Positions 1-64,000 of a stretch of 64,000 nucleotides of DNA are shown piece by piece. The stretch lies in contig CAYWIH010000006.1 of assembly GCA_964458305.1 (NCBI GenBank), forward strand, positions 5,884 to 69,883. The letters run 5' to 3'. Below the pieces are notes generated by a model that was not told the DNA's origin, ran no database searches, and saw only the letters and a list, made by a program, of their open reading frames with translations. Numbering within the stretch: position 1 is the first letter of the stretch; each line of letters starts with the position of its first letter. The stretch is from an uncultured bacterium (GTDB taxonomy: Bacteria; Cyanobacteriota; Cyanobacteriia; Cyanobacteriales; JASJDA01). A program made the translations under genes and the position numbers.

Positions 1-487
1 TAAGATCGAGGTAATCATCTAATAATTCGAGATAGATTTTAGGGTTAAGATGTAACCGCGAGGCTTTCTCGACCTTAAATCTTAGAGGAGTTAATATTTA
101 CTGCTCTAGACTGATTATTGTTATAGAGTTTGTTTTCTCTCCTTCAACTAGTATATCTAAAAGTTTCAGTAAATATTTTTTTCTTTTTAGCGTTGTCGGA
201 TCTAAATTCTTTGTCCCAAGCTGCCTCCAGAGAATCTTTTGCTTTAGAGATTCTAACTTTAGACAGAGGATTTGAGGATAATTAGTTAACTTAAATTCAT
301 TTATAGATGGGATCGATCGCTTTGAGGATAAGTTAAGTTACATTTTAGGAAGTGAGAATCAATTTAGGAACTGGCAAGACTAACATCATTTGCAGGGAAA
401 CTTTGGTAGTTGCCGAGTAAAACTCAAGCAATAAAATGTTTAAATTTAATTGATAATTAAAACTGCTTGCTCTTTGAGTTAGGAGTT

Positions 488-2155
488 TTAAGTACCCGGA
501 ATTAACTCAGAAACTATTTTAAAACGAACGTGATTGATTGCTAAATCGCCAAAACTAATTGTACTTTTAGTTAAAGGTTCACCTTTGCTAGCGAGAGATT
601 CAAAAGAAATATCTTTGGCTACTTCAGCATGGTACCATGCCAAACCCATAAAGAAGCGAGTCGGATAGGGGCCGCCTTCATAAAGATCGTCGGGATTCGA
701 TTCCATTGGCAACCAACCGAACCCGGGCAAATAAAATTCCATCCAGACGTGGTTAAAATCGGGTTGAAGGGGGATATTTTGGCGATCGGGTGTTAGGGGA
801 CATTTATAGCGTCCGACGGTGCGAGAAGGGATGCCATTCAAGCGAGCAAGTGCTAATAAAACCCCCAAATATTCACCGCAAGATCCGACACCGCGACGTA
901 AAACTAGATCTGGGGTATCGATGTGGGGTTTAATTGCATAGGAGAGGCGATCGTAAACATAATTGCGGATCGAATACATTTTCCGCAACAAGTTTGTTTC
1001 CGAACCTGTCGCTTCAGAAGCGGCCCTCAAGATAATATCGGTATTCATGGCTAAGTTATCGTTATCTTCGAGGTATTGCTGTTGAAATTCTGGGGATAAT
1101 CGGGGTAAATTTTCGCAGTCTCGAGGAGCGATCTGATATTTAATACTCCAGACTTCTAAAAGTGCTTTCCAGCCAAAAATATAGCGATCGCGCGAGTCGA
1201 AGCGATCGAATTTAAATACGGCTACTCTTTGGCCGTTTTGAATTTCTTCTGTAAAAGGAAGTCCGACTGGTTCGATTTTTCTAATTTTTTGCCGAGGAGT
1301 TTCTGCTGGTAGGGCGATCCGCCATTCTAAATCTTCTATTTCGACCGGATCTAACGGGGATATTTCTTCAGTGTAGATCATTTCGATTAAATAACCGTTA
1401 GAGAGGGCGTATTTTTTTTCTGGATAATATTTAAAATAAAGGGGATGTACGAAAGTTCGATCGCGGTATAAAAGTTCTTTTTCTGTTTCTACATTGGGAT
1501 TGTCTCTAATATAGGCTTCGCGATCGGCATAAGCTACGTAGAGGGTAAGTTCTGCGGCCCGATCGCCATAAAAAGCCAAACCAGTTGGAGACTCGTAAGG
1601 AGTTAAAACGCTAAAAATAGTTGCTCCGGTAGCGCGATCGAGACAGTAAACGGTTTGTTCGATATGATCTGCGAGCCAAATTTCTTCTTCTTTGACTGTA
1701 ATGGTTTCGTTACCGATACCGGGGGTATAAAAGTGAGTAATTTTGTTAGCAGTATCGCGATCGAAGACTAAAATTTTCCCAGATCTTTGCGAAGTAGCGT
1801 AAACGGTAGAATCTTTAACTGCGACTCCGTCGATCGGATCGGATAACCGGACAAATAGTTCTGTTTTACCAAAAATACCAGCTTTAAAACTACAATAATA
1901 AATACTATCCCCAGAGGCATACCAAAGTAGATCGTCGACAAGATCTAAATCGGTCGCTCCCACGAACTCAGACCAATTATGATTGTTTAAGATTTTAGTA
2001 TTATCGGTGAGAGGATCTATTTCTAAGAGATAGCCGTTAATAGAATCGATCGCCAGCAACTTATTTGTTTTAAAAGCAATACCTCGCAGCGAACAAGCAG
2101 CGATCGGTCTAATAGTTCTTATTTCTAATTGATTTTGGCTATTCTTATCTTGCAT
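488..2155 (-). CDS. Transglutaminase-like cysteine protease domain protein with a large N-terminal beta-rich region
   Basis: 555-aa ORF. The C-terminus has a transglutaminase-core Cys/His/Asp context: 'GVGSCGEYLG', 'DFNHVWMEFY', 'MESNPDD'. The fold of the N-terminal ~350 aa is not recognised. Confidence 0.7.
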   Translation of the reverse strand: MQDKNSQNQLEIRTIRPIAACSLRGIAFKTNKLLAIDSINGYLLEIDPLTDNTKILNNHNWSEFVGATDLDLVDDLLWYASGDSIYYCSFKAGIFGKTELFVRLSDPIDGVAVKDSTVYATSQRSGKILVFDRDTANKITHFYTPGIGNETITVKEEEIWLADHIEQTVYCLDRATGATIFSVLTPYESPTGLAFYGDRAAELTLYVAYADREAYIRDNPNVETEKELLYRDRTFVHPLYFKYYPEKKYALSNGYLIEMIYTEEISPLDPVEIEDLEWRIALPAETPRQKIRKIEPVGLPFTEEIQNGQRVAVFKFDRFDSRDRYIFGWKALLEVWSIKYQIAPRDCENLPRLSPEFQQQYLEDNDNLAMNTDIILRAASEATGSETNLLRKMYSIRNYVYDRLSYAIKPHIDTPDLVLRRGVGSCGEYLGVLLALARLNGIPSRTVGRYKCPLTPDRQNIPLQPDFNHVWMEFYLPGFGWLPMESNPDDLYEGGPYPTRFFMGLAWYHAEVAKDISFESLASKGEPLTKSTISFGDLAINHVRFKIVSELIPGT

Positions 2156-2349
2156 TTACTTGTCGATCGGCAACGATCGATCCAGATACCCGACATAAGC
2201 TTTAAGTATATAAGAATACAAAAAGATCCGAAAAAATTTAAATATCAAATTAAGCAATTAAATAAAATTAAAGCAACGATCGCCACAGAAAGAGCCGATC
2301 TAGCCTTAAGTTACTCAAAAGACTCATTCAAAAACAAGATAAATCAGTC

Positions 2350-5178
2350 GTGACTCAAATACTACCTACCCCAACCACCAGCAACTCGAAAGAATGGCAT
2401 ACCCATAAAGTCGATCGAACTCTAGAAATATTAGAATCAGATCGCAAAAAAGGCTTGAGTGCAACTGAGGCCGATCGGCGACTGGAAATTTACGGCTCTA
2501 ACGAATTAAAAGAAAGTGGAACTCGCAGCAATTGGCAGATCTTAATCGATCAGTTTAGTAATATTATGTTACTGATGCTGATCGCGGTGGCGATTGTTTC
2601 TGGAATTTTAGAAATAGTTAATTTAAGAAGCGGTCACAGTACGGGGGGTTTTCCTTTTAAAGACACGATCGCGATTATGTCGATCGTAATTTTAAACGGA
2701 TTGTTAGGTTACTTACAAGAAACTCGCGCCGAAAAAGCCTTAGCCGCGCTAAAAGCGATGTCTTCGCCTAAAGTACAAGCAATTAGGAACGGACAAAGAA
2801 AGGTTTTAGAAGCAAAACAAATCGTCCCTGGAGATATTATACTGCTCGAGGCCGGAACTCAACTTTGTGCTGACGGACAAATAATCGAAGCCTCTTCGCT
2901 ACAAATAAGAGAGTCGGCATTAACCGGAGAAGCGCAAGCCGTTAGTAAGTATATTAGCCCTCAAGGACTCGATCGCGATACTCCCCTGGGCGATCGCCAT
3001 AATATGGTTTTTAGCGGTACTGAGGTGGTTAACGGTAGGGCTAAAGCGGTGGTGACGAGTACCGGGATGGAAACGGAGTTGGGTAAAATTGCCCAAATGT
3101 TGCAGTCTGTTAAGGAAGAAGAAACACCCTTGCAACAAAGAATGACCCAACTGGGGAACGTTTTAGTTACCGGATCGCTGATTTTAGTTGCTTTTGTGGT
3201 GGTTGGCGGGACGATCCAAGCGGGTAATTTTAGTCGCCTTCAAGATTTGGTTGAAGTATCTTTAAGTATGGCTGTGGCTGTAGTACCGGAAGGTTTGCCT
3301 GCGGTAATTACTGTTACTTTAGCATTGGGAACGCAGCGCATGGTCAAACGTCACGCTTTGATCCGCAAACTTCCTGCAGTAGAAACCCTAGGATCGGTTA
3401 ATACGATATGTTCCGATAAAACTGGCACTTTAACCCAAAATAAAATGGTGGTTCAGGAAATAGTCACTTTAGAGGATACTGTAAAAGTAACTGGAGATGG
3501 TTATAATCCTGAAGGAGAATTTTTAGATCGTTACGATCGACCGATAAAAACCAGCGATCGCCCGGAATTACAAGTTTTGTTAGTCGGTTGCATTTTGTGT
3601 AACGATGCTTTACTAGAACAAAAGCAAAATAAATGGGATATTATCGGCGATCCGACTGAAGGTGCTTTGTTAGTTTTAGCAGCAAAAGCTAATTTAGTTC
3701 AAAATGCAGTTAACTATCAGTTAGAAAGAGTTTGGGAATTTCCTTTTTCCTCCGAACGCAAACGAATGAGCGTTATCTGTCAGAAAAAATCGGGAGTCGA
3801 TCGACCTATTTCTGAATTTAGCATCCAAGATTCTCCTTTTATAATGTTCATTAAAGGTTCTCCAGAAATAGTTTTAGAACGTTGTTCTTACTATAAAATC
3901 GGCAACAATACCCTGAGTTTGACTGAAGAAATTCGCCGCGAAATTATTAATAGCAATAATAATATGGCCGGTCGCGGCTTGCGGGTTTTAGGCTTTGCTT
4001 ACAAACCTTTACAAAAAATTCCGGCCGGCAAACCCAAAGCAGCCACAGAAAGAGAGATCATTTGGTTGGGTTTGGTTGGCATGATGGACGCACCCCGATC
4101 GGAAGTAAAAGCTGCCGTCAGAGAGTGCAAAGAAGCCGGAATTAGGACGATAATGATTACTGGCGACCATCAACTAACAGCTAAAGCGATCGCCGCACAA
4201 TTGGAAATATGTAACGATAATGCTTTAGTTTTGACAGGAAGGGAACTACAAAAGCTTTCTCAAAGCCAACTAGAACAAATGGTCGATCGGGTTAACGTCT
4301 ATGCCCGCGTTTCTCCAGAACACAAACTCCGCATCGTTCGCGCATTACAAAAGCAAAATAATTTTGTTGCCATGACTGGAGATGGGGTTAACGACGCACC
4401 AGCCCTCAAACAAGCCGATATCGGGATCGCAATGGGCATTACCGGAACGGATGTAAGCAAAGAAGCGAGCGACATGGTACTACTTGACGATAACTTTACC
4501 ACAATTGTCGCCGCCACGGAAGAGGGTCGCGTAGTTTATAGCAATATTCGCCGTTTTATTAAATACATTCTCGGCAGTAATATTGGTGAAGTAATAACAA
4601 TTGCAGCAGCTCCTTTATTAGGCCTTCCTGACGTACCTTTAACCCCTTTACAAATACTGTGGATGAACTTAGTTACCGACGGTTTACCGGCCTTAGCTTT
4701 GGCTGTCGAACCAGCATCACCCGATGCAATGTGTCGTCCTCCTTTTAGTCCGAAAGAGAGTATTTTTGCTCGCGGTTTGGGTTATTATATCGTGCGAATT
4801 GGCATTATATTTTCTGTCTTTTCGATCGCATTAATGTTATGGTCTTATCGCAATTCTTCTGGCGATCCTGAAAGTTGGAAAACGATGGTTTTTACTACTT
4901 TATGCGTCGCGCAAATGGGTCACGCGATCGCGGTTCGATCGGACAATCGTCTAACTTTCCAAATGAATCCTTTGTCTAATCCCTATTTATTGGCTGCGGT
5001 TGTTGTGACTACGGGTTTACAATTTATGTTAATCTATGTCGAGCCTTTACGTAACTTTTTCGGTACGACTGTTTTAACTGGCGAAGAGTTAATTGTTTGT
5101 TTGATTTTTAGCAGTTTTATGTTCTTCTGGGTCGAGTTAGAAAAGTGGTTTATTAATTGGTTTAATTCTAAAAAATAA
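2350..5178 (+). CDS. P-type cation-transporting ATPase, type IIA (PacL-like Ca2+-ATPase)
   Basis: 942-aa ORF with a GTG start. Motifs: 'CSDKTGTLT' phospho-Asp, 'LTGEA' actuator, 'TGDGVNDAPAL' hinge. Multiple C-terminal TM helices. The N-terminal 'GLSATEADRRLEIYGSNEL' is typical of Ca2+-type pumps. Confidence 0.9.
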   Translation: MTQILPTPTTSNSKEWHTHKVDRTLEILESDRKKGLSATEADRRLEIYGSNELKESGTRSNWQILIDQFSNIMLLMLIAVAIVSGILEIVNLRSGHSTGGFPFKDTIAIMSIVILNGLLGYLQETRAEKALAALKAMSSPKVQAIRNGQRKVLEAKQIVPGDIILLEAGTQLCADGQIIEASSLQIRESALTGEAQAVSKYISPQGLDRDTPLGDRHNMVFSGTEVVNGRAKAVVTSTGMETELGKIAQMLQSVKEEETPLQQRMTQLGNVLVTGSLILVAFVVVGGTIQAGNFSRLQDLVEVSLSMAVAVVPEGLPAVITVTLALGTQRMVKRHALIRKLPAVETLGSVNTICSDKTGTLTQNKMVVQEIVTLEDTVKVTGDGYNPEGEFLDRYDRPIKTSDRPELQVLLVGCILCNDALLEQKQNKWDIIGDPTEGALLVLAAKANLVQNAVNYQLERVWEFPFSSERKRMSVICQKKSGVDRPISEFSIQDSPFIMFIKGSPEIVLERCSYYKIGNNTLSLTEEIRREIINSNNNMAGRGLRVLGFAYKPLQKIPAGKPKAATEREIIWLGLVGMMDAPRSEVKAAVRECKEAGIRTIMITGDHQLTAKAIAAQLEICNDNALVLTGRELQKLSQSQLEQMVDRVNVYARVSPEHKLRIVRALQKQNNFVAMTGDGVNDAPALKQADIGIAMGITGTDVSKEASDMVLLDDNFTTIVAATEEGRVVYSNIRRFIKYILGSNIGEVITIAAAPLLGLPDVPLTPLQILWMNLVTDGLPALALAVEPASPDAMCRPPFSPKESIFARGLGYYIVRIGIIFSVFSIALMLWSYRNSSGDPESWKTMVFTTLCVAQMGHAIAVRSDNRLTFQMNPLSNPYLLAAVVVTTGLQFMLIYVEPLRNFFGTTVLTGEELIVCLIFSSFMFFWVELEKWFINWFNSKK

Positions 5179-5225
5179 ACTCTCAAATATTTTTGAGAAA
5201 TCTTCTTAAAGCTCGAATTTTAAAA

Positions 5226-5248
5226 TCCCCAAGTTTATAGCTTGGGGA
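5226..5248 (-). terminator. Putative intrinsic terminator for the 5266-5646 gene, between convergent genes
   Basis: 8-bp perfect stem 'tccccaag'/'cttgggga' with a 7-nt loop. On the minus strand it is followed by 'ttttaaaatt'. Confidence 0.5.
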
Positions 5249-5265
5249 AATTTACATTAATAAGA

Positions 5266-5646
5266 TTAATTCATAATATTTACTTCTGTTGCTTCGATTT
5301 CAATTTCTTCTGGAGTCGGGTCTCCTTCTTTTTCTGCTTCTCCTTTATGTTCTAATTCTAAACTTACTACTCCTAAAACTTCGATTTTAGTCCCCGGATC
5401 TAGTTCCATATTTAAATCGTCAATTTCAACCGTGATTTCTCCGGTTTCATCGGATATAATATATTCATCTTCTCCGGGTTGTTGTTCGATTACAGTCCCA
5501 TATATGAGAACTTCTGCCCCATCTTGAGGATCGCTCAAAATTTCAGTAATGCTTATTTTTCCCTTATCGGCTAAAGCAGATAATGCGATCGAAAAACTAC
5601 CAATAGTTAAAGCGGATATAGTACAGATTTTCCACCAAGATTTCAT
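5266..5646 (-). CDS. Secreted OB-fold (BOF / YgiW-YdeI-like) protein
   Basis: 126 aa with an N-terminal signal peptide. The acidic core 'VLIYGTVIEQ...EYIISDETGEITVEIDD' resembles the YgiW/BOF family. The assignment is from memory of the family pattern. Confidence 0.5.
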   Translation of the reverse strand: MKSWWKICTISALTIGSFSIALSALADKGKISITEILSDPQDGAEVLIYGTVIEQQPGEDEYIISDETGEITVEIDDLNMELDPGTKIEVLGVVSLELEHKGEAEKEGDPTPEEIEIEATEVNIMN

Positions 5647-6019
5647 AAATTTACCAAAATAAATTTAAACAAAAGTTTATAAAGTAATATTACTATAAAT
5701 TTTTGCCAATTCGATAATTTTTTTTCTGCTTCTTTAAAATCCTTTTAAAACATCCGTTTTAGCCACCAAGTTGGTAATGTACTTGACTTTTATCGATCGC
5801 ATTTTGTTTTTCGATCGAAATAAAATTTCCAGTTTTTAGTAATTTTTCTCAATTAGTAGAGAGATCGTGCTTCATCCCCTTTGAAGAAGTTAGAAATCAG
5901 AATAATATTTCCCGATAATTAGTTAGTAATTCTGAAGCAATACGACTTTAATTTGTTGATTTTTGAAAACTTAGATTTCATTAAAAATATTTTAATTTTT
6001 CTCGATCGTTATGCTTTGT

Positions 6020-6436
6020 TCATTCTAATTGCGATCGGGCTTTATTTTTTCCTATATTTAAAAGCAAACACAAAATTATTACATTTAAAATTACACCCAC
6101 TGAAATCATTCCATTGTAAAATTGGATTACAAAGTTAGCTACATTTGAAATCAAAAAAACATAAAAGCCCCATTTTTTCCCTTTTAATATAGCTACAGAC
6201 CAAACTAAATTTAAAAAACCAAAAAACAAACCACAAAGAGAATTCAAAGTAGGATCTGTATTATTATAGGTGTTTTTAAAAGTCATTCCCGATATTGAAC
6301 TATTATAAATATCGTAACTATTTAAATTATTTACTAACATATATGCGTAAAAGATTATAGAAATCAGATTATATGCAATCGTGCAAATTAAAAATAAATT
6401 TAGCAAAGTTGGCATTTTTTTGTTACTCATAATCAC
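6020..6436 (-). CDS. Hypothetical integral membrane protein
   Basis: 138-aa ORF with about 4 hydrophobic segments in a very AT-rich stretch. No recognisable family, so it could be spurious. Confidence 0.35.
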   Translation of the reverse strand: MIMSNKKMPTLLNLFLICTIAYNLISIIFYAYMLVNNLNSYDIYNSSISGMTFKNTYNNTDPTLNSLCGLFFGFLNLVWSVAILKGKKWGFYVFLISNVANFVIQFYNGMISVGVILNVIILCLLLNIGKNKARSQLE

Positions 6437-6862
6437 CGATTATTAATGTTAAGATTGATAACTTATTGGCTAGCAATAAAAAACAGTTTAGGGTTAAATA
6501 ATCAAATAATAAATGACTGGAGTAAGCTGTATCGTCTATCTCGAGATAGATTGACATATTATTCGTACAAAAATTAGGTTTGCTCGCCTGATTACTAAAT
6601 CGAGGGTTTCAAGATTAACAATTTAACTTACCAATTTAGTTTAAAGCAGTTGAAATAAAGGTTAGGACATTTAAGATTGGCAAAAGGTTTAAATATTAAG
6701 GATTATCCCTCTTCCCTCTTCGCAACTTCGCTTCTTGCTTCTGCTATAAAGCGATCCTCTTGTTATTAAGAAAATGAATCTACTTTTAAAGTTCATCAAA
6801 CAGCAGTTTTAAACAAGTAAGGATCGAAATAATAATTAAGTAGCACTTGAAAAATCTTCTTA

Positions 6863-7231
6863 TTATGGTTCTGTTTCTGGTAAAAGTACTCGACAATAAC
6901 CGATAAGTTGTTCGATGCGATCGCAAACTGTTTTTAACCTCTTTTGACGGGTAGCTGGTTGACGAGCCGATCGTAAAAAAATAATATCGTTTTGTAAAAG
7001 CCTGATAGCGCGATTAATTTCGGTTTGAACCGAGAGCCAGCGAGAGGCGATCGCCCCATCTAAACCCTCTTCTGTCAAGCTCAGAGCGCGAGTCTGAAAA
7101 ATTTCCTTAACCAAAGCATATTGTTTTTCTAAAGAAGCAAGATCTAAATTGTCAGCCGTGCTAAGATTTTGTAACTTTAGTAAGGCGTTTAAAAGTTGGC
7201 GATAAATGCGATCGTGCTGTAGTGGTAACAT
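6863..7231 (-). CDS. Conserved hypothetical helical protein
   Basis: 122-aa ORF with normal composition and an ATG start. It resembles small cyanobacterial helical proteins, but I cannot name a family with confidence. Confidence 0.5.
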   Translation of the reverse strand: MLPLQHDRIYRQLLNALLKLQNLSTADNLDLASLEKQYALVKEIFQTRALSLTEEGLDGAIASRWLSVQTEINRAIRLLQNDIIFLRSARQPATRQKRLKTVCDRIEQLIGYCRVLLPETEP

Positions 7232-7469
7232 TTGTAACGAGTTTAAGTTAAAATTATATAAATAATATTGCTTTTATATTGAAACTTGAGGTAAGTAAAA
7301 TCTACCGCTCGAGTTGTAATCGATAAAACTGCTGTTTTACAACAAATAATAATAATTTATTTACCGCTATTGAAAAGAATCAAGAATCTGCCAAAAATCA
7401 GCAACAGCGGTTTTTATACTTCTAAAGAAACACCCTCCCATCTACTAAACTCACTTCCGTCGATCGAGC

Positions 7470-9725
7470 ATGAACCCATTATCTACCCTCAAAGAGCCTC
7501 AAAAAATTGAATTTCAGATCCCCGAATGGCTAGGGGAATGTTTTCAAGAGCAAAAAAGAGATTGCCACAATGAAGATAATAATCTAATTTGTCGCGCCTT
7601 TGAATTCGCTTACGAGTTACATAAAGAACAGTATCGCAAATCGGGAGAACCTTATATAGCTCATCCGGTTGCTGTTGCTGGTTTATTGAGGGATCTAGGA
7701 GGAGATAGTACCACGATCGCGGCCGGTTTTCTCCACGATGTTGTCGAAGATACCGATGTCACCACCGAAGAAATAGAAGAGCGTTTCGGTTGCGATGTGA
7801 GATTGTTAGTAGAAGGTGTTACTAAACTATCTAAATTCAATTTTTCCAGCAAAACCGAACGTCAAGCAGAAAATTTCCGCAGAATGTTTTTAGCAATGGC
7901 TAAAGATATTCGGGTGATCGTCGTCAAATTAGCCGATCGCTTGCATAATATGAGGACTTTGGAGCATTTAAGTCCCGAAAAGCAAAAAAGAATTTCTCGG
8001 GAAACTCGAGAAATATTCGCACCTTTAGCCAATCGTTTGGGGATCTGGCATTTTAAATGGGAATTAGAGGATTTAGCCTTTAAATATCTCGAACCAGAGG
8101 ATTTTCAAAAAATTAAAAACCTAGTAGCCGAAAGACGCAGCGATCGCGAAGCGAGATTGAAAACAGTGACGAAGATTTTGCGCGATCGCTTGACAAAAAT
8201 AGGCGTTAATGTAGTTGAAGTTAAAGGCCGTCCCAAACACCTCTACGGCATCTACCATAAAATGCAGAGGCAACGCAAAGAATTTAATGAAATTTTCGAT
8301 CTTGCAGGGGTTCGAGTCGTTGTCAAAAGCAAAGAAGAATGCTATCGCGCTCTAGCAGTAGTTCACGACGCTTTCAAACCAATTCCGGGACGATTTAAAG
8401 ATTATATCGGCTTGCCAAAAGCCAATCTTTATCAATCCTTGCACACTACTGTAGTCGGTTTGCAAGGTCGTCCTTTAGAAGTGCAGATCCGCACCCAAGA
8501 AATGCATCAAATTGCAGAATACGGGATCGCAGCTCATTGGAAGTATAAAGAAACTGGCGGCTCGAGTTTTACAAAATTGTCTCCAGAAGACGAAAAATTT
8601 ACTTGGTTGCGACAATTATTAGATTGGCAAAACGATCTCAAAGACGCTCAAGAATATATAGATAATCTCAAAGATAATTTATTTGAGGATGATGTTTATG
8701 TCTTTACTCCCAAAGGAGACGTGATCGTCTTAGCCCCGAGAGCGACAGCAGTAGATTTTGCTTATCGCATTCATTCAGAAGTTGGCAACCACATGAAAGG
8801 GGCTAGAATCAACGGTAAATGGTCGGTATTAGATACCCAATTGCAAAACGGTGACATTGTCGAGATCCTTACCAGCAAAAACTCTCACCCTAGTTTAGAT
8901 TGGCTCAATTTTGTTGCTACTCCCAGTGCGAGAAATCGCATCAGACAATGGTACAAGCGATCGCACCGAGAAGAAAATATCGGCCGAGCTAAAGAATTAT
9001 TAGAAAAAGAATTGGGTAAAAGTGGTTTGGAAGCGCAATTAAAGTCCGAACCGATGCAAAATGTGGTCGCTCGCTGTAATTACCAAAGTACCGAAGATTT
9101 ATTAGCCGGACTCGGTTACGGTGAAATTACTTTAAACCAAGTAGTTAACCGACTCAGAGAAGAAGTCAAAGCACAACAAATAATCGAAAAAGAAGTCGAA
9201 GAAACCGAATTAACTCCTCAAACACCAGTAAGGGATCTCAACGCTCACAAAAATACTAAATCGCCCATAATTGGCATCGAAGGGATGTTACATTATATTG
9301 CTGGTTGTTGCAATCCCCTGCCAGGCGAAGCAATAATCGGCGTGGTTACTCGCAATGCTAGGGGAATCGCCATACATCGCCAAGGATGTCCTAATATAGA
9401 TTCGGTATCGGGCGATCGCTTGATTCCTGTAAGTTGGAATGCCAAAGATAGCAATAACACCAGACCCCATACTTATCCAGTTGACATTCAAATCGAGGCG
9501 ATCGACCGGGTGGGAATGCTCAGGGATATTTTAGCTCGTTTGAGCGATGAAAATATTAACGTTCTCAGTGCTGGAGTCAAAACGAGCTTCGGTAAACCAG
9601 CTTTAATTTCTCTGAGTTTGGAAGTACAAGATTGCCGACAGTTAGAGTGCAGTTTCAGAAAAATCAGAAATATGAGCGATATTCTCAACGTTCGTCGTCT
9701 GAGTCAATTAGATGGCAATTGTTAA
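7470..9725 (+). CDS. spoT: Bifunctional (p)ppGpp synthetase/hydrolase (RelA/SpoT homologue)
   Basis: 751 aa. HD hydrolase motif 'HDVVEDT', synthetase region 'RPKHLYGIYHKM', a TGS region and a C-terminal ACT-like region. Confidence 0.92.
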   Translation: MNPLSTLKEPQKIEFQIPEWLGECFQEQKRDCHNEDNNLICRAFEFAYELHKEQYRKSGEPYIAHPVAVAGLLRDLGGDSTTIAAGFLHDVVEDTDVTTEEIEERFGCDVRLLVEGVTKLSKFNFSSKTERQAENFRRMFLAMAKDIRVIVVKLADRLHNMRTLEHLSPEKQKRISRETREIFAPLANRLGIWHFKWELEDLAFKYLEPEDFQKIKNLVAERRSDREARLKTVTKILRDRLTKIGVNVVEVKGRPKHLYGIYHKMQRQRKEFNEIFDLAGVRVVVKSKEECYRALAVVHDAFKPIPGRFKDYIGLPKANLYQSLHTTVVGLQGRPLEVQIRTQEMHQIAEYGIAAHWKYKETGGSSFTKLSPEDEKFTWLRQLLDWQNDLKDAQEYIDNLKDNLFEDDVYVFTPKGDVIVLAPRATAVDFAYRIHSEVGNHMKGARINGKWSVLDTQLQNGDIVEILTSKNSHPSLDWLNFVATPSARNRIRQWYKRSHREENIGRAKELLEKELGKSGLEAQLKSEPMQNVVARCNYQSTEDLLAGLGYGEITLNQVVNRLREEVKAQQIIEKEVEETELTPQTPVRDLNAHKNTKSPIIGIEGMLHYIAGCCNPLPGEAIIGVVTRNARGIAIHRQGCPNIDSVSGDRLIPVSWNAKDSNNTRPHTYPVDIQIEAIDRVGMLRDILARLSDENINVLSAGVKTSFGKPALISLSLEVQDCRQLECSFRKIRNMSDILNVRRLSQLDGNC

Positions 9726-9761
9726 GTAAGTAACGAGCATTACTCGTTACTCGTTACTCTT

Positions 9762-10055
9762 TTATACAGCAGCAGCAACTTCTTCTGTTGTTGCTTTTTC
9801 TGGTACTGGATAAACGCTCACTTTTTTGCGGCTTTTAGTTTTATGTTCGAAAGCTACCACACCATCGATTAAAGCAAATAATGTATCGTCGTTACCTCGA
9901 CCGACATTATTTCCAGCATGGAATTTAGTGCCGCGCTGACGTACTAAAATATTACCAGCTCTAACTACTTGACCGCCATAACGTTTGACTCCCAACCGTT
10001 TGGAATTTGAGTCGCGACCGTTACGAGTACTACCTGTTCCTTTCTTATGTGCCAT
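9762..10055 (-). CDS. rpmA: 50S ribosomal protein L27
   Basis: 97 aa starting '[29 protein letters not shown]', the canonical L27 N-terminus. Confidence 0.96.
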
Positions 10056-10085
10056 AATTAATTCGCTCCTAAATCTTTATTTATT

Positions 10086-10484
10086 TTATTCTGAAGTAAC
10101 TTCAGCAGGTGTTTCTGTTTCTTCTGGTTGTTTTTCTAAATTTACAGTCGCATTTGCCAAAGTCGCACCGTTGAGACTAATGGAATTAATCATCAGTCTA
10201 GTAATTTCTTGGCGATGTCCCCGTTTTTTGCGAGTTTTCTTTTTCGGTTGCATCTTATAAACGATAATTTTGCGTCCCCGTCGATGCTGCATTATCGTAC
10301 CCGTAACCGTTGCACCTTCTACGTAAGGCTGACCTACGCTAATATCGTTTTCGTGGTGTATTAATAAAACTTTATCGATCTTATATTCAGCTCCTTCATC
10401 TGCATGAAGTAGTTCGATGTCGTAAAACCTACCTGGTTCTACTTTAATTTGTTTACCGCCAGTTTCTATAATTGCGTAAGTCAT
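10086..10484 (-). CDS. rplU: 50S ribosomal protein L21
   Basis: The internal ATG at 10484 gives '[22 protein letters not shown]', the canonical L21 start. The 35 upstream codons of the tracked ORF are not L21-like. It lies directly upstream of rpmA. Confidence 0.9.
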
Positions 10485-10702
10485 TACAATTGTCTCCATA
10501 AATTGCCGTAAGGGTAGCTGAATTTGAATTAAGGCCCGAGTTTCAGCTTTTGTTCTCTCGCCTACCCGTTCCGAGCTAAAATTAAACACGCAATTTATTA
10601 TTTTATCTTAAATTAAAGTTTTAGTCAAGACAACAAAAAAGACGGTTAGCTAGATCTAAACGTAGTGAGATGTCTATTTCCGTCTTTTTAGTTCGATCGA
10701 TT

Positions 10703-11251
10703 TTAGTTCGGGGTTAGAGTAACGTGCATGACACTTCTACTTTGCGCGTTTAACTCGTCTAAGTTGGCAACATCAGAAAGTTGCTCGACTATGTTCTCTA
10801 ACTTTTCTTTACCGAGGTTGAAGAAAGCTCTTTCTCTTCCTCTGAGTCTCATGGAAAATTTAACTTTAGAGCCTTTCGATAAAAACTTACGTGCTTGTTT
10901 GAGCTTCGTGTTTAAATCGCCGATGTCGGTAGAATATCCTACTTTTAGCTCTTTAAAAGAATTATCAACGGAATTTTTCTTCGCTTCTGCCTGTTTCTTC
11001 TGCTGACGATATTTGAATTTACCGTAATCTATGATCTTACAAACTGGCGGCTCGGCTTGTGGAGCTATCTCTACTAAATCTAAGCCTTCTTCTGCGGCTA
11101 TATTTAATGCTTCTTGTAGGGGTTTGATGCCGACTTGTTCGCCGCTATCGGTTATTACTCTGACTTCTGTTGCTGTAATCTTATTATTGATTCTGTGCTT
11201 TTCTTTTTGTTGAAATGGTTTAAATGGTTTATTTCTTCTGAGTTTTCTCAA
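10703..11251 (-). CDS. infC: Translation initiation factor IF-3
   Basis: 182 aa containing 'INNKITATEVRVI...GLDLVEIAPQAEPPVCKIIDYGKFKY'. The start codon is TTG, preceded in frame by ATT and by GGAG. Confidence 0.9.
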   Translation of the reverse strand: MRKLRRNKPFKPFQQKEKHRINNKITATEVRVITDSGEQVGIKPLQEALNIAAEEGLDLVEIAPQAEPPVCKIIDYGKFKYRQQKKQAEAKKNSVDNSFKELKVGYSTDIGDLNTKLKQARKFLSKGSKVKFSMRLRGRERAFFNLGKEKLENIVEQLSDVANLDELNAQSRSVMHVTLTPN

Positions 11252-11349
11252 AATTTTCTCCTACGTTAATACCTATTTATTTTATAACATTTATCTTCGC
11301 CAGTCAAAGATTAAAAATATTAAAAATTTAAGAATCTTAAAAAAAAAGT

Positions 11350-12477
11350 CTAAAAATTGCTTATCTTTCCGGCTTCTACAGTAAGAATTTGGGAATCTTT
11401 CAACCAGAGATCGTCAAAAGAATTAATGTGAGTCGTAGTAATTATAGTTTGAAAGCGAGAGCCGATCGCATTTAATAATTGATTTTGACGATTGGGATCT
11501 AATTCTGCTAAAACATCATCCAAAAGTAATAAAGGTGCTTCACCTACTACTTCTTCGATTAATTTTAATTCTGCTAATTTCAAGGCTAAAACTAAAGTTC
11601 TTTGCTGCCCTTGAGAGCCGTATGTCCTTGCTAAATTATCATTTATATATAAATCTATTTCATCTCGATGAGGCCCGACGATAGTAGCACCTAATTGCCG
11701 TTCGGCCTGGCTGCGCTGCTCTATTTTTGCTAAAAAAGCTGCTTTAACGTGGTTCGGGTCGTCTTCTGTCCAATTAATATTCGAAGCATAAACAAGATCT
11801 AAATTTTCTGTTTTTCCGCTAATATTTTCGTGCCAAACCCGTGCGAGCGGTGTCAATCTTTCTATAACTCTTGCCCTTCTGCGAATGACTCGCGACCCCA
11901 TTTCAGCCAATCGATCGTCCCACAATTTAAGCTGAACTAAATCTATATTTCGATCGGCAGAAGTTCGCTCTCGATTAGATTTCAAACAAGCATTTCTTTG
12001 TTTTAAAATTCGTTCGTATTGCTGTAATATGTAAGCATAAATTGGCTCTAATTGAATCAATAAAGTATCGATCCAATCGCGGCGATAACCCGGCCCTCCT
12101 CTGACTAAATCGAGATCCAAACTAGAAAATTGTACTGCGTTTAAATTCCCTAAAAAATCTATCTGACGGCGTAAATTCTCCTGATTGACCTTAACAGTAC
12201 GCCTTCCCTGACGGGCTAAAACTATACCCAATTCTATGGTGCTGTAGGCTCTTTTTACGGTAGCCTCGATCTCGGCAATATCGGTATTTGCGCGAACTAA
12301 ATCGCGATCGCGACTGGATCGGTGGCTTTTTAATGTCGATAATATTTCTACTGCTTCTAGTAAATTAGATTTGCCTTGGGCGTTATTTCCTACTAAAATC
12401 GTCTTTTCAGCCTTAAACTCCACCTTTCGATCTGAGTAATTTCGAAACGATCGCAGGTGAAGATCTTTTAAATACAT
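11350..12477 (-). CDS. recF: DNA replication and repair protein RecF
   Basis: 375 aa. Walker A 'GNNAQGKSNLLEA', signature 'GSQGQQRTLVLALKLAE', Walker B 'LLLLDDVLAELD'. Confidence 0.92.
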   Translation of the reverse strand: MYLKDLHLRSFRNYSDRKVEFKAEKTILVGNNAQGKSNLLEAVEILSTLKSHRSSRDRDLVRANTDIAEIEATVKRAYSTIELGIVLARQGRRTVKVNQENLRRQIDFLGNLNAVQFSSLDLDLVRGGPGYRRDWIDTLLIQLEPIYAYILQQYERILKQRNACLKSNRERTSADRNIDLVQLKLWDDRLAEMGSRVIRRRARVIERLTPLARVWHENISGKTENLDLVYASNINWTEDDPNHVKAAFLAKIEQRSQAERQLGATIVGPHRDEIDLYINDNLARTYGSQGQQRTLVLALKLAELKLIEEVVGEAPLLLLDDVLAELDPNRQNQLLNAIGSRFQTIITTTHINSFDDLWLKDSQILTVEAGKISNF

Positions 12478-12803
12478 ATACTATCTAAACTAGATTTGAA
12501 AATATTATTTTATCTCATCGAGAGCTAACTACAGAACTCTTGAGTCGATCGACTGCTATGGGTTAGGCTAGATCTAGCTTGTCCGGTCGATCGGGGCGAT
12601 TAATTATTAATTAGTTATAAGGCTTTTCGATCGATCGTTTTTAATTTAAGTATTTACATCAGTTTGTTTTATTTTCAAAGAGTAAGTAATAATTTTATTA
12701 TCAGATATTATTTTTAAAATAATTGATTTTTGAACAAAAAAATGACAAACAAATAATTTTTTTGCTCTAGCTTTGTATTTTCAACATATAAAAATTACTG
12801 GAT

Positions 12804-14327
12804 ATGCTCGAAATTATTAGCAATATATTTTCTCCACCAAATTACATCCCTCACGGTCATTGTTATCTCTGGCAATCTTCTTTGGTTTGGCTGCACTTAT
12901 TATCAGACTTGCTAATTGCTGTTGCTTACTACTCAATTTCAATATTTTTGATTTACTTTGTTCGCCAAAAAGAAGATGTTCCTTTTAAAGGAATATTTGT
13001 TTTATTTAGTGCCTTTATTCTCAGTTGCGGGACGACACATTTAATGGCGATCTGGACTCTATGGCATCCAGCCTACTGGCTTTCTGGAGCTATTAAAGCT
13101 ATTACAGCACTGATTTCTTGTTATACGGCAATAGAGTTAATTCCGATCCTTCCTCAAGCCATATCTTTACCCAGTCCAACAGCTTTAAAAGAAATTAACA
13201 ATAACTTAATTCAAGAAATAGACGAGCGGATCTCAGCAGAAAAAGCACTTAAATATCAACTAAAATTAAACAAAATTATTACTAATATTTTAAGCCGTTT
13301 TATCCATTTAAATAAAACCGAGCTTCCAGTTAAAATTGAAGATGCATTGCAAGAAATCGGAGAATTTACTCGAGCCGATCGCAGCTATATTTTCCGTCTA
13401 GATGACGAGCAAAAAACTTTTACAATGACTTATGAGTGGGTAAAGCAGGATCGTAAATCCCTAAAAGATCGATTAAGAGACATTAAGCAAACAAATTTTC
13501 CCTATTGTACTGAGACTATTTTAAGAGGAGAATTACTGGCGATCGATAATATTATTAACTGCGAAGATATGTCGGCTTCAGAACGTCGAAATTTACTAGC
13601 TTTAGAGATTAAATCGATGATTTGCGTTCCTTTAACTTTCCGTAAAAAAGTCGTTGGCTCGATCGGTTTAGCTTCAAGCAGCAATAATAAAACTTGGGCG
13701 CAAAGTAATATTGAATTAGTGCAAATATTTAGTGAAATTTTAACTAGTACTGTCTCACATCGATATACTCAAAAAACCCTACAAGACTACAAAAAAATCG
13801 ATGCTAAACTCAGACACGATGTCTTTCACGATTCCTTAACAGGCCTTCCTAATCGAGCTTTATTACTCGATCGCCTCCAACAAACATTGTTTCGACAACA
13901 AAGAAATAAAAATTACATTTTTGCAGTTCTATTTCTCGATCTCGATGGCTTTAAAATGATTAACGATACTCTCGGTCATTTAATTGGCGATCGATTGTTA
14001 GTTGCAATGGGAAATCGCTTAGGACAATGCTTGAGAGCTAGCGATACCTTAGCGCGACTCGGAGGGGATGAATTTGTAATTCTTTTAGAAGAGCTTAAAG
14101 ATCGAGAAGATGCGATCGCAGTTGCAAAACGGATCGATCGAGTATTAAAAGATCCTTTTATTATCGAGCAACAAGAAATTTTTGTCTCGACAAGTATTGG
14201 CATTACTTTTAGTTTTTTAAAGTCCTATAACGAACCAGCTCAACTGCTAGAAGATGCAGATAAAGCTATGTATCGAGCCAAACAAAATGGTAAATCTAGT
14301 TATCGGATTTTTGCTCCTATCAATTAA
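12804..14327 (+). CDS. Membrane diguanylate cyclase: ETR1-like ethylene-binding TM domain, then GAF, then GGDEF
   Basis: 507 aa. The N-terminal three TM helices align with plant ETR1: 'SDLLIAVAYYSISIFLIYFV' and 'FILSCGTTHLMAIW', with Cys75/His79 at the Cu-ligand spacing. A central GAF-like region follows. The C-terminus has 'RLGGDEFVILL'. Confidence 0.8.
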   Translation: MLEIISNIFSPPNYIPHGHCYLWQSSLVWLHLLSDLLIAVAYYSISIFLIYFVRQKEDVPFKGIFVLFSAFILSCGTTHLMAIWTLWHPAYWLSGAIKAITALISCYTAIELIPILPQAISLPSPTALKEINNNLIQEIDERISAEKALKYQLKLNKIITNILSRFIHLNKTELPVKIEDALQEIGEFTRADRSYIFRLDDEQKTFTMTYEWVKQDRKSLKDRLRDIKQTNFPYCTETILRGELLAIDNIINCEDMSASERRNLLALEIKSMICVPLTFRKKVVGSIGLASSSNNKTWAQSNIELVQIFSEILTSTVSHRYTQKTLQDYKKIDAKLRHDVFHDSLTGLPNRALLLDRLQQTLFRQQRNKNYIFAVLFLDLDGFKMINDTLGHLIGDRLLVAMGNRLGQCLRASDTLARLGGDEFVILLEELKDREDAIAVAKRIDRVLKDPFIIEQQEIFVSTSIGITFSFLKSYNEPAQLLEDADKAMYRAKQNGKSSYRIFAPIN

Positions 14328-14438
14328 TTTATAGATCGATCGATTAAATCGGGATTAGAGAATTGAGAACGGGATTCTAGAATAAGAAAATAAAACATAA
14401 TCAGAATTGCGATAGTTAGCGATCGCTGCCTCTTTTTT

Positions 14439-15188
14439 TTAACTACACGAATCCTTTTTAGGAGGAGAAGTAATTACTTTTACTTTTGTATATCCAGCAT
14501 TATTTAATAAACTAGAAACGGCTAATTCTGCTTTATCATTTGCTTCACTTAATAATCCTTTTTGGCAAGCAATGTTAACAATTTTTTTTAAAGTTTTACG
14601 CTGGGCTATAGTTTGTAAATCGATCGCAGCATCGGGGCCTAAATTGAGAAAACCGCGATCGTAATCGTAAACAAAAGAGCGATCTACATCTATTTTACTA
14701 TCGAGAATCTCTGGAGCGGGCAAATTAATTTCAATACTATTATTCTCTTTCACTTTAATATCCTTTGCCTGAATTTTACTTAAATCTACTCCAGCTTTAA
14801 CTTCACCTCGAGCGATATAAAGCAATCTAGTACTGGCAATTACTAGATCTCCTAATTTACGATTTTCAGAAGCAGGAACTACAGCCTCCATAATAAAAGT
14901 AGCAGTTGTTAATTCGCTAGTTCCTTTAATTTTTTCAACGACTATAGTTGGTATTTCAACCTGGCGATCGCGCTTTAAAACAGGATTTAAAAAAGTTTCA
15001 ATATTTCCATAAAAACGAGATCCTTCACGCCAAACACCAAGTAAAATAATAAATATCGTTATGGTGATGCCACTCAGACTAAATAATAAAAATTGTTTGA
15101 GGAAAGTAAAGGTTTTGTTACTGTTAGAAGTTAAGGGGGGATTTATCTCCGTCCCCTCATTTTGGAGAATAGATCGATCTTCTGTCAC
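14439..15188 (-). CDS. Hypothetical membrane-anchored protein (DUF4230-like)
   Basis: 249 aa with a single N-terminal TM helix and a soluble C-terminal domain. The family assignment is from recollection only. Confidence 0.5.
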   Translation of the reverse strand: MTEDRSILQNEGTEINPPLTSNSNKTFTFLKQFLLFSLSGITITIFIILLGVWREGSRFYGNIETFLNPVLKRDRQVEIPTIVVEKIKGTSELTTATFIMEAVVPASENRKLGDLVIASTRLLYIARGEVKAGVDLSKIQAKDIKVKENNSIEINLPAPEILDSKIDVDRSFVYDYDRGFLNLGPDAAIDLQTIAQRKTLKKIVNIACQKGLLSEANDKAELAVSSLLNNAGYTKVKVITSPPKKDSCS

Positions 15189-15298
15189 GATTAAAAATAT
15201 TTTTTACTATACAATTGATTTTCTCGAGTATAGTATTGAATGAAAAAAAATTACAACCAAAATAATACGGTATATTCTCGGATTGAAAAATAATTATT

Positions 15299-16189
15299 TT
15301 AATCCTTAGTTAAAACCGCAGGTAGCTCGTCTAATTTATTTTCTAAAGGCCTGACTTTATTTACAAAAATAATTAATTGTTGGTAATCGGGAACTCTAGA
15401 ATGAGGAAGATAACCGATCTCTTGAGTTAAAGAATTAGGAGCTTGCTTCATTACAGTTTTAATTTTCTCCTGTAATTTTGGATCGAGATCGGGATTGATT
15501 AAAACACTTCCAGAAGGAACGGCACGAGTTTGATGTATAATTCTGAATGGAGTTGTAAATTCATCTTGATGGAAATTGAACTTTTCTATCGATATTGCTC
15601 CCGCATCGATCGTCTCTTCTTCAAGCCAGCGTAAAATAGTTCTAGGAGTCGGAGCAAAACGGGCCTCAGCCAATGTTAAGCCGTAAAGATCGTACAAAGG
15701 TAAATAATATCCAGTTGCCGATCCGCGCTGTCCTAAAGCAAAAATTGTTTCAGAGAGATCTTCTAAGTCGAAAAGATTGCTATCTTCTCGAACTAAAATT
15801 ACCGAACGGTGCAAATTCTTTCCTGCTAGCGGAAAAATCGGAACGTAACCTTGTCGATCGATCGCGATCGCAGCCAAACCCGGAGGAGCAAAAATTATCG
15901 ACCAAACTCGACGTTCGATCCGATCGATCGCCTGACGTTCGTTAAAAGTAGGTTCTAATTCTACAAATGTTTTGGTTTGAGATCCTAAATAATCTTTAAA
16001 ATCGTAATATTTATCTACAAAATCGATTCCCCTTTCGTAACTTACCACGCCAATAATTAATTTTTCGCTAGGTTGCGTCTTTTGAGAGAGGCATCCAAAT
16101 AACAATAAACCGATAATAAATAAAGATATTTTGGCAATAAGGCGTTTTTTAATCGCCACAGTAAACAATGATATTAACATAGCCATCAC
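15299..16189 (-). CDS. PhnD-like periplasmic substrate-binding lipoprotein (phosphonate/phosphite ABC family), orphan
   Basis: 296 aa. Lipobox 'LLFGC', 'GSATGYYLPLYDLYGL' typical of the PhnD-type SBP fold. No permease or ATPase gene is adjacent. Confidence 0.55.
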   Translation of the reverse strand: MMAMLISLFTVAIKKRLIAKISLFIIGLLLFGCLSQKTQPSEKLIIGVVSYERGIDFVDKYYDFKDYLGSQTKTFVELEPTFNERQAIDRIERRVWSIIFAPPGLAAIAIDRQGYVPIFPLAGKNLHRSVILVREDSNLFDLEDLSETIFALGQRGSATGYYLPLYDLYGLTLAEARFAPTPRTILRWLEEETIDAGAISIEKFNFHQDEFTTPFRIIHQTRAVPSGSVLINPDLDPKLQEKIKTVMKQAPNSLTQEIGYLPHSRVPDYQQLIIFVNKVRPLENKLDELPAVLTKD

Positions 16190-16376
16190 GATCGAATCTT
16201 AAGCTGGAAAATTGGCAATAAAATCCTAAAAAAAGGATAAAAAGTCATTTTTTTGGCAAACTTAGCGAAAAAACGAATTAAAAATATACATGAAAAAACC
16301 ACTACTTTAACTCAAACTAAAAATATAGTAGTTACATAATACATTCACATCGGCGATCGACGGGAGAAATAAAGTT

Positions 16377-17225
16377 ATGGTAAGATCGGAGTTCGAGGCA
16401 ACTGGATCTTTATCGACGAACGGGCAAAACTACTGGGACTGGTACGATCGAGGTAACTTATTAGACGAAAAAGAAGCCTATGGCGAAGCAGTCGCTTGTT
16501 ACGAAAAAGCTCTAGCCGTTAGACCCCAAGATTATTGGAGTTGGTACAATCGAGGCAAAGTTTTACAAGCTATAGAACGTTACGAAGAGGCGATCGAATC
16601 TTTCAAACGCGCGATCGAAAATCGCCAAGAAGATTATTGGTCTTGGTATAGTAAAGGTTATATCGAAAGCGAATATCTAGGCGATTATGCTGCTGCTGTA
16701 GCAAGTTTCTCCCGAGCGGTTCAAATTCGACCTGGAGATTATTGGGCCAATTTTAGAAAAGCAGAAGCTCTGCGTCATTGGGAAAAATATCCCGAAGCGA
16801 TCGAGGCATACGAGCGGGCGATCGAGTTACGTTATCGAGACTTTTGGGCTTGGTATCGACGGGGAGACGCTCAACGTCATTTAGGCAATTATACCGCCGC
16901 GATCGAATCTTACCAAAAAGCATCATCTTATAATTCTACTTCCGAATGGCCCTGGTACAAACAAGGAGATTGTCAGCGGTATTTGGGTAATTATGCCGCA
17001 GCAATTGATTGTTACGAACGAGCTAGCAAAATAGTTGAAGATGATGAGTATGCTTGGTATAATCGAGCCTGTTGTGCTGCTAAACTGGGTCAGGTAAACT
17101 TAGCTTGTCAATGTTTGCAAAAAGCTATCGCTCTTAACGAAAATAATCGCGAACTAGCTAAAATAGACGGCGATTTTGAATCGATAAGAAACAAAGAAGA
17201 ATTTTTCTGTTCGATCGCTCAATAA
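16377..17225 (+). CDS. Tetratricopeptide (TPR) repeat protein
   Basis: 282 aa with about 7 iterations of 'YWSWYNRG...Y.EAI..Y.KAI'. Confidence 0.78.
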   Translation: MVRSEFEATGSLSTNGQNYWDWYDRGNLLDEKEAYGEAVACYEKALAVRPQDYWSWYNRGKVLQAIERYEEAIESFKRAIENRQEDYWSWYSKGYIESEYLGDYAAAVASFSRAVQIRPGDYWANFRKAEALRHWEKYPEAIEAYERAIELRYRDFWAWYRRGDAQRHLGNYTAAIESYQKASSYNSTSEWPWYKQGDCQRYLGNYAAAIDCYERASKIVEDDEYAWYNRACCAAKLGQVNLACQCLQKAIALNENNRELAKIDGDFESIRNKEEFFCSIAQ

Positions 17226-17330
17226 TTTTTTGTCCGTCTGATTCGAAATTAAGCGTCCATTTGCGTAGTATAATTGATAAGCTTTTTGGCGACGATACTT
17301 TTAGCTGGTAGCTGAGATAAAGGAACTTGA

Positions 17331-19751
17331 ATGTCTTATTTAATTGAGTCAGTTCTAAACTGTGAAGAAAAAAACGATCTCCGGGGATTTGTAAGCCAAT
17401 TACAAGGGTTAACCCAAAGATATTTACTGCGAAATGATATCTTACAAGCTTTTGAAGAATTTTGCCAAGCTAAAGAAAACCCCGAACATTTCAAACAATC
17501 TTCTCGTTTAGGAAAACTAGTTTATTACACTCAAGAAATAATTTTAGAAGAAGACAGCCTTTGTTTAATTATTAGACCTAAAATAGCTCGCTCGCTTGCT
17601 TACAGAGTACTAGAAGATTTAACTTTCGAACAGTTAAGTATCCAAGAATTATTAGACAGACGCGATCGCTTTGTCGATCGCTTTCATCCCGAAGAAGGAG
17701 ATGTATTTGAAATAGACTTCGGGCCGTTTTACGACTATTCTCCAATCATTCGCGATGCCAAAAATATTGGCAAAGGAGTAGAATTTCTCAATCGCTATCT
17801 TTCTAGCAAACTGTTTCAAGATCCCGGACAATGGCTCGAAGCTTTATATAATTTTCTCAACATACATAATTATAAAGGGATAGTTTTATTAATAAACGGC
17901 AGGATTCAAAATCAAAGACAATTATCCGATAAAGTTAAACAAGCTATCAATTTATTAACAGATTTCCCTTACGATCGACCCCTAGAAGAATTTCGCTACG
18001 AACTGCAAGCATTGGGTTTCGAACCGGGTTGGGGGAATACGGCCGGTAGAGTTAAAGAAACTTTAGAAATACTCGACGAATTAATTGATTCCCCAGACGA
18101 TGGCGTATTAGAAGCCTTTCTCTCTCGCATTCCCATGATTTTTAGAATTGTCTTAGTTTCAATTCACGGTTGGGTAGCACAAGAAGGAGTTTTAGGCCGT
18201 GCCGATACCGGAGGTCAACTAGTTTACGTTCTCGATCAAGCCAGAAGTTTAGAAAAACAGCTCGAAGAAGATATTACCCTCGCAGGTTTGGACGGTTTTG
18301 AAATTAAGCCGAAAGTAATCGTTTTAACTCGTTTGATTCCTAACAGCGACGGAACTAGATGTAACGAACGTCTAGAAAAAATTCACGGCACAGAAAATGC
18401 TTGGATCTTGCGAGTGCCTTTTCGCGAATTTAACCCTAATGTAACCCAAAATTGGATTTCTCGCTTTGAAATTTGGCCCTACTTAGAAACTTACGCGATC
18501 GACGCAGAAAAAGAACTTTATACCGAGTTTCAAGGTAAACCAGATTTAATTATCGGTAACTATTCCGACGGCAATTTAGTCGCATTTTTACTGGCTCGTA
18601 AGTTAAAAATAACTCAATTTAATATCGCTCACGCTCTCGAAAAATCTAAATATCTATTTAGCAATCTCTACTGGCAAGATCTCGAACAATTTTACTACTT
18701 CTCCTTGCAATTTACTGCCGATACGATCGCCATGAATGCAGCTAATTGTATCGTTAGCAGTACCTATCAAGAAATTGTCGGCATGAGCGATAGCGTCGGA
18801 CAATACGAATCTTACGAAACTTTTACCATGCCCGGATTGTATCACGTAGTTAAAGGGATCGAATTATATTCTCCTAAATTTAACGTCGTACCTCCAGGAG
18901 TCAACCAATATATCTATTTTCCCTACAATCGCAGCGAAGAAAGAGTCAGCTCGAGAATAGAACGTCTCGAAGAATTATTATTTACCCTAGAAGACTCTTC
19001 TCAAGTTTTTGGCAGTCTCGCAGATCCCAACAAGCGTCCCATTTTTGCAATGGCCCGTCTCGATCGCATTAAAAACCTCACTGGTTTAGTAGAATGTTTC
19101 GGTCGCTCTGAAGAACTACAACAACACTGCAATCTGATTTTAATCGCAGGTAAATTATACGTCTCCGATTCTCGAGATAACGAAGAACGCGAAGAAATTG
19201 AAAAAATTTACGGACTGATCGATCGCTACGACTTGCAAAATAAAATTCGCTGGTTGGGCATTCGTTTGTCTAAAAGCGATGCTGGTGAAGTTTATCGTAT
19301 TATGGCCGATCGCCAGGGTGTTTTCGTCCAACCAGCCCTCTTTGAAGCTTTCGGTTTGACCGTACTCGAGGCGATGATTTCCGGTTTGCCCGTTTTCGGT
19401 ACTCAGTTTGGCGGCCCTTTAGAAATCATTCAAGATGGGGTAAATGGTTTTTATATTAATCCGACTAATTTAGAAGAAACTGCCGAAAAAATGCTCGATT
19501 TTGTCTCAAAATGCCAAGAAAATCCTCATTACTGGCAAGAAATTTCCGATCGGGCGATCGAGCGAGTTGAAACTACTTATACCTGGCCGATTCATACTAC
19601 TAAATTACTTTCTCTGGCTCGTATTTACGGTTTTTGGAATTTTACTTCCCAAGAAAATCGCGAAGACGTTCTTCGTTATATCGAGTCCTTATTCTATCTT
19701 CTTTTTAAGCCCCGCGCCCAAGAATTATTAAACCAGCACATGGCTAGATAA
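17331..19751 (+). CDS. susA: Sucrose synthase
   Basis: 806 aa, the typical SuS length. Motifs: 'GFEPGWGNTAGRV', 'DTGGQLVYVLDQ', GT-B C-terminus 'EAFGLTVLEAM'. Confidence 0.9.
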   Translation: MSYLIESVLNCEEKNDLRGFVSQLQGLTQRYLLRNDILQAFEEFCQAKENPEHFKQSSRLGKLVYYTQEIILEEDSLCLIIRPKIARSLAYRVLEDLTFEQLSIQELLDRRDRFVDRFHPEEGDVFEIDFGPFYDYSPIIRDAKNIGKGVEFLNRYLSSKLFQDPGQWLEALYNFLNIHNYKGIVLLINGRIQNQRQLSDKVKQAINLLTDFPYDRPLEEFRYELQALGFEPGWGNTAGRVKETLEILDELIDSPDDGVLEAFLSRIPMIFRIVLVSIHGWVAQEGVLGRADTGGQLVYVLDQARSLEKQLEEDITLAGLDGFEIKPKVIVLTRLIPNSDGTRCNERLEKIHGTENAWILRVPFREFNPNVTQNWISRFEIWPYLETYAIDAEKELYTEFQGKPDLIIGNYSDGNLVAFLLARKLKITQFNIAHALEKSKYLFSNLYWQDLEQFYYFSLQFTADTIAMNAANCIVSSTYQEIVGMSDSVGQYESYETFTMPGLYHVVKGIELYSPKFNVVPPGVNQYIYFPYNRSEERVSSRIERLEELLFTLEDSSQVFGSLADPNKRPIFAMARLDRIKNLTGLVECFGRSEELQQHCNLILIAGKLYVSDSRDNEEREEIEKIYGLIDRYDLQNKIRWLGIRLSKSDAGEVYRIMADRQGVFVQPALFEAFGLTVLEAMISGLPVFGTQFGGPLEIIQDGVNGFYINPTNLEETAEKMLDFVSKCQENPHYWQEISDRAIERVETTYTWPIHTTKLLSLARIYGFWNFTSQENREDVLRYIESLFYLLFKPRAQELLNQHMAR

Positions 19752-20265
19752 CTACTTTTTTACAAACCCACTCGATCGAAGTTTGTCGAGTGCTAATTCT
19801 CCTAATAATTGCCAAACTCAATCTTTTTTTAGCTCGATCGATCCTTGATAACTAAAACTTTGCTTCTTTCTCTAATCCGTTTAAAAATTTTGATTAATAA
19901 TCAATTTAATTGGTCGAATTAACCGCTTAAAGTTGTCAATATTAAAGTTTGTTTCTACCTATTTACAAGGCTTTGGCGATTTGATAAGCTTTTTTTGTCA
20001 AGAAAGATAATGATATTTTGGAAAATTGTATTTATTTTTAATAAAATAGCTTCGATCGCTCCTAAAATCGCTGCGGCTAACAAAAATATATTGAAAATCG
20101 ATCGGGCAAAAAAATAATTGCAAAAAATCAGTAAAAATACTTATATTGACAAAAAAGCAAAAAAATGCATCGAGAGCTAAAACCGAAATTACCGAGTAAC
20201 AAAAAATAACCAAACAACTTGGTAAAATCGAGCGGTATTGTTGTACAATACTCAAAACTGCTTAT

Positions 20266-20470
20266 ATGAAAAGATCGAAAAAATAGGAACGCCTGCTCAA
20301 GGCTGTCACCAGCAGCGATTGAGAGGCTAACCCCCCTAAACTGAAACCCCAGTCAGGAGGCTATGAGAAATTTTTTGACACTTCAACCTTTCCGCATTCG
20401 CTAAAAAGTTTGGATTCTTGCTTCACGGGGATCTTTTAGACCTATCCCTCCACAAGCTTGGACGGTATGC
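20266..20470 (-). ncRNA. Putative TnpB-associated omega-RNA (reRNA) scaffold plus flanking guide
   Basis: A GC-rich, stem-forming segment at 20286-20400 lies immediately 3' of the tnpB stop. It ends abruptly at AT-rich flank DNA. The position matches omega-RNAs of IS200/IS605 elements. Boundaries are inferred, not measured. Confidence 0.3.
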
Positions 20471-21656
20471 CCTACCGCCACTACTCCACGTTGGGCAACA
20501 ATTTGCGCTGCCGCTACATCTCGATTTGTCCGATAGCCACACTCGCAAATGTGCATTCTTTCAGATAGCAATTTCAAGCCCGTTATAGTTTGACAGGCCG
20601 GACAAGTTTGACTCGTTAGATTGGGGTCTACTCGATCGAAGTAAACCCCTCTTTTCCAACAAACAAACTCTAAAATGCTTAAAAACTGTCCGAAACCAGC
20701 ATCTAAAGTATGTTTTCTCAACATTCCTTTAGACATAGCTTTTAGGTTTAAGTTTTCAGCAAAAATCATCCCAGCTTCATCACATAATTGATTAGCTATC
20801 TTATAGTGGAAATCTTTTCTCCTGTTAGAGATATGTTCGTGGAGCTTTGCTACTTTCTTGGCTGCTTTTTTCCAATTGCTAGAATTTTTTTTCTTTTTGC
20901 TCATACTCCGTTGTAGCGATTTCAGCTTACTTTGAAGTGAAACAAAAAACTTTGGTCTAGCGACAAGCTTACCTGTAGAGGTAGCTAAAAACTTTTGTAG
21001 TCCTAGATCTATACCTAATGGTTCTCCATGAGGCATCGGACTTGGTACATCTACCTCCATTTTTAGAGTTAACATTGCATACCAGCCTGATACGCGCTTA
21101 ACTATCCGAACTTGTTTTAACTCAAAACCATCAGGTATTGGTCGAGATTGTCTCATTTTTATCCAACCAATTTTAGGCAGTTTAACTGCATTATTTTTTA
21201 ATGGTTTAACTCCCATTTGTGGGTAAACAAAAGACTTCATCCTATTAGTTGATTTAAAGCGAGGAAATCCATGTCCTCTATCCCACATAGCAACATATGC
21301 ATTTTCTAAACGCTTTAAAGTGTGTTGTAAGACATGAACGTGAACTTTTCCTAATTCTGGAAAGTCTTTTCTTGCTTTAGTCAAAGCTTTGCACTGAGTT
21401 AAGTAAGTCGGACGCTTGCTGTTAGCGGGAATGATGTACTCTTTTTTTAAACTACAAGCATTAATATCGCACTTTCTCGAATTAACCCAATCCTTTCTTT
21501 CTGCTAGTGCATAATTATATACTTTGCGACAAGCAATTAGCCAAGACTCAAATATTGAGGCTTGTTCGGTGGTTGGTTTGAGTTTGAATTCATAAGTGAG
21601 GACTAACATGATAAAATTATACTATATTTTATCAAGGGTGGGTAAACATAGCTGGA
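20286..21656 (-). mobile_element. IS200/IS605-family (IS1341-like) element carrying tnpB only, with no tnpA
   Basis: The tnpB ORF has a structured 3' end and a short 5' leader. The composition shift at about 20285 is taken as the right end. The left end is approximate. Confidence 0.6.
20401..21609 (-). CDS. tnpB: TnpB / OrfB RNA-guided endonuclease (IS605 OrfB family)
   Basis: 402 aa starting 'MLVLTYEFKLKPT'. RuvC triad contexts are 'GIDLGL', 'IFAENLNLK' and 'NRDVAAAQ'. Zinc ribbon 'CPACQ...CECG'. The catalytic residues look intact. Confidence 0.87.
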   Translation of the reverse strand: MLVLTYEFKLKPTTEQASIFESWLIACRKVYNYALAERKDWVNSRKCDINACSLKKEYIIPANSKRPTYLTQCKALTKARKDFPELGKVHVHVLQHTLKRLENAYVAMWDRGHGFPRFKSTNRMKSFVYPQMGVKPLKNNAVKLPKIGWIKMRQSRPIPDGFELKQVRIVKRVSGWYAMLTLKMEVDVPSPMPHGEPLGIDLGLQKFLATSTGKLVARPKFFVSLQSKLKSLQRSMSKKKKNSSNWKKAAKKVAKLHEHISNRRKDFHYKIANQLCDEAGMIFAENLNLKAMSKGMLRKHTLDAGFGQFLSILEFVCWKRGVYFDRVDPNLTSQTCPACQTITGLKLLSERMHICECGYRTNRDVAAAQIVAQRGVVAVGHTVQACGGIGLKDPREARIQTF

Positions 21657-22097
21657 GTGGGAGGAAAGTTCTTTAGCTACCGTCTGTTGCCGATTTGGAG
21701 AGAAAAAGTCTTGAATCTCATTAAAAACAGTCAAGATTTAAATTTTTTGCAATATATTGGCGATATTTTAGGAACGGAAACCCGAAAGTATAAAAAACAA
21801 TACGACAGCAAAACATTAAATATCTGGCGGGATGCTTGGCTCGATCGCAAACAATATTTAACTGAAGAACTCGAAAAACTCAAACCTATTTTGGCTCTGA
21901 GGGAAAAAGCACGGCGATGGCAACAAAGTTGGCTGTGTATCTTAGCTGGATGTCAAAATTTAACCGTTCTCAAGTATATGGGTCTAGAAATCGAAGCCAG
22001 AAGCGAAGAATTTAGAGATTTTCCTGAAATAGTCGATCGAGTAAAGAATTTTTGGTTCGAGCGATCGAAAGCTGCGATCGAACTGGGTGCGAGTTGA
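21657..22097 (+). CDS. Hypothetical protein with an internal two-fold repeat
   Basis: 146 aa. The only available start is a GTG flush with the IS end. Two related ~45-aa segments are present: 'QDLNFLQYIGD...WRDAWLDRK' and 'QNLTVLKYMGL...NFWFERSK'. Confidence 0.4.
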   Translation: MGGKFFSYRLLPIWREKVLNLIKNSQDLNFLQYIGDILGTETRKYKKQYDSKTLNIWRDAWLDRKQYLTEELEKLKPILALREKARRWQQSWLCILAGCQNLTVLKYMGLEIEARSEEFRDFPEIVDRVKNFWFERSKAAIELGAS

Positions 22098-22162
22098 ATT
22101 TGCTTAAAATAAATCTGTATCCTAAAAATAGATAAAATTTTAGTTGGCATACAGAAAAAAGC

Positions 22163-23152
22163 ATGAACCAGGTAGACTATCTTCGTATCAGTATCGTCGA
22201 TCGCTGTAATTTTCGGTGTCAGTACTGTATGCCAGAAGCAGAAAAACTAAAATATATCCTCGGACAAGAGTTATTAACCTCAGAAGAGATATTAACCTTG
22301 CTCCAAGAAGTATTTATTCCTTTAGGGTTTACTAAGTTTCGTCTCACTGGTGGAGAACCATTATTGCGTCCGGGAGTGGTAGAATTAGTGCGGGCGATCG
22401 CGAAGCTGCCAGAAACAGAAGACTTATCCTTAAGTACCAACGGTTTTTTATTGGCAGATTTAGCCGCAGATCTCTACCAAGCAGGTTTGCGTAGGATTAA
22501 TATTAGTTTAGATTCCCTCGATCGAGAAACTTTTGATAAAATTACAGGCAGTCGCGGTCGCAGTTTTTGGCAGCAAACTTGGAGCGGAATAGAAAAGGCC
22601 CATCAAGTAGGTTTCGATCCGCTCAAGTTAAATGTAGTGGTTATTCCCGGCATTAACGATCGCGAAATATTAGATTTAGCTGCTTTGAGTATCGATCGCA
22701 ACTGGCACGTTAGATTTATCGAATTTATGCCGATCGGTAATATGAATTTATTTAACGATCGCGCTTGGATCTCTTCGGAACAATTGAGAGCGCGAATAAA
22801 AAGTAAATGGGGTTTAATAAGTTCTAATGTCAAAGGAAACGGCCCGGCCGATGTATTTAAAATACCTGGTGCGAAAGGAACTTTAGGGTTTATTTCCCAA
22901 ATGTCCGAATGTTTTTGCGATCGCTGCAATAGAATGCGTTTATCTGCCGATGGTTGGTTGCGTCCTTGTTTGCTCAACGAAGACGGTCAAATAGATTTAA
23001 AAACTCTTCTCCGTCAAGGTACATCTACAGAAATATTGCGGCAAAAAATCAGTAATTTGCTGCTAATTAAACCAGAAATTAATTTTAAACAAAGAGAATC
23101 GGGTACTGAGGCATCTGTTTACCAGCGTACCATGTCTCAAATTGGAGGATAA
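22163..23152 (+). CDS. moaA: GTP 3',8-cyclase MoaA (molybdenum cofactor biosynthesis, radical SAM)
   Basis: 329 aa. Radical SAM cluster motif '[12 protein letters not shown]' and C-terminal second cluster motif '[15 protein letters not shown]'. Confidence 0.92.
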
Positions 23153-23187
23153 AGATACAGACGTTCGCATTGAACGTCTTTACCGAG

Positions 23188-23796
23188 TTAAACTTTACGA
23201 GAGTAATACTCAACCACTAACAGTTCGTTAATTTGTAAAGCCACCCATTCCCGTTCGATAATACCGTTCACTTTACCAACTAAAGTATTTTTGTCAAACT
23301 CTAAATGACTGGGAAGGTTCGCCAAACCAGGATATTCCATATTCGTTTCTACTAAACGTTTGGAACTATTGCGGTTTCTAATGCTAATTACGTCTCCAGG
23401 ACGACACTGATAGCTGGCAATATCTACCACACCACCATTTACAGTAACATGACCGTGACAAACTAACTGACGCGCTCCAGGAATAGTTCCGGCCATCCCC
23501 AAACGAAATACTGTATTATCTAAGCGCATCTCTAACAATTCTAATAAAGCAGTACCCGTCGAACCAGAAGCACGACGCGCTTTACGCATATAAGACATTA
23601 ACTGCTTTTCGCTGACACCGTAATTGAAACGCAATTTTTGTTTTTCTTCCAAACGGATCGCATATTCCGATCGCTTTCTTCTAGCTTGTCCGTGTTGTCC
23701 TGGGGGATATGATTTGCGGGCATTTTTACGCGTTAATCCTGGTAATTCCCCCAAACGTCTTGTAATCCGCAAACGAGGGCCTCTATATCGAGACAT
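23188..23796 (-). CDS. rpsD: 30S ribosomal protein S4
   Basis: 202 aa starting '[16 protein letters not shown]', with an S4 RNA-binding domain. Confidence 0.96.
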
Positions 23797-24103
23797 ACTG
23801 TTTATTATTCTCCTTTTTTTCGGGTTTTATTTGCTTTTAAATTCGGTCAATCGAGCGGCCGTCTAATTCTTAATCTTTGTTAGAATCGATCGGCTTGCTA
23901 ATACTTGACCCAAATATACTATTATACGACAGATTGGTAGTTATGGGTGATTTTTTCTCTTGAGATTGGCAAGTCACAAAGAAAATATTTTTGAGCTGCG
24001 CGATCGTTGTTTCTGGGAGGGTGCGGAGGTGACAAAATATAATTCGTAATGGATAAGTCCTGTTTTAAGGCATACAATTTATTTGGGAAGTTAGAAAAAT
24101 AAA

Positions 24104-24586
24104 ATGAGGCAAGAGCTAGGCAGTTTTAGCAGTATCATTTGTTTGAAAGCAGTTATCGTCGGTGTTGAAGAGGCTTTAGGAGAAAAAGCAGGAGCTATTG
24201 CTACTATTGCAGCAGGTCGCAAACGCGGTAAAGAATTAGCTCGATCTTTAGGTTTTGACGAAAATTCACTCTTAACCAACTCAATTCAAGTACTAACAAG
24301 CAAAGCCAGCTATGCTTTAGGAAAAGAAGGTACTCGTTTGTGTATTATCGAAAGAATAACTGAAATAGGTAATAAATACAGAGTTTACGTTCGAGAAACT
24401 GTCGAATCTGACGGCGAACCTCCTCAAAGTAGCAGAAAATGTACTTACACGTTAGGAGCAATTCAAGGCTTTCTTGAAGCTTGTTTGGGGAAGCGTTTGC
24501 GAGGAAAACAAATCGCTTCTGCAGTTAATAACGAGCGATACGATATTTTTGAATACATAATTCTAGCTCCCAAAAAATGCCATTAA
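24104..24586 (+). CDS. Hypothetical protein, possibly V4R (4-vinyl reductase-like) domain
   Basis: 160 aa. 'CTYTLGAIQGFLEACLGK' resembles the V4R C-x-x-x-x-G-x-x-x-G pattern. The assignment is weak. Confidence 0.45.
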   Translation: MRQELGSFSSIICLKAVIVGVEEALGEKAGAIATIAAGRKRGKELARSLGFDENSLLTNSIQVLTSKASYALGKEGTRLCIIERITEIGNKYRVYVRETVESDGEPPQSSRKCTYTLGAIQGFLEACLGKRLRGKQIASAVNNERYDIFEYIILAPKKCH

Positions 24587-24641
24587 ATTTTAATTAAATT
24601 ACCTCGAAAATTAAGATATTATTTCTTCCTAAAAAATTAAC

Positions 24642-24661
24642 CCTCTTCTTTTCAGAAGAGG
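24642..24661 (-). terminator. Putative intrinsic terminator downstream of glgA
   Basis: 8-bp perfect stem 'cctcttct'/'agaagagg' with a 4-nt loop. The minus strand continues 'gttaatttttt'. Confidence 0.45.
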
Positions 24662-24670
24662 TAGATCGAA

Positions 24671-26125
24671 TTAATTAGAATCAGCAGTTAGAGCAGCTAT
24701 TTTTTGCTTTTCTGCCTCGTTTAATTCCCCAGATTGTCCGGTAATTTCCTTGTAGATTTTGATATATTCGATCGCCGACTTATACCAACTATAATCTTGC
24801 TTCATGCCTCGTTGCTGCAGCTCAGACCAAGTATGGCGATGTCGGAAACCTTCCCAAGCCCTAACCATACAAGTATAAAGATCTAAAGGTTCGTAGCGAT
24901 CGAAAGAATAACCAGTGCCAGAATTCTCGATCGGATCGTGAAAAGAAACAGTATCGACCAAACCGCCAGTTTGTCGGACGATCGGAACGCAACCGTAGCG
25001 CATAGCCAACAACTGAGAGATCCCGCAAGGTTCGAAGCGAGAAGGCATTAACAGGGCATCAGCACCGCTATAAATACGACGAGAAAGAGCATCATTATAG
25101 AGTAATTGTACCGCCATTCTGCCGCGAAAATTCCCCGATAACTGCCAAAGTTGAGTTTCATAATAGCGATCGCCAGAACCGAGAATGACTATTTGGGAGT
25201 TAGTATAAGACATAAAGCGATCGAGAACTTGTAAAACCAAATCGACACCTTTTTGCTCGACCAAACGAGTCACCATCGCCACTAAAAAAGTATTTTTGTT
25301 AACTTCTAAACCTATTTCTTCTTGTAAAGCGATTTTATTAGCCGTTCTTTTGGCGATCGTCTCGACGCTAAAATTTTGAGCGATATATTTATCTTTTTTG
25401 GGATCGTAAACTTCGGTATCGATACCGTTAAGAATGCCAACTAAATTGCCGCTAACATAAGAAAGCAGTCCGTGTAATTTTTCGCCGTATTCGGCTGTTT
25501 GGATTTGTTTGGCATAAGTTGGAGAAACAGTCGTCACTCGATTGGCAAATTGAATTGCCGCCGACATGGTATTATCTCCCTGCATATACCAAGGACACCA
25601 GGTATTTCTTTCTAAAAACCATTTTCCCGGCCCTTGATAAGCTAAATTATGAATGGTGAAGACGGTGGCAATATCGGGAGATTGATGCATCCAGACCGGG
25701 ATCATGCCAGTATGCCAGTCGTGACAGTGAATAATTTGTGGTTTCCAATCGTAATTCCAAGCAAACTCAGCCGCACCATTAGAGAAAAAAGTAAAACGCC
25801 AAGCTTCATCTTCTCCAGCATATACGTTACGGGGATCGAAAGCCGGATGACCGAATAAATAAACAGGAACGTCAGTATTGGGTAAAATAGACTCGTAGAC
25901 CGCAAAATCGTTAAACATCGCGCTTCCTTTCCAAACAGGATGCTCTGGAATATCGATTTTGTCAGGAAGAAAGCCATAATAAGGCATAAAGATCCGAACG
26001 TCGTAGCCTAATTTTCTTAAAATTTTTGGCAATGCACCGACAACATCTCCCATTCCGCCAATTTTAGCTAACGGTGCAGCTTCGGCGGCAACAAATAAAA
26101 TTCGCATATTTTTTTGCGTTCCCAT
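24671..26125 (-). CDS. glgA: Glycogen (starch) synthase
   Basis: 484 aa. '[27 protein letters not shown]' carries the K-x-G-G motif. GT5 C-terminus '[18 protein letters not shown]'. Confidence 0.92.
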
Positions 26126-26240
26126 AATACCTTCGTTAGTGATTTTTGCACACTTTAGGAACGTAACTTAAAGATTGCTTTAGATTCACTTCTTTAGAGA
26201 GACCGAAAAAATCGATCGAGCTATTTTTCGAGCGTTGACT

Positions 26241-26858
26241 ATGGAATATCAATATATTTTGTTTTATAAACCCTATGGAGTATTGTGTCAGTTTAGCGAC
26301 AATAGCAGCTCAGAAGAACCTCGACCTACCTTAAAAGACTATATTCCCCTTCCCTCGGTTTATCCAGTCGGAAGGCTCGATAAGGACAGCGAAGGATTGT
26401 TATTATTAACCGACGATGGGATCTTAAAACATCGCCTCTCTCATCGCAAATTTGCCCATCCGCGAACTTACTGGGTACAAGTCGAGAGAATACCAGATCC
26501 CAAAGCACTTTTAAAACTGAGCCAAGGAGTCGAAATTAAAGGTTATCGTACTCGTAAAGCTAAAGTTAAAAAAATCCTCGAAGAACCATTTTTACCCCCC
26601 CGCAATCCACCCATACGCTATCGTAAAAGTGTGCCGACCTGTTGGTTAGAAATAACACTCACAGAAGGTCGCAACCGTCAAGTAAGACGGATGACAGCCG
26701 CAGTAGGTTATCCTACTTTACGCCTAGTTAGAGTGGCGATCGGCATAGCTGAGGGTAATAAAATAACTCAATTATGTTTGAACGGTCTCAAATGCGGTCA
26801 GTGGCGTTATGTAAATTTAACGGAAAAAAAAGTTTTAGAAAAATTATGTCGCAAATAA
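26241..26858 (+). CDS. Pseudouridine synthase, RsuA/RluE family
   Basis: The ATG at 26241 lies two codons inside the tracked TTG ORF. Catalytic motif '[17 protein letters not shown]', plus 'GRNRQVRRM'. Confidence 0.82.
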
Positions 26859-27016
26859 TTTATATTTCTATAAAAAATCAAAAAATTTCTTAAAAATAGA
26901 GCAGAATCTTGCAAAATTTAAAGATAAAGATAGTAAAACTCGATAAATTTTTAGAAAAAAAACCTGCAATTCCCAGGCGATCGAAAATTTTTGACAATTA
27001 TTAATTACCAAAAATA

Positions 27017-27529
27017 ATGATGGATTTAAATTTACACTATCCGATCTTCGGCCCCGATATTCGCTGTCCTCACTGTCGCCAAATCATACCAGCATTAACT
27101 TTAACCGATACCTATTTGTGTCCGCGTCACGGTGCTTTTGAAGCAGATCCCGAAACAAAAGAATTGATTCATCTCCAGTCTGGAAGACACTGGAAACTCT
27201 GGCAAAATGAATGGTACAGACAGCACACCCATCCAGATGGCATTAGGTTTGAAATTCACGAAGCTTTAGATCGTTTGTACACTGAAGGTTATAAAGCGAC
27301 AAAAGTCGTCATTGCCAGCCGTTATAAAGAATTAGTAAGTTCTTATTTAGAGCGTAACAACCCCTGGCAGAAAAAACCCGACTCACAAAATCCCAAACTG
27401 TACGGACTTCCAGTAGAATTTAGTCCCGATCCCTCCAAAGAAGATCGTTGGCAAGTAATTAACTTCAATTTAGAAAAAGAAGAAGGAGTCCCCGGACGCT
27501 ATCCTTACGCATTTAAATTTTTTGAATAG
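27017..27529 (+). CDS. Conserved hypothetical protein with an N-terminal zinc-ribbon-like motif
   Basis: 170 aa. 'CPHCRQ...CPRHG' forms a four-ligand motif. Composition and codon use resemble the neighbouring core genes. Confidence 0.55.
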   Translation: MMDLNLHYPIFGPDIRCPHCRQIIPALTLTDTYLCPRHGAFEADPETKELIHLQSGRHWKLWQNEWYRQHTHPDGIRFEIHEALDRLYTEGYKATKVVIASRYKELVSSYLERNNPWQKKPDSQNPKLYGLPVEFSPDPSKEDRWQVINFNLEKEEGVPGRYPYAFKFFE

Positions 27530-27541
27530 CGTAACCTAATT

Positions 27542-28006
27542 ATGATGCATCACGCTTCGATTCGAACGGCTAACATTCACCAGGCGATCGCTTTTTATGA
27601 AAAGTTAGGATTTACCGTTCGAGAAAGGTTTACCACAGGATATACTTTGGCTTGTTGGCTCGAGGGACTAGGAGGACGGATCGAATTAATTCAAATTCCC
27701 GAACCAAAACCCCCGGCCGATCCTTTCGGCGACGAGCATTATGTGGGATACTATCATCTATCCTTCGATCTCACCGAATTAACCCCAGACTTACCCAGTT
27801 GGTTGCAAGCAATCGAGAAAAGTTTTGCCGAAGCAGCATCAGCAGATCCCCAGCAATTTCAACCTCTCAAAATACTATTGCAACCCAGCCAACAAATTAT
27901 CGGCGATCGGGTTTATGAAGTGGCTTTTATTGCCGATCGCGATGGTTTACCTTTGGAGTTCATTCGCGTTTTAGCAATTCGATCGGGATCGATAGATGGA
28001 GAATAA
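27542..28006 (+). CDS. VOC (glyoxalase/bleomycin-resistance/dioxygenase) family protein
   Basis: 154 aa. 'HHASIRTANIHQAIAFYEKLGF' is the typical first beta-alpha-beta unit of the VOC fold. Confidence 0.65.
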   Translation: MMHHASIRTANIHQAIAFYEKLGFTVRERFTTGYTLACWLEGLGGRIELIQIPEPKPPADPFGDEHYVGYYHLSFDLTELTPDLPSWLQAIEKSFAEAASADPQQFQPLKILLQPSQQIIGDRVYEVAFIADRDGLPLEFIRVLAIRSGSIDGE

Positions 28007-28135
28007 CAACTGTCTAAATTTATTGCCGATTGCTTCTTCTTTCTGCTAGATCTCGATCGCCCTCGAGATAGTAAACTAATACTACACTAGCAAAGAAAGT
28101 TTTTGCAACTGAACCCAAGTCTGACGCACTACCTT

Positions 28136-28510
28136 TTAATCTCCATATTTTTCTTTAAGTTTTTTGTAATATTTTCTTTCTTCTTCTTCCGCTAAATTTG
28201 GGTTTTCTTCTTCTTTTTTCAAAGGCTCATCTATTTTTGAATTTTCAACTATTTTAATATTTATTTCGTCCCCTACTTGTAAAGTTCGATCTATCCATTT
28301 GTAATTATATCTATCTCCTTCTACATCTAAACTTGTACCTCCGACACTTATTGCGATTCTTTTTTTTATTAAACTTTCAGATTCTTGGTTTGAAGTTGAA
28401 TCTTCATGATTTTTTTTAACCCAACTGATAATTGTACTCAAAACACCAGTTGAATATAAACCTGCATTACAAACTTTCTCCCCATTAATTTTTATTTCAA
28501 ATACCATCAT
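28136..28510 (-). CDS. Hypothetical protein, second gene of a small orphan pair
   Basis: 124-aa ORF. Its ATG lies 2 nt after the stop of the upstream 66-aa ORF. The C-terminal tail is charged (Lys/Glu-rich). No family recognised. Confidence 0.4.
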   Translation of the reverse strand: MMVFEIKINGEKVCNAGLYSTGVLSTIISWVKKNHEDSTSNQESESLIKKRIAISVGGTSLDVEGDRYNYKWIDRTLQVGDEINIKIVENSKIDEPLKKEEENPNLAEEEERKYYKKLKEKYGD

Positions 28511-28512
28511 TG

Positions 28513-28713
28513 TTATATATCCTCAACACTTTCGGTTATAATATTTTTATAACTTAAGGCTCGATCGCTATTTTCAAGAGCTTTCATTTTATCCCGAAGA
28601 ATTTGGCGAGTTTCTTGCATTAAAGGATCGGCTTTGGGAAGATGTTTTTTAGCTCTAGGTTCAAATCTTTTAAGTCGTGATTTTTGGTAACTATCAGCTA
28701 CAGTCTTTAACAT
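28513..28713 (-). CDS. Hypothetical small basic helical protein, first gene of a small orphan pair
   Basis: 66-aa ORF, apparently translationally coupled to 28136-28510 ('TAA CA ATG'). Confidence 0.35.
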   Translation of the reverse strand: MLKTVADSYQKSRLKRFEPRAKKHLPKADPLMQETRQILRDKMKALENSDRALSYKNIITESVEDI

Positions 28714-29104
28714 TATCTTGTATAGTTTTTAACCCTTTACTTTATTGGTATTAATAAATTTTTGACTGAAATTTTAAAAATGCTCCCTAGTAGGTTGTAA
28801 AGAGAAATAAGTGTAATTTAGGTTAGAATCGATCGCAAACTGGTACATTATAGTTATGAGTAAGTTATAAGCTAATAAATAAGTATAAATTTATTGGCGG
28901 ATCGTTTCCGGGGTTTTACAGCTTAAAATAAAAAAATTGTCAAAAAAATATAATAAAAACCTCTTTATTTAATAATATGAAAAAACCTCAAAAAGATTGT
29001 TATTTTTCACCTGGTGACCTCTGAGCTTGTAACGTCATCTTATTACTTTGAAGAAATGGTATTACTTCTTCCTTCTGATATTTTTTTGGGATAAAAATAA
29101 CAAT

Positions 29105-29129
29105 TCGCTACCCGAGTGACGAGTAGCGA
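29105..29129 (-). terminator. Putative intrinsic terminator downstream of the IMPDH-family gene
   Basis: 10-bp stem with one mismatch, 'tcgctacccg'/'cgagtagcga', and a 5-nt loop. The minus strand continues 'attgttattttta'. Confidence 0.4.
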
Positions 29130-29154
29130 GCTATTTCTGATTATTTTTTTAGTT

Positions 29155-30318
29155 CTATTTACCCATACCCAACTGCTGAGCTTTTTGATAGACTTTCCCT
29201 TCAGTTAATAAAGAAGGAGCAATTACTACCTCAACCTGCTGCATTTCTTTGAGATCTTTTGCTCCCAAAGTACCCATACTAGTTTGCAAAGCACCTAAAA
29301 GGTTGTGAGTGCCGTCATCTAACTTAGCCGGCCCGACCATAATCTCTTGGATCGTCCCAGTAGTACCCACCTTAATGCGAGTACCGCGAGGTAAAACCGG
29401 GCTGGGAGTAGCCATACCCCAATGATAATCGCCTCCAGGAGCTTCGGCAGCCCTAGCTATGGGAGAACCGATCATAACCGCATCCGCACCGCAAGCAATA
29501 CACTTACAGATATCCCCTCCGGTAACGATACCGCCATCGGCAATTACAGGTACGTATTTTCCTGTTTCGCGATGATAATCATCTCTAGCAGCCGCACAAT
29601 CTGCGATCGCAGTTGCTTGAGGTACTCCCACTCCTAAAACGCCCCGAGAAGTACAAGCCGCACCGGGCCCGATCCCGACTAAAACTCCAGCAGCCCCTGC
29701 TTTCATTAAATTTGTTGCCACTTCGTAAGTAACGCAGTTGCCCATAACTACTGGTACGGGCATATCTTGACAAAAGCCAGCCAGATCTAAAGGAGTATAA
29801 GATTGGGGGGAAAGATGGGCCGTAGAAACTACTGTAGCTTGAACGAATAATAAATCTGTTGGGGAATTAGCTACTACTTCTCCGTATTTTATCGCCCCAG
29901 CCGGAGTCAAACTTACCGCAGCAATACCGCCTTTATCTTTGATTTGGGAGATTCGTTGCTCGATCAGTTTTGGTTTAATTGGTTCGGCGTATAATTCTTG
30001 CATCAGTCCGACAAATTCGGACTTGCCTACCGAAGTAATTTTGTTTAATACTGGTTCTGGATCGGCATAGCGAGTTTGCAAGCCTTCTAAATTCAGAACT
30101 CCCATTGCTCCTAATTCTGAAAGCAAAACAGCCATACGCACGTCTACTACGCCATCCATAGCACTGGCGATAATGGGAATTTGACGTTTAATTTTGCCGA
30201 TTTCCCAGGTTGTATCTGCTAGAGACGGATCTAAGGTTCTAGTTCCCGGTACTAGTGCTATTTCATCGAATCCATAGGCTCGGCGAGCTGTTTTACCGCG
30301 ACCAATTTGAATATCCAC
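29155..30318 (-). CDS. IMP dehydrogenase family protein lacking the CBS insertion (GuaB3-type)
   Basis: 387 aa starting 'MDIQIGRGKTARRAYGFDEIALVPG'. Catalytic-loop region 'GIGPGAACTSRGVLGVG'. The length leaves no room for a Bateman domain. Confidence 0.85.
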   Translation of the reverse strand: MDIQIGRGKTARRAYGFDEIALVPGTRTLDPSLADTTWEIGKIKRQIPIIASAMDGVVDVRMAVLLSELGAMGVLNLEGLQTRYADPEPVLNKITSVGKSEFVGLMQELYAEPIKPKLIEQRISQIKDKGGIAAVSLTPAGAIKYGEVVANSPTDLLFVQATVVSTAHLSPQSYTPLDLAGFCQDMPVPVVMGNCVTYEVATNLMKAGAAGVLVGIGPGAACTSRGVLGVGVPQATAIADCAAARDDYHRETGKYVPVIADGGIVTGGDICKCIACGADAVMIGSPIARAAEAPGGDYHWGMATPSPVLPRGTRIKVGTTGTIQEIMVGPAKLDDGTHNLLGALQTSMGTLGAKDLKEMQQVEVVIAPSLLTEGKVYQKAQQLGMGK

Positions 30319-30692
30319 GCTGCTTATTCGTTTCCCAAGCTATGAAAATAAGTTTTGACATACAGACTCTTGATTGGCGAGCTGCTGCCGATTTTAGGAA
30401 ATTAACCCGCGATCGAACCGAACTTTAAATCCTCGATACAGTCAATTTTGATAACTGTATTTTTTCCTTTGGAATTGCCAACTTCCGATCGGTGTTAATT
30501 CCTACTCTTAAGATCGCTCAATTATGTTAAAGTCGATCTTTAGCTTTTTATTGTTCTTATCAGTTTAACACCAGAGAGGTTACTTAATTTTTATTTATCA
30601 TCCCTAGTCAGTAGTACTATTCTTCAGAGTTTTATACTTATCTTTTAAGTCCTTGCCTGCTCTTAACTTGCGCCGATCTAACCTCAATATGT

Positions 30693-32510
30693 TTATGCCG
30701 GATAAATTCTCAATCTGCGATTTGGTTCTTCGCCAAAACTATCGGATTGCAAGCGATAGTGTTCGACTAATTCGTGCTGCATTTTCCGTACTTTCGGCGA
30801 TCGCGGCAGTAATTCTACTGGTTGACCTTTAGGAATTACGATTTGTTCTACAGCCAATCTAGCTTCTTCTAACGCCTCAATTTCGTCGTCAGTACCGTCT
30901 TGGACGAATAAACGCAAGTCTGCTGCTTCGGGTGTTTTCGGATCGTCCATGTTTAAAATCCGTCGCAAAGCCCTAGTTATTTGGGGAATGGTGCTGGATT
31001 TAATCGCGTGGATCGGAATTTGTCGAGCTTTGGCAATTTGCCGCAGTTTGCTGTGATTTTTGACGTGCGATCGCAGAGCGATCGTCGCATCAGCATTACT
31101 CATGTCTTTTGTCAAGACCACTGGTAAATTCATTATTTCGATGACTTGCTCGATTTGAGAGCGACCGATCCCGTAAGGATAAATATAAATCGGCCAGTCT
31201 TCGCCGTTGGGGCCTGGGGTTCTAATTTTGTCGCTAAATTCTTCTTCAGGGCGATTCCAAGAGCTAGCTAACATTTTCTCAAAATCTGAATTAGCCTTCT
31301 GATTTGGCGAACCTAGGGGTGCTAGGGGGGTCATTCTGCCCGAAGCTCTCCAACCTCCTGGTTTTAAAGGTGCTTCGATCGAGTTAGCTGTTGATAAGGA
31401 ACTACTATCATTGCGACTGGGAGCTTGGTGGGTGATTTTAACTTCGCCATTTTCATCGACCGTGCGAATTTGCAAGACTGGTTCTTTGCCTCGCAATAAG
31501 TAATCTACCGTAGCGGCAACATCTTCGTGAACCACCCAGCTTTGCCGATCTTGCATTTCTACGGCTATTTCGAAGGTAGGTGGAGCTTTGCGCTCTAGAA
31601 CGGTTTTTTGCGAGCCTCTGCGTCTGGCTTCGTCGTCTCCGAGGGTAACAGCTTGTATTCCCCCAACTAAATCGGACAGGGTCGGATTTTTAATCAGATT
31701 TTCGAGACGATTGCCGTGGGCCGTGCCGACTAATTGTACTCCTCGCTCGGCGATCGTTCTAGCAGCTAAAGCTTCTAATTCCGTACCAATTTCATCGATG
31801 ACGATTACTTCTGGCATATGGTTTTCTACTGCTTCGATCATCACCTGATGTTGCAATTCTGGACGAGCTACCTGCATTCTTCTGGCCCTGCCGATCGCGG
31901 GGTGAGGAATATCGCCATCTCCGGCAATTTCGTTAGAAGTATCGATAATTACAACTCTTTTGTTAAAATCATCCGCCAATACTCGCGCTATTTCCCGCAA
32001 TGCTGTAGTTTTTCCTACCCCAGGACGACCTAATAATAGGATGCTGCGTCCGGTTTCGATTAAATCTCTAATACTAACGATCGTGCCAAAAATTGCCCTA
32101 CCAACGCGGCAGGTTAAGCCAATAATGTCCCCAGATCGGTTGCGAATAGCACTGATACGGTGTAAAGTTCTCTCGATACCCGCTCTATTGTCGCCGCTAA
32201 AAATACCGACTCGCTCGATACAATAGCGCAAATCTGCTTTAGATACTGGAGTTTCGCCAAGATAACTTACTTTGTCTTGAAAACGGGCTTCTGGAATTCT
32301 CCCCAAATCCATCACTATTTCGACAACTTTTTCTTGTTGGGGGTGTTTTTGGATTTTAGTTCGAATTGCTTCGGGGACGATCTCCAATAATTTATTTAGA
32401 TCGTCTGTAATTAGCATTCTTTGGTTGGGATTTTTCTCCTGCATCGATTGAGGGTTTTGTGGGGTAATAACTTTTTTTTCTATAGAATTGGTGGCGGGTC
32501 GCTGTTCCAT
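30693..32510 (-). CDS. Ycf45/SpoIIIAA-like AAA ATPase with a C-terminal R3H nucleic-acid-binding domain
   Basis: 605 aa. Walker A 'GRPGVGKTT', Walker B 'VIVIDEIG'. The C-terminal 'RKMQHELVEHYRLQSDSFGEEPNRRLRIYP' carries the R-x3-H motif. Confidence 0.75.
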   Translation of the reverse strand: MEQRPATNSIEKKVITPQNPQSMQEKNPNQRMLITDDLNKLLEIVPEAIRTKIQKHPQQEKVVEIVMDLGRIPEARFQDKVSYLGETPVSKADLRYCIERVGIFSGDNRAGIERTLHRISAIRNRSGDIIGLTCRVGRAIFGTIVSIRDLIETGRSILLLGRPGVGKTTALREIARVLADDFNKRVVIIDTSNEIAGDGDIPHPAIGRARRMQVARPELQHQVMIEAVENHMPEVIVIDEIGTELEALAARTIAERGVQLVGTAHGNRLENLIKNPTLSDLVGGIQAVTLGDDEARRRGSQKTVLERKAPPTFEIAVEMQDRQSWVVHEDVAATVDYLLRGKEPVLQIRTVDENGEVKITHQAPSRNDSSSLSTANSIEAPLKPGGWRASGRMTPLAPLGSPNQKANSDFEKMLASSWNRPEEEFSDKIRTPGPNGEDWPIYIYPYGIGRSQIEQVIEIMNLPVVLTKDMSNADATIALRSHVKNHSKLRQIAKARQIPIHAIKSSTIPQITRALRRILNMDDPKTPEAADLRLFVQDGTDDEIEALEEARLAVEQIVIPKGQPVELLPRSPKVRKMQHELVEHYRLQSDSFGEEPNRRLRIYPA

Positions 32511-32525
32511 ATACAGTTTATTTTG

Positions 32526-33689
32526 TTAAACATTAATTTTGTCGCTTGGTTGTGTTGTACACAACTTCTTAGAAAAAAAGCAAATTTTTTCTTCTTGTTT
32601 GAGCTGAGAAACTAACGAATATGCTAGTTCTGTAGCCTCTGATAGTAAATCGGAATATTCTTCTAAACCGAGGGAATGTTTTGGTGTCGCACGAGGAAGA
32701 TCCGATCCTTTGTTTGACTTTGCTAAAGCATCCAATTTTTCTAATTTTTCTAAAATTGGCGATAAAAGAGAACGGGCGTAGCTGCCATAAGCTACTCCTG
32801 CTATGTAGGGCGATTTTTGATAATTATTTTTAAGCAGCCCTAGGGCTTGAATTTTGCTAACTGTAACATGGTTAGTACCCCCTGCAAGCTGAACGTATCC
32901 TGGTAAGTTGGCTTCAATTACTTTTTGAGCTAATTTAACGGTCGCTCGAGTAGTTCCCGCGCCGATATCTCCGCTCATCGGACGGCCGTCTGTTTGCCAA
33001 ACTAAAGGTATTGGTAGCGGAGTAATAGTTTCATAAAGGTATTTTAGATAGTCAATTAAACCCGGGCGATCGCCGCAACTAATTGAGATTAATTTCAGTT
33101 TTTCGATCTGGGGTGATATTGCTTGCCAGAGTTGTTTGAAAGCGATTTCGTTTCCTACTGCGGTATGAATTTCGATCGCATCTACATCCATTGCTCCAAT
33201 TTCAGCAGCGATCGCTTCTTTTTTTACCTCGATCGATCTAGTTGTAATTATTTCTACCGGACATACTGGCAAACACCTGCCACATCCATAACAACGATCG
33301 GCTATTATTGCCGTATCTCTTGCTGCGATCTCTTTAAAATCTATTGCTGCTGCGGGGCAAATTGTTTGGCAGGGACGAGAACATCCTGCAAGGCATTCTT
33401 GCCAATTGAATTGTGCTTTGCGAAAATGAGGATCTTCTCCATCGTTGAGACTGACCATTAATAATGGTTTTCTCTTTAGCAGTTGCAATTGATTTGCTCT
33501 TTCGATCGCTTCTTTTGCTGCTTTAATTACCGCTCGATCTGCTGCCACGTCGATACAGTCAGCCCCAGCAAGTGTATATGCTAAAACTAAACTGCGAACG
33601 GCTGGGAGGTGTTGAAAGCTGGCCCCGCAAATTAATTTGAACCAGTTACCTTTTTCTAAAGAATCTATCGAATCGTGCAGCTTTGTCAC
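32526..33689 (-). CDS. ldpA: LdpA-like iron-sulfur protein (circadian clock redox input)
   Basis: 387 aa. N-terminus 'NWFKLICGASFQHLPAVRSL', ferredoxin-type 'CYGCGRCLPVCP' and a second Cys cluster 'CSRPCQTICP'. Confidence 0.75.
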   Translation of the reverse strand: MTKLHDSIDSLEKGNWFKLICGASFQHLPAVRSLVLAYTLAGADCIDVAADRAVIKAAKEAIERANQLQLLKRKPLLMVSLNDGEDPHFRKAQFNWQECLAGCSRPCQTICPAAAIDFKEIAARDTAIIADRCYGCGRCLPVCPVEIITTRSIEVKKEAIAAEIGAMDVDAIEIHTAVGNEIAFKQLWQAISPQIEKLKLISISCGDRPGLIDYLKYLYETITPLPIPLVWQTDGRPMSGDIGAGTTRATVKLAQKVIEANLPGYVQLAGGTNHVTVSKIQALGLLKNNYQKSPYIAGVAYGSYARSLLSPILEKLEKLDALAKSNKGSDLPRATPKHSLGLEEYSDLLSEATELAYSLVSQLKQEEKICFFSKKLCTTQPSDKINV

Positions 33690-33899
33690 TACTTATTTTT
33701 TTTTATTTTTTGGCAGTTGTTAGGATCTCATGAGCCTTATTTTACCTATTTTTATCTCGATCGTGTTTATTGTAACACGTAATAATACAAAAAGCTCGAA
33801 CTGGGCAGGTCTAGTTGAGAATTGATTTTTCTAATTTAAATTTGCTTCTCAATTCTGAGTTTTAAAAGCTGTCGATGTGTTCGCTTGCGGGTATCGTGA

Positions 33900-34388
33900 C
33901 TATTCGATCGCAATTTTTTCTTGTTTAACTACATCGTCTAATAAGCCGCTACAAGAATCGAGCAGAAGATCGATAACGCGATCGAATCCTTCAGCCCCAC
34001 CATAATAAGGATCGGGAACTTCTTTTTCGGAATGGTTAGTGGCAAAATCGCACATCAATTTAACTTTATCGCGGTATTTTCCTTGTCGATCGAGAGCAAG
34101 GATATCGCGATAGTTACTGCGATCCATAGCCAAAATCAGATCGAATTCGGTAAAATCGGCAACTTGGAACTGTCTGGCACTACCTTTTAGGGTTATGCCT
34201 CGTTTTTGTGCGGCAAAAGTCATCCTCCGATCGGGGGCTGAACCGATATGATAGCTAGAAGTGCCGGCCGAGTCGCAAATAATGGCATCATCCAAGTTAG
34301 CTTTAGTAATTAAATAATTCATAATATTTTCTGCTGAAGGAGAGCGACAAATATTACCCAAGCAGACGAAAAGTAATTTATAAGACAT
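33900..34388 (-). CDS. Low-molecular-weight protein-tyrosine phosphatase
   Basis: 162 aa. P-loop 'CLGNICRSP' (C-x5-R-S) and 'DPYYGG' carrying the catalytic Asp. Confidence 0.87.
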   Translation of the reverse strand: MSYKLLFVCLGNICRSPSAENIMNYLITKANLDDAIICDSAGTSSYHIGSAPDRRMTFAAQKRGITLKGSARQFQVADFTEFDLILAMDRSNYRDILALDRQGKYRDKVKLMCDFATNHSEKEVPDPYYGGAEGFDRVIDLLLDSCSGLLDDVVKQEKIAIE

Positions 34389-34469
34389 ATTTTTAAATTT
34401 TGAAAGTAATTTTTTAGTCGGGAACGCTCGCCGACTAAAATCATTTAACTATGGATTAGCTCGATCGAA

Positions 34470-34814
34470 TTACATACCGGGAATATTTAAGCCGCTAGTC
34501 AATTCTTCCATGCGAACCCGCATCGTTTCTGTAGATTTATTGTAAGCATCTTTCATAGCTGCCGATACTGCTTCGGAAAGTTTTTCCGCACCTAAAGATA
34601 GTGCATCGGCAGAAATTTCGACGCGACGGGGTTCTTGGTTGCCGCTCATAACAACTTTAATCGAGCCGTCCTGACTTTCGCCGGTAATTTCCATTTGCTC
34701 GAGTTCTTCTTGAAGTTCTTTAGCACCTTGTTGAACTTGCTGAGCCTTTTTAACTGCATCAGCTAGTTCTTTCATTTTGCCTAAACCGAATCCAAATCCT
34801 TTTCCTTGTGCCAT
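34470..34814 (-). CDS. ybaB: YbaB/EbfC family nucleoid-associated protein
   Basis: 114 aa with typical size. The pattern '[33 protein letters not shown]' fits the family. Confidence 0.85.
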
Positions 34815-34921
34815 TTTAGTAATTTATCGATTTTAGTTTACAAAGTTTAACTTTACTGGAGAGAATTCACCTTTATTCAATTTTAATAGTCTGAGGTTGT
34901 CAAAACTCGATCGAGGCTGGT

Positions 34922-35863
34922 TTAAAACTCTCCCACCAATTTTACTTCTGGGTGTAATTTTAATAACCAACGATCTTCGACTCTTTCTTGAACGTGGTGA
35001 ATGAGTTTTAAGATATCATCGGCGGTAGCATTACCGCAGTTAAGAATAAAATTAGCGTGACGTTGAGAGACGATCGCGCCGCCAATTTGGTATCCTTTCA
35101 AACCGATCTGTTCGATCAGCCAGCCAGCAGCATAATCTTGGGGGTTGCGAAATACGCTACCGCAACTGGGTCGATCGTAAGGTTGTTTGCTTCTGCGATC
35201 GTGTAAATTTTTTGTGGTGGTAGCGATCGATTCTGCTTTTGAAAAACCTGGTTCTAATTTAAAGGTAGCTTCGACGACTAAACGGCGATCGCCCTGTAAA
35301 ATCGAACTGCGATATTGATAATTTAGCCGATCGACTGCGAGGGTTTCTATTTCTTGTTCGGGAGAAACTACTACGGTGTTAACTAAGAGATCGGCGATAC
35401 ATTTATTGTGAGCACCTGCATTCATAACTACCGCACCGCCAACCGTTCCGGGAATGCCTACGGCCCATTCTAAACCTTGCCAGCCTTGTTTGGCGGCCAG
35501 CCAAGCCAAACGAGCGATCGGTTCTCCTGCGCCTACGGTAATCGTACCTGTTTCGGGATCGAATTTGCGGTAACGAAGGTGACGAGTGCCGATAGTCAAG
35601 CCGGGAATACCGCGATCGCTTACTAAGAGGTTAGATCCCGCACCTAAAACGGTAAGAGGTATGTCTTGGGACTGATACCATTCTAGAGTGGCTTCTAATT
35701 CATCCCAATTGCTTGGAGCTACGTACCATTGAGCTAGCCCCCCTACTCGTAAAGAAGTTAAATGAGACAAAGAAACTTGCGGCTTAATTAAGCATTCCGT
35801 TCCGGGCAATTTAATCGCTGAAACAGTCTTTTGTAGGGGGGCATACTGAGAGATAGTTTTCAT
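34922..35863 (-). CDS. murB: UDP-N-acetylenolpyruvoylglucosamine reductase
   Basis: 313 aa. FAD-binding PCMH domain ('LGAGSNLL', 'GGAVVMNAGAH') and a C-terminal MurB domain ('GSVFRNP'). Confidence 0.92.
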   Translation of the reverse strand: MKTISQYAPLQKTVSAIKLPGTECLIKPQVSLSHLTSLRVGGLAQWYVAPSNWDELEATLEWYQSQDIPLTVLGAGSNLLVSDRGIPGLTIGTRHLRYRKFDPETGTITVGAGEPIARLAWLAAKQGWQGLEWAVGIPGTVGGAVVMNAGAHNKCIADLLVNTVVVSPEQEIETLAVDRLNYQYRSSILQGDRRLVVEATFKLEPGFSKAESIATTTKNLHDRRSKQPYDRPSCGSVFRNPQDYAAGWLIEQIGLKGYQIGGAIVSQRHANFILNCGNATADDILKLIHHVQERVEDRWLLKLHPEVKLVGEF

Positions 35864-36010
35864 AAGATAGGCAATTGCTGCTCGATTGTATGACTGTTAA
35901 ATTAGGAGGATTGTTTCTTAATCTGGCTGGAGTCAAGTTTAGTTCTTTTCCCCTAAAAGTGATGTTTTCTCCGATCTCAGAGATTTCTGTTGCGGTGGAA
36001 TTGAAGTTTT

Positions 36011-37450
36011 TCAGGCCGATTTTTTTTGCGATCGACAGGACAATAAATCTATTAATTTCGGTATGGTTTGATTGAGATTTCCCGCGCCTAAAAATAAAAC
36101 TAAATCTCCCGGACGCAAATTTTCTTGTAATAATTCATTAAGATCGTTGTCACTAGGATGGTACAAAACATTTTTATTTTTTTTGTGACGGGCTGAGATT
36201 GCCGATGCTACCGTAGCCCCACTAATATTATTAAAATTGGTTTCTCCGGCACTATAAATGTCTGTGACAATTACTAAATCGGCATCTTCAAAAGCGGCTG
36301 CAAATTCTGCTAAAAATGTTGCGGTGCGACTGTAGCGGTGAGGTTGAAATACGGCAATTAACCTTTTGCGACTCAGGCCGTCGATTTGCAAGCGAGCTGC
36401 AGCTAGGGTAACGCGAATTTCGCTCGGGTGGTGAGCGTAATCATCTACGAGGGTAATATTATTCACACTACCTCGCACTTCAAAGCGTCTTTTAGCCCCC
36501 TCAAAATTAGAAATCGCATCAGAGATTACCTCGAAGCTCAAACCTCGCTCTCGTCCCACTGCAACAGTTGCTAGAGCGTTACTTAAGTTATGCTTGCCCA
36601 GTAGGGGCGATCGTAATCTTCCCAACAATTGTCCTTTTTCCCAAATTTCAGCCACAGTTTCGCTGCTGTGATAGCTTACATTTTTTGCGGTGTAGTCAGC
36701 ATCTTTCTCCGGGTCGATACTGTAGGAAATACTGGGAAAACCCTCTAGTTCGAGCAGTTTTTGCGTATTTTCACAGTCGATACAAGCAACAATTGTTTCG
36801 CATTGGCTGGCGAAAGTTTGAAATATTTTGACTACTTCAGCTAAATTTTGGTAGCGATCGGTATGATCTAGTTCGATATTAGTAATTACACCGATTTTGG
36901 CAGTATATTTAACTAGAGAGCCGTCGGATTCGTCTGCTTCGGCAACTAGAACGTTACTCCGACCCGAGCGAGCATTTCCACCCCAAGCATCTACTTCTCC
37001 GCCAATAATAACCGTCGGATCTAAACCGCCTTGTAAAAGTACGTAGCCGATTAAACTGCTGGTGGTTGTTTTGCCGTGAGTTCCGGCTACGGCGATACTC
37101 TGATAGTCTGCAATTAAAGCCGCTAAAAGATCGGAGCGATGATAAATTGGATAGCCGCGATCGCGACAGGCTCGATATTCTTGATTATTGGGATCGATCG
37201 CAGTCGAACAAACTACTTGTGGGCTAAAAAATGCCCCTTGAGTTGCTAAAAAATCTAAATTATTGCTCGTTTGGGAATCAAAAATAGTCGCGCCAACTTT
37301 TGCCAAACGACGAGTAATGTGAGTCGATCGCAGATCCGAACCCGATACTGGTAAATCGCGCTCGGCTAAAATGTAAGCTAAAGCAGACATCCCGATTCCG
37401 CCAATACCGATGAAATGGAAAGGTCTGCCCTTGAGATCGATAGTTTTCAA
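36011..37450 (-). CDS. murC: UDP-N-acetylmuramate--L-alanine ligase
   Basis: 479 aa. 'GIGGIGMSALA' and the Mur ligase P-loop 'GTHGKTTTSSL'. It lies upstream of murB on the same strand. Confidence 0.92.
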   Translation of the reverse strand: MKTIDLKGRPFHFIGIGGIGMSALAYILAERDLPVSGSDLRSTHITRRLAKVGATIFDSQTSNNLDFLATQGAFFSPQVVCSTAIDPNNQEYRACRDRGYPIYHRSDLLAALIADYQSIAVAGTHGKTTTSSLIGYVLLQGGLDPTVIIGGEVDAWGGNARSGRSNVLVAEADESDGSLVKYTAKIGVITNIELDHTDRYQNLAEVVKIFQTFASQCETIVACIDCENTQKLLELEGFPSISYSIDPEKDADYTAKNVSYHSSETVAEIWEKGQLLGRLRSPLLGKHNLSNALATVAVGRERGLSFEVISDAISNFEGAKRRFEVRGSVNNITLVDDYAHHPSEIRVTLAAARLQIDGLSRKRLIAVFQPHRYSRTATFLAEFAAAFEDADLVIVTDIYSAGETNFNNISGATVASAISARHKKNKNVLYHPSDNDLNELLQENLRPGDLVLFLGAGNLNQTIPKLIDLLSCRSQKKSA

Positions 37451-37945
37451 AATTTGCTCTCCTTAAACACCACAACAGATTAAAAACACGGTTCTTCAGA
37501 TCGCTTGCGAAATAATACCAGTAATTTCCGATCGAATCTGTAAATATTTTTATTGCTGGAGATTTTTTAACCTTGAAGTGCTATTTTTAGACCCTCAGCC
37601 GATGCTTGTAAAATTTAGTTTATTTAAAGTTTATTTAAAGCTCTAAGTGTTTGTCTTAGAATGACACAGTTTTGGGCAATTGTCTGTTTTAAAGCTGACG
37701 TTCCCTAAAAATCGGCAAATTCAGGCAATAAAAGAGAAAGAGAGGTTTTTCTGGGGCAAAAGCCAGCAGAAAGCTAGAGGAGATCGAGATTTTTAATCCG
37801 ATCGATCTTCGAGAATTTTCAGATCTCGATCGGGCATTGCAGATAAATTAAGTTTGCAGATCGAAAAGTTGGAAGTTATAAGATATTATTGGTTTCATTA
37901 AGAATAATTTAATTTATTTAGTTAACACAAAGAGGGCAAGAAAAA

Positions 37946-38959
37946 GTGATTAGAGTAGCGATCAATGGTTTCGGACGCATCGGACGTAATTTTTTAAGAT
38001 GCTGGCTGGGAAGAGAAAATAGTCAATTGGAAGTTATTGGCATTAACGATACCTCCGATCCCAAAACAAACGCGCACTTGCTCAAATACGATTCGATGCT
38101 AGGAAAACTAGACGCTGATATTAAAGCAGACGAAAATTCCCTAATAGTAAACGGAAAAACGATTAAGTGTTTTTCCGATCGCAATCCTTTAAACTTGCCC
38201 TGGGATTCTTGGGGAATCGATCTAGTAATCGAATCTACTGGCGTATTTGTTACTGAAGAGGGTGCTTCTAAGCACTTAGCCGCTGGTGCAAAACAAGTTT
38301 TAATTACTGCACCAGGTAAAGGAGGAAATGTCGGAACTTACGTAATTGGAGTTAACGACAGTCAATACAAGCACGGTGAATATAAAGTAGTCAGTAATGC
38401 TAGCTGTACTACTAACTGTCTCGCTCCCATAGCTAAAGTTATTAACGATAATTTTGGCATCATTAAAGGTACGATGACTACTACTCACAGTTACACTGGC
38501 GATCAGCGCATTCTCGATGCTAGCCATCGCGATCTGCGTCGCGCTAGAGCTGCTGCAATCAACATCGTACCTACTTCTACTGGTGCTGCAAAAGCGGTTG
38601 CTTTGGTCATTCCAGAACTTAAAGGTAAGTTAAACGGTATTGCTTTGCGAGTACCCACTCCTAACGTTTCTGTAGTCGATTTAGTGGTTCAAGTTGAAAA
38701 AAGCACTATAGCCGAACAAGTTAATGAAGTTCTTAAAAAAGCTTCGGAAACTTCTATGAAAGGAGTTTTAGGTTATAACGATCTTCCTTTAGTTTCTTGC
38801 GATTTTCGCTGTACTGATGATTCTTCTATTGTCGATGCCAGTCTGACTATGGTTATGGGTGGCGATATGGTTAAAGTTGTAGGTTGGTACGACAACGAAT
38901 GGGGTTACTCTCAAAGAGTCGTTGACTTGGCTGAGTTAGTTGCTAAAAATTGGCAATAA
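37946..38959 (+). CDS. gap2: Glyceraldehyde-3-phosphate dehydrogenase (Calvin-cycle Gap2 type)
   Basis: 337 aa with a GTG start. '[15 protein letters not shown]' and catalytic '[12 protein letters not shown]'. Confidence 0.92.
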
Positions 38960-39061
38960 ATTTTACTGTTAGCTGTTTGCTCTTGGCTGTTTGCTTTTAA
39001 GTAGAGAATTAGTTATTGAAAATTCATACTTTCGATCGCCAATCAACAACGGCTTTTATCC

Positions 39062-39099
39062 TCCCCAGGTTTATTATTTAAGCTTGGGGATTTTATTTT
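39062..39099 (+). terminator. Putative intrinsic terminator of gap2
   Basis: 8-bp stem 'tccccagg'/'cttgggga' with one G:U pair, followed directly by 'ttttatttta'. Confidence 0.55.
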
Positions 39100-40231
39100 A
39101 AAAGGAAACTTCGATCTCTTCATCGACAACCACTAAGATATTTTCTCGATCGAACTGCTCGAGATAAGCTCGAATTATTTGGTTGAGCGCAATTTCGTTG
39201 TCTATCGTATCGTAAAATAAAAGACTAACAATAATAGATTCTTCTGCAATGATTCTGTTGTTGCTATCGCGAAACTGTTCTTCGGTTTTAAAAATTGTCA
39301 GTCCGTTAGGAAAGCGGGGCGTAATTACATTCTTAATAAACGTATCTAAATCGTTGTCAGAAACTCGATCGCGAGGGGCATAATTATCTTTAAGAAATAA
39401 ATTAACTTCGATCGATTCGGGATTAATATCGTTATCGATAAGATTATTTTCAGCACCAAAACTAACGGTAATATCTTCGTTAACTGCTAATAAAACGCTT
39501 TCTTGGTCGAATTGCTGAATGTATGATTTAATAATTTCATCGATTGCAATTTCATTTTCTAAAGTATCTTTTAATAACAGGGTTACTACTTGAGAAGGTT
39601 CTTGAATAATTGTATTGCTGCGATCTCTATATTGCCCGTCCGCATCAAAAATCGTAAATCCATTAGGAAAACGAGGTGTAATATTATTATCGACAAAGTT
39701 AGCAAATTCTCTTTGAGAAACCTCTTTGCCATTTGGCATACTGCGTCCGAAAAATAAATTGACTTCAATAAATTCGGGATTAGGATTGTTTTCAATTAGA
39801 TTTTCACCTGCGCCAAATCCAACTTTTAATTCATCTTTATTGGTTACTTTTAAGATATTTTTTTCCTCGAATTCTTCTCTATAAGCCGCAGCAATTCGCT
39901 CGATCGCGATTTGGTTTCGATCGCTATCTTCAATAAATAAAGTCACGACTTTAGAGAAGGTTTCGCTAATTTTACCGCTACTATTGCCAAATTGTCTTCT
40001 TGCGTCGAAAATAGTTAATCCATCAGGAAATCGAGGGGTAATATTATTATCGACAAAAGCAGCAAATTCCGTTTCAGAAACTTGCTTTCCTTCGGGAAGA
40101 TTGAGATCGAAAAATAAGTCTTTTTGAATTAGATAAGAGTCTTTTGTTTGCGGATAATCCGTTGCAATTGCTGCGACTATAGCTATAGTTGTCAATAGAT
40201 TTTGTGAAGTTTTTAGTAGTAATCGAATCAT
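39098..40231 (-). CDS. Secreted protein built from three tandem ~115-aa repeats (DUF3574-like)
   Basis: 377 aa with an N-terminal hydrophobic leader. Three copies of the module 'F..FVDN.ITPRFP.G.TIFDA..Q...S...I.E.S.VV.L...D......I..I...Y...F...'. Confidence 0.6.
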   Translation of the reverse strand: MIRLLLKTSQNLLTTIAIVAAIATDYPQTKDSYLIQKDLFFDLNLPEGKQVSETEFAAFVDNNITPRFPDGLTIFDARRQFGNSSGKISETFSKVVTLFIEDSDRNQIAIERIAAAYREEFEEKNILKVTNKDELKVGFGAGENLIENNPNPEFIEVNLFFGRSMPNGKEVSQREFANFVDNNITPRFPNGFTIFDADGQYRDRSNTIIQEPSQVVTLLLKDTLENEIAIDEIIKSYIQQFDQESVLLAVNEDITVSFGAENNLIDNDINPESIEVNLFLKDNYAPRDRVSDNDLDTFIKNVITPRFPNGLTIFKTEEQFRDSNNRIIAEESIIVSLLFYDTIDNEIALNQIIRAYLEQFDRENILVVVDEEIEVSF

Positions 40232-40756
40232 GAAGATATTCCTCTTTTTTTTAAATTGCTCTGTTTTACTTTTGAATTTTAAATTTTAGTTGATTCTTTT
40301 TTTTAGATGGCAAGTTAGAGCGAAGTAAAATAATAGTATTTTTTTAAAGTAATAAAAATGCAAGTTTAGGTAGTAATTCACCGGAAATAGGAGGATTTTT
40401 AGCTATTTCTTTTTAGAGCCAATAATTTTCATTTATTTAGCTAATGGCTGAAAATTGGGATAAGGATCGATCGAGTTGCTAGCAATGATTATATAATAAT
40501 TGTTTTTTACTCCGATCGTTTCTCAAAAATTAATTACAAATAGTTCGAGTCAATTTTTTTTAGAGATAAAGGGATTCGATCGCTAATAAAAAACACTGAA
40601 CTGTCTTGGAATGCCGAGAAACTTTAAAAGCAACAAACTGGTGATAACCTCAGTAACAAGATAGTAACAATTGAATGTTATCGTAATTAATTATGTGTCT
40701 AATCTTCATAAGAAGAATTTGCCTAACTCTTTGAATTAGATAGTAATTACAATTAA

Positions 40757-43700
40757 ATGAATCACAATTATATATTACCAGTCAAAAGCAATAACGATCG
40801 CACTAAATTGGAGTCTTTCGACAAGCAAAAAGAAAAAATAGATCGATTTAAAAGAAAATTATTCAAACAAGAACGCGATCGCCTTTGGAAAATCCTCAAA
40901 AAAATCCGCCTGAAGGAAGATTTAGAGAGTTTTTTATTAACAATAACAGCAGCAATTAAACAAGAATTACAACTCGATCGCGTCTGTATTTATCGTTTCG
41001 ATCTAGAAAGCGGAGGGGAAAAAGGTCAAATAATCGCAGAATCTGCAAGCAAAGACTTTACTCCTACTTTAAATGAAATTCTTCCGAGTCTTGTTTTTGG
41101 GGCAAAAGATGCAGCAGAATATTATTTTCAAGGATTGGTAACTTTAGATGTAAAAAATTTATCGGCTTATCAAAAGCAAGTATTAACTCGATTTCAAGTC
41201 AGATCTTCGGTAGCATTACCTATTTTATTAAACTCAATTTATTCGGCAAAAGAGGAGCGATCGGAGGAAGTTTGGGGTTTATTAGTAGCGCAGCAATGTC
41301 AGAGGGAGCGTCAATGGCAAGAAAATGAAATTAATCTGCTCGATCGCATTAGTAGGGAAATAACTATTAGATTGCAACAAGATCGATCGGAAATTAAATT
41401 ATTAGAGGGAAAAGATATCTTGAGTTCGATCGAGCGATCGATGACGATAAAGATGCAAGCAATAGCTACTAAAGTGCGTCAATCTCTCGAAGCAGATCGA
41501 GCAATTGTTTGGGCTTTAAATCCTGACTGGAGCGGCAAAATATTAGCAGAGTCCGTAGGGGCTAATTGTCAGAAAGTAGGGCATAAATTCGCAGTCAATT
41601 ATTTTTTAAAAGAAGAAGAAAATCGGCCTTATTATTTAGTTAACAATATTGAAAGTAAAAAAATAGATCGTCACTCCCGCGAAATTTTAGAAAAATTCGC
41701 AGCAAAAGCTTATCTTAAAGTACCGATCGAGCAAAACGGCCAACTATTAGGATTTTTAGCAGTTTATTACAACTCAACTTCTCGAAACTGGTCGCGATCG
41801 CAAATAAATTTAACAATCGATTTTGCTAGTAAATTGAGCTTTCCACTCCAGCAAACTGCTACGATCCGTAAAAGGGAGTTTGAAAAACAGCAAAGCCAAC
41901 AAATTCAAAAAAGAGAAAAAGAACTAAAAAAAACTATTTCTCTATTAAGAAAGGCAAAAAATGAAGAACTGATTTTTCAAGTTGCAACTCAATCGAGTAG
42001 AAAAATTTTGGCAGTCGATCGCGCGGTAATTTATCGTTTTAATTCCGATTGGAGGGGAGAATTTGTCGCCCAATCTCATCCTAGCAATATAGCGAGTTTA
42101 GCCAAGACAATTAAAGATATTTACTGGCAAGAAAATCGAGCTAGAAATTATAAATTTGGCGAATGTTTTGCTGTAGAGGATATTGATGATGAAAAGCACC
42201 CATCTAGCAATTTAGAACTTCTCAAACAATTTGAAGCTAGAGCCTATGCGATCGCTCCGATTATGACAGAAGATAACAAACTTTGGGGAGTTTTAGGTGT
42301 TTATCAAAACAGTAAAATTCGCAAGTGGCAACCTTCTGAATTAGAAGCTCTCAAAGAGATTGCTACTCAACTGAGTATCGCCAGACAGAAGATAGAATAT
42401 ATCAGAAGGTTAGAGCAAAAAGCCGAGCGAGAAACAGTATTAAACAAAATAGTTGCAAGAATTCGCGAATCTTTGAACCTCAAAGAAATTTTTGAAACCA
42501 CTACTCGAGAAATACGCAATATACTAAAATGCGATCGAGTGGCAATTTATCGTTTTAATCCCGACTGGAGCGGCGAATTTGTTGCCGAATCTCGCGGCCC
42601 CGAATGGCTATCTTTGCTAGAATTACAGCACGCTCGTCCCGAAATTATTGAAAACGTCAATGAGTGTAGCATCAGAAATTTAGCCGAAAATCGAGGTATA
42701 TTCGGGACAAAAGATACTCGCATCCAAGAAACTAAAGGCAGTATTTTTAATAAAACAGTACCCTATCGCATCAGCAACGATATCTATCAATCCGACTTTT
42801 CTGACTGTTATCTTAAAGCTTTAGAAGCATATCAAGCTAAAGCTTACATCATTTTTGCACTCTATCAAAAAGAACGTTTGTGGGGTTTATTAGCCGTATA
42901 TCAAAACTCCTCCCCTCGTAATTGGCAAGAATCTGAAGTAAAATTATTAAATACGATCGCCTCTCAATTGGGAGTAGCAGTATTGCAAGCAGAATATGCC
43001 AGAAAAATTGAAATTCAATCCCTACAAGAAGCAGCAACTGCGCAAATTGTCGCTAGAATTCGTCAATCTTTAAACCTCAATGAGATTTTTGAAAGAACTA
43101 CTTGGGAAATACGCAATTTATTAAAATGCGATCGAACCGCAATTTATCGTTTTAATCCCAACTGGAGCGGGGAATTTGTCGCCGAATCTCGCTCTCCTGA
43201 ATGGGTATCTTTGCTAGAATTACAAAAAGCTAATTCGGCAATTTCTGAGAATATCGATAGTTGCAGTTTGAAAAATTTGGCTGGCGATCGAACTGTAGTC
43301 GGGACAAAAGATACTTATATCGAAGAAACCAAAGGTAGTATTTTTAGTAGAAGCATTCCCTACCGCATCAGCAACGATATTTATAATTCAGGTTTTTCTG
43401 ATTGTTATATTAGAACTTTAGAAGCATATCAAGCTAAAGCTTACGTTATCATCGCTCTCTATCACGGCGAAAAATTATGGGGTTTGTTAGCTGCATATCA
43501 AAACTCCTCTACTCGCAATTGGCAAGAATCTGAGGTTAAATTATTAAATGCGATCGCTTCTCAATTAGGAGTAGCAGTATTGCAAGCAGAATACGCCGAT
43601 CGACTCGAGGAAAAATCAAAAAATCTCGACCTAGCTTTGGAGCGGGAAAAAACAGCTAAAGAGAATTTAGAAAAGCAAGCTATTGCCATGTTAAAATCGA

Positions 43701-44653
43701 TCGAACCTGCTTTTAAAGGGGATTTAAGGGTTAGAGCTGATGTTACTCGCGATCGAATTGGCACTATTGCCGCAGCTTATAATACTACTTTAGATTCGCT
43801 TCAAGATATCGTCATTCAAGTAAAAAATACCGTAAAACAAGTAGTTGAAACCACTAATAATAATAATACTTCGATCGAAGTTCTCTCTAGCAAAGCTCAG
43901 CTACAAACCAACGAGCTTAACCATGCTCTAGCTCAAATCCAAGAAACGATCGAAACTAGCCAATTAGCCGCTCTCAACGCTCGACAAGTCGAATCTGCGA
44001 TCGAGCAAGCCAATCTAACGGTACAATCTGGAGATAGGGCAATGGATAAAAGCGTCGCAAGTATTAACGAAATTCGCTCTTTTGCGATCGATGCCGGAAA
44101 GCGAATTAAGCACCTCAGAGAATCTTCTCAGAGAATTTCTAAGGTGGTAAGTTTGATTAGTTCTTTTGCCGCTCAAACTAATATCCTCGCTTTAAATGCT
44201 ACCCTAGAAGCTACTCGAGCCGGAGAATATGGTAAGGGTTTTGGTGTAGTTGCCGATGAAGTTCGTAATTTATCCCTTCAATCTGCCGAAGCTACTACAG
44301 AAATTGAAAAACTAATTCAAAATATTCAAGCAGAAACTATCGAAGTATCTGCAGCAATGGAAAAAGGAATCGAACAAGTAGAAAGAGGGACTCATTTTGT
44401 TAATGAAACTAGAGAAAATTTGAATCAAATTGTTACTTCTACTGGAGAAATTAGCCAGCTCGTAAAATCTATTAACAATGCAGCTAACGCTCAAAGTCAA
44501 CAAGCTGAATCGGTAATGAGCGCGATCGGACAAATCGCCACGATCGCTCACGAAACTTCCGACGACTCTTTATCCATTTCTGCTTCTTTCGCTGAATTAC
44601 TAGAAATGGTGGCACAATTACAAAATAATATCTCTCAATTTAAAGTTGAATAG
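40757..44653 (+). CDS. Soluble methyl-accepting chemotaxis protein with five N-terminal GAF domains
   Basis: 1298 aa with no obvious TM helix. Five GAF units of the 'DR..IYRF..DWSGE.VAES' type. C-terminal MCP signalling core 'AAQTNILALNATLEATRAGEYGKGFGVVADEVRNLS'. Confidence 0.87.
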   Translation: MNHNYILPVKSNNDRTKLESFDKQKEKIDRFKRKLFKQERDRLWKILKKIRLKEDLESFLLTITAAIKQELQLDRVCIYRFDLESGGEKGQIIAESASKDFTPTLNEILPSLVFGAKDAAEYYFQGLVTLDVKNLSAYQKQVLTRFQVRSSVALPILLNSIYSAKEERSEEVWGLLVAQQCQRERQWQENEINLLDRISREITIRLQQDRSEIKLLEGKDILSSIERSMTIKMQAIATKVRQSLEADRAIVWALNPDWSGKILAESVGANCQKVGHKFAVNYFLKEEENRPYYLVNNIESKKIDRHSREILEKFAAKAYLKVPIEQNGQLLGFLAVYYNSTSRNWSRSQINLTIDFASKLSFPLQQTATIRKREFEKQQSQQIQKREKELKKTISLLRKAKNEELIFQVATQSSRKILAVDRAVIYRFNSDWRGEFVAQSHPSNIASLAKTIKDIYWQENRARNYKFGECFAVEDIDDEKHPSSNLELLKQFEARAYAIAPIMTEDNKLWGVLGVYQNSKIRKWQPSELEALKEIATQLSIARQKIEYIRRLEQKAERETVLNKIVARIRESLNLKEIFETTTREIRNILKCDRVAIYRFNPDWSGEFVAESRGPEWLSLLELQHARPEIIENVNECSIRNLAENRGIFGTKDTRIQETKGSIFNKTVPYRISNDIYQSDFSDCYLKALEAYQAKAYIIFALYQKERLWGLLAVYQNSSPRNWQESEVKLLNTIASQLGVAVLQAEYARKIEIQSLQEAATAQIVARIRQSLNLNEIFERTTWEIRNLLKCDRTAIYRFNPNWSGEFVAESRSPEWVSLLELQKANSAISENIDSCSLKNLAGDRTVVGTKDTYIEETKGSIFSRSIPYRISNDIYNSGFSDCYIRTLEAYQAKAYVIIALYHGEKLWGLLAAYQNSSTRNWQESEVKLLNAIASQLGVAVLQAEYADRLEEKSKNLDLALEREKTAKENLEKQAIAMLKSIEPAFKGDLRVRADVTRDRIGTIAAAYNTTLDSLQDIVIQVKNTVKQVVETTNNNNTSIEVLSSKAQLQTNELNHALAQIQETIETSQLAALNARQVESAIEQANLTVQSGDRAMDKSVASINEIRSFAIDAGKRIKHLRESSQRISKVVSLISSFAAQTNILALNATLEATRAGEYGKGFGVVADEVRNLSLQSAEATTEIEKLIQNIQAETIEVSAAMEKGIEQVERGTHFVNETRENLNQIVTSTGEISQLVKSINNAANAQSQQAESVMSAIGQIATIAHETSDDSLSISASFAELLEMVAQLQNNISQFKVE
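42452..43645 (+). repeat. In-frame tandem duplication (2 x 597 bp) encoding GAF4 and GAF5 of the MCP
   Basis: The segment starting 'gttgcaagaattcgcgaatctttgaacctcaa' at 42452 recurs as 'gtcgctagaattcgtcaatctttaaacctcaa' at 43049. The shared 'ggagtagcagtattgcaagcagaata' occurs at 42971 and 43568. Both offsets are exactly 597 bp. Confidence 0.85.
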
Positions 44654-44662
44654 ATTCAGTCG

Positions 44663-44697
44663 CGATCGGATCGAAATTAAATCCGATCGTCTTATTA
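44663..44697 (+). terminator. Putative intrinsic terminator of the MCP gene
   Basis: 9-bp perfect stem 'cgatcggat'/'atccgatcg' with a 9-nt loop, followed by 'tcttatt'. Confidence 0.45.
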
Positions 44698-44783
44698 ATA
44701 AGTAATTTATTAGCAGCAGGAAATTGGTATAAGTTCTCGAGTTCGCGGTACGATCTTTAAAATAAACTGCCGTTTCAAAAAAT

Positions 44784-46088
44784 ATGATTGCAGAGCTAGA
44801 AAATATAGTAAGATCGGAATCAGATGTTATTAAATGGGAAGATGCTGCCCAAAATTGGCAAGAAAAAATTAATCGCGCGATCGCCAGTAAAAATCCCCCA
44901 GATTATTTAATTTATCCCCACGATAGCGAAACTCTCTCTAAAATTATTAAATATGCCTCTACTCACGAATTAACGATTATGCCTTGCGGTAGCGGCAGTA
45001 AAATCAGCTGGGGAGGACTAAAAAAAGATATTCGTTTGTTATTATCTACCAAAAAACTCGATCGCATTGTCGAACACGCAGTTGACGATCTTACTGTTAC
45101 CGTCGCAGCAGGGGTAAAATTAAGCAATCTACAAAATATTCTCAAAGATAAAAATCAATTTCTAGCTTTAGATCCGGCTTACCCTGAAAATGCGACGATC
45201 GGAGGCATAATTGCGACAGCAGATAGCGGTAGTTGGCGATCTCGTTACGGTGGAGTTAGAGATATGTTACTGGGAATATCTTTTTTGCGCCCTGACGGGG
45301 CTGTTGCCAAAGCTGGCGGTAGAGTTGTTAAAAATGTGGCCGGATACGACTTAATGAAGCTGTTTGCTGGCTCTTACGGCACTTTAGGGATTATTACCGA
45401 AGCTACTTTTAGATTGTATCCTCTGCCAGAATCTTCGATAACTATTTTACTATCTGGGGAAAATGAAGCGATCGCTACGGCTACTCAAACTTTACTCAAT
45501 TCGACTCTAACCCCCACTGCTGCTGACTTACTCTCTCCTGGTTTGGTTAAGGCTTTAGAAATTGGCACGGAGAATGCTAGTTTAGTAGTTCGTTTTCAAA
45601 GTATAGCAGAAAGTTGTGCCGAACAAACTAAAATATTAGAATCGATCGCCAAAAATTTAAATCTAAAAACGATTTTGTATCGAGATAGTGAGGAAGAAAA
45701 ATTATGGCAAAGATTACAAAAAATAATTAGAATTCCTGTTTCAAAGAGTGCGATTACTTGCAAAATAGGAGTAATACCGAATGCTGCTGTAGAAACATTA
45801 AATAAACTGACGACGTTAACTAATAATTCTGGATTGGGTTTAATTAGAGCTAGTAGTGGCTTGGGTTGGTTAAATTTAGATTCCGATGGAGCAGAAATTA
45901 AAAAGATGCGATCGCATTTAGAAAATAATCGCGGCTTTCTGAGTATTTTAGAAGCACCAAAAGAAATTAAAGGAGCGATCGAACCTTGGGGATATACTGG
46001 CAACGCTTTAACAATTATGCAAAAAATCAAACAGCAATTCGACCCCAAAAATATTTTAAATCCTCAAGGCTTTGTCAGCAATATTTAA
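44784..46088 (+). CDS. glcE: Glycolate oxidase/dehydrogenase FAD-binding subunit GlcE
   Basis: 434 aa with an FAD-binding PCMH domain ('PCGSGSKISWGG', 'VKNVAGYDLMKLF'). It lies directly upstream of glcF. Confidence 0.8.
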   Translation: MIAELENIVRSESDVIKWEDAAQNWQEKINRAIASKNPPDYLIYPHDSETLSKIIKYASTHELTIMPCGSGSKISWGGLKKDIRLLLSTKKLDRIVEHAVDDLTVTVAAGVKLSNLQNILKDKNQFLALDPAYPENATIGGIIATADSGSWRSRYGGVRDMLLGISFLRPDGAVAKAGGRVVKNVAGYDLMKLFAGSYGTLGIITEATFRLYPLPESSITILLSGENEAIATATQTLLNSTLTPTAADLLSPGLVKALEIGTENASLVVRFQSIAESCAEQTKILESIAKNLNLKTILYRDSEEEKLWQRLQKIIRIPVSKSAITCKIGVIPNAAVETLNKLTTLTNNSGLGLIRASSGLGWLNLDSDGAEIKKMRSHLENNRGFLSILEAPKEIKGAIEPWGYTGNALTIMQKIKQQFDPKNILNPQGFVSNI

Positions 46089-46218
46089 CTGTTTGCGGGA
46101 CATAATCGTCTTTGTTCTACAAATTAAATTAAATAGAGGCGATCGAACTAAATAAAATTTAGAAAATAGACAATTCCGAACAAAAATTAAAAACAAATAA
46201 TTAATTAACAACAGAAAA

Positions 46219-47586
46219 ATGCAAACATCAGATAACAGTTTAAACAACTTCGATTTTAAAACTACAACAAATAAAAACTTAAAAGGATTCGATCCAAAAG
46301 ATCCGCCCAAACAAGAACTGATCGACACCTGCGTACATTGCGGCTTTTGTTTGGCAACTTGTCCCAGTTATCGAGTAATCGGAAAAGAAATGGATTCTCC
46401 GAGGGGAAGAATTTATTTAATGGATGCAATTAACAAAGGAGAAGCAGCATTAACAGATGCGACGATCGAACATTTTGATTCTTGTTTGGGATGTCTTGCT
46501 TGCGTTACTACTTGTCCTTCTGGAGTAGAATACGATAAATTAATTTCCGCTACTCGTCCCCAAGTAGAAAGAAATCAAAATCGTAGTTGGTGGGAAAATT
46601 TTATTAGAGCGATAATATTTAATTTATTTCCCTACCCCGATCGCTTGCGAATCTTTTTACCCCTTTTATATATTTACCAAAAACTAGGAATTCAAACACT
46701 TATCCGCAAAACAGGACTGTTAAAATTAATCGCACCAAATTTAGCAGCAATGGACTCAATTTTACCGACAATTACTCTCAATTCTTTCCGAGATAATTTA
46801 CCGGATACCATACCAGCTCAAACCGAAAAAAAATATCGCGTTGGGGTAATTTTAGGCTGCGTACAAAGACTGTTCTTTTCCCCAGTTAACGAAGCTACAG
46901 TTAGGGTTTTAACAGCTAACGGTTGCGAGGTAGTAATTCCAAAAACACAAGGTTGTTGTGCTGCATTACCCGCACACCAAGGACAAGAAAAACAGGCACA
47001 AGAATTAGCCAAACAAATGATAGATAGTTTTGCCGAAACAGATGTAGACTACATTATTATTAACGCTGCTGGCTGCGGACATACTTTAAAAGAATACGGT
47101 CACATTTTAAAAGACGATCCAGAATATCAGGATAAAGCAAAACAATTTTCAGCAAAAGTAAGAGACGTTCAAGAATTTTTAAGCCAGATCGAACTAACAG
47201 CAAAACTATCTCCTTTAACTGACGGAGAATTAACCATGGTTTATCAAGATGCTTGTCATTTATTGCACGGTCAAAAAATTAGCTTACAACCCCGTCAGTT
47301 ATTGAAAAAAATTCCTCAAGTCAAATTAAAAGAGCCGATCGATGCTGCTTTATGTTGCGGAAGTGCTGGAGTTTATAATATGCTTCAACCAGAAGTAGCC
47401 GACGAGTTAGGCCAGCAAAAAGTTAATAATTTAGTAAATACTGGGGCTGAATTAATTGCTTCTGCTAACCCAGGTTGTTCCCTACAAATTAAAAAACATT
47501 TAGAATTACAAGGAAAAACAATAACTTTAATGCATCCGATCGAATTATTGGATCTTTCAATTAGAGGGATAAAATTAAATCTCTAA
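46219..47586 (+). CDS. glcF: Glycolate oxidase/dehydrogenase iron-sulfur subunit GlcF
   Basis: 455 aa. Two 4Fe-4S motifs, 'CVHCGFCLATCP' and 'CLGCLACVTTCP', then two CCG domains ('GCCAALP', 'ALCCGSAG'). Confidence 0.87.
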   Translation: MQTSDNSLNNFDFKTTTNKNLKGFDPKDPPKQELIDTCVHCGFCLATCPSYRVIGKEMDSPRGRIYLMDAINKGEAALTDATIEHFDSCLGCLACVTTCPSGVEYDKLISATRPQVERNQNRSWWENFIRAIIFNLFPYPDRLRIFLPLLYIYQKLGIQTLIRKTGLLKLIAPNLAAMDSILPTITLNSFRDNLPDTIPAQTEKKYRVGVILGCVQRLFFSPVNEATVRVLTANGCEVVIPKTQGCCAALPAHQGQEKQAQELAKQMIDSFAETDVDYIIINAAGCGHTLKEYGHILKDDPEYQDKAKQFSAKVRDVQEFLSQIELTAKLSPLTDGELTMVYQDACHLLHGQKISLQPRQLLKKIPQVKLKEPIDAALCCGSAGVYNMLQPEVADELGQQKVNNLVNTGAELIASANPGCSLQIKKHLELQGKTITLMHPIELLDLSIRGIKLNL

Positions 47587-47736
47587 AACTTTTTTTAATA
47601 GCTAGCGCGTCAAATTAAAGTTAAAATTACTGCGACGCGCTTACGATTGAAATCGTGAGTATTAGTTAAGTCTAAATTTTTTATTGAGTCGATCGCAAAA
47701 TACTAGCTGTTCGTTAAAATTTGGAGAAATAAAATC

Positions 47737-48204
47737 GTGAATAGATTTAACAAAATTATTTCTAGTTTATACTCGTCTAAAAATATTATTCTTGGCTTAA
47801 TTTTAATTGTTATTTTATTAGGTGGTTGTGCTAACAAAGAAAAAGATCGAGAATTTGAAATGTACTTTTATAGATCTTTAAATTACATCAATGTAGCTCG
47901 GGGCTTAAACGATATCGATCTCGAAAGGAAAAAAACATTCTTCGAGTCAGAATATACCATGGAATTAGCCCAAAGAATAGCTAGAGAAGATTGCCATCGT
48001 CTCAAAAAAAGAATTAAAGTAGTCGAAAAAAATGAAACTAAAATAGACTTTTTACGGAAAAGAGGACAAAGAACAGAACAAGAAATTGAAGATATTAAAG
48101 ACATCGATCGCGCTATTTATTTAGCAGGAAAATTAAGTTACTGTCCTAAATTTATCGATCCGAAAATTGAAATTTATAAGACAATTCGTAAGAATGAATT
48201 TTAA
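47737..48204 (+). CDS. Hypothetical lipoprotein
   Basis: 155 aa with a GTG start, a signal peptide and lipobox 'LLGGC'. The mature part is a charged helical region. No family recognised. Confidence 0.45.
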   Translation: MNRFNKIISSLYSSKNIILGLILIVILLGGCANKEKDREFEMYFYRSLNYINVARGLNDIDLERKKTFFESEYTMELAQRIAREDCHRLKKRIKVVEKNETKIDFLRKRGQRTEQEIEDIKDIDRAIYLAGKLSYCPKFIDPKIEIYKTIRKNEF

Positions 48205-48353
48205 TTGATATTTGTTTCGCGAAGAGGTTCATTTTAAGATCGTCTCGAAAAGTGGCATAAAAAATAAAGTAAGCTTTAAAATTGGACTCGAGATGCAAAA
48301 AGATGATTTAAATTACTAAAATAGGTAAAAATTGGACGTGAGGCATTTTCCGT

Positions 48354-48719
48354 ATGATGGATTTTGTGGCACAAGCTGCTAAGATTGTAATTACTATATT
48401 AGGGACAAAAGCCTTAGAAAGAATTGGCACAAAATTACCGGATATATTAACAGAGAAAATTCGCAAATTTACCGCATCCCTAGAGCAAATCTCTCCCGAT
48501 ACTGCAAAAGCTCTTAAACTAGCCCCAGAACAACCGTTAAACAGCGATCGAGTAGAAAGAGAAATAATAGCAGCAGCACGAAACAATCCTGAATTTAAAG
48601 AAATATTGCTCGATTTAGAAAAAGCAATACATAATTACTATCTAGCTAGCAAAGGACAGCAAAACATAATTAATAACGATCGAGTTAACCGATTCAGCAA
48701 AAAATATTTTTCAAATTAA
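48354..48719 (+). CDS. Short helical ORF, probably the detached N-terminal module of the downstream STAND NTPase
   Basis: 121 aa. It ends 37 nt before the NACHT reading frame opens in a different frame. It resembles the short helical leaders found on cyanobacterial NACHT proteins. Confidence 0.4.
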   Translation: MMDFVAQAAKIVITILGTKALERIGTKLPDILTEKIRKFTASLEQISPDTAKALKLAPEQPLNSDRVEREIIAAARNNPEFKEILLDLEKAIHNYYLASKGQQNIINNDRVNRFSKKYFSN

Positions 48720-48756
48720 TAATATCGAAAATTTTAATAATACTGTAGGTGACTGA

Positions 48757-51700
48757 AAGCATTCGCATAAGAATAATACACCGTTAGAAATTCACTGGCA
48801 AGATGTTTGCGGAAAAATATTAGAAAAACAGCGAGAATATGGGGAATTTAGACGCAAAGCAACCGATCGAGGTTTTGAATTAAAGATTAATGTAGCTCTA
48901 AGTTTAGTCGATCGCATCCAACAACAGCGAAAAGCAAAAAAAGAAAAAGAAAAAGAAGAAAAAGATCGAACTTTTCCAGGATATTATCAATTCGATCGAT
49001 TTTTAAAAGAAGTTATCGACACTGAAAAAAGCAAGTATATTGCTATTGTTGGTAAACCTGGAGCGGGAAAAACAAAGCTGTTAGAAGATATTGCCTTTTG
49101 GATACAGGAAAATAATAAAGGCTATCCGATATGCGTATCGTTGGGAAAGTTAAAAGATTTAGAAGATTTAGAAAAGAAACCCCTCGAAGAATATTTATTA
49201 AAAGAATGGTTAGAAAAAGCACTGTCATATATCAAAACAAAAATAGACGAGCGACATACTGATGCTTTAAAACAACTATTTAGAGAGGGTAAAGGATGGC
49301 TGCTATTAGATGGTTTGGATGAGATAACAGCTTCTTCCTCCATTAAAGCTTTGGCTCGAATTAAGCAAGAATTGGACGGATTTTTTAATGGGAGAGTAAT
49401 TATTACTTCCAGACTTAATATTGGAGATGGGAGTAGTATCAATCTTGCTGGTTTTGAAACTTATCTCACTCTAGATTTTCAACAAAAACAAGTAGAAGAA
49501 TTTATTCAGCAGTGGTTTGCTGAAGCTGACAAAAAAGATAAGACAAATTTAGCTCTAAAAAAGGTAAAGAGATTACAGAGCAAGTTAAAAGAGACAAAAA
49601 ATATCAAGATTAAAGATTTAGTTAGAAACCCTCTGTCATTATCGCTTTTGTGTCAAATTTTCTATGTAGATGATTCTGTAGAGTTACCCCAAACTAAAGC
49701 ACAACTTTATCGGCTATTTACCCAAAATTTTTATCGCTGGAAACAAGAGCAACATCCAGATTTAATCGAGAAAGATAAACCAGTCAAAAAATTACATAAA
49801 GCTCTTGCTAAATTATCTCTAGCAGCAATTGAAAACAAACTTAGATTTAGAATTAAACGAGAATTTGCTCGCGAAACTATGGGCAATAAAATGTTTAAAT
49901 TAGCTTGGGATTTAGGTTGGTTAAATTTAGTAGAGAAAGAGTCACAATTACAAGGTACTGTTTACTGTTTCTTTCATCCGACTTTTCAAGAATATTTTGC
50001 CGCACAAGCAGTTGACGATTGGCATTTTTTCCTAGATGAAAGATCGAAAGATATAACAAAAAGCATTTATGGTATTTTCGATTCGCAGTGGAAAGAAGTT
50101 ATTTTATTTTGGTTGGGAAGAGAAGATATTAAATCAGATATTAAAGAAAAATTTATTAGTAATTTAAAAGAGTTTCGAGATTTTTGTCAAGGATTTTATG
50201 GTTATCAAGCTTATTTTTTAGCCGCAGCAGGAATTAATGAATTTCAAGATTGCTCTTTAGAGTTAACCGAGGAAATAGTCACAAAAGTAATTGAATTGAG
50301 CTTTGGATATTTCAACGAAGAAATAAAACAATGGATTCAATTTATCGAACCAATTACCAAACCTGCCAAAATAGCATTACTAGAAACCAATCAAAAAATA
50401 GCAATACAATTTTTAATTGAACGGCTAAATAACTGCAAGAAAAGTAGTGTCATTCAAGAAATTATTAATATCTTAGGTAAAATTGCTGTTGGAGATGACA
50501 AGGCGATCGCAACTCTTAAAAACCTCTTAGAAGATAAAGAACTCAATCAAAATGAAAGAATTAGTCTCTGTGCTGCTCATAATTTAGGCATAATCGATCC
50601 AAACAATCAAAAAGCAATTAAAACACAAATAGAACTATTAAAAACTGCCAATCACCATTGGACTCAGATCGACGCAGCAGGAAGCTTACAAGTAATAGGT
50701 AACAACGATCGATTAGCTATCAATGAATTAACAAATATATTAAAAACTAACGATAATACTAATATTTTGGTTTTTGGTACTGATACTCTAGAAATCATTG
50801 CTGTTGGCAATAAAAAATGTATTCAAGAATTAATTGAGTTTATAAATTCTGATAATAATACCTGGAATTGCGAATTAGCAGTTTCTTGCTTGGGAAAAAT
50901 TGCTCCGGGAGATAGCAATGCTGCTGAATCTTTGAAAAATCTACTACAACATACACAAAATCATTTTATCTTTTCTAGAGCTGTAGATAGTTTAAAAGAT
51001 ATTTTGCCAGACAATTTAGAAATAGTTGAATTGCTAAATAGAATTATTCAAGAAACTGAAAATGAAGAAATTAAACAGTCAGCATTTTATTATCTAGAAG
51101 TAATTAATGCCAGTAATCTAATCGCTCTCGAAGCACAGCTAGAAATACTTAAAAAGAATAATAATCAGATCGCTCGTAATCGTGTCGCCAACAAGATAAT
51201 AAGCAAGTATGTAGGAAATAAAAAAGCGATCGAGAGTTTAGATGAAATCATTCAAAACCTAGATTTAGCTCCCTTAAGGATTATAGAATTTGCTGAAATT
51301 TTAGCCGCGATCGATCCTGACAATGACACAGCTATTGATTCAGTTATAGAAATTATTGAAATTGCTAGAAATGACGATATTTTTAAAGAATGGGAAATTG
51401 TTTTAGCCAGAAAAGAGGAAAATGAAAATTCAGATGATTCTGAACTTTTCGCACTGCAAGAAAGAGAAATATTAGAAGTACAAGAACAAAGCAATCCCAA
51501 TAGTAGTTATAGGGATTGTTGCAAAGAAGCGATCGAGTCTTTGGGAAAAATCGGTCAAAACAATCCTAAAGTTATTAGCTTTATTATCGAACTTCTAAAT
51601 ATTAAACAACCTATTAGCTCGGCAGTTTTCGAGACTTTAGCAAAAATTGCTTCTAATAACGAAATTGCTATTGATTCCTTAATAGAAATAATATTAGATA

Positions 51701-52281
51701 ACGATTCTAATAATTCTACTCGTTATGAAGCTATATCTTGTTTGGGAAAAATTGCTATAGGTAATGAAAAGGCGATCGAAGCATTAATAACACTCGTACA
51801 TACTAAAGAAAGAGATATTTTTATAGAAGCTTGTAATAGCCTCGAAAATATTCTTCAAGGTGATTTCGTACCTCAAGCAATTTTCCTTTTAAAAGAGTTT
51901 ATAACCGATGAAATACACCAACAAAATTATTTACTCTACAAATCTTGCTATAAATTAATCGATCGTTGCTCGCAAATTGTTCCTTATACAGTCTTTTATC
52001 GAGCTTGTTACACTCCTAATCTAGAATATTATCAAAAACTTTTAAAAATCAAACAAAAAGTTAACGACAAAATAGGTGAGTTAATTTGTTCGATCGCTAT
52101 CTCTATTTTGTATCTGCGGAAATTTAAAATTAAGGAATTTTTGGCAACAAATAGGTTAGCAGCTCAAATATTAATCACAATTGACACATCGTCTCTCGAT
52201 CTTCTTAACTTACCTCAATCGCTAAAATTGCCAATTAAATTTATAAATATACTCAAAAAGCGATTTTTATCTCGATACTGA
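48757..52281 (+). CDS. NACHT-HEAT repeat STAND NTPase, apparently 5'-disrupted (possible pseudogene or frameshift)
   Basis: The frame is open from 48757. Walker A 'IAIVGKPGAGKTKLL' at 49039-49083, Walker B 'GWLLLDGLDE', and about 600 aa of HEAT/PBS-lyase-like repeats ('LGKIA.G...AI..L..LL'). The first ATG/GTG/TTG in this frame is the TTG at 49141, downstream of the P-loop. Confidence 0.75.
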   Translation, partial: KHSHKNNTPLEIHWQDVCGKILEKQREYGEFRRKATDRGFELKINVALSLVDRIQQQRKAKKEKEKEEKDRTFPGYYQFDRFLKEVIDTEKSKYIAIVGKPGAGKTKLLEDIAFWIQENNKGYPICVSLGKLKDLEDLEKKPLEEYLLKEWLEKALSYIKTKIDERHTDALKQLFREGKGWLLLDGLDEITASSSIKALARIKQELDGFFNGRVIITSRLNIGDGSSINLAGFETYLTLDFQQKQVEEFIQQWFAEADKKDKTNLALKKVKRLQSKLKETKNIKIKDLVRNPLSLSLLCQIFYVDDSVELPQTKAQLYRLFTQNFYRWKQEQHPDLIEKDKPVKKLHKALAKLSLAAIENKLRFRIKREFARETMGNKMFKLAWDLGWLNLVEKESQLQGTVYCFFHPTFQEYFAAQAVDDWHFFLDERSKDITKSIYGIFDSQWKEVILFWLGREDIKSDIKEKFISNLKEFRDFCQGFYGYQAYFLAAAGINEFQDCSLELTEEIVTKVIELSFGYFNEEIKQWIQFIEPITKPAKIALLETNQKIAIQFLIERLNNCKKSSVIQEIINILGKIAVGDDKAIATLKNLLEDKELNQNERISLCAAHNLGIIDPNNQKAIKTQIELLKTANHHWTQIDAAGSLQVIGNNDRLAINELTNILKTNDNTNILVFGTDTLEIIAVGNKKCIQELIEFINSDNNTWNCELAVSCLGKIAPGDSNAAESLKNLLQHTQNHFIFSRAVDSLKDILPDNLEIVELLNRIIQETENEEIKQSAFYYLEVINASNLIALEAQLEILKKNNNQIARNRVANKIISKYVGNKKAIESLDEIIQNLDLAPLRIIEFAEILAAIDPDNDTAIDSVIEIIEIARNDDIFKEWEIVLARKEENENSDDSELFALQEREILEVQEQSNPNSSYRDCCKEAIESLGKIGQNNPKVISFIIELLNIKQPISSAVFETLAKIASNNEIAIDSLIEIILDNDSNNSTRYEAISCLGKIAIGNEKAIEALITLVHTKERDIFIEACNSLENILQGDFVPQAIFLLKEFITDEIHQQNYLLYKSCYKLIDRCSQIVPYTVFYRACYTPNLEYYQKLLKIKQKVNDKIGELICSIAISILYLRKFKIKEFLATNRLAAQILITIDTSSLDLLNLPQSLKLPIKFINILKKRFLSRY

Positions 52282-52733
52282 AGATCGGATTTTAAAAATT
52301 TATTTCACGAAAAAATCGTTAGTGGTAGTGAAGTTTACCTCCGTATTTTCACTAAACTAGTCTTCTAGCGCGTCTAAAATTCGATCCCTATTTTTGGTAA
52401 CTTTCATCGATCGCAGTTTTTTTGTTTTACTCGATCGAGTTTGCTAGCAAATATTTCCGCAAGTCAAGACAATGTTTCGATGTTGCCATTATTGCGATCG
52501 ACCAGCTTAAGAATCGATCGATTGTTATTAGTCAATTTGGCTGAAAATAATTAGTATAAAATCTCATGCTTATTTTTTTGCAAATCTTAATAATTAATAG
52601 TAAGGGTTAAAAAAAAGTACGCTAAAACTCGTTTAAATAAAGCTAAAAATAAAGACAAATTACTTATTTTCTCGAATCAATCGTATTTTAGCAAATAAAA
52701 TCTTTCTTGAAGAGGAAAACGATCGTGAATCAA

Positions 52734-53384
52734 ATGCAGCTTAAAAAGATAGTTATTGCTGGAACTCCAGGAGCGGGAAAAACTACTTTTATCAATACTA
52801 TAAGTCAAATTAAAACAGTTAATACAGATCGAAGAGCAACCGATAAAACTAGCTTGCTCAAATCACATACAACCGTTGGCATGGACTTCGGGAAAATAAA
52901 ACTTTACGACGATTTAGTCTTGCATCTTTATGGCACTCCCGGACAATCTAGATTTAATTTTATGTGGGAAGTTTTAATTACAAAAGCCGATGCATATATT
53001 TTATTAGTCGCAGCCAACCGTCCCGAAGAATTTCCAGAAGTTCGTCAAATTATGACCTTTATGAATCGTTTAATTGCAGTACCGATGATTGTTGGTTTGA
53101 CTCATGTTGACGCTGAAAATGCTCTATCCGCTTCCCAAGTTGCTGCTGGAATAGGACTTAAGAATCATCCAAATAAACCGCCATTTGTGAGTCTCAATGC
53201 TAATAACCCTAAATCTATTAAACAAACTTTAATTGCTTTATTAAAGCATCTCAAAGCACAACAAGTGCAAAATAAATCTTTGCAATTAGCAACTCAAACA
53301 AATCGGAAAATGATTAGTTACGATCGCCAGCAAAGACGTTTTAGAAAAACTGATTTTTTAAAAAGTGGTTTTTCCCTGCATTAA
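52734..53384 (+). CDS. Small Ras-like GTPase of the MglA/CvnD (COG2229) type
   Basis: G1 'GTPGAGKTT', G2 Thr in 'TVGMDFG', G3 'GTPGQSRF', and 'THVD' at the G4 position. The start is uncertain: TTG 52707, GTG 52725 (with GAGGA 8 nt upstream) or ATG 52734. Confidence 0.7.
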   Translation: MQLKKIVIAGTPGAGKTTFINTISQIKTVNTDRRATDKTSLLKSHTTVGMDFGKIKLYDDLVLHLYGTPGQSRFNFMWEVLITKADAYILLVAANRPEEFPEVRQIMTFMNRLIAVPMIVGLTHVDAENALSASQVAAGIGLKNHPNKPPFVSLNANNPKSIKQTLIALLKHLKAQQVQNKSLQLATQTNRKMISYDRQQRRFRKTDFLKSGFSLH

Positions 53385-53415
53385 TTATTGCCAATTTATT
53401 TTCAACTCATAATTT

Positions 53416-53446
53416 AACCTCCTCAGATCTAACTGAAGAGGTTTTT
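53416..53446 (+). terminator. Putative intrinsic terminator after the GTPase gene, between convergent genes
   Basis: Stem 'aacctcctcag'/'ctgaagaggtt' with one mismatch and a 6-nt loop, followed by 'ttt'. Confidence 0.45.
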
Positions 53447-53449
53447 AAT

Positions 53450-53902
53450 TTATTCTTTGAGGTAACGACATCCAGAGGTACAAGTTTCTTGAATTTCCAC
53501 CGCATAAAGTCCGGGTAAACCAGCTTTTTCTAACTTGTTAAAAATCCAGCGGGCTACTTGTTCGCTAGTAGGATTTTCTAAACCCATAGTTTCGTTGAGG
53601 TAGTAGTGATCTAAATATCGATCTAAAAGAGGTTGCAGGTATTCTTTAATATCCCCATAATCGATAACCATACCCTTTTTCGGGCCATTTTCGATTAAAG
53701 CATTTCCTTTAACATATACTTTCCCCAGCCAACTATGTCCGTGCAAGCGACTGCATTTACCATTATGATGGGGTAATTTATGAGCCGCTTCAAAACGAAA
53801 TTCTTTATATATTAACCATTCTTCCACTGTTTCGATCGCTTGGCTGACATTTTTTGATGTTAATTTTATTGTTACTATCTTAACAAACTCATTATTGCTC
53901 AA
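53450..53902 (-). CDS. queD: 6-carboxytetrahydropterin / 6-pyruvoyl-tetrahydropterin synthase (QueD/PTPS family)
   Basis: 150 aa with a TTG start. 'FRFEAAHKL' and the active-site motif 'CSRLHGHSW'. Confidence 0.8.
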   Translation of the reverse strand: MSNNEFVKIVTIKLTSKNVSQAIETVEEWLIYKEFRFEAAHKLPHHNGKCSRLHGHSWLGKVYVKGNALIENGPKKGMVIDYGDIKEYLQPLLDRYLDHYYLNETMGLENPTSEQVARWIFNKLEKAGLPGLYAVEIQETCTSGCRYLKE

Positions 53903-54082
53903 TTCAAGGTTGAATTAGCAGTTCTAGAGGCAAACAACATTATAATTTAAGAAAAGTTTTATTCTTTTAAGGTAAAACCCTCGAGAGAATAAAATTAACA
54001 AAATATTGAGCTTTTAAAAATCCTAAATATTTTAATTTTTATTTCTCAATAATTCGAGCAAATATTTACTCCGATCGATCGA

Positions 54083-54865
54083 TTAATCGAGCATGGGTAA
54101 AAGTTCTTCTACTAAACGTTTAATTGCCAGAAAAACGATCCCTTGCTTGGCTTCTTTCGTTGCCAAAATCAGTAAAGCCACTTCTTCGCCACAACCAACC
54201 AAAATACTGTAACCTTTTTCCCCTTCAACTAAAACCCGTTCGATCGCCCCTCGAGCCAGATCGAACGCGATGCGATCGCCCAAAGATAGCATTGCTGCTG
54301 ACATAGCCGCAGTTCTTTCTTCGTCAAGGGGATCGGGTAAAACTGCAGTTATCGGCAACCCATCGGGGCTAACCAAAATTGCTCCTTCAATCTGTGGAGT
54401 ATTGACAATAAAGTCTTGTAATTTATTTTGTAAACTGGATACTTCTATCATGTTAGGCTTTTCAAGCAATTCATCGTTAAAAGTTTTACTTATTGTAATA
54501 TCAGAAGATCGATAATGTTTGAGAATAGCAATTAAATCTTCTTTAGAAATTGGTTTGGCTAAATAATAATCTGCCCCCTGTTTTATGCCCCAATACTTAT
54601 CCATTTCACTATTTTTATTCGAACAAAGGATAATTGGGATATGGCTTGTTTTGATACTATCTTTAAGAATACGACAAATTTCAAATCCGCTGCGATTTGG
54701 TAAAACAATATCTAAAATAATTAAACTTGGTTTATTGGTGTCAATTTTGTCTAGAGCATCTTCACCGCTTTCAGAAATACAAACTGAAAAGCCTTCTTGC
54801 TCCAAACAAATCTTAATAATTTCTCTATCCGTGATACTATCTTCAACTATGAGGGCAGTTTCCAT
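54083..54865 (-). CDS. Response regulator: receiver domain fused to a Roadblock/LC7 (MglB-like) domain
   Basis: 260 aa. REC motifs are 'LIVEDS', phospho-acceptor 'LIILDIVLP' and 'YYLAKP'. The C-terminal 'IEGAILVSPDGLPI...DEERTAAMSAAMLSLG' is Roadblock/LC7-like. Confidence 0.8.
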   Translation of the reverse strand: METALIVEDSITDREIIKICLEQEGFSVCISESGEDALDKIDTNKPSLIILDIVLPNRSGFEICRILKDSIKTSHIPIILCSNKNSEMDKYWGIKQGADYYLAKPISKEDLIAILKHYRSSDITISKTFNDELLEKPNMIEVSSLQNKLQDFIVNTPQIEGAILVSPDGLPITAVLPDPLDEERTAAMSAAMLSLGDRIAFDLARGAIERVLVEGEKGYSILVGCGEEVALLILATKEAKQGIVFLAIKRLVEELLPMLD

Positions 54866-55056
54866 ATTGTCTTGCTACCTCGATCTCGATCTTCGCGATC
54901 GGCTAACTTGATTAAAACTATTAAAGTAAATTGTTATTATACCGTTTCAGTTTAATATTGCTACACTCGATCGCTTCTGAGTTCGGCAAGTGTAGCCTCT
55001 TGTTTCGCGCCTCTGCTATTAGGATAAGGCAAGGTAGATAAATAAAGGTAAAAGAA

Positions 55057-55084
55057 GGGATAAAAAACCAGGATTTATTATCCC
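55057..55084 (-). terminator. Putative intrinsic terminator after the ACP-AONS gene
   Basis: 7-bp stem 'gggataa'/'ttatccc' with a 14-nt loop. The minus strand continues 'ttcttttacctttattt'. Confidence 0.4.
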
Positions 55085-55162
55085 TATCCCTGGGAAGATA
55101 ATTCTTATTTTTACTCTCAAGTAATTAAGCTTAAAGATCGTCGTCAGTAATTTTTTCCCTAT

Positions 55163-56737
55163 CTATATAAGAGTTGAATTTTTACCTTTGAGTAGATCTA
55201 ATTCTTCACTTAAGGCATCGACGGTAAAACGAATTTGCTCTTCTGTATGAGTACAAGTTATAAAAAAACGTAACCTCGCCTCATTTTGAGGTACGGAAGG
55301 GTAAAACATAAAGGGAACGTTGATGCCGCGAGCGAAAAGATGGCGAGAAAGGACAACAGACTTTAAAGAATCGCCGACCACGATCGGAATTACTGGAGAA
55401 TCTTTAGAGATACCAGTATTCAAGCCTCGCTCCTTAGCTAATTGTAAAAATAATTTAGCTCTTTGATGCAAGATTTTGACTCTTTGGGGTTCTTTTTTAA
55501 GTAACTCGATCGCGGCTAGAGTAGCTGCGGCATTAGGTGGGGCCATACCGACGCTAAAAACGAAACCGGGGGCAGTATATTTAAGATACTCGATTAAAGC
55601 CGCAGATCCAGCGATATACCCCCCACAACTAGCAAAAGACTTGCTAAGAGTTCCCATCCATAAATCTACATCATTGGGGTCTACAGCGAAATATTCGCCG
55701 ATACCGCGACCGTTTTCCCCTAAGACTCCGATCGAATGGGCTTCATCTACCATCAAAAAAGTTTTATGCCGCTTTTTAATTTCGATAAACTGCGGTAAAG
55801 GTGCGATATCGCCGTCGGTGCTGTAAATACCTTCAATAACGATTAAAACTCGCTTGTAATAGCTGCGGCGATCGCTCAATATTTCATCTAATTTTTCCCA
55901 GTCGTTGTGAGGAAAAGCTAGGACTGTCGCTCCAGATAAAAAACAGCCTTGTAAAATACTATTGTGAGAGAGGCTGTCGTGTACGATCAAATCGTTTTTA
56001 CCGAATAAATGACCGATGGTACTGACGTTAGTAGCGTGACCGCCGACGTACACTATACTAGCTTCAGTGCCGATAAAAGCGGCAATTTCTCGCTCTAATT
56101 CTTGGTGTAAAGGTTTTTCCCCGCAAACCAAACGACTCGCACAAGCAGAAGTTCCGTAACGGGCGATCGCTTGATTGGCTGCCGCAGATACGAACGGATC
56201 GCCGCACATATCTAAATAATTGTAAGTCGCGTAATTGATAAACTGGCGATCGCCAATAGTTGTAGTATTATTAACAATTCCTTCTTGAGGGATAAAAAAG
56301 GGATTGCCCAGACCCAAAGATTCGATTTCTTGTTGCTGTAATTTTAATTGTTTGTATTCGGGAGAAAGTTCGAAATTGTAATATTCTGGTAAAATTTCTT
56401 CTGCTTGTCGTTCTGAAGCCGGATAAGATGAGTCTGGAAGGATTTCTGCGGCTAAATATTGCGCTAAGACCTCGATATTTTGATAGTCCCACAATAAAGT
56501 GGGTGCGAGCCTCCTGCCTAAAAAACTTTCTAATTCTCCAGATAAGTTTACTGCTTCGATCGAGTTGAGACTGTAATCGATAAAATCTCGTTTTGGATCG
56601 ATCTCGTCCGTTTCTAAATCTAGTTTTTTAGCTAATTTTTCGATCAACCAGTTTTTGATTTTCGTTTCAGAAACCTTAGCTATATCATAAGTTTGAGGAC
56701 TTTGTTTGCCATTGGGTATATCTTTAGATATTGTCAT
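55163..56737 (-). CDS. Carrier protein (ACP/PCP) fused to a PLP-dependent alpha-oxoamine synthase (BioF/Spt/CqsA family)
   Basis: 524 aa. The N-terminal PP-binding domain has Ser in 'DYSLNSIEAVNL'. The AONS core has 'HDSLSHNS', 'VDEAHSIG' and the PLP Lys in 'GTLSKSFASCGGY'. Confidence 0.87.
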   Translation of the reverse strand: MTISKDIPNGKQSPQTYDIAKVSETKIKNWLIEKLAKKLDLETDEIDPKRDFIDYSLNSIEAVNLSGELESFLGRRLAPTLLWDYQNIEVLAQYLAAEILPDSSYPASERQAEEILPEYYNFELSPEYKQLKLQQQEIESLGLGNPFFIPQEGIVNNTTTIGDRQFINYATYNYLDMCGDPFVSAAANQAIARYGTSACASRLVCGEKPLHQELEREIAAFIGTEASIVYVGGHATNVSTIGHLFGKNDLIVHDSLSHNSILQGCFLSGATVLAFPHNDWEKLDEILSDRRSYYKRVLIVIEGIYSTDGDIAPLPQFIEIKKRHKTFLMVDEAHSIGVLGENGRGIGEYFAVDPNDVDLWMGTLSKSFASCGGYIAGSAALIEYLKYTAPGFVFSVGMAPPNAAATLAAIELLKKEPQRVKILHQRAKLFLQLAKERGLNTGISKDSPVIPIVVGDSLKSVVLSRHLFARGINVPFMFYPSVPQNEARLRFFITCTHTEEQIRFTVDALSEELDLLKGKNSTLI

Positions 56738-57013
56738 AGTTTGCTCCTTACACCACGCTTATCGAGCAATTTGATTGCCAAGCTGTTTAATCTTTGTCTT
56801 CAAATGGTAAAACTAATCCAGAGGTTAACAAAAAAATTCTCTTAATGACAGCAAAACTTACAGATCGTCAGATCGACAGCATTGGAGATCTCGGTAGAAA
56901 CCTACCATAGTAAGTCCGCACAAAATTGAGATAATTTATTAATCTAAATTTGTTTATCAAAAAAAAATAATTAAAAAAATTAATTTTTGCTGTTAGTCTT
57001 CTGGCGAACCCTC

Positions 57014-58777
57014 CTACTCGATCGCTTCTAAAGTTCCGTTGAGAAAACCGGCCCGAGTTGCGTATCGCTGAATTTTACCGCTAGGAGTTTTAGGAATGCT
57101 TCCGGGTTTGAGTAAGATGGCAGCGTCTAATTGCAATTCGTGATATGTAAATACTACTTTACGAATAGATTTAATCAGTTCTGCGGGGGAAAAATTGCCG
57201 TTATTAGCGTTAATATTGGTTTTTTGACTGCGATAGTAAGAACGTTCTATTTCCGAGGCAATCGCTAATTTTTGTTGTCCGTCTTTGATAAAAGAAAATA
57301 CAGCAGAACAATGGGGTCTAATTTGGGGGTGATTTTCTGCGACGGTTTTTTCGATATCTTGAGGGTAATAGTTGCGACCGTTTAAAATTATTATGTCTTT
57401 GAGACGACCCGTACAATATAATTCACCCTCGGCCATAAATCCTAAATCTCCGGTACGTAAAAAAGGCCCTTCTTGAGTGTCTGCTAAATATGCTGCAAAA
57501 TTTTTTGCGGTTGCTTCGGGTTGTTGCCAATAACCTTGGGCTATGCTCGGCCCTTTTACCCAGATTTCCCCTATTTCTCCTTCAGCTTTTTCGATCGATG
57601 TTTCGGGATCGACGATAACTATTTTTTGATCCTGAATGCTGCGGCCGCAACTAACTAACTGACGTACCTTATCCTCATCTTCAAAGCTAGCTGGTTCGGC
57701 TCGATCGAACTCTAATTCTGCTGCTTTAACCGTCCGGGTTTTGACTCGATCGCTGCAAGCAATACCCGCAATTAATAAAGTAGCTTCAGCCATACCGTAA
57801 CAAGGATAAAATGCTTCGGGGCGAAAGCCAGTCGGGGCAAAATATTCGCTAAAAGCAGCGATTACTTGATAGTCGATCGGTTCTGCACCGTTAAAAGCTA
57901 CTTTCCAACTACTGAGATCGAGATCTTTGAGCTGTTCTGGTTTGATTTTACGCACGCAAAGATCGTAAGCAAAATTGGGGCCGCCGCTAGTAGTAGCTCG
58001 ATGACGCGAAATTGCTTGCAACCAGCGCAAAGGATTTTGTAAAAACATCAAAGGAGACATCAAAATTACCGGAAAGCCGCCGTAAAGGGGTTGTAAAACA
58101 CCTCCGATCGAACCCATATCGTGATAAGGTGGCAGCCAGATCGCTCCTTTACTATTATTGTCGTGTTCGAAACAGCGATAAATCGATTCTAAATTATGCA
58201 TTAAATTGCGGTGGGCGATCGCCACTCCTTTCGGTTCTGCTGTAGAGCCGGAAGTATATTGTAAAAAAGCCAAACTATCGCCGTCGAGTTTCGGTTTTTG
58301 CCAGTTGGTAGCTTGTTGTTTCGAGCAGCGATCGCTCAGGATTAATTTCAGGTTTTTGAGTTCGGGGACGTATTGATAGCAGCGTTCGAGATTGGCTTTA
58401 ATTGAATTGGTTGTTAAAGCAATTTTTACCCCTGCATTTGCTATAATTCTTTGAATGCGTTCGCTCGAACGGTTCGGTCGCGGTGGATACGCTGGAACTG
58501 CAATAATTCCAGCAAAAAGACAACCAAAAAATGCAGCAATGTATTCTAGACCTGGGGGATAAAGAAGTAAAACCCGATCGCCAGGTCGGGCAATAGTTTG
58601 TAATTTAGCCGCGATCGCCAAAGCAAGTAGTTCTAATTCTTTGTAAGTCAGACAAACAGCGTCATTCTCTCCGTCGACTAAAAATGTATAGCCGATTTTT
58701 TCTGGTTGATGTTCGGCCCGATAAGATAATAAATCTACTAAAGTGTCGAGGTGTAAATTTTTTTCTGAAAAACTCAT
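57014..58777 (-). CDS. Fatty acyl-AMP ligase (FAAL)
   Basis: 587 aa. FAAL-type N-terminus 'LVDLLSYRAEHQPEKIGYTFL', AMP-binding 'LQYTSGSTAEPKGV', 'GDLGF', and C-terminal 'PKTPSGKIQR'. Confidence 0.87.
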   Translation of the reverse strand: MSFSEKNLHLDTLVDLLSYRAEHQPEKIGYTFLVDGENDAVCLTYKELELLALAIAAKLQTIARPGDRVLLLYPPGLEYIAAFFGCLFAGIIAVPAYPPRPNRSSERIQRIIANAGVKIALTTNSIKANLERCYQYVPELKNLKLILSDRCSKQQATNWQKPKLDGDSLAFLQYTSGSTAEPKGVAIAHRNLMHNLESIYRCFEHDNNSKGAIWLPPYHDMGSIGGVLQPLYGGFPVILMSPLMFLQNPLRWLQAISRHRATTSGGPNFAYDLCVRKIKPEQLKDLDLSSWKVAFNGAEPIDYQVIAAFSEYFAPTGFRPEAFYPCYGMAEATLLIAGIACSDRVKTRTVKAAELEFDRAEPASFEDEDKVRQLVSCGRSIQDQKIVIVDPETSIEKAEGEIGEIWVKGPSIAQGYWQQPEATAKNFAAYLADTQEGPFLRTGDLGFMAEGELYCTGRLKDIIILNGRNYYPQDIEKTVAENHPQIRPHCSAVFSFIKDGQQKLAIASEIERSYYRSQKTNINANNGNFSPAELIKSIRKVVFTYHELQLDAAILLKPGSIPKTPSGKIQRYATRAGFLNGTLEAIE

Positions 58778-58934
58778 TTATGTTTTCGATTTTGTCAAGA
58801 TAAATTTGGATTGCCGTTTAAAAAATAAGATATGAAGCCAAATTTTCCAAGTAAATTTAGATAATTTAAGCTATATCGTAATCGATCTATCTCCGGCCCT
58901 AGAAATTTTTTAACCCATCGAACACAATTTTTAT

Positions 58935-60287
58935 ATGAGCCAAAATATTTATCAAGCTTGCCTGATCGAAATCACTGAAGATCCTCGTCTCGGACAGACT
59001 AATAAAACTTATTTAATTTCTGCCGAGCATTCGACAATTTTGGGCCGAGCAGTTAGTTGTGAAATTACGATCGATTCTAGTCAATATCAATCTGTTTCGC
59101 GCCGACACGCAGAAATTCGCCCCATGGCTTCAAAAACCAGCGACGGCTATCCGATGTGGCAACTTTGCGACTTAGAAAGCGTCAACGGTACTTATATTAA
59201 CGGTCAGTTGCTCGAGGGCTGTCAAAATCTCGAACCCGGCGATCGCATTTCTTTAGGAAGAACCGGCCCTTTATTTATCTTTGATTGGCAAGTTAACCAC
59301 CAACAGGTTTCTTTGACTAATGCCCGCAAACTGACTCAAACAGACTCGGTTCACCTGACTCAATTAATTCCGATTCTTTCTTCGCAACAAGATTTATTAG
59401 AAAAGGCTTACTTATTGCCAGGTTTGATTACTGTTTTAGTGGTAATTGGATTGTTTGCTAGTATCGGCGATCGGCTAGTTTTTAACAGTCTTTTGGGTAT
59501 TTATTTGGCCTCTGCTGGCTTTTATTATGTCTATCGTTTGGGGGGGAAACACAAGCCTTGGTGGTTGTCGATCGCTTCTGCTTTAATTACGGTCGCCATT
59601 ATCACCAGTCCGATGCTGGATATATTTTTATTTGTCTTTCGCGATCTTTTGCCCGGACAAATTGTCGGCGATGTCGAAAATATTAGCTTTTTTGCCCTGT
59701 TCGTGAGAATGTTTTTTGGCGCGGGGCTGATGGAAGAGTTACTCAAGGCAATACCGGTATTTATTTTTTTATTATTAGGCAGGATGTTAAAATCTCCCTG
59801 GCGCGAAGCTGTCGGCGTTTGGGAACCCCTCGACGGCATCTTAATTGCTACTGCTTCTGCTGCTGGTTTTACCCTGGTAGAAACCGTTTTTCAATACGTT
59901 CCAGATATCATTCAAACTATCAGTGCTAGCGGCGATCCCGTCCGAGCGCAAGAAGTCGGCACTCAATTACTAATTCCTCGGATCGTCGGTGCTGTGGCCG
60001 GACACATGGCTTATAGCGGTTACTTCGGTTATTTTATCGGTTTTAGCGTCCTCAAACCCAAAAAACGCTGGTTGCTTTTGGCGATCGGTTATTTAAGTTC
60101 TTCTGCCATTCACGCCCTTTGGAACGCTTCTAATGCTTTTGAAGAACCCTGGAATATCATGGTTTTGGCCCTTGCAGGTGTCTTTGCTTACTTGTTTTTA
60201 GTCGCAGCAATTCTCAAAGCCCGTCAAATATCTCCGACTCGATCGCAAAATTTCGCCACTCGGTTGGGAAGACCCCATAACTGGTAA
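58935..60287 (+). CDS. FHA domain fused to a PrsW-family intramembrane protease
   Basis: 450 aa. FHA motifs: 'ILGRA...SRRHAEI...SVNGTYING...GDRISLG'. The membrane domain carries the PrsW motifs 'MEELLKAIPV', 'GHMAYSGYFGYF' and 'AIHALWN'. Confidence 0.8.
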   Translation: MSQNIYQACLIEITEDPRLGQTNKTYLISAEHSTILGRAVSCEITIDSSQYQSVSRRHAEIRPMASKTSDGYPMWQLCDLESVNGTYINGQLLEGCQNLEPGDRISLGRTGPLFIFDWQVNHQQVSLTNARKLTQTDSVHLTQLIPILSSQQDLLEKAYLLPGLITVLVVIGLFASIGDRLVFNSLLGIYLASAGFYYVYRLGGKHKPWWLSIASALITVAIITSPMLDIFLFVFRDLLPGQIVGDVENISFFALFVRMFFGAGLMEELLKAIPVFIFLLLGRMLKSPWREAVGVWEPLDGILIATASAAGFTLVETVFQYVPDIIQTISASGDPVRAQEVGTQLLIPRIVGAVAGHMAYSGYFGYFIGFSVLKPKKRWLLLAIGYLSSSAIHALWNASNAFEEPWNIMVLALAGVFAYLFLVAAILKARQISPTRSQNFATRLGRPHNW

Positions 60288-60465
60288 AATAATAATTGAA
60301 AAATCTATTATAATAAGACGCAACTTTGTAGAGATTGCCGTAAATGTTGGGATAGTTCTCGTAATGATACCATTTTTATAATAAAAGGTCTTTACCCTAG
60401 CTTTAGCAATTATAAATTCTAAGACAAACTAGACAAATAAAAAAAACACTATCGATGCACCTATT

Positions 60466-63285
60466 ATGCTAAAAATGTTCCTAGGCGATCCCAACGCCCG
60501 CAAACTCAAAAAACTCCAACCACTCATTACAGAAATTAACTTACTCGAAGAGGAAATATCTGCCCTTTCCGACGAAGAACTAAGAAATAAAACCGTAGAG
60601 TTTCAAAAACAACTAAAAACAGCCCAAAACGACCGCGAACAAAACGAAATCCTCGACGATCTTTTACCCGAAGCTTTTGCCGTAGTTCGCGAAGCAGGAA
60701 AGCGCGTTCTGGGAATGCGTCATTACGACGTGCAAATGCTCGGCGGTATCGTTCTGCATAAAGGTCAAATTGCTGAAATGAAAACCGGGGAAGGTAAAAC
60801 CCTAGTTTCTACCCTGCCAGCCTATCTCAATGCTTTAAGTGGCAAAGGCGTACACGTAGTCACGGTTAACGATTATCTCGCCCGTCGCGATGCGGAATGG
60901 ATGGGTCAAGTACATCGTTTCTTAGGTTTGAGCGTCGGTCTGATTCAATCAGGAATGGATCCGGCCGAGCGCAAAAAAAATTACTCTTGCGATATAACTT
61001 ACACTACTAACAGCGAATTGGGTTTCGATTATCTGCGGGATAATATGGCAGGATCGATTCAAGAAGTTGTTCAGCGTCCCTTTAACTATTGCGTGATCGA
61101 CGAAGTAGACTCAGTACTGATCGACGAAGCTAGAACTCCTTTAATTATTTCAGGACAAATCGAACGACCCACTGAAAAGTATATCAAAGCCGCAGAAATA
61201 GTCCAAAAATTACGCAAACAAGAAAACGAAGACGATCTCGAAGGTCACTACGAAGTAGACGAAAAAGCCCGCAACGTGATTATGAGCGACGAGGGTTTTA
61301 TCGAAGTAGAAAGATTGCTCGGAGTAAGCGACCTCTACGATCGCGATAATCCTTGGGCCCACTACGTATCTAACGCCCTCAAAGCCAAAGAATTGTTTAC
61401 AAGAGACGTAAACTATTTGGTACGCAACAACGAAATCATTATCGTCGACGAAAACACCGGACGGGAAATGGTCGGCAGACGTTGGAGCGACGGACTCCAC
61501 CAAGCGATCGAGGCTAAAGAAAGTGTCGAAATTCAAAACGAAACTCAAACTCTAGCCAGCATCACTTACCAAAACTTCTTCTTGCTCTATCCCAAGCTGG
61601 CAGGAATGACGGGAACTGCCAAAACAGAAGAAACCGAATTTGAAAAGGTCTATAGTCTCGAAGTAACTATTATCCCCACCAACAAACCTCCTCGACGAGC
61701 AGATTTGCCCGACGTGGTCTATAAAAATGAAATCGGCAAATGGAACGCCGTAGCCGAAGAATGTGCCGAAATGCACCAAGAAGGTCGTCCGGTACTGGTG
61801 GGTACTACTTCAGTACAAAAATCAGAAATACTCTCTAAACTGCTCCAAGAAAAAGGCATCCCCCACAACCTGCTTAACGCTCGTCCCGAAAACGTCGAAA
61901 AAGAATCGGAAATCGTCGCCCAAGCGGGCCGCCAAGGCACTGTCACCATCGCCACCAACATGGCAGGACGAGGCACGGATATTATTTTAGGCGGCAACTC
62001 CGATTATATGGCGAGGCTCAAAGTTAGAGAATATTTGATGCCCCAAATAGTCAGACCCGAAGAAGATGAAGATTTGATGGCTCAAGTAGCTTTAGCAGGT
62101 GCAGGACGCAAAAAAGGTCAAGGTTTTGGCGGCGGTTTAGAAAAGAAAAAGAAAGTCAAAACTTGGCAAGCATCGCCGGAAATTTTCCCCACCGATCTTT
62201 CCTCAGAAACCGAAGAATTGCTCAAAGAAGCGGTTAAATTTGCCGTAGATACCTACGGAACTCAAAGCTTATCGGAATTAGAAGCAGACGAAAAAATTGC
62301 CGTTGCAGCCGAAAAAGCCCCCGTAGAAGACCCCGTAATTCAAAAACTCCGCGAAGCATTTCGCGCCGTTCGCGCCGAATACGACGAATTTACCGAAAAA
62401 GAACACGACGAAGTTAAAGATAAAGGCGGACTCCACGTGATCGGTACGGAAAGACACGAGTCCCGTCGCATCGACAACCAATTAAGAGGTCGCGCGGGAA
62501 GACAAGGAGATAACGGATCGACTCGATTTTTCTTGAGTTTGGAAGATAATTTATTGCGAATTTTTGGCGGCGATCGCGTTGGCAAAATGATGAATTTATT
62601 CCAGATCGAAGACGATATGCCGATCGAGTCGAAAATGCTGACTAACTCCCTCGAAGGGGCGCAAAAAAAGGTAGAACTGTTCTATTACGACAGTCGCAAA
62701 CAAATATTTGAATACGACGAGGTGATGAACAACCAGCGTCGCGCCATTTATTCCGAACGTCGTCGCGTTTTAGAAGGTTTAGATCTCAAAGAACAGGCGA
62801 TCGGTTACGCTGAAAAAACTATGGCCGAAATCGTCGATGCTTATATCAATCCAGATCTGCCCCCAGAAGAATGGGAATTAGACAAACTAGTAGATAAGGT
62901 CAAGCAGTTCGTCTATTTAATGGAAGATGTCGAACCTCAAGATCTCGAAAATATGACCGTCAGCGAAATTAAAAATTTCTTGAACGAAGAAGTTCGCAAA
63001 GCCTACGATCTTAAAGAAGATATGGTCGAACAAACTAATCCTGGTTTAATGCGTCAGGCTGAAAGATTCTTTATCTTACAACAAATCGATACCCTCTGGC
63101 GCGAACATTTACAAGCTATGGACGGTTTGCGCGAGTCGATCGGTTTGCGCGGTTACGGTCAAAAAGATCCTCTGATCGAATACAAACAAGAAGGTTATGA
63201 AATGTTCTTGGAAATGATGAGTGATGTTCGTCGCAACGTAATTTACTCCCTATTCCAGTTCAAACCTCAACCTCAAAATTCTTAA
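60466..63285 (+). CDS. secA: Preprotein translocase ATPase SecA
   Basis: 939 aa. '[31 protein letters not shown]', DEAD-like '[21 protein letters not shown]' and '[10 protein letters not shown]'. Confidence 0.96.
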
Positions 63286-63356
63286 TCCGATTTTTGCCGG
63301 GTTCGATCGCCCGGCTCGATCGAGTTTCTGACAATGCTCCGATAATAACTGTAAAA

Positions 63357-63932
63357 ATGTCAGCAATAAAATTAGGTAAATATTTAACACTAACTGAATT
63401 TTGTCAGTGCAGTAATACCTATAAAAAATACAGTGAAAGTATAGATCCGCTTCCAAAAAATACCGAAACAATTAAAGCAATAAAAGAATTAAATCAATTT
63501 ATTATCGATCCGATAATTGATAATTTTGGTAAGGATATCTTTAAACTAACTTATGGTTTTTGTTCTCCCGATTTAAAAAGATTTTTAAATAAAAAAGACC
63601 CAATTACTGGTATAAAAAACGGTCGCATCGACCCAAGTCGAGACCAACATATGGGTCACGAAATTAATAAAAATGGTAATTATTATTGTAAAAGATTGGG
63701 TTCAGCCTGCGATTTTATAATTGAAAATTTGGATAGTAAAATTTTAGTAGATTGGATTTTAGAGCAGGAATTACCTTTCGATTCTCTCTATTTTTATGGC
63801 AGCAATCGCCCGATTCATATCAGTTACGGGCCGGAAAATAAAAGAGATATTTGGACGTTTACAGCAGCAGGAACGCCCACTAAAAAAGGAATCGAAGCTT
63901 GGACAAAATTAGCAAAAAAAATTAAAAATTGA
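63357..63932 (+). CDS. Hypothetical protein
   Basis: The ATG at 63357 (internal to the tracked TTG ORF) gives 191 aa starting 'MSAIKLGKYLTLTEF'. Faint resemblance to peptidase M15-like hydrolases ('GHE', 'SACDF'), which I cannot confirm. Confidence 0.45.
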   Translation: MSAIKLGKYLTLTEFCQCSNTYKKYSESIDPLPKNTETIKAIKELNQFIIDPIIDNFGKDIFKLTYGFCSPDLKRFLNKKDPITGIKNGRIDPSRDQHMGHEINKNGNYYCKRLGSACDFIIENLDSKILVDWILEQELPFDSLYFYGSNRPIHISYGPENKRDIWTFTAAGTPTKKGIEAWTKLAKKIKN

Positions 63933-64000
63933 TAATTTATACATAAAAATAGTAAAGATTCGATCGAGGTTTGTTTAAAAATAAAAAATAATACCATTTT

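What the first reader, a model, noticed from the sequence alone, without database searches (positions are those of the whole stretch)
48354..52281. NACHT-HEAT STAND NTPase with its P-loop upstream of any start codon, and its N-terminal module in another frame
Seen in sequence: one frame is open from 48757 to 52281. It encodes a pre-NACHT segment ('IHWQDVCGKILEKQ...RRKATDRGFEL'), Walker A 'GKPGAGKT' (49051-49074), Walker B 'LLLDGLDE', and a long C-terminal HEAT/PBS-lyase-like repeat array. I read every codon between the TGA at 48754-48756 and the TTG at 49141. None is ATG, GTG or TTG, so the first usable start lies 3' of the P-loop. The 121-aa helical ORF at 48354-48719 sits in a different frame. 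All three frames carry stops between 48717 and 48756, next to A/T homopolymer runs. Established knowledge: bacterial NACHT/STAND NTPases (bNACHT, Avs-like) act as anti-phage or conflict sensors, with an N-terminal effector or adaptor and a C-terminal repeat sensor. Inference: there are three possibilities. It may be a recently decayed defence gene, an assembly indel, or a naturally split or recoded STAND system. In the split case a small helical adaptor would be made separately from the NTPase-sensor body.
Basis: partly seen in the sequence, partly recalled or inferred. Interest (0 to 1): 0.7.

Follow-up and report, generated by a model that had tools for sequence, protein, structure and literature searches.

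The report
Leaky-stop-joined death effector and immune sensor
A small membrane-attack-type (Bell-like) gene and a start-less NACHT immune-sensor gene are joined by one in-frame UGA stop, a layout conserved with an RNA hairpin in dozens of cyanobacteria and best explained by programmed stop-codon readthrough, although the copy in this window is broken by a one-base insertion.

Summary
The frame is open from 48757 to 52281, encodes NACHT and HEAT domains, and has no ATG, GTG or TTG before TTG 49141, which lies 3' of the P-loop. The 121-aa ORF is in another frame.

The interpretation needs revision. ORF1 is not a broken N-terminal domain. It belongs to a family of standalone ~145-aa Bell-domain proteins, the known NLR-associated death effectors. 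TGA 48754 is that gene's native stop.

In 49 of 83 related cyanobacterial loci the Bell gene ends in TGA, and 43 of 54 TGA stops are followed by C. The same frame then runs on for 130 to 1,200 codons into a STAND NTPase with no start codon of its own. A 5-bp hairpin with compensatory changes sits 8 nt after the stop. Codons upstream of the first ATG show coding periodicity, and one locus has TGG in place of TGA. I infer programmed UGA readthrough that makes free effector plus a rare effector–NLR fusion. I found no description of this in the literature I searched.

This window's copy is degenerate. A 1-nt insertion at 48675–48684 unlinks the effector from its C-terminal motif and from the UGA. 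The hairpin is not recognisable. Two related assemblies show a P-loop deletion and near-total gene loss.

The parts
48354..48677 (+). Bell-like small-protein gene, intact part (108 codons, MMDFVAQAAKIVITILGTKALERIG...). It has an N-terminal hydrophobic helix with an acidic residue at position 3.
   Evidence: An exhaustive HMMER search found 51 relatives with E<=1e-3, almost all standalone proteins of 125-168 aa that match over their residues 7-94. Family members carry C-terminal motifs matching the published Bell-side BASS5 motif. An AF2 model of family member P0128 is a helical bundle with pLDDT 87.
48675..48684 (+). Frameshift site. The window reads AACGATCGAG where relative L004 reads AATAACAAG, a net +1 nt that creates a CGATCG palindrome.
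   Evidence: Alignment of window, L004 and L001. blastn shows a single gap across 3,845 nt.
48678..48722 (+). Out-of-frame tail of ORF1 (DRVNRFSKKYFSN) ending in a double stop, TAA TAA, at 48717-48722.
   Evidence: Translations. L004 reads ...NIINNNKLTDSAKNIFQINNIENFNNTVGD* instead.
48685..48753 (+). Displaced native C-terminus of the small protein (LTDSAKNIFQINNIENFNNTVGD). This is a BASS-like N/Q-rich signalling motif, now lying in the NACHT frame.
   Evidence: It is contiguous with the Bell-like domain in L004. It resembles family C-termini such as ...AGNIENFNQNNTF* and KLADEIKNLFQGGIFNNPTFN*.
48754..48756 (+). TGA, the native stop of the small gene, in frame with the NACHT ORF. It is the candidate readthrough codon, here in a UGA-A context.
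   Evidence: 57 of 83 related loci end the small ORF in TGA. In 49 of them the same frame stays open for at least 100 codons, and none of the 26 TAA/TAG loci does so. The background TGA frequency is 18%, p = 4e-22. Only 3 of 32 long ORFs in this window end in TGA.
48757..48795 (+). Post-stop linker (KHSHKNNTPLEIH). It is a shortened, AT-rich counterpart of the conserved hairpin element and contains ATT 48790, the start that NCBI annotation used in L004.
   Evidence: Covariance model R1 gives no hit here. Folding finds only a 4-bp AUUC/GAAU stem, z = -0.16. L004's gene call starts at the equivalent ATT.
48796..48810 (+). WQDVC, the conserved pre-NACHT W..[VI]C motif.
   Evidence: The motif lies 95-177 residues inside full-length fused homologues. 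In UGA-joined loci it lies 14-20 codons after the TGA.
49036..49524 (+). NACHT NTPase domain, with Walker A at 49051-49074 and Walker B at 49300-49323.
   Evidence: Pfam PF05729, 42.1 bits, E = 1e-10.
49141..49143 (+). TTG, the first canonical start codon in the frame, 3' of the P-loop. The source annotation starts its 1046-aa protein here.
   Evidence: P0001, 100% identical, 1046 aa.
50374..51912 (+). HEAT / PBS-lyase-like repeat array, the presumed sensor.
   Evidence: Pfam HEAT_2, 95.7 bits in 4 stretches, plus HEAT_PBS. It aligns with the repeats of P0116.
51928..52011 (+). NCC-H-like segment (NACHT C-terminal Cys/His motif), followed by a ~90-aa tail to the stop at 52281 with no detectable NCAB1 domain.
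   Evidence: Pfam PF22730 scores 22.6 bits, below the cut-off of 27. tblastn homology to homologues ends near 52011.

Best explanation
**What it is.** The locus is a two-product immune module of a kind that is widespread in filamentous and colonial cyanobacteria. A ~133-145-aa Bell-like protein gene ends in a UGA. The protein has an N-terminal membrane-targeting helix, a helical bundle and a short C-terminal N/Q-rich signalling motif. The UGA lies in frame with, and directly upstream of, a STAND NTPase ORF that has no start codon of its own. Here that ORF is NACHT-HEAT.

**How it most likely works (inferred).**
1. Most ribosomes terminate at the UGA and release free effector.
2. A minority read through. 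The family stop context, UGA-C, is from my own knowledge a weak terminator in E. coli. A hairpin sits 8 nt downstream.
3. Readthrough makes an effector-motif-NLR fusion, equivalent to the known 'all-in-one' Bell-NLR architecture.
4. When the HEAT sensor binds a trigger, NACHT oligomerisation would cluster the N-terminal motifs.
5. The clustered motifs would recruit or template the free effector, and the cell would die.

**State of this copy.** A 1-nt insertion at 48675-48684 makes the small ORF end at TAA TAA, 35 nt before the UGA and in another frame. The effector has lost its signalling motif, and ribosomes can no longer enter the NACHT frame. The canonical hairpin is also absent. This copy is therefore most likely inactive.

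**Shown:** the architecture, its conservation, the hairpin covariation, the coding signature upstream of any start codon, and the lesions.
**Inferred:** readthrough itself, the ratio of the two products, amyloid-type signalling, and the death or antiphage role.
For: **ORF1 is a separate gene.**
- ORF1 belongs to a family of standalone small proteins: 51 hits, nearly all 125-168 aa.
- Their C-terminal motifs match the published Bell-side BASS5 motif.
- Their N-termini begin MEP(L/I)T, matching the Bell 'MEPIS' signature.

**The TGA is native.**
- In the 98.8%-identical assembly L004 the small ORF is continuous and ends at the same TGA. A 1163-aa NACHT ORF follows in frame.

**The layout is conserved (83 loci).**
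- 57 small ORFs end in TGA, and 49 of these stay open in frame for at least 100 codons. None of the 26 TAA/TAG loci does.
- TGA is enriched against an 18% background (p = 4e-22).
- TGA is followed by C in 43 of 54 loci, against 3 of 31 in the background.

**The downstream ORFs lack starts.**
- In 23 of 39 P-loop loci the first canonical start lies after the conserved FVGR or W..VC motif.
- In L042 and in the window/L004 it lies at or after Walker A.
- The codon after the TGA is CTG in 19 loci, CTA in 14, GTG in 6, CCA in 4 and another codon in the remaining 6. There is no consistent reinitiation codon.

**An RNA element follows the stop.**
- A hairpin starts 8 nt after the UGA and is paired in 98.6% of cells.
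- Three of its pairs show compensatory changes; one pair is UA in 28 sequences, CG in 14 and UG in 2.
- No shuffle out of 500 reached the observed value. Slid controls pair in only 13-45% of cells.
- Covariance model R1 hits once per locus, exactly at the junction.

**The start-less stretch is translated.**
- Codons 14-33 after the stop, upstream of the first ATG, have position entropies of 0.24/0.20/0.61.
- This matches undisputed coding sequence at 0.28/0.13/0.63.
- Codons 1-13, the hairpin, show no periodicity.

**Natural mimic.** L041 has TGG (Trp) in place of TGA.

**NACHT-HEAT relatives.** All three tested homologues with short annotated N-termini are UGA-joined: P0093 in Microcoleus vaginatus PCC 9802, P0102 in Anabaena sp. 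4-3 and P0105 in Hassallia. So are L010, L028 and L058.

**Decay in this lineage.**
- L003 lacks 48553-49223 and has three nonsense codons.
- L005 lacks almost the whole gene.
- dN/dS is 0.42-0.48, against 0.08-0.19 for flanking genes.
Against: - No direct evidence of readthrough exists: no proteomics, ribosome profiling or reporter assay.
- The window/L004 junction has UGA-A rather than UGA-C and no R1 element. Only a 4-bp AU stem forms there, with z = -0.16. Membership of this particular locus therefore rests on three things: homology of the small protein, the in-frame TGA, and the missing start codon.
- The hairpin could serve another purpose, such as mRNA processing, translational coupling or recombination.
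- Six loci have GTG directly after the TGA, which would allow ordinary reinitiation there.
- Bell identity is supported by motifs and context only. No profile or fold match is available: Pfam gave none and the best Foldseek PDB match had E = 1.1.
- The hairpin covariation may partly reflect two clades rather than many independent events.
Confidence: 0.62

Rival explanations
1. Two ordinary, separate genes. The small protein terminates at UGA, and the NACHT protein starts independently. The start would be a non-canonical codon (ATT 48790 here, as NCBI annotated in L004) or termination-reinitiation next to the stop. The hairpin would serve coupling, mRNA processing or stability, and no fusion protein would ever be made.
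For: - NCBI annotation of L004 starts the 1163-aa protein at ATT.
- 25 of 49 loci have CTG or GTG directly after the TGA.
- Dyrka et al. report that Bell/NLR gene pairs are usually 10 bp or less apart, or overlapping.
- The coding periodicity after the hairpin shows translation but does not show where it began.
Against: - 24 of 49 loci have CTA, CCA, AAG, ACG or another non-start codon after the TGA.
- No conserved start or Shine-Dalgarno-like spacing is evident.
- A strict in-frame relation, a strong preference for TGA-C (43 of 54 against 3 of 31) and a hairpin at the classic 8-nt recoding distance are not needed for reinitiation.
- L041 replaces TGA with a sense codon, TGG.
- In the window no ATG, GTG or TTG occurs for 128 codons.
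Confidence: 0.2
2. Plain pseudogene of a once-fused single gene. The TGA at 48754 would be a nonsense mutation in the linker between an N-terminal domain and the NACHT domain, with the frameshift as a second hit.
For: - Full-length homologues carry an N-terminal domain (EAD4 or HTH) of 95-177 aa before the W..VC motif, the position ORF1 occupies here.
- Relatives L003 and L005 are clearly decayed.
- dN/dS is raised.
Against: - The same in-frame TGA recurs in 49 divergent loci from many genera.
- It has a preferred +4 base and a conserved, covarying hairpin.
- Homologues of ORF1 are overwhelmingly standalone proteins of ~145 aa that end at exactly this point.
Confidence: 0.05
3. Assembly or sequencing error. 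The real genome would have no extra base at 48675-48684, so the small ORF would be intact as in L004.
For: The region is AT-rich with homopolymers nearby. The Logan contigs may derive from the same sample as the deposited assembly.
Against: - Two separate runs (SRR6462991 and SRR6462990), assembled with a different assembler, give the identical 121-aa ORF.
- The indel is not in a homopolymer and is accompanied by three substitutions.
Confidence: 0.04
4. The UGA encodes selenocysteine, and the hairpin is a bacterial SECIS element.
For: There is an in-frame UGA with a hairpin immediately downstream, whose loop is G-rich.
Against: - A survey did not detect the Sec-decoding trait in cyanobacteria (PMC1794560).
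- The UGA sits in a linker, not in a redox site.
- The one sense-codon variant is TGG (Trp), not Cys.
- Several paralogous copies occur per genome.
Confidence: 0.02

Closest known systems
Bell-domain / BASS amyloid-signalling gene pairs next to NLRs (Dyrka et al. 2020, bioRxiv 10.1101/2020.01.06.895854; Bab/Agp, bioRxiv 10.1101/2024.11.07.622273)
   Same: - A small (~120-150 aa) helical protein with a hydrophobic N-terminal helix and an acidic residue at position 2 or 3.
- A short C-terminal N/Q/G-rich motif.
- Collinear with, and immediately upstream of, a NACHT or NB-ARC NLR.
- The same taxa: Nostoc, Calothrix, Microcystis and Fischerella.
- Family members carry motifs matching the published BASS5.
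   Different: - In the described pairs the NLR is a separate gene with its own start and its own N-terminal copy of the motif.
- Here the NLR ORF has no start and no second motif copy. It is joined to the Bell gene by an in-frame UGA followed by a conserved hairpin.
- The C-terminal motifs of this class are absent from the published table of paired motifs.
- Neither paper mentions stop codons or readthrough.
'All-in-one' NLRs with an N-terminal Bell/HeLo-like domain (reported for bNACHT02/11/23 and Avast2 in 10.1101/2024.11.07.622273; fungal HeLo-NLRs)
   Same: The predicted readthrough product has exactly this domain order: Bell-like domain, then NACHT or NB-ARC, then repeats.
   Different: In those proteins the fusion is hard-wired. 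Here a stop codon would make it a minor product alongside free effector.
Cyanobacterial NACHT-HEAT-NCC-H-(NCAB1) conflict NTPases with N-terminal EAD4 or HTH domains (Kaur et al. 2020 and 2021, PMC7159879 and PMC8195603; Pfam PF05729, PF13646, PF22730, PF22724, PF19959)
   Same: The body of the protein is 32-38% identical over about 90% of its length. It shares the W..VC pre-NACHT motif, the NACHT domain, the HEAT array and the NCC-H segment.
   Different: - The N-terminal module is not EAD4 or HTH (phmmer and hhalign negative) and is separated by a stop codon.
- No NCAB1 domain is detectable at the C-terminus.
Programmed stop-codon readthrough signals (phage Qbeta coat/A1 at UGA; MuLV gag-pol with a structure 8 nt after the stop; alphavirus UGA-C). 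Cited from my own knowledge.
   Same: - A leaky UGA-C context.
- An RNA structure about 8 nt downstream.
- A long in-frame extension without its own start.
- Two products from one message.
   Different: These are cellular, multi-copy bacterial immune genes rather than viral genes. The element is a simple 5-bp hairpin; a pseudoknot is possible but unproven. It has no Rfam family.

Membership tests
NACHT STAND NTPase (Pfam PF05729) | Profile match above the curated cut-off | tested here: met
   42.1 bits against a cut-off of 26.7, residues 94-256 of the open frame
NACHT STAND NTPase (Pfam PF05729) | Walker A and Walker B motifs | tested here: met
   GKPGAGKT at 49051-49074 and LLLDGLDE at 49300-49323
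NACHT STAND NTPase (Pfam PF05729) | A translatable gene: a start codon upstream of the P-loop | tested here: not met
   No ATG, GTG or TTG between TGA 48754 and TTG 49141. The same holds in related loci.
Cyanobacterial NACHT-HEAT-NCC-H conflict NTPases | C-terminal HEAT array plus NCC-H | tested here: inconclusive
   HEAT_2 is met at 95.7 bits. NCC-H scores 22.6 bits, below the cut-off of 27, but aligns with homologues up to about 52011.
Bell domain protein (Dyrka et al. 2020) | A ~120-140 aa protein with an N-terminal hydrophobic helix and an acidic residue at position 2 or 3, all-helical | tested here: met
   The window protein starts MMDFVAQAAKIVITILG. The family starts MEP(L/I)T and is ~145 aa. 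The AF2 model is all-helical, pLDDT 87.
Bell domain protein (Dyrka et al. 2020) | Homology to recognised Bell proteins | tested here: inconclusive
   No Bell profile is available and Pfam gave nothing. Foldseek against the PDB found nothing significant. Indirect support: relatives found carry C-terminal motifs matching BASS5 in the paper's Table S2.
Bell/BASS-NLR amyloid-signalling pair | The same short motif at the Bell C-terminus and at the NLR N-terminus | tested here: not met
   No second copy follows the UGA in the window or in the family. The motifs of this class are absent from the published paired-motif table.
Bell/BASS-NLR amyloid-signalling pair | Amyloid or prion-forming ability of the motif | not testable with these tools
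   Needs in vitro fibrillation or an in vivo foci assay.
Programmed stop-codon readthrough site | A leaky stop context, conserved | tested here: inconclusive
   Met for the family: 54 of 80 stops are TGA and 43 of 54 are TGA-C, against 3 of 31 in the background. The window/L004 has TGA-A.
Programmed stop-codon readthrough site | A long in-frame extension that lacks its own start and shows a coding signature | tested here: met
   49 loci have at least 100 in-frame codons. Coding periodicity is present upstream of the first ATG. The window has 1174 open codons with the first start at codon 129.
Programmed stop-codon readthrough site | A conserved stimulatory RNA structure a few nucleotides downstream | tested here: inconclusive
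   Met for the family: a 5-bp hairpin 8 nt after the UGA, 98.6% paired, with compensatory changes. Not met in the window: R1 gives no hit and the local fold has z = -0.16.
Programmed stop-codon readthrough site | Detection of the extended protein | not testable with these tools
   Needs proteomics, ribosome profiling or reporters.
Selenoprotein gene with SECIS | Sec-decoding machinery in the host, and Cys in homologues at the UGA position | tested here: not met
   A survey did not detect the trait in cyanobacteria (PMC1794560). The only sense variant is TGG, Trp. The carrier genomes themselves were not searched.
Named antiphage STAND systems (EruA, PADLOC models) | A profile match at family level | tested here: not met
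   NCBIfam EruA scores 38 bits against a cut-off of 1000. PADLOC gives only weak partial hits, mad8 at 8.6e-6.

The most novel reading that the evidence does not exclude
Cyanobacteria use programmed UGA readthrough, set by a conserved hairpin (possibly a pseudoknot) 8 nt after a UGA-C stop, to make two products from one message. The major product is a free Bell-type pore-forming effector. The minor product is that effector fused to an NLR sensor (NB-ARC-TPR or NACHT-HEAT) or to another partner such as an FGE-sulfatase-domain protein. This fixes the sensor-to-effector ratio and removes the need for a second signalling motif. Because output depends on termination efficiency, the module might also respond to phage-induced changes in translation, such as suppressor tRNAs or interference with release factors.
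Probability: 0.5. Interest if true: 0.9.

Novelty: new variant of a known kind. Interest (0 to 1): 0.8.

Why it matters
**Significance if readthrough is confirmed.**
- From my own knowledge, programmed stop-codon readthrough is well established in viruses and eukaryotes but is rarely documented for bacterial chromosomal genes. This would be a large, conserved, multi-copy case: 192 tblastn-confirmed loci among species-representative genomes, 80 of them examined.
- It comes with its own RNA element, which is absent from Rfam.
- It would link two known NLR layouts, the effector/NLR gene pair and the all-in-one fusion, through a tunable intermediate.

**Practical consequences that hold either way.**
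- Genome annotation currently truncates these NLRs at internal ATG, TTG or ATT codons. Examples are P0001, P0093, P0102 and P0105.
- Surveys that pair Bell C-termini with annotated NLR N-termini will therefore miss this class.

**Testability.** The hypothesis can be tested directly in culturable strains that carry intact copies.

Tried and rejected
**Searches that gave nothing useful**
- Pfam, NCBIfam and PADLOC on ORF1 gave no meaningful hit.
- phmmer and hhalign of ORF1 against the EAD4 and HTH N-termini of 88 homologues found no similarity. ORF1 is therefore not a diverged EAD4 or HTH domain.
- The word-indexed protein search with ORF1 found only four near-identical fragments.
- A genome-contig scan with the NACHT N-terminus found nothing.
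- A metagenome scan with ORF1 only re-found L003.
- Look-ups of P0001 and P0021 were not on record.
- tblastn for a frameshifted NCAB1 domain downstream of 52011 found none.
- Rfam matched nothing at a typical junction or in the window.
- Foldseek of the AF2 model against the PDB found nothing significant. There were weak, non-significant Bcl-2-like and Rx-CC matches.
- The promoter and terminator scan of 48100-49300 found promoter-like sites at chance level and no terminator.
- There is no tRNA in the window.

**Structures tested and left unproven**
- An outer helix (UGACU pairing with AGUUA) and a loop-GGG/downstream-CCC pseudoknot are 87-90% paired but show no covariation.

**Ideas dropped**
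- I thought the 155-aa ORF upstream of both the window and L007 indicated synteny. The two proteins are unrelated.
- dN/dS between the window and L004 rests on only 35 differences, so it is not informative on its own.

Full report
**1. The observation**

- TGA lies at 48754-48756, and one frame is open from 48757 to 52281.
- That frame has no ATG, GTG or TTG before TTG 49141.
- Walker A (GKPGAGKT, 49051-49074) is upstream of that TTG. Walker B (LLLDGLDE) is at 49300-49323.
- Pfam finds NACHT at 42.1 bits against a cut-off of 26.7, and HEAT_2 at 95.7 bits. NCC-H scores 22.6 bits, just below its cut-off.
- The 121-aa ORF at 48354-48719 is in another frame, and all three frames carry stops between 48717 and 48756.
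- The source annotation calls a 1046-aa protein from the TTG (P0001). That protein would lack the P-loop.

**2. Close relatives of the locus**

Four related assemblies were found through ORF1.
- **L001 and L002** are Logan assemblies of runs SRR6462991 and SRR6462990. They are 99.9% or more identical to the window and reproduce the 121-aa ORF. An assembler artefact is therefore unlikely.
- **L004** comes from GCA_050331515.1, labelled Prochloraceae cyanobacterium, and is 98.8% identical.
  - It differs by a single gap. Where the window has AACGATCGAG (48675-48684), L004 has AATAACAAG.
  - In L004 the small ORF is continuous (...NIINNNKLTDSAKNIFQINNIENFNNTVGD) and ends at the same TGA as window 48754.
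  - A 1163-aa NACHT ORF follows in the same frame. NCBI started it at ATT, equivalent to window 48790.
- **L003** (GCA_013332805.1) lacks window-equivalent 48553-49223, which includes the P-loop. It also has three nonsense codons.
- **L005** (JGI 3300013759) has lost almost the whole gene.

Selection on the NACHT body looks relaxed.
- dN/dS is 0.42-0.48 for the body, against 0.08-0.19 for five flanking genes.
- Between the window and L003, dS of the cassette is 0.15, against 0.66-0.98 for the flanks.

The locus is decaying in this lineage. The window copy carries one frame-breaking lesion that L004 lacks.

**3. What ORF1 is**

The NACHT-HEAT body has thousands of cyanobacterial homologues at 32-38% identity.
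- Full-length homologues carry 95-177 residues before a conserved W..[VI]C motif, as an EAD4 or HTH domain.
- Walker A lies about 90 residues after that motif.
- ORF1 occupies that position but is unrelated to EAD4 or HTH.

An exhaustive HMMER search of 1.84 billion representative proteins with the clean 108 residues of ORF1 gave 51 hits.
- Almost all are standalone proteins of 125-168 aa that match over their first ~95 residues.
- They begin MEP(L/I)T followed by a hydrophobic helix.
- They end in short N/Q/G-rich motifs such as ...NIENFNQNNTF...IDQRGSTFNI and ...KLADKIGQVVMPG....

These features fit the Bell domain described by Dyrka et al..
- That paper describes 120-140-aa proteins with a hydrophobic N-terminal helix and an acidic residue at position 2 or 3.
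- It also describes a C-terminal BASS amyloid motif and a position next to NLR genes.
- Some family members carry motifs matching the paper's BASS5 entries.
- The Bab/Agp preprint describes a Bell 'MEPIS' N-terminal signature.
- There is no Pfam model for the family and no significant PDB fold match, so Bell membership rests on motifs and context.

The L004 small protein ends where the family ends. TGA 48754 is therefore the native stop of a separate small gene, not a lesion.

**4. The recurrent architecture**

Contexts of distant family members show the same layout as L004. These are Hormoscilla L010, Logan L007 and Microcoleus vaginatus PCC 9802 L092.
- The small ORF ends in TGA.
- The NACHT-HEAT reading frame continues in the same frame.
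- The W..[VI]C motif is encoded between the TGA and the first ATG.

A scan of species-representative genomes with a small-protein alignment gave 192 confirmed loci, of which 80 were fetched. The tabulation of these 80 plus L004, L007 and L010 is.

| Measure | Result |
|---|---|
| Small ORFs ending in TGA (83 loci) | 57 |
| TGA loci with ≥100 in-frame open codons after the stop | 49 (range 138 to more than 1,200 codons) |
| TAA/TAG loci with ≥100 in-frame open codons | 0 of 26 |
| TGA stops among the 80 scanned loci | 54 (background in the same loci 31 of 171; p = 4e-22) |
| TGA followed by C | 43 of 54 (background 3 of 31) |
| P-loop loci whose first canonical start lies after the FVGR or W..VC motif | 23 of 39 |

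- In the TAA/TAG loci the NLR usually lies in another frame 110-250 codons downstream. That is the ordinary two-gene arrangement.
- By Pfam, the post-stop ORFs are NB-ARC-TPR, NB-ARC, NACHT-HEAT-NCC-H, NACHT, FGE-sulfatase, PsbP-like and TPR proteins.
- In L042 and in the window/L004 the first canonical start lies at or after Walker A.
- The codon after the stop is CTG in 19 loci, CTA in 14, GTG in 6, CCA in 4 and another codon in the remaining 6. There is no general reinitiation codon.
- All three NACHT-HEAT homologues with suspiciously short annotated N-termini proved to be UGA-joined: P0093, P0102 and P0105.

**5. An RNA element at the stop**

The ~45 nt after the TGA are conserved at nucleotide level. 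The third codon after the TGA is TCG in 39 of 49 loci. The Arg, Lys and Leu codons of the element are almost always CGG, AAG and TTA, despite their synonymous alternatives.

RNAalifold and explicit pair counting agree on a hairpin.
- It is a 5-bp stem starting 8 nt after the UGA, with a G-rich loop of about 9 nt.
- 98.6% of cells are paired.
- Three pairs carry compensatory changes. One pair is UA in 28 sequences, CG in 14 and UG in 2. Another is GC in 38, CG in 3, GU in 2 and UG in 1.
- No shuffle out of 500 reaches the observed values, and slid controls pair in only 13-45% of cells.
- L093 and L094, which were not in the alignment, add GCCCG/CGGGU and GUCCC/GGGAC versions.

Other points on the element:
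- A covariance model, R1, hits once per locus, exactly at the junction, at 48-79 bits. It also hits non-training loci.
- The element matches no Rfam family.
- An outer UGACU/AGUUA helix and a loop-GGG/CCC pseudoknot are possible but show no covariation.

**6. Evidence that the start-less stretch is translated**

I compared entropy at the three codon positions in 18 NB-ARC-type loci.

| Codons after the TGA | Entropy at positions 1 / 2 / 3 | Reading |
|---|---|---|
| 1-13 (the hairpin) | 0.38 / 0.36 / 0.41 | no periodicity; an RNA-level constraint |
| 14-33 (before the first ATG) | 0.24 / 0.20 / 0.61 | coding |
| 34-58 (undisputed coding) | 0.28 / 0.13 / 0.63 | coding |

- The W..[VI]C motif is internal to fused homologues and is likewise conserved upstream of any start in the UGA-joined NACHT loci.
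- In L041 the TGA is replaced by TGG, so the ORF is continuous across the junction.

**7. Mechanism**

Programmed UGA readthrough is the most economical reading. From my own knowledge, UGA-C is a weak termination signal in E. coli, and recoding stimulators typically sit 6-9 nt downstream of the recoded codon. The expected products are abundant free Bell effector and a rare Bell-motif-NLR fusion. The fusion has the known 'all-in-one' architecture.

This class lacks a second motif copy at the NLR N-terminus, and its C-terminal motifs are missing from the published paired-motif table. This fits with the fusion supplying the motif.

Alternatives:
- **Non-canonical initiation or reinitiation** cannot be excluded.
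- **Selenocysteine** is unlikely, because a survey did not detect the Sec trait in cyanobacteria (PMC1794560) and the only sense variant is Trp.
- **A shared nonsense mutation** is excluded by the breadth and fine structure of the conservation.

The readthrough itself, the product ratio, amyloid templating and the death or antiphage role are all inferences.

**8. The window copy**

- The 1-nt insertion at 48675-48684 makes the small ORF end at TAA TAA (48717-48722), in a frame different from the UGA and the NACHT ORF.
- This strips the last 23 native codons (LTDSAKNIFQINNIENFNNTVGD, 48685-48753) from the effector. It also blocks any entry into the NACHT frame by readthrough.
- The post-stop linker (48757-48795) is a shortened, AT-rich relative of the element. 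It has UGA-A, R1 gives no hit there, and only a 4-bp AU stem forms.
- Taken with the state of L003 and L005, I conclude that this is a recently inactivated, degenerate member.
- No terminator and no above-chance promoter lies between the two ORFs.

**9. Novelty**

None of these papers mentions stop codons, readthrough or recoding in this context:
- the Bell/BASS papers;
- the two Aravind-group conflict-system papers, PMC7159879 and PMC8195603;
- the 2026 STAND survey, PMC13581612.

Targeted full-text searches found nothing relevant either. The library covers open-access papers and bioRxiv only, so an earlier description elsewhere cannot be ruled out.

I classify this as a new variant of a known kind. 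Bell/NLR modules are known and stop-codon readthrough is known. Their combination, and the hairpin element, appear to be new.

**Scores.** Interest is 0.8. My confidence in the overall explanation is 0.62. I am more confident that the architecture is native and that this copy is broken, and less confident that the mechanism is readthrough.

Noticed in passing
window 49224-52240 against L003; flanking genes at 52707-58777: Between the window and L003, synonymous divergence of the NACHT cassette (dS 0.15; ORF1 N-terminal part 0.20) is 4-6 times lower than that of five flanking genes (dS 0.66-0.98). This suggests recent exchange of the cassette between lineages at a conserved chromosomal site.
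   Followed up: partly
window 50648-50673: 12 of the 35 differences between the window and L004 cluster in 26 nt inside the HEAT array. This could be a gene-conversion tract between repeats.
   Followed up: no
whole window; 48545, 48677 and elsewhere: The palindrome CGATCG occurs 278 times in 64 kb and GCGATCGC 46 times, a HIP1-like over-representation. Both the window's frameshift (AACGATCGAG) and the left end of the L003 deletion (CAGCGATCGAG, 48552) sit on CGATCGAG. This hints at a palindrome-associated mutational process.
   Followed up: no
L015/L016 (Brasilonema, Scytonema), L045/L046 (Tolypothrix, Aulosira), L037 (Dapis): The same Bell-TGA junction is also joined in frame to non-NTPase partners. 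L015, L016, L045 and L046 carry the hairpin; the L037 junction lacks it. The partners are a membrane-anchored FGE-sulfatase-domain protein, a PsbP-like protein and a small transmembrane protein. The leaky-stop module is therefore not restricted to NLRs.
   Followed up: partly
L041 5433-5483; L017; L052: L041 (a Dolichospermum MAG) has TGG where other loci have the junction TGA, but then a TAA 32 codons later. L017 and L052 carry extra in-frame stops soon after the junction. Several copies of this module are therefore decaying in other genomes too.
   Followed up: partly
L009 against L010 and L011 (Hormoscilla-type loci): The small-protein gene is identical in all three contigs. The downstream NACHT-HEAT gene is intact in L010 (1220 aa) but reduced to a 286-aa C-terminal fragment call in L009.
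   Followed up: no
window 42447-43600: A roughly 600-bp segment is repeated in tandem at about 81% identity inside the large ORF upstream of the glycolate-oxidase-like genes. It appeared as secondary blastn hits of L001.
   Followed up: no
window 52707-53384 and 54083-54865: A small Ras/Roc-like GTPase gene lies just downstream of the NACHT gene. Two genes further on, on the opposite strand, is a response-regulator/Roadblock-LC7 gene, which makes an MglA/MglB-like pairing. Both are conserved in L003, and the GTPase also in L005.
   Followed up: no
public annotations of L004, L092, L093, L094 and the window's source record: Annotation pipelines start these NLRs at arbitrary internal codons: ATT in L004, TTG after the P-loop in the window's source, and ATG after the W..VC motif in P0093, P0102 and P0105. 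Database N-termini for this class are therefore systematically truncated.
   Followed up: yes

What the first reader, a model, noticed from the sequence alone, without database searches (positions are those of the whole stretch)
55163..58777. Minimal two-gene FAAL plus ACP-alpha-oxoamine-synthase module predicted to make a lipid alpha-aminoketone
Seen: the 587-aa FAAL ('LQYTSGSTAEPKGV') is followed 276 bp downstream on the same strand by a 524-aa fusion. That fusion joins a carrier domain (Ser in 'LNSIEA') to an AONS-family PLP enzyme (Lys in 'GTLSKSF'). No KS, AT, NRPS, reductase or ceramide-synthase gene is adjacent. Established: FAALs adenylate fatty acids and load them onto carrier proteins. 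AONS enzymes (BioF, serine palmitoyltransferase, CqsA/LqsA, the SxtA C-terminus) condense an amino acid with an acyl thioester by decarboxylative Claisen chemistry. Bacterial sphingolipid synthesis in Caulobacter also uses a dedicated ACP, an acyl-ACP synthetase and Spt. Inference: this pair should produce a long-chain 2-amino-3-ketone. That product could be a sphingoid-base-like lipid or the precursor of a CAI-1/LAI-1-type alpha-hydroxyketone signal. The next gene on the same strand is a response regulator, which loosely recalls lqsA-lqsR. However, a hairpin at 55057-84 suggests separate transcription.
Basis: partly seen in the sequence, partly recalled or inferred. Interest (0 to 1): 0.7.

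Follow-up and report, generated by a model that had tools for sequence, protein, structure and literature searches.

The report
Fatty-acid-to-amino-lipid starter gene pair
Two neighbouring genes in a marine cyanobacterium very probably load a fatty acid onto a built-in carrier and join it to an amino acid, giving the first building block of a sphingolipid-like lipid; this gene family is widespread in cyanobacteria, where no sphingolipid genes have yet been identified.

Summary
They are a 587-aa fatty acyl-AMP ligase (FAAL, 57014-58777) and, 276 bp downstream, a 524-aa ACP-AONS fusion (55163-56737). All catalytic residues are in place. The pair is not a one-off. The ACP-AONS protein is conserved at 62-72% identity across many cyanobacteria (Trichodesmium, Arthrospira, Lyngbya, Moorena, Pleurocapsales). 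The three parts occur as separate genes, as this two-part fusion, or as a single FAAL-ACP-AONS protein, which argues strongly that they work together. The AONS domain falls in a well-supported clade of carrier-linked AONS domains. That clade lies outside BioF, Kbl and bacterial Spt and is nearest to eukaryotic serine palmitoyltransferase. In three Pirellulales genomes the fused form sits beside a homologue of the bacterial ceramide N-acyltransferase YghO. In other relatives it sits beside ketoreductases, lipid hydroxylases and lipid glycosyltransferases. The best reading is a fused-carrier counterpart of the characterized AasR-AcpR-Spt sphingolipid starter system, making a long-chain 2-amino-3-ketone. 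Serine is the most likely amino acid but is unproven. Biotin synthesis and lqsA/cqsA-type signalling are not supported, and the response regulator is not linked in a close relative. Verdict: a new variant of a known kind, of moderate interest.

The parts
57014..58777 (-). Fatty acyl-AMP ligase (FAAL), 587 aa. The adenylation motif 'YTSGSTAEPKG' is encoded at nt 58223-58264. The FAAL-specific insertion is at about residues 341-375 (nt 57653-57757).
   Evidence: Pfam AMP-binding 232 bits plus AMP-dom_DIP2-like. NCBIfam FAAL models score 396-433 bits against about 163 bits or less for acyl-CoA ligase models. The best PDB match is 7R7E-G, the FAAL domain of the PCC 7002 olefin synthase, at 590 bits. 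The roughly 24-residue insertion is shared with EcFAAL/AasR and absent from FadD.
56738..57013 (-). 276-bp AT-rich spacer between the FAAL and the ACP-AONS. It holds promoter-like hexamers at 56960-56931 and no terminator-like site.
   Evidence: Sequence read. Consensus scan. No Rfam match. Whether the two genes are co-transcribed is not settled.
55163..56737 (-). ACP-AONS fusion protein, 524 aa.
   Evidence: Pfam PP-binding plus Aminotran_1_2. The family is conserved at 62-98% identity and at 62-72% across cyanobacterial genera.
56453..56650 (-). Acyl carrier domain (residues 30-95). The phosphopantetheine-attachment Ser59 is at codon 56561-56563.
   Evidence: PP-binding E 1e-12. Ser59 is invariant in alignment A1. 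Codon checked.
55211..56242 (-). PLP-dependent alpha-oxoamine synthase domain (residues 166-509). The PLP Lys366 is at codon 55640-55642. His258, Asp331, His334 and Arg490 are also present.
   Evidence: Pfam. Alignment to SPT structures. Motif alignment against Spt, Kbl and BioF. Residues checked.
55051..55091 (-). Stem-loop with a U-rich tail downstream of the ACP-AONS stop codon; a possible weak intrinsic terminator.
   Evidence: Folds: -13.5 kcal/mol, z -0.51 against shuffles. Not listed by the consensus terminator scan.

Best explanation
This is a two-gene starter module for an amino lipid. Step 1 (inferred from family membership): the FAAL adenylates a free long-chain fatty acid, probably C16-C18. 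Like other FAALs it does not make the CoA ester. Step 2 (inferred; supported by gene fusions in relatives): it transfers the acyl group to the phosphopantetheine arm on Ser59 of the carrier domain at the N-terminus of the second protein. Step 3 (inferred from conserved catalytic residues): the C-terminal PLP enzyme, with its cofactor on Lys366, forms an external aldimine with an amino acid, most probably L-serine. It then performs a decarboxylative Claisen condensation on the acyl-S-carrier thioester. This releases a free long-chain 2-amino-3-ketone; with serine that product is 3-oxosphinganine. The module is the cyanobacterial, carrier-fused counterpart of the AasR (FAAL) - AcpR (ACP) - Spt system that starts sphingolipid synthesis in Caulobacter and E. 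coli B. Reduction, N-acylation or glycosylation are not encoded at this locus. If they happen, they must be done by genes elsewhere in the genome. The confidence given (0.7) is for the general mechanism (fatty acid -> carrier -> amino-acid condensation -> lipid aminoketone); the serine/sphingoid-base version alone is about 0.4-0.45.
For: Domains and catalytic residues are intact. FAAL class is shown by the FAAL-specific insertion and by much higher scores to FAALs than to acyl-CoA ligases. The closest solved FAAL is the olefin-synthase loading domain (590 bits; entry identified in PMC11837247), which prefers C18 fatty acid (PMC11730487). Functional coupling of the three parts is supported by gene fusion. 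ACP and AONS are separate, overlapping genes in five Oscillatoriales genomes. They are fused here. FAAL, ACP and AONS form one polypeptide in Nostocales, Acidobacteria and Pirellulales. Among 74 judgeable loci, a FAAL is fused in 20 and lies within 6 kb in 25. The AONS domain is 51-68% identical to carrier-linked AONS domains but only 31-33% identical to E. coli BioF, Kbl and E. coli B Spt. It sits in a clade with 100% bootstrap support that is sister to eukaryotic LCB2 (97%). SPTs are its best solved-structure matches (243 bits against 165-186 for BioF and 85 for CqsA). The characterized E. coli B set reads FAAL-reductase-ACP-Spt (PMC9386255). A YghO/bCerS homologue (34-35% identity, E about 1e-72) lies directly beside the fused enzyme in 3 Pirellulales loci. 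Those AONS domains are 66-68% identical to the window's and identical in the active-site blocks. Relatives are flanked by SDRs, OlsC/LpxO-type acyl hydroxylases, B12-radical-SAM enzymes and MGDG-synthase-like glycosyltransferases. PfSgaAB shows that an AOS acting on a synthase-bound acyl chain can be a true, serine-specific SPT (PMC12134224).
Against: No biochemical data exist for any member of this clade in the literature I could search. The protein falls below every NCBIfam Spt equivalog cut-off (312 against 640, 294 against 500, 223 against 670). It lies outside the bacterial Spt references in the tree. The amino-acid substrate cannot be read from sequence, and megasynthase AONS domains are known to use glycine, alanine or arginine (RedL, Fum8, SxtA; from my own knowledge). 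The window has no reductase, N-acyltransferase or glycosyltransferase linked to the pair. The bCerS link comes from a different phylum. In 21 of 74 loci, mostly Pleurocapsales, no FAAL lies nearby. Chain length is inferred only from similarity to the olefin-synthase FAAL.
Confidence: 0.7

Rival explanations
1. The machinery is the same, but the amino acid is not serine (for example alanine or glycine). The product would then be a 1-deoxysphingoid-type amino ketone or alcohol, or another amino-lipid natural product, not a sphingolipid precursor. Such alpha-aminoketones might also dimerize to pyrazines.
For: The clade is distinct from all bona fide Spt groups and fails their equivalog cut-offs. 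Its nearest relatives include the ends of large PKS-like proteins typical of secondary metabolism. Cyanobacterial clusters carry tailoring genes not seen in known ceramide pathways, namely Rieske oxygenases and B12-radical-SAM enzymes. No cyanobacterial locus has a bCerS homologue nearby.
Against: Spt-type residues flank the catalytic His and Lys ('AHS', 'S-K-S'), unlike Kbl and BioF. SPTs are the best solved-structure matches. The Pirellulales members are linked to bCerS. Family members occur in Moorena and Scytonema, the two cyanobacterial genera from which sphingolipids have been reported (PMC8895605, PMC6272925).
Confidence: 0.22
2. The pair makes an alpha-hydroxyketone-type autoinducer precursor (CAI-1/LAI-1-like), and the downstream response regulator senses it, as in lqsA-lqsR.
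For: A response regulator follows on the same strand 297 bp downstream. AONS chemistry also underlies CqsA and LqsA.
Against: CqsA is the weakest AONS-family match (85 bits; NF005526 169 bits against a cut-off of 428). The regulator is a REC-Roadblock/LC7 protein lying near a small Ras/MglA-like GTPase gene, which suggests a different module. In the 90%-identical marine relative, a peptidase and a transposase gene separate the pair from a Roadblock gene that has no REC domain. No regulator recurs across the 80 surveyed loci. No sensor kinase is adjacent.
Confidence: 0.03
3. It is biotin synthesis. The ligase would activate pimelate onto the carrier and the AONS would act as BioF, making 8-amino-7-oxononanoate.
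For: The best single NCBIfam hit by score is the bioF model (354 bits). Databases often name family members '8-amino-7-oxononanoate synthase'.
Against: The score is below the bioF cut-off of 426. Identity to E. coli BioF is only 31%, the lowest of the references, and the tree places BioF furthest away. There are no bio genes in the window. The distribution is patchy: Nostoc punctiforme has a single AOS, a stand-alone BioF (PMC8895605). The neighbours in relatives are lipid-tailoring genes. The ligase most resembles a C18-preferring FAAL. BioF entries from Moorea producens and Scytonema HK-05 are listed in the cyanobacterial BioF clade, which suggests the two enzymes coexist, although protein lengths were not given.
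Confidence: 0.03
4. The pair is an inactive remnant of a larger cluster, because the tailoring genes seen in relatives are missing here.
For: None of the accessory genes occurs in the 64-kb window.
Against: Both ORFs are full length with every catalytic residue intact. The same minimal FAAL -> ACP-AONS arrangement is kept in Trichodesmium, Dapis and a 90%-identical marine relative with conserved flanking synteny.
Confidence: 0.04

Closest known systems
AasR-AcpR-Spt sphingolipid starter system of Caulobacter crescentus and E. coli BL21(DE3) (PMC9386255)
   Same: The enzyme logic is the same: a dedicated FAAL-type acyl-ACP synthetase, a dedicated carrier protein, and a PLP alpha-oxoamine synthase that prefers the acyl-carrier thioester. 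The E. coli B AasR is annotated as a FAAL and is 34% identical to the window FAAL.
   Different: Here the carrier is fused to the N-terminus of the AONS. The AONS is only 33% identical to E. coli B Spt and belongs to a different clade. There is no CerR-type reductase or bCerS gene at the locus. The host is a cyanobacterium, a phylum with no assigned sphingolipid genes (PMC8895605).
PfSgaAB of Pseudomonas fluorescens MYb115 (PMC12134224)
   Same: An AOS with demonstrated serine-specific SPT activity takes an acyl chain held on a synthase carrier and releases a sphingoid base, outside the canonical Spt pathway.
   Different: In PfSgaAB the chain is built by an iterative PKS, and the AOS is a separate protein. 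Here a FAAL recruits a ready-made fatty acid. Sequence relatedness to SgaB was not tested because I had no sequence for it.
C-terminal ACP-AONS release modules of megasynthases (SxtA of saxitoxin synthesis, RedL/RedN/PigH of prodiginine synthesis; named from my own knowledge, not tested here)
   Same: A carrier domain sits directly upstream of an AONS that off-loads the chain by Claisen condensation with an amino acid. The window's AONS groups with such carrier-linked domains with 100% bootstrap support.
   Different: Those enzymes are parts of multi-module PKS lines and use arginine, glycine or serine on short or beta-keto chains. This is a minimal free-standing didomain fed by a separate FAAL.
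BioF (8-amino-7-oxononanoate synthase)
   Same: Same fold and catalytic residues, and often the same database name.
   Different: The score is below the equivalog cut-off, identity is 31%, BioF is the most distant reference in the tree, and there is no biotin gene context.

Membership tests
Fatty acyl-AMP ligase (FAAL) | Adenylate-forming fold with the conserved adenylation motifs | tested here: met
   Pfam AMP-binding 232 bits. 'YTSGSTAEPKG' at residues 174-184.
Fatty acyl-AMP ligase (FAAL) | FAAL-specific insertion that is absent from acyl-CoA ligases | tested here: met
   About 24 extra residues (around 341-375) are shared with EcFAAL/AasR and the Trichodesmium FAAL and are absent from E. 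coli FadD (alignment A2).
Fatty acyl-AMP ligase (FAAL) | Closer to characterized FAALs than to acyl-CoA ligases | tested here: met
   PDB: olefin-synthase FAAL 590 bits, LpFAAL 468, FadD32 about 300-330. NCBIfam: FAAL models 396-433 bits against about 163 or less for CoA ligases, although below the high cut-offs of those subfamily models.
Fatty acyl-AMP ligase (FAAL) | Transfers the acyl group to holo-ACP and not to CoA | not testable with these tools
   This needs an enzyme assay.
Alpha-oxoamine synthase (AONS/AOS) family of PLP enzymes | Fold-type I aminotransferase domain with the PLP lysine and the His / Asp-x-x-His / Arg catalytic set | tested here: met
   Aminotran_1_2 E 8e-47. Lys366, His258, Asp331, His334 and Arg490 align with the equivalents in SPT, Kbl and BioF.
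Carrier-linked (megasynthase-type) AONS clade | Groups with AONS domains that follow a carrier domain, apart from stand-alone BioF, Kbl and Spt | tested here: met
   32 such sequences form a clade with 100% bootstrap support; identity within it is 48-89%.
BioF (8-amino-7-oxononanoate synthase) | Reaches the curated equivalog score (TIGR00858) | tested here: not met
   354 bits against a cut-off of 426.
BioF (8-amino-7-oxononanoate synthase) | Clusters with genuine BioF and has biotin gene context | tested here: not met
   31% identity to E. coli BioF, the most distant reference in the tree. No bio genes in the window.
Serine palmitoyltransferase (Spt) | Reaches a curated Spt equivalog score | tested here: not met
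   NF047600 312 against 640; NF047599 294 against 500; NF047603 223 against 670.
Serine palmitoyltransferase (Spt) | Groups with known SPTs in a phylogeny | tested here: inconclusive
   The clade is sister to eukaryotic LCB2/SPTLC2 (97%) but outside the two bacterial Spt references. Only six references were used, with neighbour joining.
Serine palmitoyltransferase (Spt) | Spt-type residues next to the catalytic His and Lys | tested here: met
   'DEAHS' and 'S-K-S' as in all four SPT references, against 'SHA/AHG' and 'GKA/GKG' in Kbl and BioF. The reference set is small, so this is suggestive only.
Serine palmitoyltransferase (Spt) | Uses L-serine to give 3-oxosphinganine | not testable with these tools
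   This needs an enzyme assay or isotope labelling.
AasR-AcpR-Spt bacterial sphingolipid system | A dedicated FAAL-type synthetase, a dedicated ACP and an AONS encoded together | tested here: met
   All three functions are present in two adjacent genes. The comparator locus is L089.
AasR-AcpR-Spt bacterial sphingolipid system | Linked ceramide genes (CerR-type reductase, bCerS/YghO N-acyltransferase) | tested here: not met
   None in the window. A YghO homologue is adjacent only in three Pirellulales relatives.
CqsA/LqsA alpha-hydroxyketone autoinducer synthase | Reaches the curated equivalog score (NF005526) and has a linked cognate sensor and regulator | tested here: not met
   169 bits against a cut-off of 428. 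CqsA structures score 85 bits, the lowest of the family. The regulator is REC-Roadblock and is not syntenic in a close relative.

The most novel reading that the evidence does not exclude
This gene family is the missing cyanobacterial route to sphingoid bases. Under this reading, Trichodesmium, Arthrospira ('spirulina'), Lyngbya, Moorena, Scytonema and this Prochloraceae-type marine cyanobacterium make 3-oxosphinganine-type long-chain bases from free fatty acids. They would do so through a FAAL -> fused carrier -> Spt-like AONS that is closer to eukaryotic LCB2 than to known bacterial Spt. This would give the first genetic basis for cyanobacterial sphingolipids.
Probability: 0.4. Interest if true: 0.7.

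Novelty: new variant of a known kind. Interest (0 to 1): 0.55.

Why it matters
A 2022 study states that no sphingolipid enzymes or free long-chain bases have been characterized in any cyanobacterium, and that the cerebroside from Moorea and the sphingomyelin-like lipid from Scytonema have no known genetic basis (PMC8895605). Both genera carry members of this family. Nostoc punctiforme, in which no sphingolipids were found, has only a stand-alone BioF. If the family does make sphingoid bases, it gives a marker gene for sphingolipid-type lipids in ecologically and commercially important cyanobacteria such as Trichodesmium and Arthrospira. It would also add a third architecture to bacterial sphingolipid initiation, after AasR/AcpR/Spt and SgaAB. 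It further offers a compact two-gene module for making amino lipids from free fatty acids. If the amino acid proves not to be serine, the module points to an undescribed class of cyanobacterial amino lipids.

Tried and rejected
(1) Biotin synthesis was rejected on score, phylogeny, context and distribution. (2) lqsA/cqsA-like signalling with the adjacent response regulator was rejected. The CqsA match is the weakest, the regulator is not syntenic in the 90% relative, and it belongs to a Roadblock/GTPase-type neighbourhood. (3) I searched for accessory genes (SDR, OlsC-like hydroxylase, Rieske oxygenase, B12-radical-SAM, MFS, GNAT/bCerS) elsewhere in the window and found none. (4) I scanned the intergenic regions for known RNA elements and found none. 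(5) I tested the hairpin as a terminator. It is present but no better than shuffles. (6) I tried to link the Moorena cluster to the cerebroside mooreaside A through a ceramide-glucosyltransferase-like gene. The enzyme is a generic GT2 with only a weak GT21 signal (41.8 bits), and the compound came from field material, so this remains a lead only. (7) Literature searches for FAAL + ACP + AONS in cyanobacteria found nothing, and two FAAL reviews do not mention AONS partners. (9) I considered predicting the amino-acid substrate from pocket residues. I did not pursue this beyond motif comparison, because no coordinates were available and the reference set was small. (10) My first bootstrap script timed out, so I reran the tree with a faster implementation.

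Full report
OBSERVATION. The two ORFs are real and have the stated sizes and coordinates, but they run on the minus strand. The upstream gene (57014-58777, 587 aa) has a Pfam AMP-binding domain and the C-terminal domain typical of FAAL/DIP2 proteins. The downstream gene (55163-56737, 524 aa) has a PP-binding carrier domain (residues 30-95) followed by an Aminotran_1_2 domain (residues 166-509). The spacer between them is 276 bp. The quoted motifs are all present. Ser59 ('LNSIEA') and Lys366 ('GTLSKSF') are invariant in 13 family members. Lys366 aligns with the PLP lysine of solved serine palmitoyltransferases. His258, Asp331, His334 and Arg490, the remaining catalytic set of alpha-oxoamine synthases, are also in place.

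The rest of the window is ordinary cyanobacterial chromosome, with LdpA, MurB/MurC, SpoT, SecA, sucrose synthase and ribosomal proteins. It contains no PKS, NRPS, reductase, ceramide or biotin genes. The closest database proteins (88-98% identity) are annotated as Prochloraceae cyanobacterium MAGs, and a 90% relative comes from TARA Oceans assemblies.

THE LIGASE IS A FAAL. It scores 396-433 bits on NCBIfam FAAL models, against about 163 bits or less on acyl-CoA ligase models. Aligned with the E. coli B FAAL (AasR), the Trichodesmium homologue and the acyl-CoA ligase FadD, it shares the roughly 24-residue FAAL-specific insertion that FadD lacks. Its best solved relative by a wide margin (590 bits) is PDB 7R7E-G. 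A review identifies that entry as the FAAL domain of the Picosynechococcus PCC 7002 PKS (PMC11837247). The olefin-synthase FAAL of that organism prefers octadecanoic acid in vitro (PMC11730487). A long-chain fatty acid substrate is therefore likely, but it is inferred and not shown.

THE PAIR IS A CONSERVED FAMILY, AND THE THREE PARTS TRAVEL TOGETHER. The ACP-AONS protein has full-length homologues at 62-72% identity in Trichodesmium, Okeania, Dapis, Moorena, Lyngbya, Arthrospira, Planktothrix, Pleurocapsales and some Nostocales. At about 55% identity it also has homologues in Pirellulales, Acidobacteria and a Desulfobulbaceae MAG. I called ORFs in the 80 loci returned by the genome survey and clustered the neighbours. 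The family exists in three states:
- In five Oscillatoriales genomes, ACP (154-165 aa) and AONS (437-441 aa) are separate genes with overlapping stop and start codons.
- In the window, Trichodesmium, Dapis, Moorena and Pleurocapsales, the ACP and AONS are fused.
- In Nostocales, Acidobacteria and Pirellulales, FAAL, ACP and AONS form one polypeptide of about 1,100-1,200 aa.

Scytonema HK-05 has a FAAL-ACAD-ACP-AONS polypeptide of 1,708 aa. Of the 74 loci that can be judged, the FAAL is fused in 20 and lies within 6 kb in 25. In 8 the AONS ends a PKS-like protein. In 21, mostly Pleurocapsales where the gene sits between sigma-factor genes, no FAAL is nearby.

WHAT KIND OF AONS. An exhaustive search of 1.8 billion representatives shows that, outside the cyanobacterial cluster, the nearest relatives are AONS domains at the C-terminus of proteins of 1,000-2,800 aa. 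Pfam confirms FAAL-ACP-AONS, TE-ACAD-ACP-AONS and ER-KR-ACP-AONS architectures. I took experimentally anchored references from E. coli K-12 (BioF, Kbl), from E. coli BL21(DE3) (Spt, AcpR, AasR, YghO; functions from PMC9386255), and from the alignments printed for solved SPT structures. The window's AONS domain is 31% identical to BioF, 32% to Kbl and 33% to E. coli B Spt over the full-length pairwise hits. Over the extracted 356-residue AONS core it is 35-37% identical to eukaryotic LCB2/SPTLC2 and Sphingobacterium SPT, and 51-68% identical to the carrier-linked domains.

A neighbour-joining tree with 100 bootstraps puts all 32 carrier-linked domains in one clade (100%). The cyanobacterial family is monophyletic within it (97%). 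The clade as a whole is sister to eukaryotic LCB2 (97%), and BioF is the most distant reference. The reference sampling is thin (six sequences, no ALAS, CqsA or SxtA), so the LCB2 relationship is provisional. The protein reaches no curated equivalog cut-off: bioF 354 against 426, three Spt models 223-312 against 500-670, Kbl 294 against 460, and the CqsA-type model 169 against 428. Among solved structures, SPTs rank first (233-243 bits), BioF scores 165-186, and CqsA is last at 85. At the positions next to the catalytic histidine and lysine that separate the references, the clade carries the Spt pattern ('DEAHS', 'S/T-K-S') and not the Kbl/BioF pattern.

LINKS TO SPHINGOLIPID-TYPE CHEMISTRY. 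The characterized starter set in E. coli B reads FAAL (AasR) - epimerase/reductase - ACP (AcpR) - Spt, with yghO next door. PMC9386255 shows that AasR acylates only AcpR and that the Spts prefer acyl-AcpR. The window's pair is the same logic with the carrier fused.

In three Pirellulales loci (L065, L072, L075), the gene directly beside the FAAL-ACP-AONS fusion is a full-length homologue of YghO (34-35% identity over about 380 residues, E 1e-72 to 1e-74). YghO is the N-acyltransferase listed as required for dihydroceramide formation (PMC9386255). Their AONS domains are 66-68% identical to the window's and identical in the active-site blocks. A metagenomic survey independently counted Spt-like genes in 138 Planctomycetota MAGs (PMC11334938).

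In cyanobacterial relatives the neighbours are lipid-tailoring enzymes:
- OlsC/LpxO-type acyl 2-hydroxylases (274 bits to OlsC), a Rieske oxygenase and a B12-radical-SAM protein in Lyngbya, Arthrospira, Planktothrix and others.
- An SDR plus an MGDG-synthase-like glycosyltransferase in three Nostocales loci.
- SDRs, a second FAAL, a GMC oxidoreductase and a GT2 in Moorena.

PfSgaAB from Pseudomonas (PMC12134224) shows that an AOS working on a synthase-tethered acyl chain can be a genuine, serine-specific SPT. Finally, Moorena and Scytonema both carry family members, and these are the two cyanobacterial genera from which sphingolipids have been reported (PMC8895605; mooreaside A, PMC6272925). 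Nostoc punctiforme, where none were found, has only a stand-alone BioF (PMC8895605). This is an anecdotal correlation over three taxa, and mooreaside A came from field-collected material.

MECHANISM. The most likely sequence is as follows. The FAAL adenylates a long-chain fatty acid and transfers it to the phosphopantetheine on Ser59. The AONS domain, with PLP on Lys366, binds an amino acid, condenses it with the acyl thioester with loss of CO2, and releases a free 2-amino-3-ketone. No part of this is shown experimentally. The architecture, the catalytic residues and the fusion pattern are shown here. The chemistry follows from established knowledge of FAALs and AONS enzymes. Serine as the amino acid, and C16-C18 as the chain length, are inferences. 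I put the general mechanism at about 0.7 and the serine (sphingoid base) version at about 0.4-0.45.

RIVALS. Biotin synthesis is disfavoured on score, phylogeny, context, patchy distribution and the nature of the ligase. The supplement of PMC8895605 also lists BioF entries from Moorea producens and Scytonema HK-05 within the cyanobacterial BioF clade. That suggests those taxa have both enzymes, though protein lengths were not given and I could not scan whole genomes. The quorum-sensing idea fails for several reasons. CqsA is the weakest family match. The downstream regulator is a REC-Roadblock/LC7 protein lying near a small Ras/MglA-like GTPase gene. In the 90%-identical TARA relative the FAAL side is syntenic (FHA-PrsW, SecA), but a peptidase and a transposase gene separate the pair from a Roadblock gene without a REC domain. 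A non-serine amino acid remains a serious alternative. A decayed remnant is unlikely, given intact ORFs and the same minimal arrangement in Trichodesmium and Dapis.

TRANSCRIPTION. No terminator-like site lies in the 276-bp spacer, which does contain promoter-like hexamers. A stem-loop with a U-rich tail lies 72 nt after the ACP-AONS stop codon (55051-55091), but it is no more stable than shuffled sequence. No Rfam family matches the intergenic regions. Operon structure is therefore undecided.

NOVELTY AND VERDICT. I found no paper describing a FAAL plus ACP-AONS module in cyanobacteria or elsewhere, and two FAAL reviews do not mention AONS partners. The enzyme logic is known (AasR/AcpR/Spt; PKS-AOS SgaAB; ACP-AONS release domains). 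This is therefore a new variant of a known kind and not a new kind of system. It is moderately interesting because it is a concrete, easily testable candidate for the unknown cyanobacterial route to sphingoid-type lipids, and because it occurs in globally important genera.

Noticed in passing
window 54083-54865 (-), 53450-53902 (-), 52707-53384 (+): The response regulator downstream of the pair is a REC domain fused to a Roadblock/LC7 domain. It lies near a QueD/PTPS-family gene and a small Ras/Arf-like GTPase gene. That arrangement resembles MglA/MglB-type GTPase-regulator modules and not a lipid-signal sensor. In the 90% relative, the Roadblock gene has no REC domain.
   Followed up: partly
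window 58935-60287 (+): A single protein fuses an FHA phosphopeptide-binding domain to a PrsW-family intramembrane protease. It is divergent from the FAAL and syntenic with it and with SecA in the TARA relative (L084).
   Followed up: no
tree of AONS domains; PDB ranking: The whole carrier-linked bacterial AONS clade groups with eukaryotic LCB2/SPTLC2 (97% bootstrap) and not with bacterial Spt. LCB2 proteins are also its best solved-structure matches. Both share 'YNYL' where bacterial enzymes have 'NxYL'. Reference sampling was too thin to draw an evolutionary conclusion.
   Followed up: partly
L031:6515-11641 (Scytonema sp. HK-05): This FAAL-ACP-AONS protein has an acyl-CoA-dehydrogenase domain inserted between the FAAL and the ACP. 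P0124 is a related TE-ACAD-ACP-AONS form. A dehydrogenase acting on the carrier-bound acyl chain would place a 2,3-double bond, which would become the 4,5-double bond of a sphingosine-type product. This idea is speculative.
   Followed up: no
L038:9932-10408, L039:9941-10405, L035:9932-10408, L052:9926-10405: The free-standing ACPs of the Oscillatoriales clusters end in a conserved acidic tail (...LL[EQ]xLDQ[ML]SDxEVDxLLNSMLS[ED]EE...). It may be a docking element for the separately encoded AONS.
   Followed up: no
L006, L010, L013-L029 (Pleurocapsales loci): In Pleurocapsales the ACP-AONS gene lies between two sigma-70-family factor genes (about 327 aa upstream and about 255 aa downstream), often with cobD/cbiB nearby, and has no FAAL within 6 kb. 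How the carrier is loaded in these genomes is unexplained.
   Followed up: partly
window 12804-14327 (+): A protein combining an ethylene-receptor-like (ETR1) N-terminal membrane domain, a GAF domain and a GGDEF diguanylate cyclase domain.
   Followed up: no
window 20401-21609 (-): An IS605 OrfB/TnpB-type gene (OrfB_IS605 plus the Cas12f-like TNB domain). A related element also ends the TARA relative's locus L084.
   Followed up: no
window 48000-54000, especially 49141-52281 (+): A low-GC stretch (31-33% against about 38-44% elsewhere) holds a 1,046-aa HEAT-repeat protein with a NACHT C-terminal Cys/His motif. It may be a recently acquired or fast-evolving region bordering the locus.
   Followed up: no
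window 40757-44653 (+) and 39098-40231 (-): A 1,298-aa methyl-accepting chemotaxis-type protein with five GAF domains (PixJ-like photoreceptor architecture), and a protein made of three DUF3574 repeats.
   Followed up: no
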